A DNA stretch of 46,120 nt, from positions 1 to 46,120 of IMG/VR virus record IMGVR_UViG_3300025451_000021. One strand, 5' to 3'. The notes below the pieces were generated by a model that was not told the origin of the DNA, did no database searches, and was given only the letters and a program-made list of their open reading frames with translations. Of the stretch, positions 1 through 46,120 are shown in pieces (position 1 is the first letter of the stretch; the number at the start of each line of letters is the position of its first letter). The stretch comes from a virus (lineage: Duplodnaviria > Caudoviricetes). The position numbers and the translations under genes are program-made.

Positions 1-163
1 ATCAAACAGTGCATGCTATATACATGTGGCCTGACACCCTGCCTCTTGGCATGGTTGACCGCGTTCACGGCGCACTGCTACGAATCAAGACTGAGCGGCG
101 ATTAGCAAGGGCGGCTGCTAGGATGGGTGGCCAAAATAAACCGCAACTGTCTGGCGACGGCAA

Positions 164-1003
164 ATGAAATTTACACAGCACCCACTTTCCGCTGCATTCC
201 CGGCAATGGTGGCAGACGACTTTCAGGCGCTGAAAGACAGCATAGAAAACATCGGCGTGCAAAACCCGATCACCTTGTTTGAAGGCATGGTGATTGACGG
301 TTGGCACCGCTACACGGCAGCAACGGAGTTGGGCATGGATTGCCCAACGGTAGAGCTTGGTGATGTTGACCCGCGAGATTTCGCATGGGGACAGAACGGA
401 CCACGCCGCCACATGACTTCTGCCCAATTGGCATCTGCTACTGCTGCTGTTTACGCATGGTATCCAGTTGTTGGGGCGAATCAGCACACGAAATCTGCCC
501 CGGCACTCAGTGCCGCCCCACAAAAGACAACAGCCGAAATGGCTGCGATTGCCGGTGTATCCGAGCGATCAATTCGCCAGGCAAAGGCTGTGCAAACCAA
601 TGCTGCACCTGAAGTAATCGCCGCTGTCAAGTCTGGCGAGATTGGCCTGCCAAAAGCCGCAGCCATAGCGAAGTTGCCAAAGGAAGAGCAGGCGGCAGCG
701 ATTGCGAAGCCGATCCCCGTTGCAAAGCCGGACCCCATTGAAGTGGTTATGGATGACGGCCCAGACGAAGCCGAAATGGCTGCCCTGGTCAAAGCCCAGT
801 TTGCAGATGCCGAGCTGATCCAACAGATGTTGGAAGCAGACGATGCACTCGCATACGTCACGAACGAACTGGCCAAGGCCCGTGCACAGCTTGAGGCCAT
901 GACAGCCTCACGCAATGGCTACCAGAACCAATGCGCAGAGCTGATCAAGATGGTCAAGTCAAAGGACCGCCAGATTGCCAAGCTGAAACAGGTGCAGGCA
1001 TGA
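164..1003 (+). CDS. ParB/Srx-like N-terminal domain protein with HTH and coiled-coil tail
   Basis: HPLS..FP and L.DSI..IGVQNPI..VIDGWHRY motif; HTH-like TTAEMAAIAGVSERSIRQA; ATGA overlap with helicase. Confidence 0.8.
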   Translation: MKFTQHPLSAAFPAMVADDFQALKDSIENIGVQNPITLFEGMVIDGWHRYTAATELGMDCPTVELGDVDPRDFAWGQNGPRRHMTSAQLASATAAVYAWYPVVGANQHTKSAPALSAAPQKTTAEMAAIAGVSERSIRQAKAVQTNAAPEVIAAVKSGEIGLPKAAAIAKLPKEEQAAAIAKPIPVAKPDPIEVVMDDGPDEAEMAALVKAQFADAELIQQMLEADDALAYVTNELAKARAQLEAMTASRNGYQNQCAELIKMVKSKDRQIAKLKQVQA

Positions 1004-2547
1004 GCAACGCCGTCATGAACAGGCTTTTTGAAGATGCGCCGAACTACGCCAGTTCGACGTTCCCAGAGCCTCGTCAATTCCAGCAGCATGCACATGATTT
1101 GCTGCGCCAGGGGTTTCGTGACGGCCACAAGAACCAGATGATCATGGCTCCGACTGGTGCCGGGAAAACCTACCTCGGACACCGCATCGCGCATGAAGCG
1201 TTGGTTAAGGGGCGTAGCGTGGTGTTCGTGTGTGACCGCACAACACTGATCAACCAAACCAGCAAGGCGGCAGACACCTACGGGCTTGCAGCTCATGGCG
1301 TGGTGCAGGCGAACCACTGGCGGCGCAACGACATGCCGTACCAGATCGCCAGCGCTCAGACACTGGCAAAGCGTGGCTACTGGCCCAAGGCTGATGTGGT
1401 GATCATTGACGAGGCTCACACGCAACTGAAGGTGTGGACCGAGTTCATCATGAACACAAAGGCCGCATGCATTGGGCTGAGCGCAACGCCGTTCAGCCCC
1501 GGCCTGGGCAAGTTGTTCAGCAACCTGATCAACGCGACCACCATGCACGACCTGACGCAATCGGGCGTATTGGTACCCATGCGGGTGTTCGCTTGCAAGC
1601 GCGCCAACATGGCAGGCGCGTCAACGGCTGGTGGTGAGTGGACGGATTCGGCCGCCGAAGAACGCGGCATGGAAATCATCGGTGATGTGGTCAGCGAGTG
1701 GGTGAAGTTCGGAGAGAACCGCAAGACCATCGTTTTCGGCGCAACCATCAAGCATTGCGAGGAACTGGCCCGCCAGTTTGTGGATGCCGGCGTTATGGCG
1801 GCGGTATTCACCAGCGAAACCACAGCGGCTGAACGTGAACTGCTGCTGAAGGAATACAGCAAGACAGACTCAAGCTTGAGGGTATTGATCAGCGTGGAGG
1901 CCCTGGCAAAGGGCTTTGATGTGCCTGATGTGGGCTGCGTGGTCGATTGCCGGCCCCTTCGCAAGTCACTGTCTACCGCTATCCAGATGTGGGGGCGTGG
2001 CCTACGGTCTAGCCCTGACACCGGCAAGAAGGATTGTTTGCTGCTGGACCACAGCGGAAATATCACCCGGTTCGCAGAGGACTATTCAGAGATTTTCTTT
2101 GGTGGCCTTGACGCTCTCGACATGGGCGAAAAGCTGGACAAGAAGATCCGCCGAGACGACGAAGAAAAAGAGGCGAAGGGTTGCCCATCGTGCGGGTACA
2201 AGCCGTTTCACAAGCGGTGCATGTCGTGCGGGTTTGAGCGCCAGGGTCAATCGCTGGTGGAGTCCGTGGCCGGTGAAATGCAGGAAATCATGATTGGCAA
2301 GAAAAAACTTGCCGACGATCAGCGCCATTTGTGGGAGCAACTTTGCACCTACGCACGAGCCCATAGCGCGCCGGACAAGCAAAAGTGGCGTGCCAGGTAT
2401 TTGTTCCGCGACATGACCGGGAAGATGCCACCTGATACATGGTCAATGACGGACACGCCAAACGTGGAAGTCACGCGCAACGTGCGCAACAAGATCACCA
2501 GCTTGAATATGGCCCGCGTCAAAGGCATGGCCAAGGCGGCAGCATGA
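1000..2547 (+). CDS. Superfamily 2 DEAH helicase with C-terminal Zn ribbon
   Basis: APTGAGKT, IIDEAH, SAT, KGFDVP, QMWGRGLR, CPSC..CMSC; start taken at the ATG overlapping the upstream TGA. Confidence 0.92.
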   Translation: MSNAVMNRLFEDAPNYASSTFPEPRQFQQHAHDLLRQGFRDGHKNQMIMAPTGAGKTYLGHRIAHEALVKGRSVVFVCDRTTLINQTSKAADTYGLAAHGVVQANHWRRNDMPYQIASAQTLAKRGYWPKADVVIIDEAHTQLKVWTEFIMNTKAACIGLSATPFSPGLGKLFSNLINATTMHDLTQSGVLVPMRVFACKRANMAGASTAGGEWTDSAAEERGMEIIGDVVSEWVKFGENRKTIVFGATIKHCEELARQFVDAGVMAAVFTSETTAAERELLLKEYSKTDSSLRVLISVEALAKGFDVPDVGCVVDCRPLRKSLSTAIQMWGRGLRSSPDTGKKDCLLLDHSGNITRFAEDYSEIFFGGLDALDMGEKLDKKIRRDDEEKEAKGCPSCGYKPFHKRCMSCGFERQGQSLVESVAGEMQEIMIGKKKLADDQRHLWEQLCTYARAHSAPDKQKWRARYLFRDMTGKMPPDTWSMTDTPNVEVTRNVRNKITSLNMARVKGMAKAAA

Positions 2548-3404
2548 GCGACTTCATCAGCTTTGCCCGCGCGCACGGTGTCGAAATTGACCCATCCCGC
2601 CTGTATGCGGGCGAGCGCATTCGCCGCTGCGGTACCACAGACAAGCCACGTTCCACCAACGGTGCGTACTTCTGGGACGGAAAGCGCGGTTTCGTGTGGA
2701 ACTGGGCCGCTGAAGCTCGTGCCCAGTGGTTCAGCGATGCCGATGCTCACCCGTGGACAGAGGCAGAAAAGGCCGAGTGGCGTGCAACGCGATTGGCTGC
2801 TCAGTCTGCCAAAGACCGCGAGTGCCAGCGTGCTGCGATGCGTGGCGCTGAAATGATCCGTGATGCCCAGCCAAGCGAGCATGGCTATCTGACGATCAAA
2901 GGCTTTCCAGACGCTCAAGGCTTTGTGGCGAAGGACGGATCGCTCCTGATCCCCATGCGCAATCTGGCCACCAACAACTTGCAAGGCTTACAGGTCATTC
3001 GTTGGGATGAGCCCACTCGCAAGTACGAGAAAAAGATGTTGCCAGGCATGCGCGCCAAAGGTGCCGTGTTCCGCATGGGCGACAAAACCGCGCCAGAGAC
3101 GTTTTTGGTTGAAGGCTATGCCACAGGCCTATCGGTTCTCGCAGCGCTACGCAGCATCGGATTGCGGGCCTCTGTGGTGGTTTGTTTCAGCGCCAACAAC
3201 ATCGAGTGCGTGGCCGAACAGATCAAAGGCCGTGTGTTTGTGTGTGCGGACAACGACGCATCCAAAACAGGCCAGAAAACAGCAGAGGCAACAGGCTTGC
3301 CGTACTGCATGAGCCCCATTGAAGGCGAGGACATGAACGACTTGCACCAACGTGCAGGGCTGTTCGCTGTTTGCCAGTTGTTGATGGAGGTCAGAAGGCG
3401 ATGA
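2544..3404 (+). CDS. Toprim-domain DNA primase
   Basis: LVEGYATGLS, CADND and DMND Toprim motifs; YL..KG and LLIPM; ATGA overlap. Confidence 0.88.
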   Translation: MSDFISFARAHGVEIDPSRLYAGERIRRCGTTDKPRSTNGAYFWDGKRGFVWNWAAEARAQWFSDADAHPWTEAEKAEWRATRLAAQSAKDRECQRAAMRGAEMIRDAQPSEHGYLTIKGFPDAQGFVAKDGSLLIPMRNLATNNLQGLQVIRWDEPTRKYEKKMLPGMRAKGAVFRMGDKTAPETFLVEGYATGLSVLAALRSIGLRASVVVCFSANNIECVAEQIKGRVFVCADNDASKTGQKTAEATGLPYCMSPIEGEDMNDLHQRAGLFAVCQLLMEVRRR

Positions 3405-3407
3405 GTT

Positions 3408-3684
3408 TCCCAGCCTCCCGTCCCAAAGCCAGAGAGGGACATGCGCTTATCCAAGCAGCGCAGCGGGAGGTTTTTACAAAGCGCGCACGCCGCTTTAAAC
3501 GTGCCGCCGGGATGTGTCGGACTTGGTTTAACGACAGGCACTCGGGGATAGCTGAACTGTGGGATTAGGGGCTGAGATACAGCAAGAGGTGGCGAAGCCA
3601 GAGCCTCTGCCCCGAACGTCTGGCGAGTCGTGTGGCTCCGAAGGCAATACGTAAAGGCTCTCCCAGGATGGGCTGAGTCTGTTC
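3408..3684 (+). ncRNA. Candidate large structured RNA or ssDNA element downstream of primase
   Basis: About ten nested stems found by eye, e.g. CCTCCCG 3414-3420/CGGGAGG 3464-3470 and AGAGG-TGGC-gaa-GCCA-gag-CCTCT 3585-3608. Confidence 0.45.
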
Positions 3685-3711
3685 ACCAAAGGCAATTTCA
3701 GGAATACAGGG

Positions 3712-3972
3712 ATGACAACAGTAGGTGATTGGACAGAGAAAGAGATTCAGAGATTCATCAGGCGAGAAGCGGTTTTCGCAAAAGAAGGTTTCAAGTTTTC
3801 AGAACGATTGGCAGAACAGATGTTGAACAGAGATCGTGACCCACAGGACAACAGGCGCGTGTGCTTCGAGTGCAAGCACTTGCGTGGTCGTTCTTGTGCG
3901 GCCCAGTCGATTCCACCGATGCGGTTCATCCTTCAGCGGTGCGATGACTTTGTGTTGAAAGGCGTGGCATGA
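3712..3972 (+). CDS. Hypothetical protein, Cys-containing
   Basis: 86-aa ORF with CFECKH..C..RC pattern, coupled to next gene. Confidence 0.7.
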   Translation: MTTVGDWTEKEIQRFIRREAVFAKEGFKFSERLAEQMLNRDRDPQDNRRVCFECKHLRGRSCAAQSIPPMRFILQRCDDFVLKGVA

Positions 3973-4304
3973 CCATCACGTTACCGTGGCCTCCAACCGA
4001 GTTGTCCCCGAACGCTCGCATGCACTGGGCACGACTGGCCAAAGCCAAGAAGGCCTACCGGGAAGCGTGTGCTTGGCAGGCGAAAGCTCAGGGCGCGAAG
4101 CCGGTCGCGGCTGACAGGCTGCACCTGACACTGACGTTCTACGCGCCCACACGCAGGGCATTTGATCTGGACAACGCCTTGGCTCGTTGCAAGGCTGGAT
4201 TGGATGGCCTGTGCGATGTGCTGGGTGTGGACGACAGCAAGTGGTCGTTGACGATCCGAAAGGCCGACACTGTTGGCGGGTTTGTGCGGGTAGAAATCGC
4301 ATGA
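3969..4304 (+). CDS. rusA: RusA-like Holliday junction resolvase
   Basis: LPWPP..LSPN, RRAFDLDN..K..LDG....LGVDD. Confidence 0.85.
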   Translation: MTITLPWPPTELSPNARMHWARLAKAKKAYREACAWQAKAQGAKPVAADRLHLTLTFYAPTRRAFDLDNALARCKAGLDGLCDVLGVDDSKWSLTIRKADTVGGFVRVEIA

Positions 4305-4558
4305 ATAACAGACTGACAGCCAAAGAGCGCGCACACCACGCGATGGTCAAGGAGTTGCCATGTTCTGTTTGCGACCAGCCTGGACCAAGCGAGAGCCATC
4401 ACATAGAGCAGCGCCTGCAATACACATGCATTGCCCTGTGCTCTAGCTGCCACCGTGACAACACGCTTGGGTGGCACGGCCAGCGCAGGATGTGGGCCAT
4501 TCGCAAGATGACCGAACTGGATGCGCTGAACGTCACGCTGGAGCGGTTGCATGGCTGA
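4301..4558 (+). CDS. Small Zn/HNH-like nuclease (DUF968/Ref-like)
   Basis: LPCSVC..SESHH..CIALCSSCH; ATG at 4301 overlaps RusA stop. Confidence 0.7.
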   Translation: MNNRLTAKERAHHAMVKELPCSVCDQPGPSESHHIEQRLQYTCIALCSSCHRDNTLGWHGQRRMWAIRKMTELDALNVTLERLHG

Positions 4559-4994
4559 GCGCATGACCATCCCGCTATACCAGGCTGTCCAGGCGCACGC
4601 TGCGCTTGCAAAGGCTTGGAGCGAGTGCATCAAACCCATGATCGTTGCAGGGAATCGCATGGTGTTGGAGGTCAAGCCGCAGAAGCGCAGCAGCCCACAG
4701 AACGCCCGCCTTCACGCCATGCTGACAGAGCTATCAGCGCAGTGCGATTGGTGTGGACAGAAGCTGCCAATGGAAGTGTGGAAGCGACTGTGCATGGCCG
4801 CATGGATGCGCGAGGAACGCCAGTCTCCGCAGCTTGTGCCCGCACTTGACGGACATGGCGTTGACATCATTTACGAACGCACCAGCAAGCTGTCGAAAGA
4901 CGAGTGCGGGCGGCTTATGGAATGGATTGAAGCCTTTGCAGCAGAGCGCGGTGTTCTGCTGGGGGTGGATTTGGAAACAGGGGAAATTCTTTGA
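4551..4994 (+). CDS. ninB: NinB-family recombination protein
   Basis: KRSSPQNARLHAML..WK..RTSKLSK.E...LMEWIEAF.AERGV. Confidence 0.85.
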   Translation: MAERMTIPLYQAVQAHAALAKAWSECIKPMIVAGNRMVLEVKPQKRSSPQNARLHAMLTELSAQCDWCGQKLPMEVWKRLCMAAWMREERQSPQLVPALDGHGVDIIYERTSKLSKDECGRLMEWIEAFAAERGVLLGVDLETGEIL

Positions 4995-5179
4995 GCGCAA
5001 ACAGAACCCAAGTCGGCGGCACGCATTACGCCAGCAAAGCAATACAGCCGCAGGACGCAATGGAAGCGTGGATGACGCGCGCAGAGTTCGCCGGATTTTT
5101 GCGCGGCAATGCGATCAAGGGCGAGAGCGCGACCAGCATCAACAACCCGGGTGGGAATGGTGGGCGGGGCAGGGCGTGA
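4991..5179 (+). pseudogene. Truncated DUF3310-like protein
   Basis: QVGGTHY..IQP..WM....F.GFLRGNAIK, then loss of the expected Y..R...K continuation. Confidence 0.6.
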
Positions 5180-5349
5180 GCAAGAAACCCGAACCCAAGC
5201 CATGCCCTGTTTGCCAGCACAAGGGCAGCACCCACAGGCCTGCGGGTGAGAACGAATTTTGGGTATGCTCCCACGTGGAGTGCCCGAACCGCCACCGTGT
5301 CACGGCGGGACCGAGTGACCGAGTACCACAACCGAAGGAAAACCAATGA
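5176..5349 (+). CDS. Small Zn-ribbon protein
   Basis: GTG start overlapping upstream TGA; PCPVC..WVCSHVECP. Confidence 0.55.
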   Translation: MSKKPEPKPCPVCQHKGSTHRPAGENEFWVCSHVECPNRHRVTAGPSDRVPQPKENQ

Positions 5350-5540
5350 CCAAGATGATCCGCATCGAAAACGCAGACACCAGCAACTGGCCTGTGCGCG
5401 TGACCGTGCAACACAAGAACGAGGCTGGTGAGTGGGTTGACCAACCCAGCCCCGTTCAGATTGACCAGCCCACGCAGATGACAGAAACCTACCTCACCAG
5501 TGGCCGCCGCCTGGTGATCGAAGAAAAACCAGCTGATTGA
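5346..5540 (+). CDS. Hypothetical protein
   Basis: AAGGA RBS, phage-like codon usage, 64 aa. Confidence 0.7.
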   Translation: MTKMIRIENADTSNWPVRVTVQHKNEAGEWVDQPSPVQIDQPTQMTETYLTSGRRLVIEEKPAD

Positions 5541-5546
5541 CGCAGG

Positions 5547-5891
5547 ATGCCAATGGAAAAAGTGACACCACCAGGAGGACTGAAGGCGCGCATCGAAGCG
5601 CTGCTGACCACGCACTGCGAAGAAGCCCTGGCGGCCAACATCCCGCAACCAGGCTTGACCATCGGCCAGATCAGCATGGCCCTTGGTCTGTCAAAGATCG
5701 ACCACCCCGACATCAGCTCGGTGCTGGTCAAGCTGCGCAACGCAGGACGTTTGCGCTCATCCCTGGGCCCCGCCTCAAGCGCCAAGGGAAAGAGATTCGT
5801 GAAAAGGCACACCCTTGCCCCTGCCAAGGCAGAGAAGGTGATTGTGGTCCGTGAAGATGATTTGAGAAGGCAATTGGCGTTCAGTCGCTGA
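5547..5891 (+). CDS. Putative winged-helix DNA-binding protein
   Basis: GLTIGQISMALGL..DISSVLVKLRNAGRL pattern. Confidence 0.55.
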   Translation: MPMEKVTPPGGLKARIEALLTTHCEEALAANIPQPGLTIGQISMALGLSKIDHPDISSVLVKLRNAGRLRSSLGPASSAKGKRFVKRHTLAPAKAEKVIVVREDDLRRQLAFSR

Positions 5892-5904
5892 AAGGAAATG
5901 ACAG

Positions 5905-6213
5905 ATGGCTACGATTTTTGAGGCAGATGAGGACGAGGACGTGAGCCTTGTCGAGATTCAGATCAATGGCCAGAAGGTCGCTTCGGCTGGTGTGAGCACG
6001 TCAGGTCAAGTGTTCTTGCGTGGGGACATCCACCCGCTCGGAAGCTCTACGGCTCTGATGACTGCTGCGGTTCAGCAGGTGCCCTACATCGAGGTGAGCG
6101 CAGTGGAGGTGCTTTTCCCGGCAGACTGGCTTCGCTCAGAGTGCATGGGGAACATGGACCGCATCCGCATCATCAACAACGCTGAGGCGTTTGTGCGGGG
6201 GCAGGTGTCGTGA
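5905..6213 (+). CDS. Hypothetical protein
   Basis: AAGGA RBS, 102-aa ORF. Confidence 0.65.
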   Translation: MATIFEADEDEDVSLVEIQINGQKVASAGVSTSGQVFLRGDIHPLGSSTALMTAAVQQVPYIEVSAVEVLFPADWLRSECMGNMDRIRIINNAEAFVRGQVS

Positions 6214-6572
6214 AAGTCACAAAGATTGGTGCGTTTTGGGTTGCCTCCACCGACTTCACAACAGAGGTTTTTCGCTCGAAGCAAAAAGCCCGAGCCATTG
6301 AAAAGCTGGCCAGGCACCTCGACACCCACGCCCATTGGTATGCGCAAAAAGACCGGGCCTCACGTCGTGCAGCGGAAGAGGCGCTTTCGTCGTGCGAGGT
6401 GAAATTGCGCAACGCAGAGCGAATCATTGCTGCGAGTGCGTTTAAGCCTGACAACCAGTGGATTGCAGAACGCATCTGCCATTACAACCAAGCGTGCATC
6501 GAGTTCATTTGGGCAAACAAAATGCTGCCGACTGTCGAGCAATACGAATCGATGAAGAGGGAACAACCATGA
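6210..6572 (+). CDS. Hypothetical protein
   Basis: GTGA and ATGA overlaps at its two ends. Confidence 0.6.
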   Translation: MKVTKIGAFWVASTDFTTEVFRSKQKARAIEKLARHLDTHAHWYAQKDRASRRAAEEALSSCEVKLRNAERIIAASAFKPDNQWIAERICHYNQACIEFIWANKMLPTVEQYESMKREQP

Positions 6573-7159
6573 AGCCACTCACACCGCAGCAGGAGAAGTT
6601 CGCGCAGCTGGTGGCCGAAGGCAAGAGCCAAGCGGCCGCATACCGCGAGGCGTATCCAAAAAGCCAGAAGTGGAAAGACCGCGCCGTTTGGTCGCAATCC
6701 AGCATTCTTTTTTCACATAGTGGTGTTTCCCAAAGGGTTGCCGAGCTGAGGGCGGCGGCGGTAAAGCGCACTGAGGTCACGCAGGACATGGTGATCAAGG
6801 AGCTAGCGCGGATCGCCTTTTTCGACATTCGCAAGATATTCAATCAGGACGGCGGCTTGAAGAAGGTGCACGAACTGGACGATGACACAGCTGCTGCCAT
6901 CGCCTCGATTGAACTGGTCGAGATTGGCGAAGACGGGCAGCTGGTGTTGTCCAAGAAGTTCAAGACCGAGGGCAAGATTAAGGCGCTCAATCTGCTGGGC
7001 GTGAACATGGGTATGTTTGTGCACAAGGTCGAGGATGTGACTGATCCGCTGAAGAAGGCAATGGGCCGCATGACGCCTGGTGATGCTCAGGCTGCACTGG
7101 ATGCGCTGGAGCAGGTAAGGGCGATAAGGACAAAGGCGAAAGTTTCCGACGAACGGTAG
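6569..7159 (+). CDS. terS: Terminase small subunit
   Basis: LTPQQEKFAQ..G.SQAAAYREAY; VT...VI.EL.RIAF.DIRK.F; K..AL.LLG...GMF. Confidence 0.88.
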   Translation: MKPLTPQQEKFAQLVAEGKSQAAAYREAYPKSQKWKDRAVWSQSSILFSHSGVSQRVAELRAAAVKRTEVTQDMVIKELARIAFFDIRKIFNQDGGLKKVHELDDDTAAAIASIELVEIGEDGQLVLSKKFKTEGKIKALNLLGVNMGMFVHKVEDVTDPLKKAMGRMTPGDAQAALDALEQVRAIRTKAKVSDER

Positions 7160-7186
7160 CGCGCAGTCGCAAAACGCGACTATAAT
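7157..7186 (+). promoter_or_regulatory. Sigma70-type promoter with palindromic operator
   Basis: Perfect TATAAT 7181-7186; inverted repeat AGTCGC-aaaac-GCGACT 7165-7181 in the spacer; weak -35. Confidence 0.65.
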
Positions 7187-7258
7187 AAGACCCATGGACA
7201 GGCAATCAAGCAAGTCCACCGCCCCGGCGGCACCGGGAATCCTGATAGGAGCAACATC

Positions 7259-7705
7259 ATGACCAAAGACAATCAACAAGCCTTAAACGCCTTTGCCGCG
7301 GCGCTGGCCAGCTGCAACACCCAGCAGGCCATCGAAAGCGCAGTGTCACAGTACATGCGCCAGTGGGCCGCACAAGAGCGCCAAATCAAAATCTACCCGA
7401 ACGGGTTGGCAAAGGTTGAGGTGCTGGATAAAGACATGCAGCTGATTGCTGAGTACACCCGGCCAGCAAAAGGTATCTGGATTGATGTAAAGGACGAAGC
7501 TGGCTACATGGTCAGCGAAAAGGCCTACTTGGATGGCATTGTCGAGTTTGCGGCAAGCATTGAGGGCGCAGCTACCGAGGACCAAAGCGATGATGTTTTT
7601 GGTGCGGACACCCGTACCGTATCCGACCGCCGCGAATCTGTTGTGCGTCAGTTGCGCAGACTGGCCGACATGGCTGGCAAGCTGGCCGAAAAAATCGAAT
7701 CTTGA
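7259..7705 (+). CDS. Hypothetical protein
   Basis: AGGAG RBS, 148 aa. Confidence 0.75.
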   Translation: MTKDNQQALNAFAAALASCNTQQAIESAVSQYMRQWAAQERQIKIYPNGLAKVEVLDKDMQLIAEYTRPAKGIWIDVKDEAGYMVSEKAYLDGIVEFAASIEGAATEDQSDDVFGADTRTVSDRRESVVRQLRRLADMAGKLAEKIES

Positions 7706-7796
7706 CCCCACCCCGTAGCCCCTGCCCAAGCGGGGGTCTCAGAGTGGCGTTACCACCCGACCGTGCGGCACACGGTATCCATCAAATGGGGCAATC

Positions 7797-8162
7797 ATGA
7801 CTACATCAAAAACTGCGGCAATACGACAAGCCCAAAAAGAAACGGGCAAGCCTATTCGGCGCTTTGCAACAGATTGGGTTTTTTACGGTCCATATCGTAT
7901 TGGTGGACACGATACGGAGATTCGTGCAATCAGTTATCAACACGCAGTCACAAAGCGCACGGCATGGGTTGCTGAGTTGGCGCTGCATGCAATGGGCAAA
8001 TGCGACGAATCAGCCAAGTCTGCAATTGAGTCTGAGCTGAACGACTCGTATGGTGCGCGTGGCGTGAGCAACTTGGTCGATTGTGGGATGGCAGCATTTG
8101 GCAAAGGCTCCACAAAGGCAGAGATTGCAGCAGCCGCACAGAGCTACTGGGATGCACGGTGA
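7797..8162 (+). CDS. Hypothetical protein
   Basis: 121-aa ORF, GGGG RBS, coupled to next gene. Confidence 0.7.
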   Translation: MTTSKTAAIRQAQKETGKPIRRFATDWVFYGPYRIGGHDTEIRAISYQHAVTKRTAWVAELALHAMGKCDESAKSAIESELNDSYGARGVSNLVDCGMAAFGKGSTKAEIAAAAQSYWDAR

Positions 8163-8380
8163 CTGACACCATTGTCATCAAAGCCCCACCCGGCACCAAA
8201 GCCCGGTGGGTGCACAAATCCCAGGCCCAGGGTCGCAAACTGAGCGACTGGGTGAGAGAGGCCGTAGACAGGCCCACCAACACCACAGCCACTGCGCCAT
8301 GCAAGCGGTGTGGCTCGGTCGTTCTGGTGGCCGACGGCCCTGGCATGTGGCAGTGCGCCCAATGTGGGCTTGCATCATGA
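8159..8380 (+). CDS. Ribbon-helix-helix-like protein with Zn ribbon
   Basis: IVIKAPPGTKARWV..SQ..GRKLSDWVREAV plus CKRC..WQCAQC. Confidence 0.6.
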   Translation: MTDTIVIKAPPGTKARWVHKSQAQGRKLSDWVREAVDRPTNTTATAPCKRCGSVVLVADGPGMWQCAQCGLAS

Positions 8381-8565
8381 CCCCCGACGACCTGAGAGCC
8401 TGGCAGTCCCACATGGGCTACACATACCAGACTGCAAGCGCAGCGCTGGGTGTCAACCGGGCTACGTATGCACGGTGGCTCAAGGTCGGCGCATCGCGCA
8501 CCGTCGCGCTTGCCTGCGCGGCATTAGCTGCTGGGCTTAAACCATGGATTAAAGATGCTGCCTGA
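8377..8565 (+). CDS. Small XRE-like HTH protein
   Basis: MTPDDLRAWQ..MGYTYQTASAALGVNRATYARW..VALACAA. Confidence 0.8.
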   Translation: MTPDDLRAWQSHMGYTYQTASAALGVNRATYARWLKVGASRTVALACAALAAGLKPWIKDAA

Positions 8566-10942
8566 AGTCCTTGAGCGCATGGATGATGACCAGCTCGCAG
8601 CTATCGAGATGATGCTGCGGAGGGTGATCGTCGAAAACCAGCTCGATGCCTACAAGCCATACCCAAAGCAGGCCGACTTTCATGGAATGGGTGCCGAGAA
8701 GCGTGAGCGCATGCTGTCGGCTGGTAACCAGTGCATTACGCCGTGGACTTATGTCCAAACGGGTCAGACCACGCTCCAGAGCGGAGGTATGCTGCTTTCG
8801 GGAGAGCAACATGCTCTTTCGTTGGTCGATGGACGAGAAGAAATCGCTCGTACTTCTCAATGGTTTCTGCGGGACATTGCGCCAGCGTTTCGTGTTGTTC
8901 TGGACAGCGGTTTGTGGTTCGATTGCACGGCAGAACACCTGGTGTTGACTTCCGAGGGCTGGACTTCACTCGCTCAGTTAGTGTTGCGCGGAGGTGGTCT
9001 GCGTTGCTGGAATAAACATCCAAGTTCGAAGGCCAGTTATGGAAAGGGTGATCATCCTTGTGGTCAACCACCTCACATGGGGCTAAGTAGCGATCAAGAG
9101 CCACCTCACAAATGGCTCGATGCTCTCGGATTCGACCCATGTTGGACGCATACGGATGCAATGGAGCGAACACCAGCACGTATCCACTCTTATCTATACA
9201 GCGTCCGTCCACCCACTGAGTGTGATCTGCACCACTTCGCGGACCTGTTCGCGGCGTTTGAAGGCCAAGCCTCCGAACGGCTCTCTCAACACTTGCAGTG
9301 TGGCATCCAAGAATTGCGGCAGCTTCTGCTTGAGTCTTGCACTCAACCTCAATCAATCGTCGAACTTCATCGTCATTCAGTGTCCCGCCTGGACCAAAAA
9401 TCTTTGCGGGGACACCACGTCGATTTAGATACGCTTGAACCGCAAATTTCGATACCCCAAGGCGAGATGCCATTTCATGACGCTCAACGCCTTGGTCATT
9501 CCATGCGAGAAGCTCTGCTAAGTGAGCATCAAGAGGCGATTTTTTTCCCATATATACCTCATCAGTTGGTTGGTGGAAGCTCTATTTTAGCTCTGATCCC
9601 TATTGGTTACCAGCCAATATTAGACGTTCAGGTCCCGAATAGTCACAACTACAAAGCCGCAGGCGTGTATCACCACAATTGCGGGAAGACTCTCGCGGCA
9701 GCCAACGAGGTGGCCATGCACCTCACTGGGAAATACCCTGAGTGGTGGGCTGGCAAGAGGTTCACCAAGGGGAACAACTGGCTGGCTGGCTCGGAGTCTG
9801 GAGAGTTGACCCGGCGCGGTGTGCAGCGCTACCTGTTTGGCCGCGACCCCAAAAAAGACCCTGGCACCGGAGCAATCCCCAAGGGGTGCATCGTTGACTT
9901 GAACTGGAGCCGCCACGTCAACGAGTTTGTTGACACCGCTAAAATCAAGTTCACCGACGCCAATGGGCTGGAGTCAATCAGCACCATCAGCCTGAAGTCG
10001 TACGACCAGGGGCGTGGGAAGTGGCAGGCCGACACCGTGGATGGAGTTTGGTTCGATGAGGAACCGCCTGAAGACATCTACATGGAGGGGCTGACCCGTA
10101 CCAATGCTGCTTTTGGTCCAGTCATTGTCACTTGCACCTTGCTAAAAGGCATGACCACGATTGCCATGCGCTTCTGGCAGGAGCTTCACATTTACCAAGA
10201 CGCTGGGATGGTCAACATGACCATCGAGGACGTGGCGCACTACACGGCAGAGCAGAAGGCCAAGATCATTGCCAGTTATCCGCCGCATGAGCGCGAAGCC
10301 CGTACCAAGGGCATACCATCAATGGGGAGTGGTCGAGTGTTTCCTGTGCCTGAAGATCAGATCGTCATCCCGCCAATGGCGATACCAAAGCATTGGCCGC
10401 GGATCATTGGCCTCGACCTGGGTTGGGATCACCCAGCCGCGGCATCATGGATTGCATGGGACCGTGACACGGACACGATATACCTGACTGACGAGTTCAG
10501 GTTGCGTGAAACCAGTGTGGCGATGCAGGCACCACTGCTTGCAGCCAAGGGCAAGTGGATTCCCATCGCCTGGCCGCATGACGGGTTGCAGCATGACAAG
10601 GGTTCAGGTGAGCAGCTTGCGAACCAGTACCGCAACCTGGGTGCGAACATGCTGCCCGAGCGTGCGACCTTTGAAGACGGCGGGAACGGCGTTGAAGCCG
10701 GTATCAGTGAGATGCTGGAGCGCATGCAGACGGGCAGATGGCGTGTGTTCAGCACCTGCACCTCATGGATTGAAGAGTTCCGCATGTACCACCGCAAGAA
10801 TGGCCTGATCGTCAAGGAACGCGATGACGTGATCAGCGCGAGCCGTTACGCCATGATGATGCTGCGCTTTGCCATCACCGAGCCAAAGCGCTCCACACTG
10901 GGTGCATCAACCAACTTCGCAGCACGCCGCGCAGGCTACTGA
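8555..10942 (+). CDS. terL: Terminase large subunit, intein-containing (about 479 aa after splicing)
   Basis: Walker A AGNQ|CGKT split by an insertion; VWFDEEP; GLDLGWDHP nuclease motif; DDVISASRY. Confidence 0.95.
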   Translation: MLPEVLERMDDDQLAAIEMMLRRVIVENQLDAYKPYPKQADFHGMGAEKRERMLSAGNQCITPWTYVQTGQTTLQSGGMLLSGEQHALSLVDGREEIARTSQWFLRDIAPAFRVVLDSGLWFDCTAEHLVLTSEGWTSLAQLVLRGGGLRCWNKHPSSKASYGKGDHPCGQPPHMGLSSDQEPPHKWLDALGFDPCWTHTDAMERTPARIHSYLYSVRPPTECDLHHFADLFAAFEGQASERLSQHLQCGIQELRQLLLESCTQPQSIVELHRHSVSRLDQKSLRGHHVDLDTLEPQISIPQGEMPFHDAQRLGHSMREALLSEHQEAIFFPYIPHQLVGGSSILALIPIGYQPILDVQVPNSHNYKAAGVYHHNCGKTLAAANEVAMHLTGKYPEWWAGKRFTKGNNWLAGSESGELTRRGVQRYLFGRDPKKDPGTGAIPKGCIVDLNWSRHVNEFVDTAKIKFTDANGLESISTISLKSYDQGRGKWQADTVDGVWFDEEPPEDIYMEGLTRTNAAFGPVIVTCTLLKGMTTIAMRFWQELHIYQDAGMVNMTIEDVAHYTAEQKAKIIASYPPHEREARTKGIPSMGSGRVFPVPEDQIVIPPMAIPKHWPRIIGLDLGWDHPAAASWIAWDRDTDTIYLTDEFRLRETSVAMQAPLLAAKGKWIPIAWPHDGLQHDKGSGEQLANQYRNLGANMLPERATFEDGGNGVEAGISEMLERMQTGRWRVFSTCTSWIEEFRMYHRKNGLIVKERDDVISASRYAMMMLRFAITEPKRSTLGASTNFAARRAGY
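8732..9679 (+). mobile_element. Intein (316 aa) in the TerL P-loop
   Basis: Cys1 CITPWT; block B CTAEHLVLT; block F ILDVQVPNSHNY; block G VYHHN followed by +1 Cys; removal restores AGNQCGKT. Confidence 0.93.
8736..9551 (-). CDS. HTH-HNH homing endonuclease encoded antisense within the intein
   Basis: Two HTH-like repeats, then GYVLV..P.HP....G.IREHR.I.E..L.RYL...EVVDHKD....HN.PSNL; GAGGT RBS upstream. Confidence 0.85.
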   Translation of the reverse strand: MGKKSPLDAHLAELLAWNDQGVERHEMASRLGVSKFAVQAYLNRRGVPAKIFGPGGTLNDDEVRRLIEVECKTQAEAAAILGCHTASVERAVRRLGLQTPRTGPRSGADHTQWVDGRCIDKSGYVLVFAPLHPYASNMGRIREHRAICEVALDRYLAPCEVVDHKDDHPFHNWPSNLDVYSSNADHLRATLTERVKSSPRKSTPGVLPCNRTTNRCPEQHETLAQCPAETIEKYERFLLVHRPTKEHVALPKAAYLRSGAWSDPFGHKSTA

Positions 10943-10948
10943 CCCTCA

Positions 10949-10993
10949 GGCATATATGCCACGCTGGTATTTGTTGCCATCAGAGTCCAAAGT
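10949..10993 (+). promoter_or_regulatory. Putative late promoter, copy 1
   Basis: GGCATATATGCC 10949-10960; CAAAGT 10988-10993. Confidence 0.7.
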
Positions 10994-11020
10994 GAGGCAT
11001 CTTTACAGAGGTGCTTCACC

Positions 11021-11287
11021 ATGCCTGCTATCAATCCTCTCTCGTCTCAGTACCCCGACCTGACCACACCTGCCATCCGTCTGATCAGCATCACACCCGC
11101 TGACGCTGACCTGTCACATGTCTGCCGAATGCTGTTCGTCGGCCTGGGTGGAACGGTCGTTGTGCGCGACCTGTTCGGCAATGTGGCGCAGCACGAGAAC
11201 GTCGCCAGTGGCACGTACCTTGGCCCATTCCAAATTGACCGCGTGGCCGCAGCAACTAGCGCAACGGGCATCGTCGGGTACGTCTGA
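11021..11287 (+). CDS. Small virion protein resembling GTA head-spike base protein (Rcc01079-like)
   Basis: PA.....ITP.DADL...R.LFVG.GG.V.V..G.YL..QI.RV.A..ATGIV pattern; GAGGT RBS. Confidence 0.6.
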   Translation: MPAINPLSSQYPDLTTPAIRLISITPADADLSHVCRMLFVGLGGTVVVRDLFGNVAQHENVASGTYLGPFQIDRVAAATSATGIVGYV

Positions 11288-11502
11288 TGCTGGCCATCAG
11301 CATGGCGCTACGAGCGCCCAGATTCAGCTTCCTAGACCCGTCATTTGCCCCAACCGGGTACGGACAGCTCATCACGGAAGCCGGTGATTACCTGATCACC
11401 GAAGACGGCGACTACCTCGCAACGCGGGAAACAAGGTATTTCATTACCGAAGCCCTGGACAACCTCACAACCGAATCAGACCTTTACCTCACATTGGAGT
11501 AA
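11287..11502 (+). CDS. Small virion protein with LITE-x-G/D repeats
   Basis: LITEAGD, LITEDGD, FITEALD, LTTESD. Confidence 0.65.
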   Translation: MLAISMALRAPRFSFLDPSFAPTGYGQLITEAGDYLITEDGDYLATRETRYFITEALDNLTTESDLYLTLE

Positions 11503-11505
11503 GAC

Positions 11506-12690
11506 ATGGCAGACATCAAAATTTCAGCACTTCCCGGCGCAAGTACGCTTGACGGCACAGAAACAATCCCACTGGTTCAAGGTGGAACAACAAAGAAAGT
11601 CACTTCTGATCAGTTCTTGATCAAGGATGCCAGCGGGAATGTGGGTGTTGGCACTGCAAGCCCGACACAAAGAATTGATGCCGTCACCGCTGGCGGTACG
11701 TGCTACGCGCGGACGTCAAACGGAACTATCACATCGTTTTCCGGTGTTGCTGCATCGGTGGGAGGGGCAGTATACGGCACAGGTACAAACCACCCGGTTG
11801 TTTTTCTGTCAAACGGCACCGAACGCGCTCGCATTGACAGCGCTGGCAACCTTGGCTTGGGCGTAACCCCATCGGCGTGGAACAGCGCATTTGATGTGGT
11901 GCAGATGGGTGCGGGGACTGCGCTTACAAATCCTAACTCTATAACCCAGACATGGCTGTCGTCAAACGCCTTTTACGACACCGGCTGGAAATACATGCAC
12001 TCAGCAGAGTCTAGCTATTACCAGCAATCGCTTGGCTCCCACTCTTGGTTCACCGCCCCCAGCGGCACAGCAGGCAACCCGATCAGCTTCACGCAAGCGA
12101 TGACGTTGGATGCATCGGGCAACCTAACTCCAGGCGGTGATAACACGCAAACTCTTGGCTCTGGCGCACTGCGCTGGTCAACTGTTTACGCTGGCACTGG
12201 AACTATCAACACATCAGACGCTCGGGAAAAGACTGATGTTCGCGTCATGACAGCTGATGAGATCGAAGCTGCTAAGGCATTGAGCAAAGAAATTGGCATA
12301 TATCAATTCCTTGATTCGGTTGCAAAGAAAGGCGACAAGGCTCGTCACCATGTTGGTTTGACTGTTCAGCGCGCAATTGAGTTGATGAAACTTCACGGCC
12401 TTGACCCGTTTGCATACGGGTTCATCTGCTTTGACAAATGGGACGATGTAGTTGTCGAGCACCCAGCTATTGAAGCAAAAGCTGCCACTGAAGCAAAAGA
12501 CTCAGTGGTTGATGACGAAGGCAATGTGATTGAGGCTGCAGTAGAAGCTCAAGCCGCTATTGAGGCCAAAGACGCTTGGGCTGAAGTCACGCTGAAGGCC
12601 GGTGATCGTTACAGCTTCCGCTATGACCAGTTGAACCTATTCATCGCTTGTGGCATTGAAGCACGCCTTGCAGCTCTTGAGGCCAAGTGA
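11506..12690 (+). CDS. Fibre/spike protein with C-terminal peptidase S74 intramolecular chaperone
   Basis: MADIKISALP start; GNVGVGT/RIDSAGNLGLG repeats; TINTSDAREK cleavage motif; RYDQL..RL..LE. Confidence 0.85.
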   Translation: MADIKISALPGASTLDGTETIPLVQGGTTKKVTSDQFLIKDASGNVGVGTASPTQRIDAVTAGGTCYARTSNGTITSFSGVAASVGGAVYGTGTNHPVVFLSNGTERARIDSAGNLGLGVTPSAWNSAFDVVQMGAGTALTNPNSITQTWLSSNAFYDTGWKYMHSAESSYYQQSLGSHSWFTAPSGTAGNPISFTQAMTLDASGNLTPGGDNTQTLGSGALRWSTVYAGTGTINTSDAREKTDVRVMTADEIEAAKALSKEIGIYQFLDSVAKKGDKARHHVGLTVQRAIELMKLHGLDPFAYGFICFDKWDDVVVEHPAIEAKAATEAKDSVVDDEGNVIEAAVEAQAAIEAKDAWAEVTLKAGDRYSFRYDQLNLFIACGIEARLAALEAK

Positions 12691-12995
12691 CCGTGGAACT
12701 CATCACTCAATACGCGATGGTGTTTGTCTACCTACTGCTCGCTTTGCAGGTGGCAGACCTCGCTACGACGCTCTACGTGCTGCGCACTGGCAAGGGTGCA
12801 GAAGCCAACCCAATCGCCAAGAAGCTGATGGCGTGGTTTGGCCCTGAACTGGGGCTGGCCCTGCCCAAAATTGCGCTGGCCGGTGCCATCTGGACATTCC
12901 GCGACACCACCCCGGCATGGGCCTATGCCATGCTGTGCGTGATGTACGTGGTGATCGTCGGCAACAACCTGCGGTTTGTGCTGCGGCGCGGCTGA
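12687..12995 (+). CDS. Small membrane protein (DUF5658-like)
   Basis: LQVADLATT..G..EANP motif and three hydrophobic segments. Confidence 0.7.
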   Translation: MTVELITQYAMVFVYLLLALQVADLATTLYVLRTGKGAEANPIAKKLMAWFGPELGLALPKIALAGAIWTFRDTTPAWAYAMLCVMYVVIVGNNLRFVLRRG

Positions 12996-12996
12996 G

Positions 12997-13044
12997 GTGG
13001 CATATATGCCACGTATCGCCCAAATGTAGGCTCGTCTGGACACT
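12997..13044 (+). promoter_or_regulatory. Putative late promoter, copy 2
   Basis: GTGGCATATATGCCAC 12997-13012; GACACT 13039-13044. Confidence 0.7.
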
Positions 13045-13070
13045 GCACCCCATGACCAAAAGGGCGTGCA

Positions 13071-15293
13071 ATGTTTGATGATGAGTTGACCAATAACCTG
13101 GCGCAGGCACTGGCAAGTGGTGCCATGTCTGCTGACGATTTGGCGTTGGCGCTCACAGACGTTGACCCCGAAGCAGAATCCGCCGAGCTTGAGCGCCGTC
13201 GCAGCATCGTGTCTCGCCTTGGCGTGCGCCTTGAGTCGCTGGCCCAAGAGCAGGTTCAGCAGCGTCAGAACACCGAGGAACGCTGGTACAAGGACGTTAG
13301 ACAATTCAATGGCCTGTACGAGCCAGGCACATTCACAGACTCCGAGCAGTACGGCAGTCGCCTGTTTGTGCCACTGACCCGCCGTCTGGTGGGTTTGGTC
13401 GAGGCGAGGATGTTTGACATCCTGTTCCCGTCTGACGAGCGCTGCTATGTGATCGAGCCAACGCCAGTGCCAGATATGTCGGAAGCGCTGGACCTGTCGG
13501 AGAAGCTGCCAGCAGACCAGCCCATCGAGACGCCTGAAGGCCAGATGATGGCAGGTGCCCTGCACGAATCCATTGCGGCGATCACAGCTGAGGCTGAGAA
13601 GCGGTGCGATGCGATGCAGCGTGAGATCGATGATCAGTTGGCTGAGTCGAACTGGTCCACCCACGCCCGCGATGTGATCCATGATGCCGTTCTGTACGGC
13701 ACTGGCGTGATCAAAGGCCCGGTGCCCATGTTCCGCACCACCAAGCGGTGGACCCAGCAGGGCGAGACTCATGTTCTGACGATGGAGCGCAAGCCGCTGC
13801 CTGAAGTGAGCCGGGTTGATCTGTGGAATTTCTTTCCTGACATGAGCGCAACGACTGGCCGCGAGGCTGAGTTTGTGTTTGAGCGACATTTCATGACCCG
13901 CAAGGAACTGAGCGAGTTGCAGGATTTGCCCGACATCGACATCGATGTGCTGCGCGAGGTGCTGGACAACGACCCATCTGTGCCGACTGGAACGCACCGT
14001 GAGCGCCTGCGTTCGCTCAATGGTGCATCTGGAGTGCGTGACCGTCGCTATGAGGTGTGGGAATACCACGGACAGATTGACGCCGACGAGATTGAATCGC
14101 TGGGCATCGAGGTCGATGGAGACAGCCTGAAGACGCACACTGGCATTGTGTGGTTTGCCACTGGCGGCAAGGTGCTGAAGGCAGCACTGAACCCGCTGGA
14201 CACCAACGAGTTGCCCTATTCGGTGTTCACTTGGCAGCGTGATGAGTCGAGCCTGTTTGGGTTTGGCCTGCCCTACGAAGTGCGCGATGCACAGGAGTCT
14301 GCCAACAGCGCATACCGGGCAACGCACGACAACATGGGTCTGAGTGTGATGCCTCAGTTCATCGTCGATGACTCTGCGGTTGAGCCTGTCAACGGGCATT
14401 GGGGCGTTGAGCCAGGCAAGTTCTGGCGATCAAAGCGACCCGGTGCAGACGTTCGCGCAGCGTTCCAAGTGATCGACATCAACCCCCGGTTTGCCGAGCT
14501 TCAGCAGATTTTCAGCCTGAGCAAGATGCTGATCGAGGAAGTCGGCACGCTGCCTGCGTTCCTGCAAGGCCAGGACGCACCAGCAGCGATGCAGTCGGCC
14601 ACAGGCGCATCGATTGCATGGACGGCATCCAACTTGTGGGTTCGTCGCGCAGTGCGTAACTGGGACGATGACATCATCACCCCGGTCATCACCCGCTTCT
14701 TCGACTGGAACATGCAGTACAGCGAAAAGGAAGGCATCAAAGGCGACAGCCGTGTTCGCGCCCAAGGCGTGGCCGCCCTGGTCGAACTGGAAGGCCATGC
14801 GCAACGCCTGTCAGGCTTCATGCAGACAGCAAGCGGCATGGGTATCCCGCCATCGAACCAACTCGCCTTGCTGCGCCAGTTTGCGCGCTCATTCAAGCTG
14901 GACCCCGACAAGGTGCTGCCAAGCGAGAACGAACTGGCAAAGATGAAGGTCGCAGAGCAGAAGGCTGGACCAGCCTTGAGCCCTGAGCAGGTCAAGATGC
15001 AGGTCGAGAAAGAGCGCATGGCGATGGAAGAACGACTGGAAGCCTCTCGTCAGGCGTTGCGCCGAGAAGAGATGGCAAGCCAGGAGCGCCTGATGGACAT
15101 GCGCATGCGCCTGGAGATTGCCGACGCTGCATCCAAGAACAACATGACGCAAGAGCAAGCAATGGCGAAGTACGGCTATGACCTGCAACGCACACAAGCA
15201 ACGCTGGCCGACAAACAGGCTGACCGTGACCACAAGTCGCAGATGCTGAACGCTGAAATGGCCCTGAAGGCTCAGATGGGCAGTGGCATATGA
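13071..15293 (+). CDS. Portal protein (podovirus-type, helical C-terminal barrel)
   Basis: 740 aa; DAVLYGTGVIK, D.WNFFPD, FGFGLP..RD.Q, SATGAS; coiled-coil tail; position after TerL. Confidence 0.85.
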   Translation: MFDDELTNNLAQALASGAMSADDLALALTDVDPEAESAELERRRSIVSRLGVRLESLAQEQVQQRQNTEERWYKDVRQFNGLYEPGTFTDSEQYGSRLFVPLTRRLVGLVEARMFDILFPSDERCYVIEPTPVPDMSEALDLSEKLPADQPIETPEGQMMAGALHESIAAITAEAEKRCDAMQREIDDQLAESNWSTHARDVIHDAVLYGTGVIKGPVPMFRTTKRWTQQGETHVLTMERKPLPEVSRVDLWNFFPDMSATTGREAEFVFERHFMTRKELSELQDLPDIDIDVLREVLDNDPSVPTGTHRERLRSLNGASGVRDRRYEVWEYHGQIDADEIESLGIEVDGDSLKTHTGIVWFATGGKVLKAALNPLDTNELPYSVFTWQRDESSLFGFGLPYEVRDAQESANSAYRATHDNMGLSVMPQFIVDDSAVEPVNGHWGVEPGKFWRSKRPGADVRAAFQVIDINPRFAELQQIFSLSKMLIEEVGTLPAFLQGQDAPAAMQSATGASIAWTASNLWVRRAVRNWDDDIITPVITRFFDWNMQYSEKEGIKGDSRVRAQGVAALVELEGHAQRLSGFMQTASGMGIPPSNQLALLRQFARSFKLDPDKVLPSENELAKMKVAEQKAGPALSPEQVKMQVEKERMAMEERLEASRQALRREEMASQERLMDMRMRLEIADAASKNNMTQEQAMAKYGYDLQRTQATLADKQADRDHKSQMLNAEMALKAQMGSGI

Positions 15294-15526
15294 GCGACTG
15301 GCGACCACTGATTGACGCTGCCACTCCGCTGTGGACAGGCATCGAGGGCTATGCCGAGGAGCGCATTGCCGAGCTGATCGTGGTGTGCACCACCGCGACC
15401 TACTCAGATGCGGAGATTCGTGCCGCCCAGGCCCGCATTGCAGAGCTTCGGGCATTGCTGGCATTGCCTGCATCGCTTCAGGCGGCTGAAAAACACAAAC
15501 AAACGACACCCAGGAAGGGTTACTGA
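15290..15526 (+). CDS. Hypothetical portal-adjacent protein
   Basis: ATGA overlap; IRAAQARIAELRALL. Confidence 0.7.
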   Translation: MSDWRPLIDAATPLWTGIEGYAEERIAELIVVCTTATYSDAEIRAAQARIAELRALLALPASLQAAEKHKQTTPRKGY

Positions 15527-15528
15527 GT

Positions 15529-16932
15529 ATGTACGAATATGACAGCGACGAGTACTGGAATGGCCTCGCTAAGACTGCTGCCGCAGCACCAGTTGCACAG
15601 GCTCCAAGCCCTGCACCAGTTGCAGCGCCTGCGCCGATGACATCGCAGGGGCCAACACCTGAGCAGATCACCGCAGCCGAACAGTCTGCGCGTCAGGCTT
15701 GGATGGACGGTGTAAGCGCGTCCCCAACCGTCTTTCAGACGCTGTTTAGCGCGAACGCCAACGGCCAGGTGGTGCGCAACAGTGACGGGTATGTGTCTCA
15801 GACCAACCTGAACAGCATTCAAAACCCGAACGCGCAGCAGTACTACGCTGCCAATCCGCAGGAGGCGTTTTTCCTTGGCTCTGTTGGTCAGGGCATGTTC
15901 AAGGATGCCGGTGTTCGCGGGACCGACAAGAAGCTGGGCCAACTGACGCCCGACCAGTGGTATCGCGGGTACACATCCAGCTTTGAGAAGGGCTGGGACC
16001 AAGACCCCAACAGCGCCAGCTACCGCTGGGCGAATCAGCCAAGCTATGCCACCAATGGGCCGGCCACATCAGCGCCTGGCTCTGCCGGCGGCGGTGCCAC
16101 AGGAAGCGGCTCGTATGGCGGTGGCTCAACTGCCGGCGGCAGTTCATCGTCGTTTGCCACAAATGGCTCGCCGTCGCTGGGGTTCAACCTGTCCAATGTC
16201 GCCGGCCCGAGTCAGTGGGATGTGAGCGGCAACCAGACGGTTGCCAACCAACTGACCAACCTGCTGGCATCGGACAATCCGCTGATCCAGCAGGCTCGCG
16301 CACGGGCAATGCAGCAATCCAACGCGAGGGGCTTGTCCAACTCGTCCATTGCTCAGACGGCAGGAGATGCAGCCGCCTATGACGCGATGATGGAGGTGGC
16401 GCGCCAAGACGCAAGCACGAACGCCACGGCAGCGCAGAGCAACACGGCTGCGAAAAACCAGTTCACCACCGATGCCAATGCGTTCCTGCGCAACGGGTAC
16501 ATGGCTGACTACAACCTGTCTGCCAACGAGTGGGCAGCACAGCAGGCCTATGTGCGTCAGCGCGAGGCACAGCGCGAACAAAACGCCTTCAACTTGGCCG
16601 CGATGGAGCGCGAGAACGAGCTGAACAAGGGCAACACGACCAGCGCCAACTCGCAGTCTGACCGCCAGGGCTACATCAACGCTCTGAATGAGTCCCGCAA
16701 AAACTGGGCAATCCAGTACAAAGAACTGATGGCAGACCCCAACATGTCACCAGAGAACAAGAAGGACGCGCTGACAAGCCTGGCCGCTTCGTACAACACT
16801 CAGATCAAGGCATACACAGGGTTGCTCGGTTGGGACTTCGATAAGTGGGACGTCAAGTACACGGCGGACAAGCCTGCGGCGGCGGACAAGCCTGCGGCTG
16901 CGACAACTGGCGACAATGGTGGTGGCGGCTGA
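15529..16932 (+). CDS. Putative internal virion/ejection protein
   Basis: A/G/S/Q/N-rich; NARGLSNSSIA motif typical of podovirus DNA-transfer proteins. Confidence 0.6.
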   Translation: MYEYDSDEYWNGLAKTAAAAPVAQAPSPAPVAAPAPMTSQGPTPEQITAAEQSARQAWMDGVSASPTVFQTLFSANANGQVVRNSDGYVSQTNLNSIQNPNAQQYYAANPQEAFFLGSVGQGMFKDAGVRGTDKKLGQLTPDQWYRGYTSSFEKGWDQDPNSASYRWANQPSYATNGPATSAPGSAGGGATGSGSYGGGSTAGGSSSSFATNGSPSLGFNLSNVAGPSQWDVSGNQTVANQLTNLLASDNPLIQQARARAMQQSNARGLSNSSIAQTAGDAAAYDAMMEVARQDASTNATAAQSNTAAKNQFTTDANAFLRNGYMADYNLSANEWAAQQAYVRQREAQREQNAFNLAAMERENELNKGNTTSANSQSDRQGYINALNESRKNWAIQYKELMADPNMSPENKKDALTSLAASYNTQIKAYTGLLGWDFDKWDVKYTADKPAAADKPAAATTGDNGGGG

Positions 16933-17372
16933 TGATGCTCATTCGCCGCGCCACCATTGACGATGTGCCTGCACTGGTGCGACTCGCCAAGGTTGAGCAT
17001 GGGCTGTCGCGCATGGCGCAAACCCCATTCGATGCTGACTTTGTGGCGCAGCGGTTCAGCCAGGCCGTGACTGGCCTGTCATCTGCTGTGTTCGTCAGCG
17101 ACTCGGATGGTGAGGTGAAGGGCTTGATTGCTGGCGCGGTGCAACAAAACCTGCACAACAGGTACTGCACAGCCTATGAGTTGCTGTGGTTCGCGGTGGA
17201 TGGCTCTGGCCTGAAACTGCTGGAAGCCCTGAAGACGTGGGCCAAGCGTATGCGGGCCACGGCGGTCGTGGCGAACAACCACGCGGGCATCAAAGACACC
17301 GAGCGTTTCAACAAGGTCATGGCCCGCAAAGGCTACACACAACTGGGCGCGTCATTCATGGCGGCCATTTAA
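16932..17372 (+). CDS. GNAT-family acetyltransferase
   Basis: IRRATIDDV..L; G.KLLEA...WAK; RKGY. Confidence 0.75.
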   Translation: MMLIRRATIDDVPALVRLAKVEHGLSRMAQTPFDADFVAQRFSQAVTGLSSAVFVSDSDGEVKGLIAGAVQQNLHNRYCTAYELLWFAVDGSGLKLLEALKTWAKRMRATAVVANNHAGIKDTERFNKVMARKGYTQLGASFMAAI

Positions 17373-17383
17373 GGAGATCACAC

Positions 17384-18277
17384 ATGGCAATCGCCATTCC
17401 ATTTGTAGCCAGCGCCTTGGGTGCCACGGCATTGCAGGCCACGCTGATTTCTGTGGCCTTCTCTGTCACTGGCATCAGCGCCAAGATCGACAAAGCCGCA
17501 TCCAATGTGTTCGGAAAAGACCTTGTGATGCTGGGCAATGTGCTGGGCGCAGGTTACGCCATGTTCAACCGTGGTTTTGACATTGGCGCAGGAGGTGAGG
17601 CGGCCAAGACAGCAGCAACTGCCGACTCGTTGTTTGAGGCTGACTGGTCAAAGGCGGCTGGCGGCGACGGTGGGCTGATGGCGGGCGAGTCTGTCGCTGG
17701 CGGCAATGCGTTCAACCTGAGTGAGATGGGCGCAGCGCCACTGACAGAGGATGCATGGAACGCGATGGGTGCTGAGAACAGCCAGTACTTGGCCGACTCT
17801 GGAATTGTGGATATGACCACCGGGTTGCCAGGCAATGTCGATGCCAAGGTGTCCCCCACCACGCCTGAGACAGCCGCAGCACAAGCGCCAACAGCGCAGC
17901 AGCCACAAGCCACAGGTGCCGCCAGCGCTCAAGCCGCAGCGCCCACTGCGACAGCGAGCAGCGCCACAGCAGGCAATGCCACAGCAGCGCAGGCCACGGA
18001 CCAGATCGTGCCCAACGCCACACAAGCCAAGGCCGCTGCCGATGTGCTGTCCAAGCAGTTGGCCCCCTACCAGCAGCCATCCAACATCTTCGAGCGCATG
18101 TTCTACACCACGGACAAGGCAGGCAATCGCGTCTTCAATGACCGCCTGGCAGGCGGTGTCATCCAAGGTCTTGGCTCTGCTGCCAGTGGCTACATGCAAA
18201 GTCAGGAAGCGGCCAAGGGACTGAAGTGGCAGCAAGACAAGTACAACACCCGCATCGGTGGCCGAGTTACAGGTTAA
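17384..18277 (+). CDS. Putative ejection/DNA-transfer protein
   Basis: AAGGAG RBS; hydrophobic N-terminus, Ala/Gly-rich body. Confidence 0.6.
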   Translation: MAIAIPFVASALGATALQATLISVAFSVTGISAKIDKAASNVFGKDLVMLGNVLGAGYAMFNRGFDIGAGGEAAKTAATADSLFEADWSKAAGGDGGLMAGESVAGGNAFNLSEMGAAPLTEDAWNAMGAENSQYLADSGIVDMTTGLPGNVDAKVSPTTPETAAAQAPTAQQPQATGAASAQAAAPTATASSATAGNATAAQATDQIVPNATQAKAAADVLSKQLAPYQQPSNIFERMFYTTDKAGNRVFNDRLAGGVIQGLGSAASGYMQSQEAAKGLKWQQDKYNTRIGGRVTG

Positions 18278-18286
18278 GGGGAACAC

Positions 18287-18904
18287 ATGAACTTGAACGA
18301 AATGGCCCAAACCGGCCAACCCGAAGAGACAAGCCAGGCCAAGCCAGCCAGCGAGAAGCAGCAGCGCCAGTTCGATTTGTTGCTTGGCCGTTGCCGCCAG
18401 GTGCTTGGCGAGTCTGCTGACCAGTGGTTGCAGGCTCTTGAGGTGGACCCTGTGCAGGCCGCTGTGAAGATGGGCACACAGACCCTGCGCACGCTTGCCA
18501 TGCAGAGCGAGGAAGCAGGCACACCCGTTGACCCTGCGGTGCTGCTGCATGTCGGTGTGACGCTGGTCAAGGACGTGGCAGGCATTGCCAACGAGGCTGG
18601 GCTGGTGCCTGATGACAAGCTAGAAGGCTACCTGCAAGAGGTGATGCAGTTGAGCATTGCCGAGTACATGCGTATGGATGCCGACGAGGGTCTGATGCAG
18701 GGTGGCGAGACTGAACCCGCTCTGCCAGGTGACCCGCAGACACCAGATGACACCACCAAGCACGAAGTTGCCGAGTCGCCTGCACTGGAGCAGCGCGAGA
18801 TAGCCGCTGAACCAGCCGAGACGGGCCAAGAAGGCATGTCCGAAGAGGATGAGATGGCGATGCAACTGGCGCGAATCCGCGCACAGAAAGGTGGTGCACG
18901 ATGA
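18287..18904 (+). CDS. Hypothetical acidic virion-region protein
   Basis: 205-aa ORF with RBS. Confidence 0.7.
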   Translation: MNLNEMAQTGQPEETSQAKPASEKQQRQFDLLLGRCRQVLGESADQWLQALEVDPVQAAVKMGTQTLRTLAMQSEEAGTPVDPAVLLHVGVTLVKDVAGIANEAGLVPDDKLEGYLQEVMQLSIAEYMRMDADEGLMQGGETEPALPGDPQTPDDTTKHEVAESPALEQREIAAEPAETGQEGMSEEDEMAMQLARIRAQKGGAR

Positions 18905-19911
18905 GCTTCTTTGCACAACTGCTTGCCGGTGCTGCCACTGGCATCGGCAAGGGCATGGTGGATCAGGCCGACTACAACGACAAGCTGGCTGCGCAGCAGG
19001 AGCTGCTCAAGGAGAAGCACGCCAATGCGCTGCAACTCCAGTCCCAACGTGCCGATGACAGGCTGTTTCAGGCTCAAACCCTGGCCGCTCTGAAGGGTGG
19101 AAGCAGTGGTGGCAGCGGAGGTGGCGACCCAATCATGGGCATGCTCCGCGCTGCAAAGACACCGGAAGAGCAGCAGCAGGCAATCGGGTACATCCGAGCG
19201 CTGGCAGGCGATGACGCAGCCGCGAGCATTGAGGCCAATGTGTTTGGCCGCATCCAGCCAGGTGCACAGGGCATGCCAACCGAGCAGGACGTTCTTGCAT
19301 CTGGACCCCCCAGCGACAAGCCCATGCCTCCACAGGACCGGGTGAGCTATGACCGCCTGAAGGGTCAGCAGGCTTTGAACCGGGTGTATGCGCTGCTGGC
19401 CAACAAGGGCGAAACCAAGAACTTTGCCGAGGGTGAGCAGATCATGGGCCGCACAGACCTTGCAACCGAAGAGGTCAAGGGCATGATGAAGGATGGCAAG
19501 CCACTCAGCCAAGCCAGCGACAGGTTCAACGAGGTGACGAACTCTGCCAAGGTCAACCCGCTGGGTCAGCAGTACGCCGACAACAAGGCCGCTGAACTGG
19601 CTTTGCGTCTGCAGGCCATAGAAGACAAGGCCAACACAGACTTGGCCAAGGGAGCCAGCGGACGCTTGCAGCATCTTGAGCAAGAGCGCACAAAGGCTGT
19701 ACTAAAGCTCAATGAGTCTCGCGGCGATGCAAAAAAAGCAGTTCAAAAAGAGATTGATTACTACGACTCGCAGATAAATGCATTGTCCGCAGCACCAGCC
19801 ACAGCACCACGCGCACCGGCTGCAAGCACGGCAGCGAGAGGCTCATCCAGCATGAAGTACGACCCGACTCCAGCAATCGCACGCTTCAAGTCAGGCCAGC
19901 CAGCCCGCTAG
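18901..19911 (+). CDS. Putative ejection protein
   Basis: MSFFAQLLAGAATGIGKG N-terminus, helical body. Confidence 0.6.
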   Translation: MSFFAQLLAGAATGIGKGMVDQADYNDKLAAQQELLKEKHANALQLQSQRADDRLFQAQTLAALKGGSSGGSGGGDPIMGMLRAAKTPEEQQQAIGYIRALAGDDAAASIEANVFGRIQPGAQGMPTEQDVLASGPPSDKPMPPQDRVSYDRLKGQQALNRVYALLANKGETKNFAEGEQIMGRTDLATEEVKGMMKDGKPLSQASDRFNEVTNSAKVNPLGQQYADNKAAELALRLQAIEDKANTDLAKGASGRLQHLEQERTKAVLKLNESRGDAKKAVQKEIDYYDSQINALSAAPATAPRAPAASTAARGSSSMKYDPTPAIARFKSGQPAR

Positions 19912-19956
19912 GCATATATGCCGAACCTACCCTGAAAGGGGCGTGGCCGCGACAGT
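19911..19956 (+). promoter_or_regulatory. Putative late promoter, copy 3
   Basis: GGCATATATGCC 19911-19922; GACAGT 19951-19956. Confidence 0.7.
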
Positions 19957-19962
19957 GGTTGC

Positions 19963-22900
19963 ATGAACCTCTTTCAGCTTATGACCGATGGCGTCAACCT
20001 CGACGCACTCCCAACCGAGTCAGAGACCAAGCGCGAGCCCATCGCGTTTGAGCCATCACCAGGCGGGAGGTTTTCTGTCCCGAGTGACCTGAACGCAGCT
20101 TTTGACGCTGCAGCCAGCGACTTCGGCATCGACCCCGATGTGCTGCGTGCGGTTGCCTACGCTGAAAGTCGCTTTCACCCTGACGTGGTGAGTGGCAAGG
20201 TCAAGAGCAAGACGGGCGCGACTGGCTTGATGCAGTTCATGCCCAAGACGGCGCAGGAGTACGGCATCGACCCACTGGACCCGGTGCAGTCCATCTTCGG
20301 CGCTGCTGCCTACCTGCGCAAGAGCCTCGACAAGTTCGACGGCGACTACGGCAAGGCCGTTGCCAGCTACAACACTAACCCAAACCGCAAAGACTTTGAT
20401 GCCGAAGACTGGGATGCACGCATGCCAGCCGAGACGCAGGGTTACCTGCGCACGGTGTTCACGGCCGCGGATCAACTGAAGTCTGGCAAGGCCGAGCGCC
20501 CATTGCCAGCTGGTGTTGAGCCAAGCAAAGCAGGCGCTGGGCGTGGTGTGGTGAATCCAACACGGAACGCTCCTGTCCCTGACACTGGCGACGAGACTGC
20601 TCGCCTGGCTGCACGGTACAAAGCGCCCGATGCACCGCAGCAGGGTGGTTTCATCCAGTCTGTTGGCGACTTCTTCAAGCCTGCACCAACCAGCGTGCTG
20701 GAAAGCTACAAGCCCACAGCGACAGAACAGCAAGCAGCCAATGCACAGCGCCTGCGCTATGGTGCAGGTCCCATCAAAGGTGACGTGCTGGTTGCAGCCA
20801 ACGAGGTTGCAAGTGGCAATGCAAACAGCAGTTCTCCCACAGTCAATGCTGTTGCCAAGCAGATGCAAGAGCGCGGTGACACGTTCACTGGCTATGCGCA
20901 AAGCAAGAACACACCGATCCTGAAGGAAGGTGCGCGTGACGCGAAGGCCGCTGAGTTCAGGTCTGCTGGTGAGTGGGCCGTGGACAGCGTATCCGCGTTG
21001 GCGCAAGGCTCTGTCTCCATCCCACTGCTGCCTGCAAGCATCCTTGCACCAGGCGGCGACACAGCCAAAACTCTGCGTAGTTGGCGCGATGCCTGGTCCG
21101 AGCAAGAGTCTGATGTCCTGAAGGCACAGCGTGTTGTGCTGAAGGAGCGCATTCAAAGCGAAGAAGGCTTTGCTGGCAAGTACGCAACCACTGTGCTGGA
21201 GTTGGTCACAAACCCTGCGCTTGGCCTATCTGAAGCCATCAAACAGGTGCCCAACTACCTGGCTGTCATTGGCGCATCCCGCTTTGCATCAGGTGCAGTT
21301 GGTGCAGGATTCAATGCCATCGAGAAATCAAGCCCAACACTGGCACTTGCCAATGCACTGAGCAGCGGTGCTGTTAAAGGTGGCGCACAAGCCACTGCTG
21401 CGACGGCAGGCGGTATGGCTGCGTCTGTGGTGATGACTTCTGGTGATGCTGCTGGCGATGTGTACGAAACACTGACCGACCCAAACAAGACACCCAAGAA
21501 GGTGTGGGAACAGAACGAGGACTACCAGGCGCTGATCCAGCAAGGTCTGTCGCACAAAGCGGCAGTCATGCAGATTGCAGAGGCCAAGGCACGGTTTGCT
21601 GCTGCGGTGGTGGCCCCACTTGGCCTGTTCGGGTTCATGGGCGCTGAGTCTGCTTTGGCGACAAAAGGCATTGCTGGCCTGGCCGCATCGTTTGGCCCCA
21701 AGGCAGCAGCCAAGACATTTGGCAAAGAGATCGTTGGCGAGAACATCGAAGAGGGCGGCACCAAGTGGGGAGGCAACGTGGTCACAAGCACGGTAGACCC
21801 TCGCGTCAAGTGGGACGAAGGTGTGGCCGAAGCAGCAGCGACAGCCACCGTCACATCAGCACCAATGGCTGGATTGGCTGCACGCAGTCAACTGAGCGCA
21901 CCACCAGCGCAAACCCAAGACCCACGCAACGGTTTGATTGCCGCTGGTCTGTTGGACCCACAGACCTATGACGGTGGCATCGTCGGTGCGGCTGGTACGG
22001 CAAACCCGCTGCTGGAGCAACTGAAGCGCAAGCCAGCACCCACAGTCGAATCCCAACCCACTACCCCACAAGTCCCACCCACTGTCACGCCACAGGCACC
22101 CGTCACCCCCGACGCAGCCAAGACCCAAGCAGTAGACAACATTGCAGCAGCCATCAAGGAGTTGGAAGGTGGAACAACCCAAACAGCCCCTGTTCCAGCC
22201 GGTCAGCAAGCGGTTGACGATGGCGCAGCGCCAATGGATGCAGCACAACAAGGTGCCACCCAGGGACAGGCCGAAGTTGGTGCGGTTGATGGTGCAGGAC
22301 AGTCCGAGTCGGCTGGCGCATTGACGCAGCAACCTGTTCTGCAAAACCGCGACAGGTCAAACCCAGCATCGATCACGCAGATGCAGAGCATTGCCAGCAA
22401 CCCGGACTACGGGCGGCTGGGCTTCTCCCGTGACTTTGCCAACGGTGCGCCTGTGGTGGCGGGTGCGGAGCAAAATGTTCCAGCACAACAGCGTGGAAAG
22501 CAAGACACAGCCGTTGCCGTAGATGGCACGCGCATCCCGGTGCAGTACGCCGTGGTTGACGCTGGCGAGGTGCTGACATCCAACAACGTGGACGGCACCA
22601 GTAACACGGCATATGGAGATGCCAACACACCGGCTATTCGCGCCATTGCTGGCAACGGGCGAGTGGCTGGCCTGACGGCTGCATACAGGCAGGGTACAGC
22701 CGCGCAGTACAAGCAGGAACTGATGGCCGACACCGCGCTGCATGGTGTGCCAGCCGAGGTGATTCAGGGCATGCAGAACCCTGTGTTGGTGCGTGTGATG
22801 CCGCAATCGTCTGTCACTGCCAACATTGGCGACCTGAGCAACACGCAGGGCAACCTGTCGTTGTCAGCCGTCGAGCAAGCCAAGAACGATGTGTCTCGCG

Positions 22901-25900
22901 TGAACCTGGCTGCATTGGAGTTTGATGAAGCCGGGGGGCTCACGCAGAAGGCTGTGCGCCAGTTTGTGCAGGCCATGCCCAAAGCAGAGCAAGGCGGACT
23001 GATTGACACCAACGGCCAGCCCAGCAAGCAGGCGGTGGACCGTTTACAGGCAGCGGTGTTCGCAAAAGCCTACGGTAACGACCAACTGGTTCGCCTGTTT
23101 GCACAAGCGCAAGACCCTGAAGCCAGGTTGATCCTGTCGGCCATGGCACAGCTTGCCCCAAAGATTGCCAGGCTTGAAGGGGCTGGCGCACTGGACATTC
23201 GGCCCATCATTGCCCAAGCGGCAGAGATTGCCGTGAACGCTCGCCGCGAGGGCAAGTCGATTGCTCTGGCTGCAAAGCAGATGGACATGGCAGCAGACAC
23301 AGCAGTGGGTGTGGTGCTGGATTTGTTTGCCTCGTCACCACGCAGCAACAAGTCCATCATCGAGGCGATAGCCAACGCTGCTGACTTCGCTTATGCTGAA
23401 GCCAGCAAGTCGGACATGGATATGTTTGGCGAGGTGCAACGCGCCAGCCGCGACGATGTAATCAACCAACTGAAGCCACAGAATGAACGAGCAAGCCAAG
23501 CAAATCTGGAACAGCCCACAGGGCGTGTCGCTGCTGAAAACAATGCTGTCGGGCAACAAGCCGACACAGGAACAACAGCAGACGCTGGCGCAACTGAAGC
23601 AGGCGGACCCACCCAAGAAGCCAATGGACAAGTAAACGAACCTGGCGCAGAATACTCTGTACGCCAGCAGTTCTCCCTGTTCGGCGATGAACAAAGTGAC
23701 CAACTCCAACTCTTCATCGATCGTGGACCTGACCCAGTACAGGCGGGACCGGGAGCAGTCGCTGCCCAGCGGGATGCAGTCGCTGCAATTGCGGACATAC
23801 AGTCCGTCTCCTCAATACTGGCCGCCGCCCTTACCCGTGACTACGCTGCCCGTCAAAGGATCAGCCTCGTTGGGCAAAAAGTAGCGTCTGCCGAAGACCT
23901 CGCCGTCCTGGCGCAGGTTTACCGTGACCCACGGTTTGAGACGTTCCGTGTGGTGTTCGTGGACGCCAACAACAAGGTGGTATCCCAGCTTGGCCTGACC
24001 AGTCGCTTGCCTGCGTCGGCTGCCGCATTAGTTGGTACGGACACATACGCCTATCTGAATGGCTTGTCAGCCACAGCCAAGAAGGCTGGCGCAACGGGCT
24101 ACTACCTGCTGCACAACCACCCAAGCGGACAAGCCAGGGCATCGACTTCAGATGTTCGACTGACAAACACGTTTGAGCAGCACTTGCCCGGACTTAAGTT
24201 TCAGTCGCATGTGGTCATCGACACCAACGAATACTCGACCATCGAAGGTGGTTTTGCCAACCTGATCAAAAAGGACTTTGGTGTTTTTGAGCCACTGAGC
24301 GGAAGCAACATCACATTCAACAAACCGGAAGATGTGGTTGCATACTCCAAGCGTTTGCAGGCTGAATCTGGCGCTGTCACGCTGATTGCCACAGACACAC
24401 AGTACCGAGTCAAGGGTGTTACCACGATACCTGCTGCTGAACTCAATGGACCAAAAGGCATGCTGCGCCTGAAGGTGGCGCGTGCGCTTATGCGCCTGCA
24501 GTCATCCAATGTCTTCGCTGTCGGGCGAGAGTCTGGTGCTCTCGCCAAGTTGAGTGGCATCGTGGTTGATGCCATCCACGTTGAAGATTCCGGCAGGGCA
24601 ACCAGTTTAACTGCCAGGGGTATCATCAACTCCACCAATCTTGGTGCATTCCCATCTGACCGCCGCACACGGGTAACGGTTGACAGCAGCCCTGAGTTTG
24701 CCTATCTGCGGTTTGACCCGTCAGCCATGAAGTCTGCTGGTCAGCGGGTGGCCGAGGGTGATCTGCTGACAACCTACACCCCCGCAGAAGTCACAGCACG
24801 CCAGGACGCAGCCAAGGTAGCAGAGCGCAAGGCTGCTGCTGACAAGCGTGCAGCAGATGAACAGGCGAAGCGCGAACGTGAGCGTGCAGATGTTGCACAG
24901 CGCAGTGTGGCCGCTGCCGATACGTTTGAACTCGGTGGGAATGCTGAGGACAACTTGAGTGGGCAGGAGGGGTTGAAGTTCAGTCGCACATCCGACATCA
25001 AATCGGCCCGCGTAGCACTTGCCAAGATCATGGAGAAAGGCGTAACCTCGCCTGATGATCTACGCAACCTGCTCAGAGTGCCCGGTTATTCAAAGTGGGC
25101 AAAAAGCACCATTGCTGGGGACGTGGCAGCCTCCGCCGAGCTACGCGACAGGCTCGCAAAAGAGTACCCAGGATCAGACTGGCAGGCCCCAAAACTCAAC
25201 GACCAAGGCATCATTACCTTGTATGCAGATTGGGTTGACCTCACAAGCGATTCCATTGCCAATCTTGCCAGAATAGCCGATGAGTTCGATGCGCCGATTG
25301 CCGTTCGCAATGGGGCCGTCAACAACGACTACGAAAGCAAAATCCTTCGAGCCAACGGATTCGAGGGGTACATGGGTGCTCAAGAGAGGATGGACCGGCC
25401 TTCTGCTGTGATGTTTTCTCACATCAGGCCAGCGGGTGGAATAACCGCCACAACACCGCTTTTCAGCCAAGGTGCCAAATCCCCTCGCACACCCATCAGC
25501 ACCATCACCCAAGCCATCGCCAAAGCCTACGGCAACCTCCTGCCCCGCCTCGAAGGAAAGGGTCTGGTGTCACTCACTCAGACCGAGGAAGAGGCCATTG
25601 CAGCCGCTGCACAGGCGCGTGCTGACAAGACCGGTGGTGATGTTGAGGTGATCAAGGTTCAGTTGAGGGCTAGTGTGTTGGCGAGTCAGCGTGGTACAAC
25701 TACGGGCATGCCGGAAACACAAGCGCCCGGCCCACAAGGTGACGCGCAACAGGGCGCTTCCACGGGTAATGCCGTCGCCGTTTCTCGTCAGATTGCACAA
25801 GCAATTCAGGACGATGACGATCCGTATGCAGATTACGGGTTGCGTGTTATTCCACCTGAAGCCGATGTTGTGGTGCAACCCGGTGATGAGCTTCCACCTA

Positions 25901-28900
25901 GTAATCAATGGGACGATGGTACGGATACTGGCGAGGCACTCGACGGCACGTCATCGGCACGAATAGACGGCGACACCGAAGGCGCTGCGTTGGAGGCTAT
26001 AAGGCTGATTGGAGCGCACGGCAAACCCGGCCCAAACGGCTACTACTACGGTGACCAAGTTGTCTTAATCAAGGGGAAGAAGTCTGGTGTAGGCGAAGAT
26101 GTGGGTGAAATCCTGTTGAATGACGCTGTTGTTGTTGCCACTTGGAGAAAGCCCGACAAAGGCAATAGCGAAGTCGCACCGAATGAGCAATCCACGCCCA
26201 CTTCTCAGGGCGTTGACATCCGTCGCTCCGCAGACGGCAACCTCGAAGGCTTCTTCGACCCAGCTACAGGCAAGTCATTCCTGATTGCCGACAACCTGAC
26301 AGCGGAAAGCGCACCGGGCACGCTGATGCACGAGGTGGGCATTCACATGGCGGCTGAAGGTAAGTTTGGTCCGATGTTTGATCGGGCGCTGACCGTGCTG
26401 AATGACGGCAGTCTGGAGTCCACAGGGGCACTGCGCCGTATGCAGGAGTCGGGTGAGACAAGCGGTGAAGAGGCCGCAGCGTACTTGGTGACCGTGTACG
26501 AAACCAATCGCACCAATGCGCCTGCATCTGTTAAGCAGTGGATCAAGGACTTCATTGCTGACGTTCGCGCCTGGCTGTTCAGCAAGGGTGTGCTGCTCAA
26601 GGCTGACCAGTTGACCATAGCCGACATTGCGGCTGTGGCCCGTGCGAATGCCAGTAGGATTGCGCGTGGTGGGCCGAATGGTGGGCCTGGTGGTGGGCAG
26701 GCATTCAGCCGCTCCGCCATGCCCGCCACCATCGAAGTTGACGGCAAGACCCGCTCAACGATGAACAGCAACGGCCAGCCGATTCATCCAACGCTTGATG
26801 GGGTGAGGAACTTCTGGAAGTGGTTCGGCGACTCCAAAGTGGTGGATGCCGAAGGCAAGCCGCTGGTGGTGTACCACGGCTCTTCGCGCGACATCGAGAT
26901 CTTTGCGGCTGGTGCCGACGAGGCCGGCCAATCCAATGGCAATCGCACAGGGGCATGGGGCTCATACTTCACGCCCAGCGCGGCAGAAGCGTCTATATAC
27001 GCAGAGATTGCTGGAGGCGACGGCCCACAAAATGTAGTGCCGGTCTATCTGGCGATCAGAAATCCGTATGTGATGAACCGGGCCGAATGGGGCAAGCACT
27101 CGCAAAGGACGGCGAAGGCGGCAACTACGGCAGAAGGCAGGGCCGATGCAAAAGCCGTGCGGGCCGGTATAGAGGCACTGGGCCACGACGGCATAGTTAT
27201 CCGTGATCGAGGATTTAATGACGAGTGGGTCGCCTTCAGCCCCACCCAAATCAAGTCCGCCACCGGCAACAACGGAGACTTCGATGGCACGAACCCTGAC
27301 ATCCGTCGCAGCGTGCGCGGTGGTGGGCAGCAGGCACAGCAGAACCTGGCACTGAACACGCCTTCGCCAGCGTGGATGCTGCCTGCATCGACCAAGACAG
27401 ACGCACTGGTGTACGAGATTCAGGACCAGAAGGTTGACCTGAAGCGCACACAGGAGGCTATCAAGGCAGCAGGGCGCACGATCACCGAGCCGTTTGACGC
27501 ACGCATGGCTGAGACGCTGATGCCTGGCCGTGTGGCCTACCGCACAGAGACGTTCCTGAAAACCGAAGTCGCGCCACTCATGGAGGCGATGGCGAAGAAC
27601 AACGTCACGCAGAACGAGTTGAGCGACTACCTGTTGGCGCGTCACGCACCCGAGCGCAATGCACAGATTGCCAAGGTGAACACTGAGATGCCAGATGGCG
27701 GTGCAGGCACAAACAGTGCTGGTGTGCTGATGACCACACAGGCTGCGCAGGACCACATCGCTGCACTGACCACTGGCAAGCGCATGGTGCTGCAGTTGCT
27801 GGCAAACAAGATCGACGCCATCACAGCCAGCACACGCGACTTGCTGGTGCGCGAAGGTCTGGAAAAGCAGTCAACGATGGACGCATGGACTGGTGCATAC
27901 AAGCACTATGTGCCGCTGTTCAAGGATGAGGCTGTGGAGTCGCCTGCGCACCCTATCGGCTCTGGCATGAGCGTGACAGGCAGTGCATCCAAGCGTGCGA
28001 TGGGTTCCGAAGGTGAGGTGACAAACATGGTTGCCCACATCCTCATGCAGCGCGAGGCAGCAATCACCCGTGCAGAGAAGAACCGGGTGGCGATGAGCCT
28101 GTACGGCCTGGCACTGAGCAACCCCAATCAAGAGGTGTGGACCACCATTCGCCCCAACATGCGTGCCGACAAGATCGGTGCCGAGTTGGCTGCGATGGGT
28201 GTCGATCCTGTTGAGGCCGAGCAAGGCATGCAGGGTGTGCCCACAATCCGCACCATCAACGCCGTGACTGGATTGGTGCAGGAAACGCCAAACCCGATGT
28301 ACAAGCGGCTGGAGAATGCGCTTGTGGTGAAGGTTGATGGCGAGGACCGGGTGATCCTGTTTAATGCCAAGAACGCCGATGCGATGAACATGGCGCGTGC
28401 GCTGAAGAATCAGGATGGCATCACCAAGATTGATTACTCAACTGGTGTGATTTCTCAGGCGCTCGGTTTCTTGTCTGAGGTTGCTGGCGCATCATCCAAG
28501 ACAACCAACAAGATTGTGGAAAAGACCAAATGGTTGAATGCGGCAAACGCCACACGCTACCTTGCTAGCATCAATACGCAGTACAACCCGGCCTTTGGCA
28601 TGGTCAACGTTGTGCGCGACATTGGTGGCGCACTGGTGAACCTGACAACCACTGGCATTGCTGACCAGAAAGCCAAAGTGCTTGGCGACATCCCAGCCGC
28701 CATGAAGGGCATTGCCCGTGACGTGCGAGGCGATCAAGCGCGTACACCGTGGTCTGATCTGTGGGTGCAGTTCCAAGAGGACGGTGGGCGAACGGGTTAC
28801 CGTGACCAGTTCATCGACCCGTTCAAGCGTGCAGAGGCTGTGCAGAAAGACCTTGATGCGCTGCAACGTGACAGCAAGGCATCGGCTGGCAAGGCTGCTC

Positions 28901-30177
28901 ACCTGATCCTTGATCTACTGGATGACTTCAACACCACACTGGAGAACGGTGTGCGGTTGTCTGCGTACAAAGCCGCATTGGACAAAGGCATGAGCCGCCC
29001 GGCTGCTGCGAAGATGGCGCGCGAACTGACGGTGGACTTCAACCGCAAGGGGCGCATGGGCCGTGAGATCGGTCCGCTGTATGCGTTCTTCAACGCATCG
29101 GTGCAGGGCACGGCACGCACCATCGAATCACTAAAAGGTCCAGCAGGCAAGAAGATCATCGCAGGCGGGTTGATGTTGGGCGTGATTCAGTCTCTGATGC
29201 TGGCCGCTGCCGGGTTCGATGATGACGAGCCGCCAGAGTTCGTGAAGGCCCGTGCATTCATCATCCCAATGGGCGACAAGAAGTACATCGCCATCCCGCT
29301 TCAGTTCGGCCTGAACGCACTGCCCAACACCGGGCGGGTGATCACCGACTTGCTGCTGACAGGTGGCAAGGACGCAGGCAAAAAGACCTTCAACGCCATT
29401 GGTGAAATCATGGGATCGTTCAACCCAATGGGTGGCGGCAACATCTTCACGGCACATGGCCTGCTGACCACTGTTGCGCCAACTGTGGCCGATCCAGCGA
29501 TTGACATTGGCATGAATACCAACTTTTCAGGCTCCAAAATCGGACGTGACCGCGCAGACTGGGATACGCGACCAGGGTTCAAACTGGCACGCGAAAGCAC
29601 GCAGCGCAGCCTGACTGGTCAGGCGTACATCGGCATCAGCAAGGCGATCAACGCTGCATCTGGTGGCAACGAGTTTAAGAAGGGACTCGCCAGCCCAACG
29701 CCAGAGCAGGTTCAGTATGTGTTCACCACTGCGAGTGGTGGCCTGTATCGCGAACTGGAAAAGACGTTGAATATCGCTGGCTTGAAGGCTGATGGGTTCG
29801 AAATCAAGCCACGCATGATCCCGCTGGGTGGGCGCTTCGCTGGTGAAGCTGACGATCAGGATACTCAGCGTTCACGGTACTACCGCAACTCTGAGCGCCT
29901 GGCTGCACTTGAGGCAGAACTGAAAGGCTTTGAGAAGGATGACAACGAGGCAGCAGTCAAGCGCATCGAGTCCGAGCGCAGTGATGAGGTTGATCTGCTG
30001 GGCGATTACAAGCACATCCGTCAAGCCATTACCAAGCTCAACAAGCTGGCAGCAGACAACATCAATGATGTTGAGATGCTGAAGGAGTTGGATGCCGAGC
30101 GGCTTGAGTTGATGCGCGAACTGAATGACTCGGTACGCAAGCTGGAGAAGCGCAGCGAGTTGTTCAAGCGAGACTGA
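19963..30177 (+). CDS. Giant polyvalent internal virion protein (SLT, DdrB/ParB-like, JAB/RadC, zincin-like, ART-like and LPD38-like domains)
   Basis: AESRF..GATGLMQFMP..ASYN; LQNRDR..IAGNGR; LLHNHPSG..S.SD..HVVID; HEVGIH..EEAAAY; PLVVYHGS..G.YFT..GHDGI; TVDFNRKG..LYAFFNAS.QG. Confidence 0.85.
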   Translation: MNLFQLMTDGVNLDALPTESETKREPIAFEPSPGGRFSVPSDLNAAFDAAASDFGIDPDVLRAVAYAESRFHPDVVSGKVKSKTGATGLMQFMPKTAQEYGIDPLDPVQSIFGAAAYLRKSLDKFDGDYGKAVASYNTNPNRKDFDAEDWDARMPAETQGYLRTVFTAADQLKSGKAERPLPAGVEPSKAGAGRGVVNPTRNAPVPDTGDETARLAARYKAPDAPQQGGFIQSVGDFFKPAPTSVLESYKPTATEQQAANAQRLRYGAGPIKGDVLVAANEVASGNANSSSPTVNAVAKQMQERGDTFTGYAQSKNTPILKEGARDAKAAEFRSAGEWAVDSVSALAQGSVSIPLLPASILAPGGDTAKTLRSWRDAWSEQESDVLKAQRVVLKERIQSEEGFAGKYATTVLELVTNPALGLSEAIKQVPNYLAVIGASRFASGAVGAGFNAIEKSSPTLALANALSSGAVKGGAQATAATAGGMAASVVMTSGDAAGDVYETLTDPNKTPKKVWEQNEDYQALIQQGLSHKAAVMQIAEAKARFAAAVVAPLGLFGFMGAESALATKGIAGLAASFGPKAAAKTFGKEIVGENIEEGGTKWGGNVVTSTVDPRVKWDEGVAEAAATATVTSAPMAGLAARSQLSAPPAQTQDPRNGLIAAGLLDPQTYDGGIVGAAGTANPLLEQLKRKPAPTVESQPTTPQVPPTVTPQAPVTPDAAKTQAVDNIAAAIKELEGGTTQTAPVPAGQQAVDDGAAPMDAAQQGATQGQAEVGAVDGAGQSESAGALTQQPVLQNRDRSNPASITQMQSIASNPDYGRLGFSRDFANGAPVVAGAEQNVPAQQRGKQDTAVAVDGTRIPVQYAVVDAGEVLTSNNVDGTSNTAYGDANTPAIRAIAGNGRVAGLTAAYRQGTAAQYKQELMADTALHGVPAEVIQGMQNPVLVRVMPQSSVTANIGDLSNTQGNLSLSAVEQAKNDVSRVNLAALEFDEAGGLTQKAVRQFVQAMPKAEQGGLIDTNGQPSKQAVDRLQAAVFAKAYGNDQLVRLFAQAQDPEARLILSAMAQLAPKIARLEGAGALDIRPIIAQAAEIAVNARREGKSIALAAKQMDMAADTAVGVVLDLFASSPRSNKSIIEAIANAADFAYAEASKSDMDMFGEVQRASRDDVINQLKPQNERASQANLEQPTGRVAAENNAVGQQADTGTTADAGATEAGGPTQEANGQVNEPGAEYSVRQQFSLFGDEQSDQLQLFIDRGPDPVQAGPGAVAAQRDAVAAIADIQSVSSILAAALTRDYAARQRISLVGQKVASAEDLAVLAQVYRDPRFETFRVVFVDANNKVVSQLGLTSRLPASAAALVGTDTYAYLNGLSATAKKAGATGYYLLHNHPSGQARASTSDVRLTNTFEQHLPGLKFQSHVVIDTNEYSTIEGGFANLIKKDFGVFEPLSGSNITFNKPEDVVAYSKRLQAESGAVTLIATDTQYRVKGVTTIPAAELNGPKGMLRLKVARALMRLQSSNVFAVGRESGALAKLSGIVVDAIHVEDSGRATSLTARGIINSTNLGAFPSDRRTRVTVDSSPEFAYLRFDPSAMKSAGQRVAEGDLLTTYTPAEVTARQDAAKVAERKAAADKRAADEQAKRERERADVAQRSVAAADTFELGGNAEDNLSGQEGLKFSRTSDIKSARVALAKIMEKGVTSPDDLRNLLRVPGYSKWAKSTIAGDVAASAELRDRLAKEYPGSDWQAPKLNDQGIITLYADWVDLTSDSIANLARIADEFDAPIAVRNGAVNNDYESKILRANGFEGYMGAQERMDRPSAVMFSHIRPAGGITATTPLFSQGAKSPRTPISTITQAIAKAYGNLLPRLEGKGLVSLTQTEEEAIAAAAQARADKTGGDVEVIKVQLRASVLASQRGTTTGMPETQAPGPQGDAQQGASTGNAVAVSRQIAQAIQDDDDPYADYGLRVIPPEADVVVQPGDELPPSNQWDDGTDTGEALDGTSSARIDGDTEGAALEAIRLIGAHGKPGPNGYYYGDQVVLIKGKKSGVGEDVGEILLNDAVVVATWRKPDKGNSEVAPNEQSTPTSQGVDIRRSADGNLEGFFDPATGKSFLIADNLTAESAPGTLMHEVGIHMAAEGKFGPMFDRALTVLNDGSLESTGALRRMQESGETSGEEAAAYLVTVYETNRTNAPASVKQWIKDFIADVRAWLFSKGVLLKADQLTIADIAAVARANASRIARGGPNGGPGGGQAFSRSAMPATIEVDGKTRSTMNSNGQPIHPTLDGVRNFWKWFGDSKVVDAEGKPLVVYHGSSRDIEIFAAGADEAGQSNGNRTGAWGSYFTPSAAEASIYAEIAGGDGPQNVVPVYLAIRNPYVMNRAEWGKHSQRTAKAATTAEGRADAKAVRAGIEALGHDGIVIRDRGFNDEWVAFSPTQIKSATGNNGDFDGTNPDIRRSVRGGGQQAQQNLALNTPSPAWMLPASTKTDALVYEIQDQKVDLKRTQEAIKAAGRTITEPFDARMAETLMPGRVAYRTETFLKTEVAPLMEAMAKNNVTQNELSDYLLARHAPERNAQIAKVNTEMPDGGAGTNSAGVLMTTQAAQDHIAALTTGKRMVLQLLANKIDAITASTRDLLVREGLEKQSTMDAWTGAYKHYVPLFKDEAVESPAHPIGSGMSVTGSASKRAMGSEGEVTNMVAHILMQREAAITRAEKNRVAMSLYGLALSNPNQEVWTTIRPNMRADKIGAELAAMGVDPVEAEQGMQGVPTIRTINAVTGLVQETPNPMYKRLENALVVKVDGEDRVILFNAKNADAMNMARALKNQDGITKIDYSTGVISQALGFLSEVAGASSKTTNKIVEKTKWLNAANATRYLASINTQYNPAFGMVNVVRDIGGALVNLTTTGIADQKAKVLGDIPAAMKGIARDVRGDQARTPWSDLWVQFQEDGGRTGYRDQFIDPFKRAEAVQKDLDALQRDSKASAGKAAHLILDLLDDFNTTLENGVRLSAYKAALDKGMSRPAAAKMARELTVDFNRKGRMGREIGPLYAFFNASVQGTARTIESLKGPAGKKIIAGGLMLGVIQSLMLAAAGFDDDEPPEFVKARAFIIPMGDKKYIAIPLQFGLNALPNTGRVITDLLLTGGKDAGKKTFNAIGEIMGSFNPMGGGNIFTAHGLLTTVAPTVADPAIDIGMNTNFSGSKIGRDRADWDTRPGFKLARESTQRSLTGQAYIGISKAINAASGGNEFKKGLASPTPEQVQYVFTTASGGLYRELEKTLNIAGLKADGFEIKPRMIPLGGRFAGEADDQDTQRSRYYRNSERLAALEAELKGFEKDDNEAAVKRIESERSDEVDLLGDYKHIRQAITKLNKLAADNINDVEMLKELDAERLELMRELNDSVRKLEKRSELFKRD

Positions 30178-30196
30178 CCAACACCACCCCAAACAG

Positions 30197-30224
30197 ACCC
30201 GGCCACAGTGCCGGGTTTTTCATT
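30197..30224 (+). terminator. Rho-independent terminator
   Basis: ACCCGGC-cacagt-GCCGGGT followed by T-run. Confidence 0.8.
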
Positions 30225-30233
30225 TGTGGCACT

Positions 30234-30279
30234 GGCATATATGCCGTGCATTCTGTTTTCAACCCTACGCGACGAAAGT
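30234..30279 (+). promoter_or_regulatory. Putative late promoter, copy 4
   Basis: GGCATATATGCC 30234-30245; GAAAGT 30274-30279; directly after a terminator. Confidence 0.7.
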
Positions 30280-30342
30280 CGGTTTCACGGGCGATGTGCC
30301 CGGTGTAACCGCCTCTGACGGGTAACCGTCATGCCGTAGGAA

Positions 30343-31314
30343 ATGAGCGAACAGAACACCCCAGCACCTAACGCAGAAGACCAGATGGCAGAAGCCTTGG
30401 CCGAGATTCGCGCAGAGCGTGAAGCCCCGGCCATTGACACGCCTGACCCTGCACCCGTTGCTGTTCCAGACGCGAAGCCTGAAGCCACCGCCACATTGCC
30501 ACAGGCCACCGAGCCGCAAGCCACACCAGCCGAGCCCAGCGAGTTGCAGAAGGTGCAAGCCGAACTGCAAAAAGCGCGCAGCGAGGTTGGCCGCGTCAAT
30601 GCACTGAACCGCCTCTACAACGAGGCACGGGCCAAAGCCGAGCAGCTGGAGCGTGAGAACGCCGAACTGAAAACGGCCACGCCTGCTGCCCGTACGGAGA
30701 AGTCGCCTGATGCAAGTGACTTGCTGGCAGAGGTGGCCGAAAAGGTCAAGGACTTTCCAGAGTTGTCGGGTCTTGTCGCTGCGGTGGACATGGCCCTGAA
30801 GAACGTGGATACCAAGGCTGCGCACGTCGCCACACAGGCCGCCGCGCAAGTGGTTCAACCGCTTGAGGGGCTGCGGACTGAGGCAGAGCAGCGGAGGGCA
30901 CAGGGACAAGCAGCCGCCTACCAGGCCGCTATGCAGTCGTTCCAGTCCACCTATCCGACCGCCGTGGAGACGGTACAGAGCCAGGACTTCAAAGCCTGGG
31001 TCAATTCCGCCCCCAAGCACGTTCAATACGCTTTCCACCGGGGCCAAACCCCTGACGAAGCAATGGCCGTGCTGGATGCCTACGACGCGCATTTGAGGCG
31101 TGTTGGCAAGGCATCCATTGCCCAGTACCCAACCCAGCAGACGCAGCCCATCGCTGTTCCGGTCAAACCAACGAGTCAAGCACGCCTTGAATCAGCCGCA
31201 GGCATTTCCAGCCGCCCAAGTGGCGCGCGTGGTGCGCTGCCGCCTCAAGACGACTTTGAAGCCTCGTTGAAGTTTTTCCGTAGCCAGCGCGAGCGCAAGT
31301 CTGCAACCGCGTGA
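30343..31314 (+). CDS. Capsid scaffolding protein
   Basis: P/A/E-rich N-terminus, coiled coil, DFKAWV; directly before capsid gene. Confidence 0.75.
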   Translation: MSEQNTPAPNAEDQMAEALAEIRAEREAPAIDTPDPAPVAVPDAKPEATATLPQATEPQATPAEPSELQKVQAELQKARSEVGRVNALNRLYNEARAKAEQLERENAELKTATPAARTEKSPDASDLLAEVAEKVKDFPELSGLVAAVDMALKNVDTKAAHVATQAAAQVVQPLEGLRTEAEQRRAQGQAAAYQAAMQSFQSTYPTAVETVQSQDFKAWVNSAPKHVQYAFHRGQTPDEAMAVLDAYDAHLRRVGKASIAQYPTQQTQPIAVPVKPTSQARLESAAGISSRPSGARGALPPQDDFEASLKFFRSQRERKSATA

Positions 31315-31340
31315 ACAACTTTCCTTTCTAGGAGCCCAAA

Positions 31341-32330
31341 ATGGAATACGGTGACATCACCCCCCGCACCGCTGCTTATGCAGTGGACAAGATGCTGGAG
31401 CGCGCACAGCCCCAGTTGAACATGGCCAAATTCGCCACCCTGACCACTGTGCCCAAGGGCAAGACCAAGGTGTGCAAGTGGCGTCGTTACAACCGCATTG
31501 CGGCCAGCACCACCCCGCTGACCGAAGGCGTGACCCCATCCGGTGTGAACCCCACTGTGACCGACGTGACGGCCACCCTGGCGCAGTACGGCCAGCACGT
31601 CCAGATCACAGACGTGATTTTGGACACGCACGAAGACCCTGTGTTGACCGAGTTGAGCGCTACCCTGGGCCAGACCGCTGGTGAAACCCAAGAAATGATC
31701 ATCTACAACGTGATCAAGGCTGGTACGCAAGTGCAGTACAGCAACGGTTCCGCCCGCAACACGCTGAACACCGCGATCAACGCGAACACTTGTCGCAAAG
31801 CCATTCGTCAACTGCGCAATCAGGACGCCAAGCCTGTTAGCCAGATGCTGAAGGCAAGCCCCGGCCAAGGCACCCAGCCCATCCCCAAGTGCTACGTGGC
31901 ATTCGTGCATCCCAACGTGGACATGGACCTGCAAAACACGACCAACTTCCCCAATGGTTTTGTGCGCGTCCAGAACTACGGCACGTTTGCGCCTCTGTGC
32001 GACAACGAGCTGGGTTCTTTCGAGAACATCCGTTTCGTGTCAAGCACCCTGTACTCGCCTCTGGCGAATGCTGGTTCGGCCACGCTGAACGGCATGCTGG
32101 GTGGCACCAACGTGGACGTGTACCAGTCCATCGTGACTGGTGCTGATGCCTACGCATCGGTGGACCTGGGCGCTGGCAGCTCTGGCCTGACGCCTTTCGT
32201 GGTGTCGCCCAAGCACACCGACAGCGACCCCTATGCCCAGCGCGGCAAGGTGGGTTTCAAGATGTACAGCACTGCTGCCATCCTGAACGATGCGTGGATG
32301 ACCCGCATTGAACACGGCGTGACCGCCTAA
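31341..32330 (+). CDS. Major capsid protein (N4-gp56-like family)
   Basis: YGDITPR, LTEGVTP, L.QYG....TD...DTHED, YVAFVHP, ELGSFENIRFV, DP..QRG.VGFK. Confidence 0.92.
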   Translation: MEYGDITPRTAAYAVDKMLERAQPQLNMAKFATLTTVPKGKTKVCKWRRYNRIAASTTPLTEGVTPSGVNPTVTDVTATLAQYGQHVQITDVILDTHEDPVLTELSATLGQTAGETQEMIIYNVIKAGTQVQYSNGSARNTLNTAINANTCRKAIRQLRNQDAKPVSQMLKASPGQGTQPIPKCYVAFVHPNVDMDLQNTTNFPNGFVRVQNYGTFAPLCDNELGSFENIRFVSSTLYSPLANAGSATLNGMLGGTNVDVYQSIVTGADAYASVDLGAGSSGLTPFVVSPKHTDSDPYAQRGKVGFKMYSTAAILNDAWMTRIEHGVTA

Positions 32331-32346
32331 CAAGGCGACCTAACCG

Positions 32347-32378
32347 GGGGCTGGTTGTCACGGCCAGCCCCTTTCATT
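32347..32378 (+). terminator. Rho-independent terminator after capsid gene
   Basis: GGGGCTGG/CCAGCCCC stem then TTTCATT. Confidence 0.7.
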
Positions 32379-32392
32379 AAGGACTTTTCTTC

Positions 32393-32725
32393 ATGGCAAC
32401 TCGCAAACCCGCTGACACACAGCCGGACGAATCCACCACAAACATCGAAGTGGCTATGCAACAGCACGGCTTCTGTGGCAAGACTTGTGAAATCAAGTTG
32501 TTCAAGTCATCCGACAAGAACGAGCCCACCACGCCTTTCTTTGGCATCAATGGCTACGCCATCACCATCCAGCGCGAGAAGTGGGTGCGTGTTCCCGTTG
32601 AAATGGCTGACCACATCGAGAGCCTGGCCTACACGGTGCGAGAAGTCGATGAAGAAGAGCCTGACAACCCTGACAAGGTGAGCATGGTGGAGCAGCCCCG
32701 CTTCCCATTGCAGCGCCGGGACTGA
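32393..32725 (+). CDS. Conserved capsid-adjacent hypothetical protein
   Basis: FFGINGY...IQR...VRVP....HI motif. Confidence 0.75.
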   Translation: MATRKPADTQPDESTTNIEVAMQQHGFCGKTCEIKLFKSSDKNEPTTPFFGINGYAITIQREKWVRVPVEMADHIESLAYTVREVDEEEPDNPDKVSMVEQPRFPLQRRD

Positions 32726-32731
32726 TCTGCA

Positions 32732-33424
32732 ATGAACCTGCTCAGCCTCGCCCAAGCCGTCAAGCGTGAGTCCGGCCTGTCCGGTGGTGGCCCCGCATCT
32801 GTGGTGACCGCCACTGGCGATGACGCACGCATTTTCCAATGGGTGAACTGGGCATGGCGAGACATCCAGTTGATGCATGAGTCATGGTTGTGGCGCAGGG
32901 GCGATGCACTGGGCGAAACCAGTGTGTCCACATTGCCGCACGACCTGGCCGTGCCGGGGTTTGGGTTGACTGACTTTGGCACATGGATGGCCGAAAACCC
33001 TGACTACAAGCCCAGCACCTACCGGGTGAGCGACGGGCAGGGGCTGGAGCAGCCCATTCGGTACTTGAGCTGGGATGCGTTCCGCGCACGCTTCATTGCT
33101 GGCGCACACACCGCCGGACCTGTGCAGTTCTGGACCATCGCGCCGTCTGGTCTGATGCATGTTGGGCCAGCGCCTGACGCGGCCCACAAGGTGCGGGCTT
33201 CGTACATCAAGGATGTGCAGGACATGACGCGGGACTCTGATACGCCCGCCATGCCTTCTCGCTTCCACCAACTGATCGTTTGGCGTGCGCTGATCGAGTA
33301 CGGCGGATTTGATGCCGCCGGTGAGGTGATGCAGCGTGCAGAGCGCAACTTCCAAAGCATGATGCCGAGCTTGCTGCAAGACCAACTGCCCAAGCGGTTT
33401 ATTTCAGCAAGGCCGCTGGCATGA
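32732..33424 (+). CDS. Head-tail adaptor / tail tubular protein A-like
   Basis: WVN.AW.DIQ; GP.PD; D.P.MP.RFH.LIV..AL; synteny. Confidence 0.7.
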   Translation: MNLLSLAQAVKRESGLSGGGPASVVTATGDDARIFQWVNWAWRDIQLMHESWLWRRGDALGETSVSTLPHDLAVPGFGLTDFGTWMAENPDYKPSTYRVSDGQGLEQPIRYLSWDAFRARFIAGAHTAGPVQFWTIAPSGLMHVGPAPDAAHKVRASYIKDVQDMTRDSDTPAMPSRFHQLIVWRALIEYGGFDAAGEVMQRAERNFQSMMPSLLQDQLPKRFISARPLA

Positions 33425-35526
33425 GCAAGGCACCGCCGCTGCCGCCGCTACAAACGCAGTACTTCCCACTGGTGGGTGGTATGGATGCCGAGTCGGCCCA
33501 GCTTTCAATCAAGCCAGGTGCGGTGATCGGGGCGCTGAACTATGAAAGCTCTGCCCTTGAGGGATATGAGCGCATCGGTGGTTTTGAGCGATTCGACGGA
33601 CGTGTCAGGCCCAGCGATGCGGCCTATCAGGTGTTCGGTGCAGAGACAACATTTGCCAACATCCCCGTTGGCACGGTGATCACTGGTCAGACATCAGGGG
33701 CGACAGCCAAGGTGCTTGCGCTGCGTGGGACATCCCCCATCGCAACAGAAGCATGGGAATCGCTGATCACGGAAGACTTGAACAGCATCACGATCGATGG
33801 CGTCTATCAGTTGGTGGTTGGGCGTGTCACTGGCACTTGGCAGTTCGGTGAAACGATTCTTGCTGGTGCGACAGTCGTTGGTGTATGGGGCAAGAATGCG
33901 TCAGACATCACCGGGGTTGATGACAACGTGTTCTATGCGCTTGCGGCTGCTGATCGCCGCGCCGACATTGGCGCAGTGCCTGGCTCGGGCCCGGTGCGCG
34001 GCATCGCCGTGTTGGGTGCGACGGTGTTCGCATGGCGAGACAACACAAGTGCCACGGCATGCGTGATCCACAAAAGCACTTCATCTGGTTGGGTAGCTGT
34101 TGACCTGATGCGTGAGCTTGCGTTCACCGCTGGCAGTGGCACGATACCGGCAGAAGGATCGACCATCACAAAGGGTGCGACAACGGCGGTGGTAAAGCGG
34201 GTGGTGACTGAGACTGGCTCGTGGACGGCTGGCACGGCTGCTGGGCGGCTGATCGTCACCAATGTGACGAGTGGCCCATTCACGGCGGGTGCATTCACCG
34301 CTGGCATGACTGGCACGGCAAGTGGGGCCGATACGGCAATCTCCCTGCTGCCAGGCGGGCGCTTGGACCATGTGGTCTACAACTTCACGGGCAGCGCCAC
34401 CACCCAGCGCATCTATGGCGCTGACGGGGTGAACAAGGGGTTTGAGTTTGACGGGGCGGTGTATGTGCCCATTTCAACCGGCATGGTGACAGACAAGCCA
34501 ATACATTGCACGGCGCACCGCAACCACCTGTTTTTCAGTTTTGACGGTTCGTTGCAGCACAGCGCCATTGGGAACCCGTACTCATGGTCGGCTGTGCTGG
34601 GCGCTGCTGAACTGGCGGCTGGTGATGTGGTCACGGGTTTTCATGTGCTGCCATCGGATGACGCTGGCGGGGCACTGATGGTGTTCAGCCGAGAGCGCAC
34701 GATGGTGCTGTACGGTTCCAGTTCGGCAGACTGGAAGTTCGTGAACTTTGCCCACAATCTGGGCGCACAGCGCTGGAGTGTGCAGAGCCTGGGGCGAGTG
34801 CTGGTGTTTGACACATTGGGTGTCGCCACTGTGGCGCAGTCGCAGAGCTTCGGTAACTTTGACCGCCTGCCGCTGTCTGCCCGGATTCAGAGCATGCTGG
34901 CAAACAGGACGGTGCTGGCATCGACTGTCAGCCGGTCCAAGAACTGCATGCGCCTGTTCTTCAGTTCTGGCGACAGCATCAGCGTGACACCTATTGGCGA
35001 CATGGTTGCGTTCATGCCGATCAATTACGGCAAAACGGTGTTCTGCACAGCAGAGGCGCTGATTGGCAGTGAACACCGCAACTTCTTTGGGTCCGACGAT
35101 GGCTATGTGTACGAGGCTGACCGTGGGCGCAGCTTCGACGGTCAGGCGATTGATGCGTTCATGAAGCTGGCCTTCAACCATGCAAAGAGCCCGATTGGCC
35201 GCAAGCGCTTTCGGCGGGTGGACATTGAGGGCACGACGGAGAGCGCCTGCCGCATGTCTGTGTATGGCGAATACAGCATGGGTGACCCCGTTGTCGGGCT
35301 GACAGGCATCACCGAGATTGGCCGATCAGGGCAGGGCGCGTACTACGACCAGACAAATTTTGAAGAGAGCTTCTTTGACACGCCTCGCCATGCGATCAGC
35401 AAGGTGCGTGTCGATGGTGTTGGCACTGACATCAGCCTGGCGATTGTCAGCAGCGCGAGCAACGAACTGCCGCACACGTTGCACAGCGTCAGCACTGTGT
35501 TTACCCCCCGCAGATTGGACAGGTAA
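33421..35526 (+). CDS. Tail nozzle / tail tubular protein B-like
   Basis: 701 aa, beta-rich; GGMD..GYERI.G; HRNHLFF; RKRFRR; synteny. Confidence 0.7.
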   Translation: MSKAPPLPPLQTQYFPLVGGMDAESAQLSIKPGAVIGALNYESSALEGYERIGGFERFDGRVRPSDAAYQVFGAETTFANIPVGTVITGQTSGATAKVLALRGTSPIATEAWESLITEDLNSITIDGVYQLVVGRVTGTWQFGETILAGATVVGVWGKNASDITGVDDNVFYALAAADRRADIGAVPGSGPVRGIAVLGATVFAWRDNTSATACVIHKSTSSGWVAVDLMRELAFTAGSGTIPAEGSTITKGATTAVVKRVVTETGSWTAGTAAGRLIVTNVTSGPFTAGAFTAGMTGTASGADTAISLLPGGRLDHVVYNFTGSATTQRIYGADGVNKGFEFDGAVYVPISTGMVTDKPIHCTAHRNHLFFSFDGSLQHSAIGNPYSWSAVLGAAELAAGDVVTGFHVLPSDDAGGALMVFSRERTMVLYGSSSADWKFVNFAHNLGAQRWSVQSLGRVLVFDTLGVATVAQSQSFGNFDRLPLSARIQSMLANRTVLASTVSRSKNCMRLFFSSGDSISVTPIGDMVAFMPINYGKTVFCTAEALIGSEHRNFFGSDDGYVYEADRGRSFDGQAIDAFMKLAFNHAKSPIGRKRFRRVDIEGTTESACRMSVYGEYSMGDPVVGLTGITEIGRSGQGAYYDQTNFEESFFDTPRHAISKVRVDGVGTDISLAIVSSASNELPHTLHSVSTVFTPRRLDR

Positions 35527-36530
35527 TGAACGACCACTACACGCGAGATTACGCGCCGCCGACAGGTACACGGGTTGCCTCGTCTGACCTGATCAACGAG
35601 TTTCAGTCCGTCGAGGCTGGCTTTGACTCTGTTCAGACAGACTTTGGGTACACGCTGCACCAGGCTTCTGGCACAGCCATTGCTGCGCTACCCAACGCTG
35701 TCAGCAGGGCAACCAAGGTACTGAGTTTTGACGCAGACGGCAACCCACGCACGACGATTGCAGAGGCTGATCTTGCCGCTGCTGTGACGGCTGCATCTTC
35801 CGCAGCATCCAGCGCAGGCGTTGCGACAACACAGGCTGGGACCGCCACCACACAAGCTGTGGTGGCAACGACGCAGGCTGGAGTCGCAACAACCAAGGCA
35901 GCAGAGGCATCTGCCAGCGCGTCCAGTGCGTCAACATCATCAAGCACGGCCACCACTCAGGCTGGCATTGCGACTGCACAGGCGTCAAGTTCATCTGCCA
36001 GTGCTGGCACCTCAAGCGCAGCCGCCAGCACAGCGACAACGAAGGCAGCAGAGGCCTCATCCAGTGCGTCGGGCGCATCGACAAGTGCAAGCACGGCGAC
36101 AACACAGGCTGGCATTGCAACCACTCAAGCGGGCATCGCCACAACGCAGGCGGGCATTGCCACAACCAAGGCAGCAGAAGCCGCTGCCAGCGCCGCATCT
36201 ATCTCTGGCAGCGTGACATCGGTTAACGGCAGGACTGGCGCAGTGACTGGCGTTGCGGAGGATGGAGGGGTCTTTGTGATCTCCATCAACACGACTGCCG
36301 TTCGGTACCGGACTTATGTCCTGACCGCAACGCTGACGCTGACCCTTCCAATGTCTCCATCTGCTGGCGATTGGGTGAGGGTTGTCAACCGATCTGGCAC
36401 GACAACACCCGTCATTGCTCGCAATGGTCAGAACATCATGGGGCTGGCTGAAGACATGACGCTTGACAACGCAAACGCAACGCTAACCCTGACCTTCGCG
36501 GATTCCACGCGTGGTTGGATTTGGAACTGA
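35526..36530 (+). CDS. Tail fibre protein with Ala/Ser/Thr repeat stalk
   Basis: INEF..VEAGFD N-terminus; GIATTQA repeats; VTSVNGRTG; LTLP.SPSAGD.V. Confidence 0.75.
   Translation: MNDHYTRDYAPPTGTRVASSDLINEFQSVEAGFDSVQTDFGYTLHQASGTAIAALPNAVSRATKVLSFDADGNPRTTIAEADLAAAVTAASSAASSAGVATTQAGTATTQAVVATTQAGVATTKAAEASASASSASTSSSTATTQAGIATAQASSSSASAGTSSAAASTATTKAAEASSSASGASTSASTATTQAGIATTQAGIATTQAGIATTKAAEAAASAASISGSVTSVNGRTGAVTGVAEDGGVFVISINTTAVRYRTYVLTATLTLTLPMSPSAGDWVRVVNRSGTTTPVIARNGQNIMGLAEDMTLDNANATLTLTFADSTRGWIWN
35810..36200 (+). repeat. Degenerate 21-nt (7-aa) coding repeats
   Basis: G[VI]ATTQA units and ATTKAAEA units. Confidence 0.8.
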
Positions 36531-36540
36531 AGGGGCAGAC

Positions 36541-36837
36541 ATGAGCACATTTTCACAATTCGTAGGTGGTGGCGGTGGTGGTGCAACCATCAAGGCTATT
36601 CAGCGCGGGACGATCTCCATCTCCACAGGTGGCACCTCCGCGACAGCGACGATCACAGCCGTGGACACCGCAAAAACCGAGCTTCGCTTTTTGGGTGGCA
36701 ACGGACTCGATTCAGGCGCGTATACCAATATCCCGCGTCTAGTGCTGACGAACACCACAACCATCACTGCGACGGTGCAGTACGCCGCTGGGCCACTCGG
36801 AAGCATCGTCTCTTGGGAACTGACGGAGTACAACTGA
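36541..36837 (+). CDS. Small tail-tip protein
   Basis: IKAIQRGT..TITAVDTAKT..VSWEL.EY. Confidence 0.65.
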   Translation: MSTFSQFVGGGGGGATIKAIQRGTISISTGGTSATATITAVDTAKTELRFLGGNGLDSGAYTNIPRLVLTNTTTITATVQYAAGPLGSIVSWELTEYN

Positions 36838-37226
36838 TGTATTACGCACAAATCAAAGACGGCATCGTCTGTGCCGTGACCCAGACAGCTGGCCCCATCG
36901 TCGCTGCCGACATGATCCCCATCGACGGCCTGCTCGACATCTGTGGCTACACCTACGCAGACGGTCAGTTTACTGCGCCTGTGGTCAGCCCCATTCCTGT
37001 GTCAGTCACTGCACTGCAAGGGATGCTCGCGCTGGATGCTGCTGGACTCTCCAGCCAGTACGACGCATGGGCCACATCCCCAGACCGCACGTTCGCTCAG
37101 AGAGCCTTCATTGACAAGGCTCAACGCTGGAGGCGTGACGACCCCACTCTGCAAGCTGCTGCAACCGCATTTGGCCTGACATCAGAGAACCTTGACCAGT
37201 TGTTTGTCGTCGCTGCGGGGCTGTGA
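36837..37226 (+). CDS. Tail fibre assembly-like protein
   Basis: MYYAQI..G; WRRDDP.L....A.GL....LDQLF. Confidence 0.6.
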   Translation: MYYAQIKDGIVCAVTQTAGPIVAADMIPIDGLLDICGYTYADGQFTAPVVSPIPVSVTALQGMLALDAAGLSSQYDAWATSPDRTFAQRAFIDKAQRWRRDDPTLQAAATAFGLTSENLDQLFVVAAGL

Positions 37227-37462
37227 TGCCGTACTGGCTGAACCTGTTTGTCGCCATTGACCAGCTGCTGAACGCGCTGCTGGCCGGTGCGCCTGACGAA
37301 ACCCTGAGCAGCCGCGCTTACCGCGCCGAACGCGATGGCAAGTGGTTTGGCCGACTGTTCAGGCCCGCCATTGATGTGCTGTTTTTTTGGCAGCCGCGCC
37401 ATTGCTATCAGGCCTACCTGGCTGAGGTGCAGCGCAAACAGTATTCAAGCAACTTCAGGTGA
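37226..37462 (+). CDS. Conserved phage hypothetical protein
   Basis: AIDQLLN.LL.G.PDETLSSR..ID.LFFWQ..HC. Confidence 0.7.
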   Translation: MPYWLNLFVAIDQLLNALLAGAPDETLSSRAYRAERDGKWFGRLFRPAIDVLFFWQPRHCYQAYLAEVQRKQYSSNFR

Positions 37463-37466
37463 CCGC

Positions 37467-37859
37467 ATGAGCGACCCCGCAACAGACCCCAACCACCACC
37501 CCAGCGGGTGGGACGGCGTTGAGCAACGCAAGCACCCGCCCACGCCACTGCACCGTGTGGCCGAGGTGCGGCTGACGGACGAAACCATTGAGTACCTGGA
37601 GCAAAAAATTGCCCAGGCTGTGCGCGACGGCATTGCCGGTGCCATTACCGAGGACGCGGCAGCCCGCTTCTGGGATGCTGGCCTGACGGTGCTGGAAAAG
37701 CAAGCCACAGCGCAGACCGGCAAGCTGGTGTTAAGTGGGCTGAGTGGCCTGGTCAGCAAGGGCTTTTTGTTCTTGCTGATTGGCGGGCTGGTGTACGCGG
37801 TGGGCGGGTGGACTGCCCTGGCGGGGTTGTTCAAAGCGTTGTTTCATTCAGGAGGTTGA
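37467..37859 (+). CDS. Membrane protein, holin candidate
   Basis: C-terminal hydrophobic segment; directly upstream of endolysin. Confidence 0.5.
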   Translation: MSDPATDPNHHPSGWDGVEQRKHPPTPLHRVAEVRLTDETIEYLEQKIAQAVRDGIAGAITEDAAARFWDAGLTVLEKQATAQTGKLVLSGLSGLVSKGFLFLLIGGLVYAVGGWTALAGLFKALFHSGG

Positions 37860-37864
37860 TGAAC

Positions 37865-38593
37865 ATGGCAAAGAAGATGAGCCAGCGGGGCATTGCCCTG
37901 ATTGTTGAGTTTGAGGGCTTCCGTGGGGATGCCTATTTGTGCCCGGCGGGCGTGCCCACCATTGGCTTTGGCTTTACCCACGGGGTGAAGCTGGGCGACA
38001 AGATGACGTTGGCGCAGGCCAAGGCGCGGTTGCAGCACGAGCTGGTGGCGTATGAGCAGGGTGTGCTGGCTGCGCTGAAGGTGCCGCCCACGCAGCCTGA
38101 GCTGGATGCCTGCGTGAGCCTGGCTTTCAACATTGGGGTGGCCGGGTTTGCCGGGTCTAGCGTGGTGCGGGCGCACAACCGGGGCGACTCGCAGGCAGCT
38201 GCACGGGCGTTTGGGCTTTGGAACAAGGCAAAGATTGACGGCAAGCTGCAACCCGTGAAGGGCCTGACGCGCCGCCGTGCCGCTGAGGCTGCGCTGTACC
38301 TGACGCCAGCCACCGGCGAGCCGCTGATTGACGGGCCGTTGCTGGCAATGCCGCAAGCGGTGGAGCCAGAGACGCCGATGACGGCCAGCACCATCAACAG
38401 GGCCAGCGTTGCGGCTGGCGGTACGGCAACGCTGGCAGCAGTCAGCGAGACGATCAACACAGTGAATGGGGTGAAAGATGGCGTGGAGTCTTTGGGTGGC
38501 TGGCTTGTCCCGGTATTGCTGGTGGCCGTGGTTGCTTTGTGTGGATACGTGGTGTGGCAGCGGCTGCATCAGCGCAAGGAGGGCTGGGCATAA
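37865..38593 (+). CDS. GH24 lysozyme (endolysin) with C-terminal TM segment
   Basis: EFEG....AY.CPAGVPTIGFG; SLAFNIG; GLTRRR.AE; GGAGG RBS. Confidence 0.92.
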   Translation: MAKKMSQRGIALIVEFEGFRGDAYLCPAGVPTIGFGFTHGVKLGDKMTLAQAKARLQHELVAYEQGVLAALKVPPTQPELDACVSLAFNIGVAGFAGSSVVRAHNRGDSQAAARAFGLWNKAKIDGKLQPVKGLTRRRAAEAALYLTPATGEPLIDGPLLAMPQAVEPETPMTASTINRASVAAGGTATLAAVSETINTVNGVKDGVESLGGWLVPVLLVAVVALCGYVVWQRLHQRKEGWA

Positions 38594-38656
38594 GAGGGAG
38601 ACGCCTGATGCCAGCTCTGTGGATCATGATGTTTTACGCCGTGTGGTGGGGGTGCT

Positions 38657-38863
38657 ATGCCTGAGCAATGGAAACGCGAACAAACCGAACGAGACCGCCG
38701 CCACCTGCTGCGAAAAATGACCAGCCAGGCTGACAACCGCATGCGCACCCGCACCGCCATTGAACTGTCGGCCGATGAGCTGGCAGCAGGGCAGCGCCCC
38801 GCTGACATACCGCTGCCCGATGCGGATGTAAATGACAGCAGCCTGCGCGGGGTGTTGACATGA
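38657..38863 (+). CDS. Hypothetical protein
   Basis: 68 aa, ATGA overlap with spanin. Confidence 0.5.
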   Translation: MPEQWKREQTERDRRHLLRKMTSQADNRMRTRTAIELSADELAAGQRPADIPLPDADVNDSSLRGVLT

Positions 38864-39414
38864 CCATTTACCCGGCATCAGGAAAATGGTTGCAGACGGG
38901 CGCTGTGCCCGTGCAGCTCATTGCCGCCCTGGCCGTTGCCGCCGCCCTGGTAGCCGCGTACTGGGGCATTTACACAACTGGCAGCAGGGCGGGGGCAGCC
39001 ACGGTCAAACAGCAGTGGGACCGAGACACCGCGTCACGCGCCCTGCGCACTGCCGAGCAAACCATTGAGCACCGCAACACCGAGCGGGCGCTGATTGACA
39101 ACGCTGCCATGCAGCAAAGGAGCCGACATGCCCAAGACCAACGCATTGCTGCTGTGCACGCTGCTGAGCTTGACCGCCTGCGCAACCGCCCCGAATTGCG
39201 GGCCGCAGACCGACCCGGTGAAGCCGCCGACCCTACCGCCACTGGTGTGGGATGCACCGGCGCGGGACTGGCAAGGGGAGATGCGGAGTTTCTTACTCGG
39301 TTTTCTGCCGACGCAGCCCGACTTGCCGCCGAGCTTGGGCGCTGCACCGCCAGTTACGACGCTGCCGAGCGGGCGTTGAGGGGTGCTGACGGCGGCGGTG
39401 CCGTGGAGCGGTAG
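38860..39414 (+). CDS. Rz-like inner-membrane spanin
   Basis: N-terminal TM, coiled coil, Cys residues, nested lipoprotein gene. Confidence 0.75.
   Translation: MTIYPASGKWLQTGAVPVQLIAALAVAAALVAAYWGIYTTGSRAGAATVKQQWDRDTASRALRTAEQTIEHRNTERALIDNAAMQQRSRHAQDQRIAAVHAAELDRLRNRPELRAADRPGEAADPTATGVGCTGAGLARGDAEFLTRFSADAARLAAELGRCTASYDAAERALRGADGGGAVER
39128..39379 (+). CDS. Rz1-like outer-membrane spanin, nested in +1 frame
   Basis: MPKTNALLLCTLLSLTAC lipobox, Pro-rich tail. Confidence 0.75.
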   Translation: MPKTNALLLCTLLSLTACATAPNCGPQTDPVKPPTLPPLVWDAPARDWQGEMRSFLLGFLPTQPDLPPSLGAAPPVTTLPSGR

Positions 39415-39480
39415 CGGGGAGGGGTTTTGCTCCAGTGGGTTGATCGGTTGATCAGCCTTTCTTGCAGGGATTGGCGTGCA

Positions 39481-40497
39481 TTAATCGCTTCTGTCACTCT
39501 TAGCGACTGTTTTGCCAATGCATATTTGTCGATCATCACCATCAACTTCGTTAGCAGTCAAAAGCATGTCGCCCTGCACCGCCGTGTCGCCAGCGCCGAC
39601 TTTTGCTATCCGCTCGCACGCCAGATCAAAAAACCGCCTGTCTCGCTCAATCCCAACAAACGGCAGTCCTAGTTCAGCGCAAACCGCGCCAGTTGTCCCG
39701 CTTCCAAGGAACGGATCGCACACGACGCCAAAACCCCAAAGCAGAACCATGCGCCGCGCCAACTCGTCAGGAAACTTTGCCGGGTGGTCGTCGTTGTTCC
39801 GCACGGAAGGAATCGCCCAAACTGACCGGCTACCCCATTGCCCCCACTCTGACACTTGTAGGCGTGCGCGGTCAAAAGTCGGCACGCTGCCGGCCTTGCG
39901 GAAGCACAGCACATGCTCGTGTTCGTCAACCGCACGGTCGCTCAGTGAGTGGTATTGACAGGTTTGCCAGCAGGGGTCTTTCACCCAAACCCGCGAATCG
40001 TGCAGGTAGTACCCGGCCACGCTGGCCAAGTCCGAAGCCGCCGCACCAGAAAGAAAAACTCTTGTCTGTGCCTCCGCTTTGCTGCCCCTTGCGTTGTTCC
40101 CGAAAAGCCTCCGGTCTATTGTTTGCTCGCTGCACGCCAGTGCCTCGGCAATCTCCTTCTTGTTGCGCCCCCTGCCGGCTATCGCCGCGTCAATTACGTC
40201 CTGCGCGGTGACTGTGTTCTTCCTGCCAACAACGTCAGCCCGCACGGGGGCTATCAGCTTGTCCTCATGGCAGCGCACATCAGCCAAGTTCAAAACCACA
40301 ATTTCCGCGTCAGTCGCAGCAAAGAACCCCGACATCAGCGCCAACCATTCAAGCCTGCCGCCGCGTTCGTATTCCTTGCCAACCCCATAAGGCGGGCTGG
40401 TCACTATCGAGCCTGCCGCGACCGATGGCAAAATCTCGCGGCAGTCTCCGTGCCACAGTTCGCAATTCCCGATTGTCACTTTCTCAGCCATCATCAT
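39481..40497 (-). CDS. Beta-class amino DNA methyltransferase (probably N4-C) with HTH-like insertion
   Basis: GDC, TSPPY, SVW.I, HPAKFP, DPFLGSGTT, GIE. Confidence 0.9.
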   Translation of the reverse strand: MMMAEKVTIGNCELWHGDCREILPSVAAGSIVTSPPYGVGKEYERGGRLEWLALMSGFFAATDAEIVVLNLADVRCHEDKLIAPVRADVVGRKNTVTAQDVIDAAIAGRGRNKKEIAEALACSEQTIDRRLFGNNARGSKAEAQTRVFLSGAAASDLASVAGYYLHDSRVWVKDPCWQTCQYHSLSDRAVDEHEHVLCFRKAGSVPTFDRARLQVSEWGQWGSRSVWAIPSVRNNDDHPAKFPDELARRMVLLWGFGVVCDPFLGSGTTGAVCAELGLPFVGIERDRRFFDLACERIAKVGAGDTAVQGDMLLTANEVDGDDRQICIGKTVAKSDRSD

Positions 40498-40572
40498 CCT
40501 TTCGTTTGCCTGCTAACACGTCGCTCAACACGGACGCAGGCGATAAAGCCGCCTGCGCCGGTTAGCTAGGCG
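39551..40572 (+). mobile_element. Integron-like cassette A (methyltransferase, inverted)
   Basis: Core GTTAGCAG 39550-39557 is the exact reverse complement of CTGCTAAC 40510-40517. Confidence 0.75.
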
Positions 40573-40578
40573 TTACGG
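40511..40578 (+). repeat. attC-like site 1
   Basis: TGCTAAC..GCT(C)AAC(A)CGG(A)CGCAGGCG-loop-CGCCTGCG CCG GTTAGC..GTTACGG. Confidence 0.85.
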
Positions 40579-40584
40579 TGCCGT

Positions 40585-40956
40585 TCATGGCTTGGCATCC
40601 ATAGCAGCGTCAATGTCATTGTCAAGATTGGCTGTGTTCACCCACTCACTGCCACGGCGGTCACTGTTCTGCTTCCATGCCAGATGACACAGCGGGTCGA
40701 ACCGCTCATGCTCTGATCGCAGCCACTGATACCTCGCAGCATCCTTCTCAGCCTCTGCCAACCGCTTTGCCTGCCTGTCACACAGGTCTTGCAACTCAGA
40801 CGCAATGATTGTCAGCCTCTCCACCTCGTCGCACAGGGCGATGACTGTTGCTGGTGTCATCATGCAGATAAACGGCATGTTTCCTTCACCGGGGTCAATC
40901 CACGGTTGTGGTGTTGCAGCTTCAGCCGCTGCCTTGATTGCTTTGGTGTCGATCAT
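40585..40956 (-). CDS. Ead/Ea22-like protein
   Basis: AAEAATPQPW..FI...TPATVIAL.DEVERL..KDAARYQWLR..LD..IDAAM. Confidence 0.75.
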   Translation of the reverse strand: MIDTKAIKAAAEAATPQPWIDPGEGNMPFICMMTPATVIALCDEVERLTIIASELQDLCDRQAKRLAEAEKDAARYQWLRSEHERFDPLCHLAWKQNSDRRGSEWVNTANLDNDIDAAMDAKP

Positions 40957-41168
40957 TTCCAAATGTCCTTATAAATGCTGCCGGGTTGCCCCTGCTTATT
41001 GCTGCCAGTGCATTCAAGTCTGTGATCGCTTGCCTTTGGGCAACGCTTGTTGCCACACACGGGGCACAGAGTCATTTGTGTGCTGCTAAGTGGGACCTTC
41101 CACTTACCGACAACGGTGTGCAGGTCGTGTTCCTTGATGCAGCGGTGGCATTCGCATTGGTCAGTCAT
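40953..41168 (-). CDS. Small Cys-rich protein
   Basis: CECHRC..CPVCGNKRCPKASDH..CTGSN..GQPGS. Confidence 0.75.
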   Translation of the reverse strand: MTDQCECHRCIKEHDLHTVVGKWKVPLSSTQMTLCPVCGNKRCPKASDHRLECTGSNKQGQPGSIYKDIWK

Positions 41169-41886
41169 CGCTCACTCCCAACTTCGCCCACACAGCCTGC
41201 TCAATCGTTCTTGCGTCAGATAAGAACAACTCTCTGTTCTGTGCGCTTGACACGTACTCAACGTCCAGTGCTGTAAGTATTTCGCTGTCACTCAGCTTCA
41301 CAGCCTTGCGGGGTTGTGCTGTTCGCATTTGCCACCCGAACACATCAGGATTCTCAAGCGACAGTCCACGGTTGCCTGACCACTCTTTGATTCGCTCGAC
41401 CATCGGTGATGCATTCGAGCACGACCCCACTTCAATCATTACTTTGTGGCTCGTCAGGAACCCGGCAAAGTCAAATATTGCACCAGCCACAACATCATGG
41501 CTTGGCTCCTGCACTGGTGCTGGTTGCGTGTGTAACCAACAGTCGCAATCGGTCGATGCAGACAGTTGCTCTTGCGTCCCAACACGCTCACAGCCCAAGC
41601 ATTGGAGCAACACTGGCTTCGAGGCTGGTGCTGGTTGTTGCTCCTGCACTGGTGCTGGCTGGGGTGCTGAGTTTGCATCTCGCAACCCCATCACATAGGC
41701 AACTTGCAATTGCGTCAATGGGTCAAGCTTTTCAGCCTGCTCCACCGCTGGTTGTTCAAGCGCGGCTCTGAGTGCGGTGGCGGCTTCAGCAAACATCGAA
41801 GACGTAAGCACGTTGTCGGCTTCATTCAGCGCCTCAATTGCCTGCCGCAGCAGTTCGCGGCTCACTGTGATGTTAGGCGTATTCAT
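41161..41886 (-). CDS. Mosaic hypothetical protein with PAPVQE linkers
   Basis: Start MNTPNITVSRELL at ATGA overlap 41886; PAPVQE twice; KLSDSEI. Confidence 0.7.
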   Translation of the reverse strand: MNTPNITVSRELLRQAIEALNEADNVLTSSMFAEAATALRAALEQPAVEQAEKLDPLTQLQVAYVMGLRDANSAPQPAPVQEQQPAPASKPVLLQCLGCERVGTQEQLSASTDCDCWLHTQPAPVQEPSHDVVAGAIFDFAGFLTSHKVMIEVGSCSNASPMVERIKEWSGNRGLSLENPDVFGWQMRTAQPRKAVKLSDSEILTALDVEYVSSAQNRELFLSDARTIEQAVWAKLGVSDD

Positions 41887-42779
41887 GCAGCGCACCGCAC
41901 TGCGTAGTCTTTTGTCACCACGCATGTACCACGGGCAGCGGCGACCACCGTGGCGTTCACCCAAATACGTCGGTCGTCTGCCAGCCGCCTGATGTGGCCG
42001 CGCCGCAAGTGTTCGCGTGGCGAGCGGTGGCCTCCAGTTTCCGCACCTTCTCCAGCCGAGCCCGCCCTGCCTGGCGCGGCGATGGTCAGGAGGTGATAAG
42101 TGTCGAAAGGCAGTGCGGATTTGATTTTCTTGCCTGCGCGTTTTGGATCGCTTCGATGAGCCTGCACATTTGAGCAATGCAAGATGTTCAGGAAACAGAG
42201 AAGCGCCCCAAGTTCGTCCATGTAGTCAGACATAGGAACGCGCGGATTCTGGAACGCCGCCTTGATTGCGGGGCGACCGGAATAGCTCATGCCACGATCC
42301 AGATAGCCGACATTCGGAATGGCGCACTCTGGCAGCACCCGCCAAAGGCCATCATGTCGCGTCCAAAATGCGACCGTGGCAACGATGTAGTCGCCGTGCT
42401 CCCTTGCGTATACAACACGCTTGGGCGCGCTCACAGAGTCCCCGGCCTCGTACTGAGGCACGCCGTTCACATGGCCCACAGGCTCGTCCATTTCTCGGTC
42501 GCGCCCATTAGATTGGTATTCCAGTGCAATGCATGGGTACGGCAGCCGCAGCGGCACCGACTCGTCCAGCGCTCGGAATTCATTGTCGTCATACAGGCGC
42601 CCACCGTCCGGCAGGATGAACTTCGTAGAAGACCCGTGCAGATCTACCACGCTAGACAGCAAAGCCCGCCGATCATGCTCGATCCCCGGAACCGTCAGCA
42701 GGTCCATGCACTGCCGCGCAAGTTGCCGGCTGTAATTCAAGTGTTCCATCATCATGTCTCCAATACGCCTAACTGTGGG
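41873..42779 (+). mobile_element. Integron-like cassette B ending in a mini att site
   Basis: GTTAGGCGTATT 41872-41883 is the exact reverse complement of AATACGCCTAAC 42762-42773. Confidence 0.7.
41883..42755 (-). CDS. Conserved phage hypothetical protein
   Basis: LRLPYP..ALEY; C-terminal SPREHLRRGHIRRL....IWV. Confidence 0.8.
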   Translation of the reverse strand: MMMEHLNYSRQLARQCMDLLTVPGIEHDRRALLSSVVDLHGSSTKFILPDGGRLYDDNEFRALDESVPLRLPYPCIALEYQSNGRDREMDEPVGHVNGVPQYEAGDSVSAPKRVVYAREHGDYIVATVAFWTRHDGLWRVLPECAIPNVGYLDRGMSYSGRPAIKAAFQNPRVPMSDYMDELGALLCFLNILHCSNVQAHRSDPKRAGKKIKSALPFDTYHLLTIAAPGRAGSAGEGAETGGHRSPREHLRRGHIRRLADDRRIWVNATVVAAARGTCVVTKDYAVRCAA

Positions 42780-43033
42780 TTAGACGGCGCATCCTCCACC
42801 GTCAGCAGATAGATGCCGTACTTGCTCGGCCACTTGTCGCCATCGGCTTTTGCCTTCGCTATCGTGTCGCGGATCGCCGCGTTTGCCGCTGCTTGTGTTG
42901 CAAACATCGTCGCCGTTCCGCCGCGCCTCAAAAGTTGGTCTGGCGCAATGTCCCCATCCTTGCCGTATGCAAGCGGCGCGAACCATTCCGGCATTTCTTT
43001 GCGCAGTGGTGCGCTCATCACGATGTAGCCCAT
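42752..43033 (-). CDS. Hypothetical protein reading through the mini att site
   Basis: AAGGA RBS; ends ..PSNPQLGVLET. Confidence 0.7.
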   Translation of the reverse strand: MGYIVMSAPLRKEMPEWFAPLAYGKDGDIAPDQLLRRGGTATMFATQAAANAAIRDTIAKAKADGDKWPSKYGIYLLTVEDAPSNPQLGVLET

Positions 43034-43267
43034 GTCTATTTCCTTTCTTCGTAGTCAGCGCATTTGCGCTTGTAGCCGTAGTCAAGATCGTGCGGGTTGT
43101 CGTTGCGCTGCGAGTACCATCGCGGCTTATGGCCTTTCTCGCAAACCTTCGCGCCCGGCACGTCCTCGTCGTTGTAGTGCCTGCATTCGTCGCAGTGTCT
43201 CGTTTCCACCGTCTAACCCTCCGCTCCAGTGGGACGCTCGCTATGCTCGCGCCCCTGAGCTATGGCG
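42780..43267 (+). mobile_element. Integron-like cassette C
   Basis: GTTAGACGG 42779-42787 is the exact reverse complement of CCGTCTAAC 43209-43217. Confidence 0.75.
43036..43209 (-). CDS. 57-aa Cys/His protein (below ORF-track cutoff)
   Basis: Manual translation METRHCDECRHY..VCEKGHKPRWY..GYKRKCADYEERK; GTG start adjacent to the attC R'' box. Confidence 0.6.
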   Translation of the reverse strand: METRHCDECRHYNDEDVPGAKVCEKGHKPRWYSQRNDNPHDLDYGYKRKCADYEERK

Positions 43268-43273
43268 TTACTT
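43211..43273 (+). repeat. attC-like site 2
   Basis: GTCTAAC..GCTC(C)AG(T)GGG(A)CGC-loop-GCG CCC CTGAGC..GTTACTT. Confidence 0.85.
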
Positions 43274-43651
43274 CGCTGCTTTTGGCTCAGGCCGTGGCAG
43301 CATCCACACCCGACCCATGCCGTCGCCGTAGTCCTGCATACTGCGGACCATGCATGTCGGGTGCTTGCGCTCGACGTGCTTCTTGATTGCGTTGGCGAGT
43401 CGATTCACGTCTGAGCTGGGGCACTTGATGCACTGGCCGGGCTTGAGCTTGGACAGCAGCGCGTCGTACTTCCCTTCTGGCGACACCCTGTGTTCAGGGA
43501 TGGGGTCGTCACAAATTGACAGCCCGCCAATATCAACAGTTGGGGTGGCTGGCTTTGGTCGAATGCGTGTGTTCATGGCTTTTTCTGGTGCGGCCACTGG
43601 CTGGCCGATGAATGGGTTGATGCCGCCGACGAAAGTGGTTTTCGCTGTCAT
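43268..43651 (-). CDS. Hypothetical DNA-binding-like protein
   Basis: I.DDPIP..KYD.L..KLKPGQ.I..GRVW; ATGA overlap. Confidence 0.7.
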   Translation of the reverse strand: MTAKTTFVGGINPFIGQPVAAPEKAMNTRIRPKPATPTVDIGGLSICDDPIPEHRVSPEGKYDALLSKLKPGQCIKCPSSDVNRLANAIKKHVERKHPTCMVRSMQDYGDGMGRVWMLPRPEPKAAK

Positions 43652-44139
43652 GCCGACATCCCGCTGATAGCCTGGCGCGGGTCTCGCTTGCAAAACGTCG
43701 CGCTGTTGATCGGGCTTACCTTCTTGATGACGGTCTGCTGTGTCTTTGGTGGTACGCCCTCAATCCCCATCGGCGCGGAGTGAGTCACGAACGTGTCGCC
43801 GCGTCGGCTGGGCAGGGTGAGCGCATCGCCGCCTCCCTCGCGCACATGCCATGGGCTGGGGGTGTAGTCGCCCTTGGGGCGGAATGAAGGTCCGCGCAGC
43901 ACAGGCGCATCGCCCTGTTCTTTCGGTGCCCGTGGCACATCTGATGTGGTGGAGTACCAGGCCGTGGAGCGGTTGTCTTCGGCCCGGTTCTCAACGAGGT
44001 ATTTGCCAGCCAGCTTGGTCGCGTTCTCGGCTACTTGCTTGCGGGTCACATTCGTCAGCAGCAACGAGATTTCCAGCGACGACTTGCCGGGGTTGGCCTT
44101 GATGGCGGCAAGGATGCGGGATGAGAGGGTTCCGGTCAT
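43648..44139 (-). CDS. Protein with N-terminal winged-helix-like domain
   Basis: RILAAIKANPGKSSLEIS..VTRKQV....KL. Confidence 0.65.
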   Translation of the reverse strand: MTGTLSSRILAAIKANPGKSSLEISLLLTNVTRKQVAENATKLAGKYLVENRAEDNRSTAWYSTTSDVPRAPKEQGDAPVLRGPSFRPKGDYTPSPWHVREGGGDALTLPSRRGDTFVTHSAPMGIEGVPPKTQQTVIKKVSPINSATFCKRDPRQAISGMSA

Positions 44140-44411
44140 GATTCCAGCCATTCGAAAACGGTTTTGACTCGCACGTTGTGGGCACGCGCCTCACGCAGCA
44201 CGACATTTGGGGCAATCTCAGCAGGCGTGATACCCGGCAGCACGGCCACGCCATCGCAATCACGCAGAGCCGTTCCGTCCGTGTGCTGCTGGCCTGATGT
44301 TGCAAATCCTTGGCGCTCAAGTGCTGCTCGGGCTTTCGCGAATGCAATTGCGTTGGCTGCCGGGAGGTTGAGCTGGGGGCCAACGATGAAGATGGTTTTT
44401 TGTTTGCGCAT
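44136..44411 (-). CDS. DUF4406-like protein, degenerate
   Basis: IFIVGP...P..N..AF......L...G..L.DCDGVAVLPG. Confidence 0.6.
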   Translation of the reverse strand: MRKQKTIFIVGPQLNLPAANAIAFAKARAALERQGFATSGQQHTDGTALRDCDGVAVLPGITPAEIAPNVVLREARAHNVRVKTVFEWLES

Positions 44412-44423
44412 GTGTTTGGGTAT

Positions 44424-44447
44424 GAAAAAACCCGCACTGGGCGGGCT
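44424..44447 (-). terminator. Rho-independent terminator
   Basis: Minus strand CCCGC-ccagt-GCGGG-TTTTTT. Confidence 0.7.
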
Positions 44448-44467
44448 GTGTATGGGGTTGAAGCGGG

Positions 44468-45409
44468 TCAATCTTTGTAGTCCAGATTGATTACCTTGAA
44501 TGACCACGTTTGATCTACCGCGCGGACAACGACTCCTTCGCCGCGCCATCCGTTGGGGTACTGGATGGCAGCAAGTTTGCGCAGTTCGTCGGCGGTGTGT
44601 AGGCGTTGCTCAACAGGTATTTCGCGCGCAAGTGGCATTTCGGTTGCCGGGAATTGCTTGCGTGACAGCCTTGTCCACTGACCATTGAGTCGCACGAATG
44701 CCCCAAACAAGCGGCCTTCCAGGTTTGTCAGGCCCATTGGGTTGCCTTGCACGCCGGGGCCGACGACTTCAAATTGCACGGCAGTGCCAAACGGCATCCC
44801 TTCTAACTTGTACTTGCGCGCAGTTGTCCAGTAGACGTTGTGTGCCCCGGTCTTTGTAGGCTCTCGCAACTCCCAATTTCGAGAGGCGACATGTAAGCCG
44901 CTTTCATCAACCCATGCTGTGCAGCTTGAGCCATCGGCTTTTTCTGTCACGTAAAACGGCTGCGTCATCAGTTGCTCAAAGTACACAGTCTGGAAGTTGG
45001 GCTCGTCGGTCGTGGGCAGGAATGACGGGAATGCACCGACGGCATCGCCGCCCATACCTGCTGGGATTGGCTTTTCGTACTTGGTGACGCCCAGGGCCTC
45101 GGTCAAGTCTGTGCCGGGTGGCATGTCGGGGGCGCCCGAGACAATCAGGCACTCGCTGGGAACGCCTTTGAACCGAGCCATGCGCACGCGCCAATTGTGC
45201 CGCTCCATGAATGCCCAGCGGTCACTGGGAGGCAGGATGGCATCTTGCAGGAACACGGTCACCATGTCGCCCACCTGGGTGGCATTGGACACGACGCCGC
45301 TCCACTTGCCAGATTCGCCGCACACAACCACCGCCTGGATGATGAGGTCAGCACCTGGGATGCTGGCCGTTTCGGTGATGCGGCCAACCACTGCGAGAGA
45401 TTTTTTCAT
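44468..45409 (-). CDS. ATP-dependent RNA ligase (DRB0094/Rnl2-like)
   Basis: IPGAD.I OB-like N-terminus; FPSF.P.TDE; TEKADGSS motif I; SRN; GPGVQGN; EGVVVR; SFKVIN. Confidence 0.88.
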   Translation of the reverse strand: MKKSLAVVGRITETASIPGADLIIQAVVVCGESGKWSGVVSNATQVGDMVTVFLQDAILPPSDRWAFMERHNWRVRMARFKGVPSECLIVSGAPDMPPGTDLTEALGVTKYEKPIPAGMGGDAVGAFPSFLPTTDEPNFQTVYFEQLMTQPFYVTEKADGSSCTAWVDESGLHVASRNWELREPTKTGAHNVYWTTARKYKLEGMPFGTAVQFEVVGPGVQGNPMGLTNLEGRLFGAFVRLNGQWTRLSRKQFPATEMPLAREIPVEQRLHTADELRKLAAIQYPNGWRGEGVVVRAVDQTWSFKVINLDYKD

Positions 45410-45451
45410 TTTCAATCCTTTTGTGCCGCCAGCGCTTTACTGGCGTGCGTC

Positions 45452-45961
45452 TTAGAAAGGTATGTCGTCGTCCATGTCATCAAACCCGCTGCTGCTCTGC
45501 GCTGGCGGCGGCGCTGGCGGGCGCTGGCGTGGTGCGTCATAGCCTTGCTGCGGCCGTGGTGCCGGTGCGGCGGTGCGCTGCTGTGGCTGCTGTGGCTGCT
45601 GTTGCTGCTGGCCCTGCCGGTCACGGTCGCCGCCCAGCAATTGCAGCTCGGTGGCCACAATTTCCACGGTGTTTTTTTCCTGGCCCGATTCGCGGTCGGT
45701 GTACTTGCCGTACTTGATGCGGCCCTCCACGTAAATGGGGTGGCCCTTGCGCACGTACTCGCCCACGATCTCGGCCAGGCGTTCAAAGAACTGCACGCGG
45801 TGCCACTGGGTGTCCTCGATGACCTCGCCCGTTTCGCGGTTCTTGCGCTTTGATGTGGTGGCCAGGCTGATGCTGGTGGCTGCTTTTCCGTCAGGCAGAT
45901 AGCGCAGCTCAGGGTCGCGGCCTACGTTGCCCAGCAGGGTGACTTTGTTCACTGATGCCAT
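45452..45961 (-). CDS. ssb: Single-stranded DNA-binding protein
   Basis: MASVNKV.L.GN.GRDPE; WHRV; DDDIPF tail. Confidence 0.97.
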   Translation of the reverse strand: MASVNKVTLLGNVGRDPELRYLPDGKAATSISLATTSKRKNRETGEVIEDTQWHRVQFFERLAEIVGEYVRKGHPIYVEGRIKYGKYTDRESGQEKNTVEIVATELQLLGGDRDRQGQQQQQPQQPQQRTAAPAPRPQQGYDAPRQRPPAPPPAQSSSGFDDMDDDIPF

Positions 45962-45963
45962 GG

Positions 45964-46119
45964 TCAGGCCACCTTGCTCATCGCGTGCACCACGGCGCGG
46001 AAAATGAAGTCCTTGGCCTGCTGCTCGCGTGGTAGCTGGTCAAAGGGCACCATGCATGGGTGCTCTTTCTTCTCGGCGTCCTTGACGGGGCCATACACCC
46101 AGCCCTCGTCCTGCTTCTG
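45964..46119 (-). CDS. RyR-domain protein, 5'-partial
   Basis: Manual translation GWVYGPVKDAEKKEHPCMVPFDQLP.EQQAKD. Confidence 0.8.
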   Translation of the reverse strand, partial: QKQDEGWVYGPVKDAEKKEHPCMVPFDQLPREQQAKDFIFRAVVHAMSKVA

Positions 46120-46120
46120 C

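Follow-up and report, generated by a model that had tools for sequence, protein, structure and literature searches.

Intein within the terminase large subunit

The stretch of DNA that we analyzed (the window) spans 46,120 nt of a Caudoviricetes virus, IMG/VR record IMGVR_UViG_3300025451_000021. Its plus strand encodes the precursor of the terminase large subunit (TerL) at 8555-10942, a continuous ORF of 795 aa that would be shortened to 479 aa by the predicted removal of an intein. Pfam placed Terminase_6N at aa 376-600 and Terminase_6C at aa 618-769. No second TerL was present among the 34 window proteins scanned. The nearest cultured match was TerL of Xylella phage Xfas53, with 60.8% identity across the C-extein.

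The insert occupies 8732-9679 (+; 316 aa) inside the Walker A motif, between SAGNQ and CGKT. A preliminary description of this DNA had proposed an intein splitting Walker A at these positions, and its coordinates and splicing residues all held. The first residue is Cys (8732) and the last residues are HHN (ending at 9679), with T66-A-E-H69 (the block B TxxH), D298, Y307, H314, H315, and N316 in between and at the end. Across 26 aligned inteins, C1, H69, D298, Y307, H314, H315, and N316 were identical and the block B Thr position was variable. A profile of the intein family matched solved DnaB inteins in the PDB (E 2.4e-8). The predicted model resembled DnaE, RecA, and DnaB inteins (20 chains at E ≤ 0.001), with both ends of the intein folding as a Hint domain. 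At E ≤ 0.1, Pfam Intein_splicing missed every protein of the window; it did match one relative (L193). Based on Cys1, block B, blocks F and G followed by a +1 Cys, Ser, or Thr, the Hint match, in-frame placement in a conserved motif, and the existence of empty alleles, the 316-aa insert is a class 1 intein whose splicing is predicted.

The N-terminal splicing region (blocks A and B, aa 1 to ~92; 8732-9007, +) was modelled with pLDDT 78-94. The C-terminal region (blocks F and G, ending in HHN; 9551-9679, +) is followed by the +1 Cys codon (9680-9682, +). The linker between them (9008-9550, +) is stop-free, unconserved as a protein, and predicted to be mostly disordered, with pLDDT below 50 at 94-144, 146-162, 182-187, and 206-267. 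It also lacked any family match in Pfam, NCBIfam, and PHROGs, in agreement with the earlier observation that the sense middle stays open without reading like a folded domain. We rejected a canonical intein with an in-frame endonuclease based on this absence of a family match, the absence of selection in the sense middle, and the low-confidence model. A fractured gene with a split intein and an endonuclease between its halves was rejected because the host gene is one continuous ORF. Three further ORFs in the intein region, at 8549-8938 (-), 8646-8948 (+), and 9120-9428 (+), had no meaningful Pfam match and were set aside.

Antisense HNH endonuclease gene

The opposite strand of the intein carries an intact ORF of 271 aa (8736-9551, -). 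It spans intein aa 2-273, blocks A and B included, and terminates with TAA 4 nt within the intein 5' edge. Both the ORF and its stop had been read in this way before, together with a pair of HTH-like repeats and an HNH core, and these domains are now backed by PHROGs, AlphaFold, and BFVD. The tandem helix-turn-helix units (aa 6-44 and 60-95; 9267-9536, -) precede the HNH core (aa 106-195; 8967-9236, -), which contains E143, H144, R145, D163, H164, N172, N176, N183, and H186. Residues H164, N172, and N176 were unchanged across 34 aligned nucleases. Some relatives have one HTH unit only, and shorter forms measure 226-242 aa. The ORF matched PHROGs HNH families (E 1e-16, 4e-16, and 1e-13), its AlphaFold model reached a mean pLDDT of 85.7, and its top structural matches in BFVD were HNH proteins (E to 4e-10).

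The intron-encoded enzyme I-HmuI nicks DNA. The antisense protein may share the HNH core fold of such phage HNH homing endonucleases (PDB 1u3e; HNH_3, PF13392): its residues 106-195 gave a modest structural match to I-HmuI (Z 5.0, rmsd 3.7, 80 aligned, rank 37). Unlike I-HmuI, its HTH units are N-terminal and its tail is overprinted on the intein.

HNH_3 did not match the window copy at E ≤ 0.1, and NCBIfam likewise returned no HNH_3 or intein model. A PDB sequence search with the nuclease yielded HTH matches only, and Foldseek with its model against the PDB gave nothing at E ≤ 0.001. What identifies the element is the combination of PHROGs, family profiles, relatives, and models rather than Pfam or NCBIfam. 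An HMM check of both strands (Hint and HNH_3), suggested in the preliminary description, was accordingly negative in Pfam for the window copy and positive through the PHROGs HNH families, the PDB intein profile, and the relatives. Precomputed PF13392 annotation was present on 22 of 115 nuclease homologues, and among 22 sister-type ORFs, 21 had an HNH_3 match at E ≤ 0.001, 18 of these above the cut-off. Neither a LAGLIDADG nor a VSR-like family appeared among the Pfam, NCBIfam, and PHROGs matches of the element.

The last part of the nuclease is a C-terminal extension (aa 196-271; 8739-8966, -) read opposite intein blocks A and B. It was well modelled by AlphaFold (pLDDT 80-97 at aa 211-260) and had no known match, with no usable match in ESM Atlas; the whole-model structure search was swamped by HTHs and barely probed the fold of this tail.

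Conservation of the element

The nuclease family comprised 115 homologues, 106 of them at E ≤ 1e-42 and mostly 267-274 aa long. Relatives supplied 114 complete inteins (74 distinct) with a median nucleotide identity of 55%. Antisense-frame stops among homologues that conserve the sense middle had been named as evidence that would count against the proposal; the ORF was intact and in the same phase in 72 of the 74 distinct inteins, a set gathered by nuclease patterns and thus biased toward intact ORFs. A DNA pattern independent of HNH located the same antisense HNH at 53 of 66 distinct loci. The ORF started 123-135 nt from the intein 3' end (129 nt in 62/74) and stopped 4 or 19 nt within the 5' end in 62/74. 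The nuclease pattern [DH]H-x7-N-x3-N was found in 68 of 72 ORFs, and H186 in 68/68. Single-sequence searches of viral contigs returned the window's own element alone.

Several relatives depart from this layout. Broken, deleted, and mini-intein forms were present (L023, L066, L197, L217, and L267), and one relative (L214) was located in a non-terminase AAA ATPase whose gene appears fractured. The main insertion site is before G-K-T; in a few relatives (L048, L056, and L338) it is after G-K, with the L338 intein three residues downstream of the main site. In short-type relatives, which lack the nuclease extension, the antisense ORF ends at intein aa 55-85. A sister element sits in TerL of two cultured phages, Pectobacterium phage Taid (PQ008975) and Pseudoalteromonas phage PHS3 (KX912252). 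The carrier terL is mis-annotated in both, as a hypothetical protein in Taid and as truncated in PHS3. The long-tail clades of the window and of Taid/PHS3 were apart in the splicing-domain tree and together in the HNH-core tree (88/87). An independent origin of their long tails was not retained, as the two trees disagree.

Selection in the two frames

A per-frame substitution comparison across homologous inteins, proposed earlier, revealed region-specific selection in each frame. We compared 29 disjoint intein pairs using pNN/pSN for the antisense frame and pNN/pNS for the sense frame, with changes to stop codons excluded; the ratios are uncorrected p-distances from an alignment built in the antisense frame. 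Ratios were 0.32 (antisense) and 0.95 (sense) in the HNH core, and 0.57 and 1.12 in the HTH region. Two regions without an antisense ORF served as controls: the C-terminal splicing region (aa 278-316; antisense 1.10, sense 0.32) and the C-extein (27 pairs; antisense 1.21, sense 0.47). The intein middle is thus constrained in the nuclease frame only, and the C-terminal splicing part in the intein frame only. Where the nuclease overlaps the N-terminal splicing domain, antisense ratios were 0.60 (0.51-0.70) and 0.64 (0.55-0.73) and sense ratios 0.68 and 0.52. This domain is under purifying selection in both frames.

Across intein aa 8-95 of 67 inteins, the antisense frame contained 1 stop compared with 171.9 expected from synonymous shuffles. 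The sense linker contained none, compared with 4.4 expected per gene.

These data bear on two alternatives. The antisense ORF could be a dead relic, or an unexpressed shadow of sense-strand conservation, as the missing Pfam HNH_3 match for the window copy might suggest. We consider this extremely improbable, given that constraint on the element's middle is confined to the antisense frame and that start codon, Shine-Dalgarno-like motif, and catalytic residues are kept among relatives with a median nucleotide identity of 55%. The second alternative concerns only the last 75 residues of the nuclease, which might be functionless read-through in a frame held open by intein conservation or by mildly harmful early stops. 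Short-type relatives without this tail indicate that it is dispensable for some members, no known protein matches it, and the AlphaFold confidence may stem from covariation imposed by the intein. However, the overlap ratios, from which stop changes were excluded, are well below those of the two controls, where this phase codes nothing. Moreover, 66 of 67 clade members had an open antisense frame across intein aa 8-55, compared with 4 of 28 other inteins. A functionless tail is therefore unlikely in our estimation, and we favor an extension that is maintained as protein.

Candidate expression signals of the nuclease

A Shine-Dalgarno-like GAGGT (9556-9560, -) lies 4 nt ahead of the nuclease ATG. 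The start codon is conserved among relatives, and an SD-like 4-mer was found in 55 of 74 of them compared with 0-11 at six control offsets. The leader of the nuclease gene is the opposite strand of the C-terminal splicing region and contains a candidate -10 box, TAAAAT (9584-9589, -). An extended -10 (TGnTAnnnT) is frequent at this position among relatives (19/67 vs 0.8-2.8 expected), and 31 of 67 matched TATAAT in at least 5 of 6 positions (9.9-12.9 expected). In the window, the candidate -10 lacks the TG and a good -35, and a generic promoter and terminator scan of 8500-11100 found none. The sense intein and the antisense nuclease would be expressed separately.

Signatures of homing and the +1 residue

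Comparison with a contig carrying a diverged terL allele (run X16) revealed a nearly unchanged stretch at 8705-9705 (+), running from ~27 nt upstream of the intein to ~26 nt downstream of it. This comparison gave 45 differences, six of them outside those listed; among those listed, two fell in 8705-9705, neither of them altering the nuclease protein, and at least 30 fell in 9706-9850. In 9978-10300, 44 of 323 positions differed. The stretch is likely a co-conversion tract. In four further pairs (L009/L010, L035/L093, L036/L100, and L051/L052), inteins were 99.6-100% identical and downstream flanks 80-86%. Such near-identical inteins in diverged terL alleles point to recent homing.

Empty alleles were common. 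Within the best 80 terL loci, 76 were empty, one being 80% identical. The contig from run X9 was empty at the site, yet showed 2 differences in 229 nt downstream. The +1 residue was Ser, Cys, or Thr in 74 of 74 inteins. Of 76 empty alleles, 64 had Leu at this position, a count that omits L338, which is occupied rather than empty. As empty alleles mostly encode Leu here, co-conversion is the likely source of the +1 Cys. For the same reason, GGTAACCAG^TGCGGGAAG, the cleavage substrate proposed in the preliminary description, is wrong at +1 and would not be the natural target.

HNH proteins are encoded beside terminases in many cos phages, where they have a role in packaging. The nuclease could similarly have been domesticated as a packaging cofactor with the intein merely its carrier, in keeping with its location inside terL, its purifying selection, and its rare breakage (2/74). 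This is very unlikely in our view: most of the best terL loci lack the element, near-identical copies occur in diverged exteins, broken, deleted, and mini-intein forms exist, and the L214 relative sits outside any terminase.

Discussion

Our data indicate that the ATP-binding loop of the terminase very probably holds a mobile class 1 intein, with a separate, intact antisense HNH gene whose product would cut intein-free terL. This reading builds on the anatomy, the conservation of both frames, the near-identical inteins in diverged exteins, and the empty alleles. The dual-coding selfish element envisaged at the outset is likewise supported by region-specific selection, the conserved start with its SD-like motif, and the signatures of homing. 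In our model, splicing would restore Walker A. The nuclease would be transcribed from a promoter within the C-terminal splicing region, translated from the conserved SD and ATG, and would nick or cut near AGNQ^LGK in co-infecting phages. Repair would then copy the element in with ~26 nt co-converted on each side, swapping the usual +1 Leu for the Cys required by splicing.

A free-standing HNH gene may originally have entered a mini-intein in reverse orientation, with the sense frame presumably staying open because TerL is essential. In the clade of the window, the ORF may later have been lengthened through the N-terminal splicing domain, an extension that would now be selected as protein. We lean toward a stronger form of this proposal, in which one strand of a 270-bp stretch encodes the catalytic N-half of the splicing domain and the other a newly arisen nuclease domain that folds and functions, the second splicing half carries an antisense promoter of its own, and the target Walker A residue is rewritten from Leu to Cys, Ser, or Thr. 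If true, this would represent de novo overprinting of an enzyme core with shorter ancestral forms extant, in a widespread, still-mobile lineage hidden from annotation.

Although no description of the arrangement was known at the outset, Gosselin, Arsenault, and Gogarten (bioRxiv 10.1101/2025.01.02.630785) have reported inteins whose antisense strand carries a LAGLIDADG or VSR-like nuclease ORF. Many of their non-canonical inteins are located in TerL, and they credit Gorbalenya 1998 and Gogarten 2002 with earlier antisense cases, found in dnaX of Synechocystis and in a SpoVR-like gene of Chloroflexus. The element described here shares with theirs an intact splicing domain, a stop-free unstructured sense middle, a separate antisense ORF, TerL among the hosts, and near-identical inteins in diverged exteins with signs of continued homing. 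In contrast, its nuclease is HNH rather than LAGLIDADG or VSR-like. Its ORF runs through splicing blocks A and B, whereas their secondary ORF is typically outside the splicing domain. The antisense form, termed rare in that work, is the usual state of a large lineage here. An intein with an HNH nuclease is known from 1997 work cited in the same preprint; our element has no HNH match in any sense frame, and its nuclease would be a separate polypeptide that requires its own transcript.

Other systems share individual features. The ShiLan domain (PMC11855218) is an HNH concealed out of frame within a phage methylase, and it too lies under a stop-free host frame with a homing-like distribution. 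It differs in being on the same strand (third frame), without a splicing domain, and in being flanked by zinc fingers where our nuclease has HTHs. The mycobacteriophage P-loop inteins TerL1-a and TerL1-b are also inserted in the terminase Walker A, and TerL1-b splices and cuts the empty allele (PMC5050341); their endonuclease domain, unlike ours, is within the intein protein. Neither an antisense HNH form nor an ORF through the splicing domain turned up in our literature search. The antisense layout is known, and the HNH type and the splicing-domain overlap are the parts not found in print.

Antisense-nuclease inteins were previously thought rare, and this lineage is common in environmental phages and still moving. 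With a sister element in culture, in Taid and PHS3, antisense expression of a homing gene is directly testable. Co-conversion of the +1 residue would make a pre-existing Cys, Ser, or Thr unnecessary for the intein, widening the set of possible targets. The clade also offers a natural example of a catalytic domain that has been overprinted, in which graded shorter forms may show how overlapping genes arise.

The intein and its antisense nuclease

The 46,120-base virus record, with an estimated completeness of 89%, carries a tailed-phage gene set (terminase small subunit, portal, major head, tail fibre, endolysin, helicase and primase). Its TerL ORF (8555-10942, + strand), called as an ORF and assigned by family match, contains an in-frame insert of 948 nt (8732-9679, +) which parts SAGNQ from CGKT within Walker A. 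The insert begins with Cys, contains T66-A-E-H69 and D298, and ends in HHN followed by Cys. A Pfam scan of the window proteins gave no intein match for it, and a profile of 26 such inserts matched solved DnaB inteins (E 2.4e-8). In the AlphaFold model, residues 1-90 and 271-316 make up a Hint domain; pLDDT is <50 over most of what lies between them. The preliminary description of an intact splicing domain in Walker A, with a middle that is not domain-like, was borne out by these features.

The opposite strand encodes a 271-aa ORF (8736-9551, −) matching PHROGs HNH families (E 1e-16). Its AlphaFold model (mean pLDDT 85.7) agrees with the two HTH-like repeats and HNH core originally read from the sequence, showing both HTH units and the core, and adds a small helical tail. 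BFVD structure matches were HNH proteins. A PDB search with the model returned none at E<=0.001, and I-HmuI matched it weakly (Z 5.0). Pfam HNH_3 was found in 21 of 22 tested ORFs from newly retrieved elements of the sister type, the related antisense-HNH inteins.

Upstream of TerL, several short ORFs (7259-8565) follow the terminase small subunit (6458-7159); this region varies among related contigs, with skips and loose ends near 8312-8579. Elsewhere, the window encodes a 3404-aa protein (19963-30177) with matches to a lytic tail protein and to PHROGs families whose function is unknown, a DNA methyltransferase (39481-40497), and an RNA ligase-like gene (44468-45415).

Conservation of the arrangement

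The nuclease has 115 homologues, mostly full length, at 38-64% identity. Searching three collections with a nuclease profile yielded 149 loci (68, 78 and 3): 114 with a complete intein, 14 with a partial intein, and 21 with only a partial HNH match and no intein match. Collapsing the complete inteins left 74 distinct ones, each within a Walker A-like motif of a gene resembling TerL. The antisense ORF is unbroken and in the same phase in 72 of the 74, its codon positions 1, 2 and 3 lying opposite sense positions 1, 3 and 2. Its start lies 123-135 nt from the intein 3' end. Its stop is 4 or 19 nt within the 5' end in 62 inteins and slightly beyond the edge in 7. The two broken ORFs belong to loci L023 and L066. 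L023 has a nonsense codon at codon 22; the ORF is intact in its sister L082, whose splicing ends are identical.

As this set was found with nuclease patterns, two nuclease-independent searches were run. An intein-protein pattern returned 37 loci, of which 36, L066 among them, had been found before; the remaining one is truncated by a contig end. A DNA pattern of the C-terminal junction returned 119 loci, 80 with flanks, giving 66 distinct sequences. Of these, 53 matched the nuclease profile at >=80 bits on the antisense strand in unchanged phase, 37 being new loci. This result describes one intein lineage rather than all TerL inteins, since the pattern was built from the family consensus and 12 of the 53 were close copies of one 295-aa element. 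Five others matched weakly and eight not at all (4 mini-inteins, 2 contig-end cuts, and 2 that look like chance matches). In all other frames of the 66 loci, scores stayed below 20 bits. Among 45 host fragments scanned, 24 matched a terminase family, 1 an AAA ATPase, and 1 a helicase; 19 had no match.

Cultured phages also carry a sister form of the arrangement. In Pectobacterium phage Taid, a gene annotated as hypothetical and lying directly before the portal contains a 288-aa intein with the HNH on its antisense strand. The intein of Pseudoalteromonas phage PHS3 is 300 aa long and likewise bears an antisense HNH; the phage annotation names the HNH and starts TerL within the insert. Seven related phages gave the same partial match. 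A term search of the main text of the Pectobacterium phage paper (PMC11445585) found no use of intein, HNH, or endonuclease.

Selection on both strands

Selection was compared per frame in 29 disjoint pairs (61-91% identical) from the 72 intact sequences less 7 near-duplicates. Ratios compare difference rates at sites sorted by effect in both frames, leaving out stop-creating changes; they are uncorrected, values <1 indicate constraint, and intervals are bootstraps over pairs. Antisense and sense ratios were 0.60 [0.51-0.70] and 0.68 [0.58-0.78] for intein residues 2-45, and 0.64 [0.55-0.73] and 0.52 [0.46-0.59] for residues 46-90. The HNH core gave 0.32 [0.28-0.35] and 0.95 [0.86-1.05], and the HTHs 0.57 [0.51-0.62] and 1.12 [1.02-1.22]. 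Where there is no antisense ORF, the values were 1.10 [0.94-1.28] and 0.32 [0.27-0.37] (C-terminal splicing region) and 1.21 and 0.47 (C-extein, 27 pairs). The 9 closest pairs showed the same pattern, sharper.

Sense-frame stops in the intein middle numbered 0 vs 4.4 expected per gene (65 genes). With the HNH and HTH ratios, this indicates that the middle encodes the nuclease and that its reverse does no more than avoid stops. Antisense stops in the N-terminal splicing domain numbered 1 in 67 inteins vs 171.9 expected; a control region had 130 vs 131.9 expected. Together with the ratios constrained in both frames, these comparative data argue for genuine dual coding of the N-terminal splicing domain, with both strands under selection. 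The per-frame comparison among relatives proposed in the preliminary description thus places antisense-only constraint in the middle and constraint in both frames across residues 2-90, upholding its dual-coding reading. We consider the antisense-HNH TerL intein, as judged from sequence, to be a real element selected on both strands.

Candidate expression signals of the antisense gene

An SD-like 4-mer precedes the nuclease start in 55 of 74 inteins (0-11 at six control offsets), and TGnTAnnnT occurs at a fixed place ~32 nt before the ATG in 19 of 67 (synonymous shuffling gives an expectation of 0.8-2.8; maximum 10 in 1000), counts that overstate independence because the sequences are related. 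The same caution applies to matches of >=5/6 to TATAAT at this site (31 of 67; 9.9-12.9 expected) and to a second site 33 nt further upstream (31; 13.9-18.9 expected). The window copy at the ~32-nt position reads AGcTAAAAT, without the TG. The site is a candidate promoter.

Probable homing and the +1 residue

Among the best 80 of 245 terL relatives, 76 were empty at the insertion site, 2 were cut there, 1 was the window's own element, and 1 (L338) contained, three residues further along TerL, a related intein whose antisense strand encodes an HNH. The first extein residue after the site (+1) was Leu in 64 empty alleles, Ser in 7, Val in 3, Ile in 1, and Gly in 1; in inteins it was Ser, Cys or Thr in 74 of 74.

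A contig from sequencing run X16 covers 8579-9850 with 45 differences from the window. Of the 39 located, only 2 fall in 8705-9705, both nuclease-silent, and at least 30 in 9706-9850; a further piece differed at 44 of 323 positions. A run X9 contig lacks the intein and has 9680-9700 replaced by 21 other letters beginning CTT-GGC-AAG, downstream of which 2 of 229 nt differ. In four more pairs or groups, inteins were 99.6-100% identical and downstream flanks 80-86%. From these comparisons we infer recent homing in which ~26 nt were co-converted on either side, and this co-conversion would have brought in the +1 nucleophile. The window's C-extein shares no more than 53% identity with the C-exteins of other intein carriers, but 89% over 150 aa with an empty allele. 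The intein is likely still mobile.

History and variant forms

In sister inteins the antisense ORF mostly ends at intein residues 55-85, near block B; in a few it reaches residues 4-39, and the tail there differs from that of the window element. An HNH-core tree of few columns (52 rows, with 11 HNH relatives from outside inteins as the root) placed intein-borne nucleases on one side (98/92), with the window's clade at 100/99 and short-ORF forms around the base. A splicing-domain tree, also of few columns, likewise set this clade apart. With the clade distinct and short forms basal, its long nuclease tail is likely derived. A second long-tailed clade (L190, L194, L208, L231, L256, L387, L388), which includes Taid and PHS3, has an antisense tail of different sequence extending to intein residues 4-35.

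Mini-inteins and internally deleted forms (L197, L267) also occur. A 139-aa mini-intein (L217:2010-2426, minus) retains a short remnant of the nuclease C-terminus on its antisense strand. A related element lies in an AAA ATPase rather than a terminase (L214:1-2010). Across the antisense HNH its sense frame is interrupted: the N-part ends at 663, and the C-part lies in a different frame, with a Met a short way ahead of the intein C-terminal blocks. This layout is similar to that of a split intein in a fractured gene.

Some inteins lie three residues further in Walker A, after G-K (L048, L056-L058, L061, L062, L068, L338), which shows that the target site has shifted within the P-loop. Others occupy a different TerL type (L046, L054, L065, L122). 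Several carrier TerL genes exceed 900 aa (L010, L023, L071, L082, L087, L088, L109 and others) or stop and resume in a downstream ORF (e.g. L003, L015, L017), suggesting that the gene has taken up further insertions.

Relation to known systems

TerL inteins have been reported to splice and cut (PMC5050341), and a hidden HNH on the same strand as its host gene, with no splicing domain, is described in PMC11855218. Four non-canonical intein types are listed in the part of bioRxiv 10.1101/2025.01.02.630785 available to us: in-frame HNH, antisense LAGLIDADG, antisense VSR-like, as well as an endonuclease VII that is out of frame. The initial claim that the arrangement was undescribed does not stand, since antisense LAGLIDADG and VSR-like nuclease inteins were already known from that preprint. 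No description of an antisense HNH intein was identified in the literature searched, which comprised mostly titles and the starts of abstracts, with thin coverage of subscription journals. As far as the preprint's accessible part describes them, the known antisense-nuclease inteins and the window element probably work alike but differ in that the latter has another nuclease type (HNH) and an overprinted splicing domain. What appears new relative to those inteins is the HNH type and the overprinting of the splicing domain.

Follow-up and report, generated by a model that had tools for sequence, protein, structure and literature searches.

Clusters of attC sites in phages and cassette insertion at attG sites are both known already (Qi et al. 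2023; Loot 2023 preprint). Qi et al. found 17 CALINs among 10,705 phage genomes, and IntI1 recombined five of the six phage attC sites tested, according to the accessible part of the article (PMC9892861). The locus described here resembles those CALINs in having at least two attC sites without intI in a phage, and a methylase among the cargo. The paper calls the arrays of TJE1 and PH101 typical, and its passages on orientation do not describe antisense genes. Checked here, TJE1 has forward cassettes; MW202573, a phage of the same paper, has attC matches opposite to the gene strand, an antisense layout that went unremarked. No empty sites appear in the accessible part of the paper, and the intI found in its phages belongs to captured pieces, chromosomal or class 1. 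The remark in an initial annotation of the present DNA that attC sites are rarely reported in phages therefore needs the addition that they have been published.

Insertion at GWT sites outside attI, gene disruption, off-site excision, and loss of attC by slippage were described by Loot et al. in the available preprint text (bioRxiv 10.1101/2022.09.11.507474). Their attG sites and SALINs lie in bacterial chromosomes, and "phage" occurs twice in that text; here, in contrast, the targets are phage early genes, the cassettes are reversed, and the junctions are read through or give a start codon. Some unusual class 1 and class 2 cassettes also have a shortened bounding site that may still recombine (PMC12901181, accessible part), but those sites are attI remnants, whereas ours is an attC without its hairpin. 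No description of inverted phage cassettes or of a phage IntI lineage was found in the literature searched, in which subscription journals were thinly covered.

The window analyzed, a linear phage record of 46,120 bases, is 89% complete. Our reading, in which we have good confidence, is that it carries three integron-type cassettes with antisense genes in two G^TT sites of early genes, likely through IntI acting in trans.

Recognition and anatomy of the attC sites

The three pairs of complementary ends that the initial annotation had listed, of 8, 12, and 9 bp, were exact and of those lengths: 39550 with 40510–40517, 41872 with 42762–42773, and 42779 with 43209–43217, respectively. The next-best GTTA/TAAC pair between 39414 and 46120 was 5 bp. 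Among 2000 dinucleotide shuffles, three pairs of at least 8 bp occurred once and a 12-bp pair never; a single 8-bp pair turned up in 144 (7%), so that an 8-bp match would be weak if alone.

Sites were scored with our own attC covariance model, trained on 64 attC sites from bacterial intI-linked arrays. The model gave 41.7 bits (E 1e-8) for attC1 and 34.5 bits (E 8e-7) for attC3, the E values being rough. The next match had 14.2 bits, and the middle site had 10.5 bits. The order of elements in attC1 (40511–40578, plus strand) is R'' TGCTAAC, a 5-nt spacer, L'' GCTCAACA, the stem-loop, L' GGTTAGC, a 5-nt spacer, and R' G^TTACGG. For attC3 (43211–43273, plus strand) it is R'' GTCTAAC, CCTCC, L'' GCTCCAGT, L' CCTGAGC, TATGGC, and R' G^TTACTT. 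Both have the R'' (RYYYAAC-like) and R' (GTT) end boxes, L'' and L' boxes that pair, L'' having an additional base, and spacers of 5 and 5–6 nt (5+5 in attC1, common in bacterial arrays too; 5+6 in attC3). This attC anatomy is established.

Folding of attC1 was strong (z −3.8 for the whole site, −4.2 for the core). attC3 folded no better than shuffles (z −0.4 and −1.2), although its L boxes do pair, with bulged bases; one bacterial attC site of its type had z −1.9. An Rfam search returned three matches, all at chance level, and the attC sites were absent from the output of a general repeat finder. attC1 matched 19 plasmid records (81% match over 72%). A 30-nt attC3 pattern was found in 15 viral stretches, one of them a copy of the phage analyzed. 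The types of both sites are near-identical across many phages.

With two attC sites and no intI nearby the locus is a CALIN; attC1 and attC3 are part of two distinct insertions, and backbone genes lie in between. That these elements are chance palindromes or terminators would fit the shuffles with a single 8-bp match and the weak folding of attC3. The breakpoints shared among loci and the empty allele, both described below, refute that explanation; the attC model scores and end matches also speak against it, and we give it practically no weight.

Cassette boundaries and empty alleles

Cassette 1 (39551–40572, 1022 bp, attC on the plus strand, gene antisense to it) begins at a crossover G^TT (39550–39553, plus strand), a GWT site of attG type at codon 6 of a resident early gene of ~70 codons. 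The distal part of this gene lies at 39354–39550 (minus strand; ORF 39354–39545), and its 5' stub starts at 40588 (minus strand). Removal of the cassette in silico restored a single 70-aa frame, and locus L063 contains an uninterrupted homologue. This is the last early-arm gene, and the spanin gene faces it in convergent orientation. Because the flank at 39550 is coding sequence, it was rejected as an attI site.

The boundaries of cassette 1 recur elsewhere. In L018 the sequence was 99.8% identical over exactly 39550–40572 with unrelated flanks; a GAT site follows the homologue there, and GAT also follows R' in L019. Similarity was lost at 39545–39550 in 40 of 43 homologue loci, and the cassette-start motif was present in 39 of the 43, where the 15 nt before it took 31 different forms. 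An empty allele was found in one of four metagenome runs, the independent X2, as well as in L063. In X2 the joint runs from 39548 to 40571, with 1022 letters skipped and 5 shared; it is a single 155-nt contig with a depth of 4.1 and a short side of 37 letters. The RNA-labelled runs consisted of contigs, and one was probably DNA.

The gene of cassette 1 encodes an N6/N4 DNA methyltransferase of 338 aa (39481–40497, minus strand; PF01555, E 1e-22; PADLOC type II MTase, E 3e-70). Its ORF has no stop within the cassette and runs 22 codons beyond the junction; homologues align to residues 1–316.

Between the insertions lies phage backbone (40573–41872, minus strand) with no attC match. It contains an Ead/Ea22-like gene (40585–40962, minus strand; PF13935, E 5e-4, below the cut-off) and further minus-strand genes at 40953–41168 and 41161–41886, and is common piecewise to L062 and L063, both without attC. 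The absence of attC there led us to reject this segment as a fourth cassette.

Cassette 2 (41873–42779, attC on the plus strand, gene antisense) starts at a G^TT (41872–41875, plus strand) in an early Asn codon of gene 41161–41886, and its end now provides that gene's start codon. L062 is cassette-free and retains the native start MTDNITVSRELL; run X5 contains another cassette-free allele. L016 is 99.3% identical to cassette 2 from 41872 on, and in five other metagenome contigs, representing three contexts, the match spans 41872 to 42773. The encoded protein of 290 aa (41883–42755, minus strand) may belong to an AcrVA2-like family, possibly of counter-defence proteins, which we offer as a lead only. 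Its nearest Atlas clusters score 0.98 and carry PF26125 on 27–38% of their members, and PF26125 was precomputed on 5 of the 120 homologues listed. The protein itself had no match in local Pfam, PADLOC, NCBIfam, or PDB, the local Pfam search being blind even to relatives with precomputed PF26125.

The site ending cassette 2, attC2 (42767–42785, plus strand), consists of R'' GCCTAAC, TGTGG, and G^TT; the hairpin core between R'' and L' is gone, and neither L boxes nor a hairpin were found. Intact copies of cassette 2 have a full terminal attC (41.7 bits) with a right spacer of TGTTGG or TGGTGG, and an X5 contig with the same insertion point still has R''–L''. Judged by these copies, the middle site arose from a full attC by deletion. 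Truncation at L'' was rejected, since the remaining spacer is of the right-hand type. The 12-bp ends reported for this segment stand, but its site has collapsed by loss of the hairpin and is not merely unfinished.

Cassette 3 (42780–43267, 488 bp, attC on the plus strand) has two antisense, minus-strand ORFs with no family match in profile searches: one of 57 aa (43036–43209), and one of 93 aa (42752–43033) that extends across collapsed attC2 and into the beginning of the cassette-2 gene. The GTG of the 57-aa ORF has GGAGG 9 nt ahead of it, supplied by the left spacer of attC3, and R' contains the TAA stop of gene 43268–43693. Three loci (L065, L066, and L067) matched 42779–43269/70 at 64–75%, with three different flanks.

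All three cassettes are thus mobile, with homologues on other contigs that begin at the same G^TT in unrelated flanks, and all lie in or against the phage's own early genes. These shared boundaries and the empty alleles are established. The cassette nature of the segments, and gain and loss at G^TT, were borne out by the L018 boundaries, the X2 allele, and the 40 of 43 loci. The first empty site that had been predicted exists almost letter for letter in L063 and X2. The second is a chimera, because the cassette-free allele at 41872 is followed by the native start of the gene and not by the flank at 43268; it is contradicted by L062 and was not among the joints listed.

Exchange of modules by phage homologous recombination, with the attC-like sequences as conserved linkers and IntI not involved, would fit the near-identity of the two site types among phages and could have produced the chimeric flank at 43268. 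It could account for reshuffling between arrays, but not for entry into coding sequence; the empty allele and the cassette ends have just 5 letters in common, the same G^TT meets 31 unrelated left flanks, and the match of R'' with R' across every unit is the one expected of a circular intermediate. We consider it unlikely. Cassettes at other spots in other phages, together with cassette-free alleles of two spots, instead make placement by a borrowed IntI the likely explanation.

Gene orientation and the source of the integrase

The gene of an integron cassette usually, not always, lies on the attC top strand. Here all cargo genes are on the minus strand, antisense to the attC top strand (plus), an inversion that is established and that the initial annotation missed. 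Of the attC grammar matches, 84 of 84 were antisense to the query gene. An ORF caller scored cargo loci as 90 reverse, 2 forward, and 19 unclear, and phage-IntI loci as 23 reverse, 3 forward, and 3 unclear; the first orientation caller had scored as forward two short G019 cassettes that are reversed in sequence. Control arrays of Burkholderiales chromosomal integrons resembled our locus in attC sequence types and spacer lengths but differed in having intI and attI and in orientation (2 reverse, 84 forward, 8 unclear; n = 94). The cargo would be expressed from the phage early transcript.

Searches of the whole record with TIGR02249 and PF00589 found no intI and no tyrosine recombinase, as the annotation had stated for the window. 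No attI docking site was found: both left flanks are coding, and the phage attI motif is absent. For the sequenced part, the absence of intI and attI is established. About 11% of the phage genome is absent from this linear record, and a copy of the phage contributes only 879 nt extra, so there is room for the phage's own recombinase, an IntI or a smaller Xer-like enzyme. We judge this very unlikely: intI-carrying phages have intI where the early operon terminates distally, by the integrase and lysis genes, and the equivalent junction here (39415–39550) is sequenced and has neither such a gene nor an attI motif; complete carriers also have no IntI.

Full IntI was found in 2 of 49 carrier records. 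The other 47, including all six that are at least 90% complete, had none over the cut-off, so that the tie to a phage IntI rests on shared cargo and layout. Both IntI-bearing carriers are temperate phages in which tail or lysis genes and the phage's own integrase are followed by intI, attI, and the array; one phage integron (G019) holds the methylase family of our phage at 64%. Viral IntI loci numbered 31, a count inflated by near-copies; the attI motif was present in 24 of them and in 0 of 30 bacterial loci, and a second, phage-type integrase lay within ~4 kb in 16 of the 21 checked. In IntI trees the viral rows formed one side of a branch (support 100/97 and 91), with 7 of 60 and 20 of 63 rows dropped, respectively; the viral set had been gathered with two queries taken from it, which favours clustering.

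The source of the enzyme most in keeping with these results would be the phage IntI lineage, in a prophage or a co-infecting phage, a choice we hold at about even confidence; failing that, the host chromosomal IntI is a somewhat less probable supplier. That the same cassettes are moved solely by the host enzyme, phage-borne IntI being irrelevant for such phages, is a serious alternative that we rate a little lower still. IntI was over the cut-off in 87 of 201 Burkholderiales-order genomes (one, G079, unpublished), bacterial attC types match attC1 and attC3, and most carriers have no intI. Yet reversed cassettes are almost absent from bacterial arrays, and the only trace of the window's cargo in them was a methylase domain match of 33%, as against 64% in the phage integron. 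Movement of cassettes between phage DNAs by host IntI stays compatible with this contrast. The proposal of a host IntI in trans holds in that the integrase is absent here, but the host need not supply it: the same cassette family also occurs in temperate phages that encode an IntI of their own.

A blastn search of 39500–43400 against 50,697 cultured-phage records gave no match, and the flanking genes as query returned one copy of the phage and distant matches only. As to the host, SSB matches to phages of Burkholderia and Ralstonia give a weak hint; capsid matches point elsewhere. A search of 185,579 species genomes for the methylase-cassette pattern gave seven MAG contigs, which have attC arrays; their small number and fragmentary state do not allow a host to be named. 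IntI was over the cut-off in three of the seven genomes. Some of these contigs contain phage-family genes.

Proposed route of acquisition and its significance

We propose that each unit arrived in circular form and that its attC, folded from the bottom strand, recombined with a GWT (attG) site in double-stranded DNA; GWT is present at the crossover and wider homology is absent, as for attG. No excised circles were among the joints listed in the metagenome runs. Cassette 1 would have split a small gene, cassette 2 would have replaced another gene's first codons, and cassette 3 would have joined behind it. At attC2, the near-repeats R'' and L' were perhaps the endpoints of a later deletion that removed the hairpin and would immobilize cassette 2. 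Off-site excision or exchange between two arrays could have produced the right flank at 43268. The inverted build may originate in integrons resident in phages. With intI transcribed there as an early gene, cassettes would themselves be transcribed only when antisense.

We regard as about evenly balanced the broader proposal that a phage IntI lineage, transcribed early in unrelated temperate phages, keeps a mirror-image pool of early-operon cassettes, which integrase-less phages tap through bare GWT sites and fix by hairpin loss. Features of such a pool would be read-through ends, and start codons and ribosome sites at junctions. The cargo of the present cassettes, a methylase and the AcrVA2-like lead, suggests counter-defence.

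The gain of small accessory genes in phage early operons without operon breakage is usually ascribed to illegitimate recombination. In the window, gain follows integron rules: the base at which it occurs is defined, alleles exist both filled and empty, a gene start was replaced, and a probable fixation step is included, and integrase-less phage arrays are tied to a phage-resident IntI lineage. Two attC sites, one collapsed site, two natural targets, and one phage IntI provide a testable set. If the pool is phage-made, it would bear on the origins of cassettes, and counter-defence genes could be mined by their attC context. If this phage integron economy is true, it would be a site-specific source of phage mosaicism and of counter-defence genes.

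attC sites and cargo of the early arm

The linear virus contig (46,120 bases, 89% complete) carries replication, packaging, virion, and lysis genes on the + strand up to the spanin gene at 39414. On the − strand, small genes make up an early arm, which begins at the right end and extends to about 39354. The virion region includes a 3404-aa ORF (19963–30177). The 795-aa terminase large subunit (8555–10942) has a long part unmatched by profiles, perhaps an intein or other insertion. In gene 41161–41886, three 22-nt repeats (41505–41661) encode "PAPVQE" linkers, which are points of domain swaps among relatives.

The initial annotation had proposed three attC-type cassettes in this arm and no integrase in the window. 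The complementary matches between cassette ends were exact, with lengths of 8, 12, and 9 bp; among 2000 shuffles, one gave three such end pairs and 144 gave one 8-bp pair. A covariance model and a grammar scan agreed on the two full attC sites at 40511–40578 (attC1) and 43211–43273 (attC3), each with its top strand on +. The training set of the model comprised 64 sites chosen from intI-adjacent arrays of bacterial genomes, and the model is therefore independent of phage DNA; it scored attC1 at 41.7 bits and attC3 at 34.5, with 14.2 at the next-best place. Folding was strong for attC1 and weak for attC3. An unannotated 57-nt stretch resembling attC1 was present in 19 plasmid records, mostly from Burkholderiales (matches H1–H15). 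A profile search with TIGR02249 and PF00589 gave no integrase match in the 89%-complete record, and the 879 nt added on the right by a 100% identical contig contained no integrase-sized ORF.

Every cargo gene lies on the − strand and is antisense to attC. Cassette 1 (39551–40572) encodes a type II-like methylase, as judged by profile matches. The cassette 2 (41873–42779) protein has 633 homologues and is, as a lead from the family of its relatives, a candidate AcrVA2-like protein; local profiles and the PDB gave this lead no support. For the cargo of cassette 3 (42780–43267), a family was sought and none was found.

Insertion and spread of cassettes, and collapsed attC sites

The target is a bare GWT site within a coding sequence for both cassette 1 and cassette 2. 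The gene split by cassette 1 is uninterrupted, without attC, in locus L063, and in silico removal of the cassette produced a single 70-aa frame. One contig carried the predicted empty allele, joining 39548 to 40571 with 1,022 bases missing and 5 letters shared; it came from one of the four metagenome runs compared (X2, from a study other than that of the possible source). At the 41872 site, locus L062 retains the native start of the gene, and metagenome run X5 contains both a cassette-free allele and a separate contig in which cassette 2 occupies that position; the resident gene of the window now takes its start codon from cassette 2. The second predicted empty site proved to be a chimera, because attC3 is followed by the stop codon of another gene rather than by the right-hand half of the target at 41872. 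This right flank probably arose by exchange between arrays or by off-site excision, which is described for cassettes in the Loot preprint (bioRxiv 10.1101/2022.09.11.507474). The methylase and the 93-aa ORF run across their cassette junctions, and a stop codon lies within R′ of attC3; the junctions are absorbed into the early operon.

Cassette 1 recurs in locus L018 with 99.8% identity across exactly 39550–40572 and unrelated flanks. Among 43 loci fetched with the methylase (some near-copies; excluding the copy of this phage), similarity to cassette 1 ended at 39545–39550 in 40, ended further in for two, and was absent in one; the start motif was present in 39, behind 31 different flanks. Cassette 2 lies inside a long array in L016, with 99.3% identity from 41872. 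One of its six metagenome matches was the window itself, and the other five placed it in three other contexts; all five were bounded at 41872 and 42773. Because L015 contains a 62% homologue of its gene without cassette ends, the family also occurs outside cassettes. For cassette 3, three of three other loci matched 42779–43269/70, with differing flanks. At 8800–8870 of L137, a methylase-cassette end fragment is fused to another gene; therefore, new cargo reuses cassette ends. The sequence GTCTAC, which may be a second docking motif, precedes G^TT by 5 nt in four array starts (first-cassette flanks in L035, L038, L039, and L066).

Intact copies of cassette 2 terminate in a full attC (41.7–42.8 bits); in two of the three contexts, its right spacer reads TGTTGG or TGGTGG. 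The X5 copy at the same insertion retains R″–L″. The middle site of the window keeps R″, followed by TGTGG and then G^TT. The simplest reading would be that the near-repeats R″ and L′ delimited a deletion. Loss of the hairpin would block excision of cassette 2, and the two-box remnant might serve as a putative acceptor of further cassettes. In L016 (2690–2990), the cassette-2 attC is cut past the left half; next come a small gene and another attC, in which the same 17 nt are repeated, so that a half-site is duplicated. Further collapsed sites (R″, 5 nt, G^TT) were seen in L041 near 1579, L042 near 2953, and L032 near 4018; the spacer retained in L041 and L042 resembles the left-hand type, and thus collapse may run both ways.

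Integrase source and cassette orientation

IntI was present in 87 of 201 genomes of the order Burkholderiales (including the unpublished G079), and attC types are common to the window and Burkholderiales integrons; it is therefore plausible that the recombining enzyme is the IntI of a host. A full IntI was found, however, in 2 of 49 cassette-carrying viral records (drawn from 50 of 53 loci). All six carriers at least 90% complete lacked IntI, which counts against a direct role of phage IntI. The two IntI-bearing carriers, G019 (L136, 8905–13000) and G043 (L137, 5562–9400), are temperate phages. Their gene order is tail or lysis genes, the integrase of the phage, intI (encoded on the early strand), a conserved attI, reversed cassettes (genes antisense to the attC top strand), and then early genes as far as the repressor. 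The window methylase family occurs in G019 at 64%.

Alignment of the two phage IntI proteins led to 31 viral IntI loci. At L176–L206, temperate phages carry their own IntI, attI, and reversed cassettes ahead of the phage integrase, and in these loci, L136, and L137 the attI lies about 50–90 nt before the intI start. Its motif was found at 24 of the 31 viral loci versus 0 of 30 bacterial intI loci; a search of the window did not find it. A second, phage-type integrase lay within about 4 kb of intI in 16 of 21 viral loci (107 ORFs listed, 65 scanned). In L190 (7001–8017, with 704–2704 and 8329–9963), intI and its array lie between the terminase and portal genes, not in the early operon.

Viral rows fell on one side of a branch in a first IntI tree (22 versus 31 rows, 100/97; 7 rows dropped) and in a second with the closest bacterial matches (10 versus 33 rows, 91; 20 rows dropped), a clustering favored by the ascertainment of the viral set. 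The best bacterial matches to phage IntI were 56–67% (401 genomes; no conclusion depends on the unpublished G350 among them). Alongside reversed cassettes and a second integrase, the 67% match has the phage attI, and it falls with the viral rows.

All 84 grammar-scan matches in loci fetched with window genes were antisense to the query gene. An ORF-based caller scored cassettes as reverse, forward, or unclear in 90, 2, and 19 cases at cargo loci, 23, 3, and 3 at viral IntI loci, and 2, 84, and 8 in 36 bacterial stretches. A cruder caller, which was wrong on two short G019 cassettes, gave 89 forward, 1 reverse, and 7 unclear in bacteria. In a normal integron, intI is transcribed against the attC top strand. 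With intI as an early gene, only reversed cassettes would be transcribed, which would account for the reversed layout.

Relation to published phage cassettes

Seventeen phage CALINs (attC clusters without intI) have been reported, and IntI1 was active on five phage attC sites (Qi 2023, PMC9892861). One of these phages, TJE1, has forward cassettes, unlike the window; in another CALIN, MW202573 (2069–3883), attC is opposite to the genes, as in the window, a layout not remarked on in the available main text of that paper. PMC13366799, in its accessible text, merely cites Qi 2023. Our literature search found no description of a reversed phage cassette pool or a phage IntI lineage. Insertion at attG, a GWT site outside attI, is described in the Loot preprint.

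The attC cassettes of the window are real and mobile; they are reversed and occupy sites of the attG type. Beyond published work, the window brings their complete history together: alleles with and without a cassette, insertion within coding sequence, replacement of a start codon, and loss of a hairpin.
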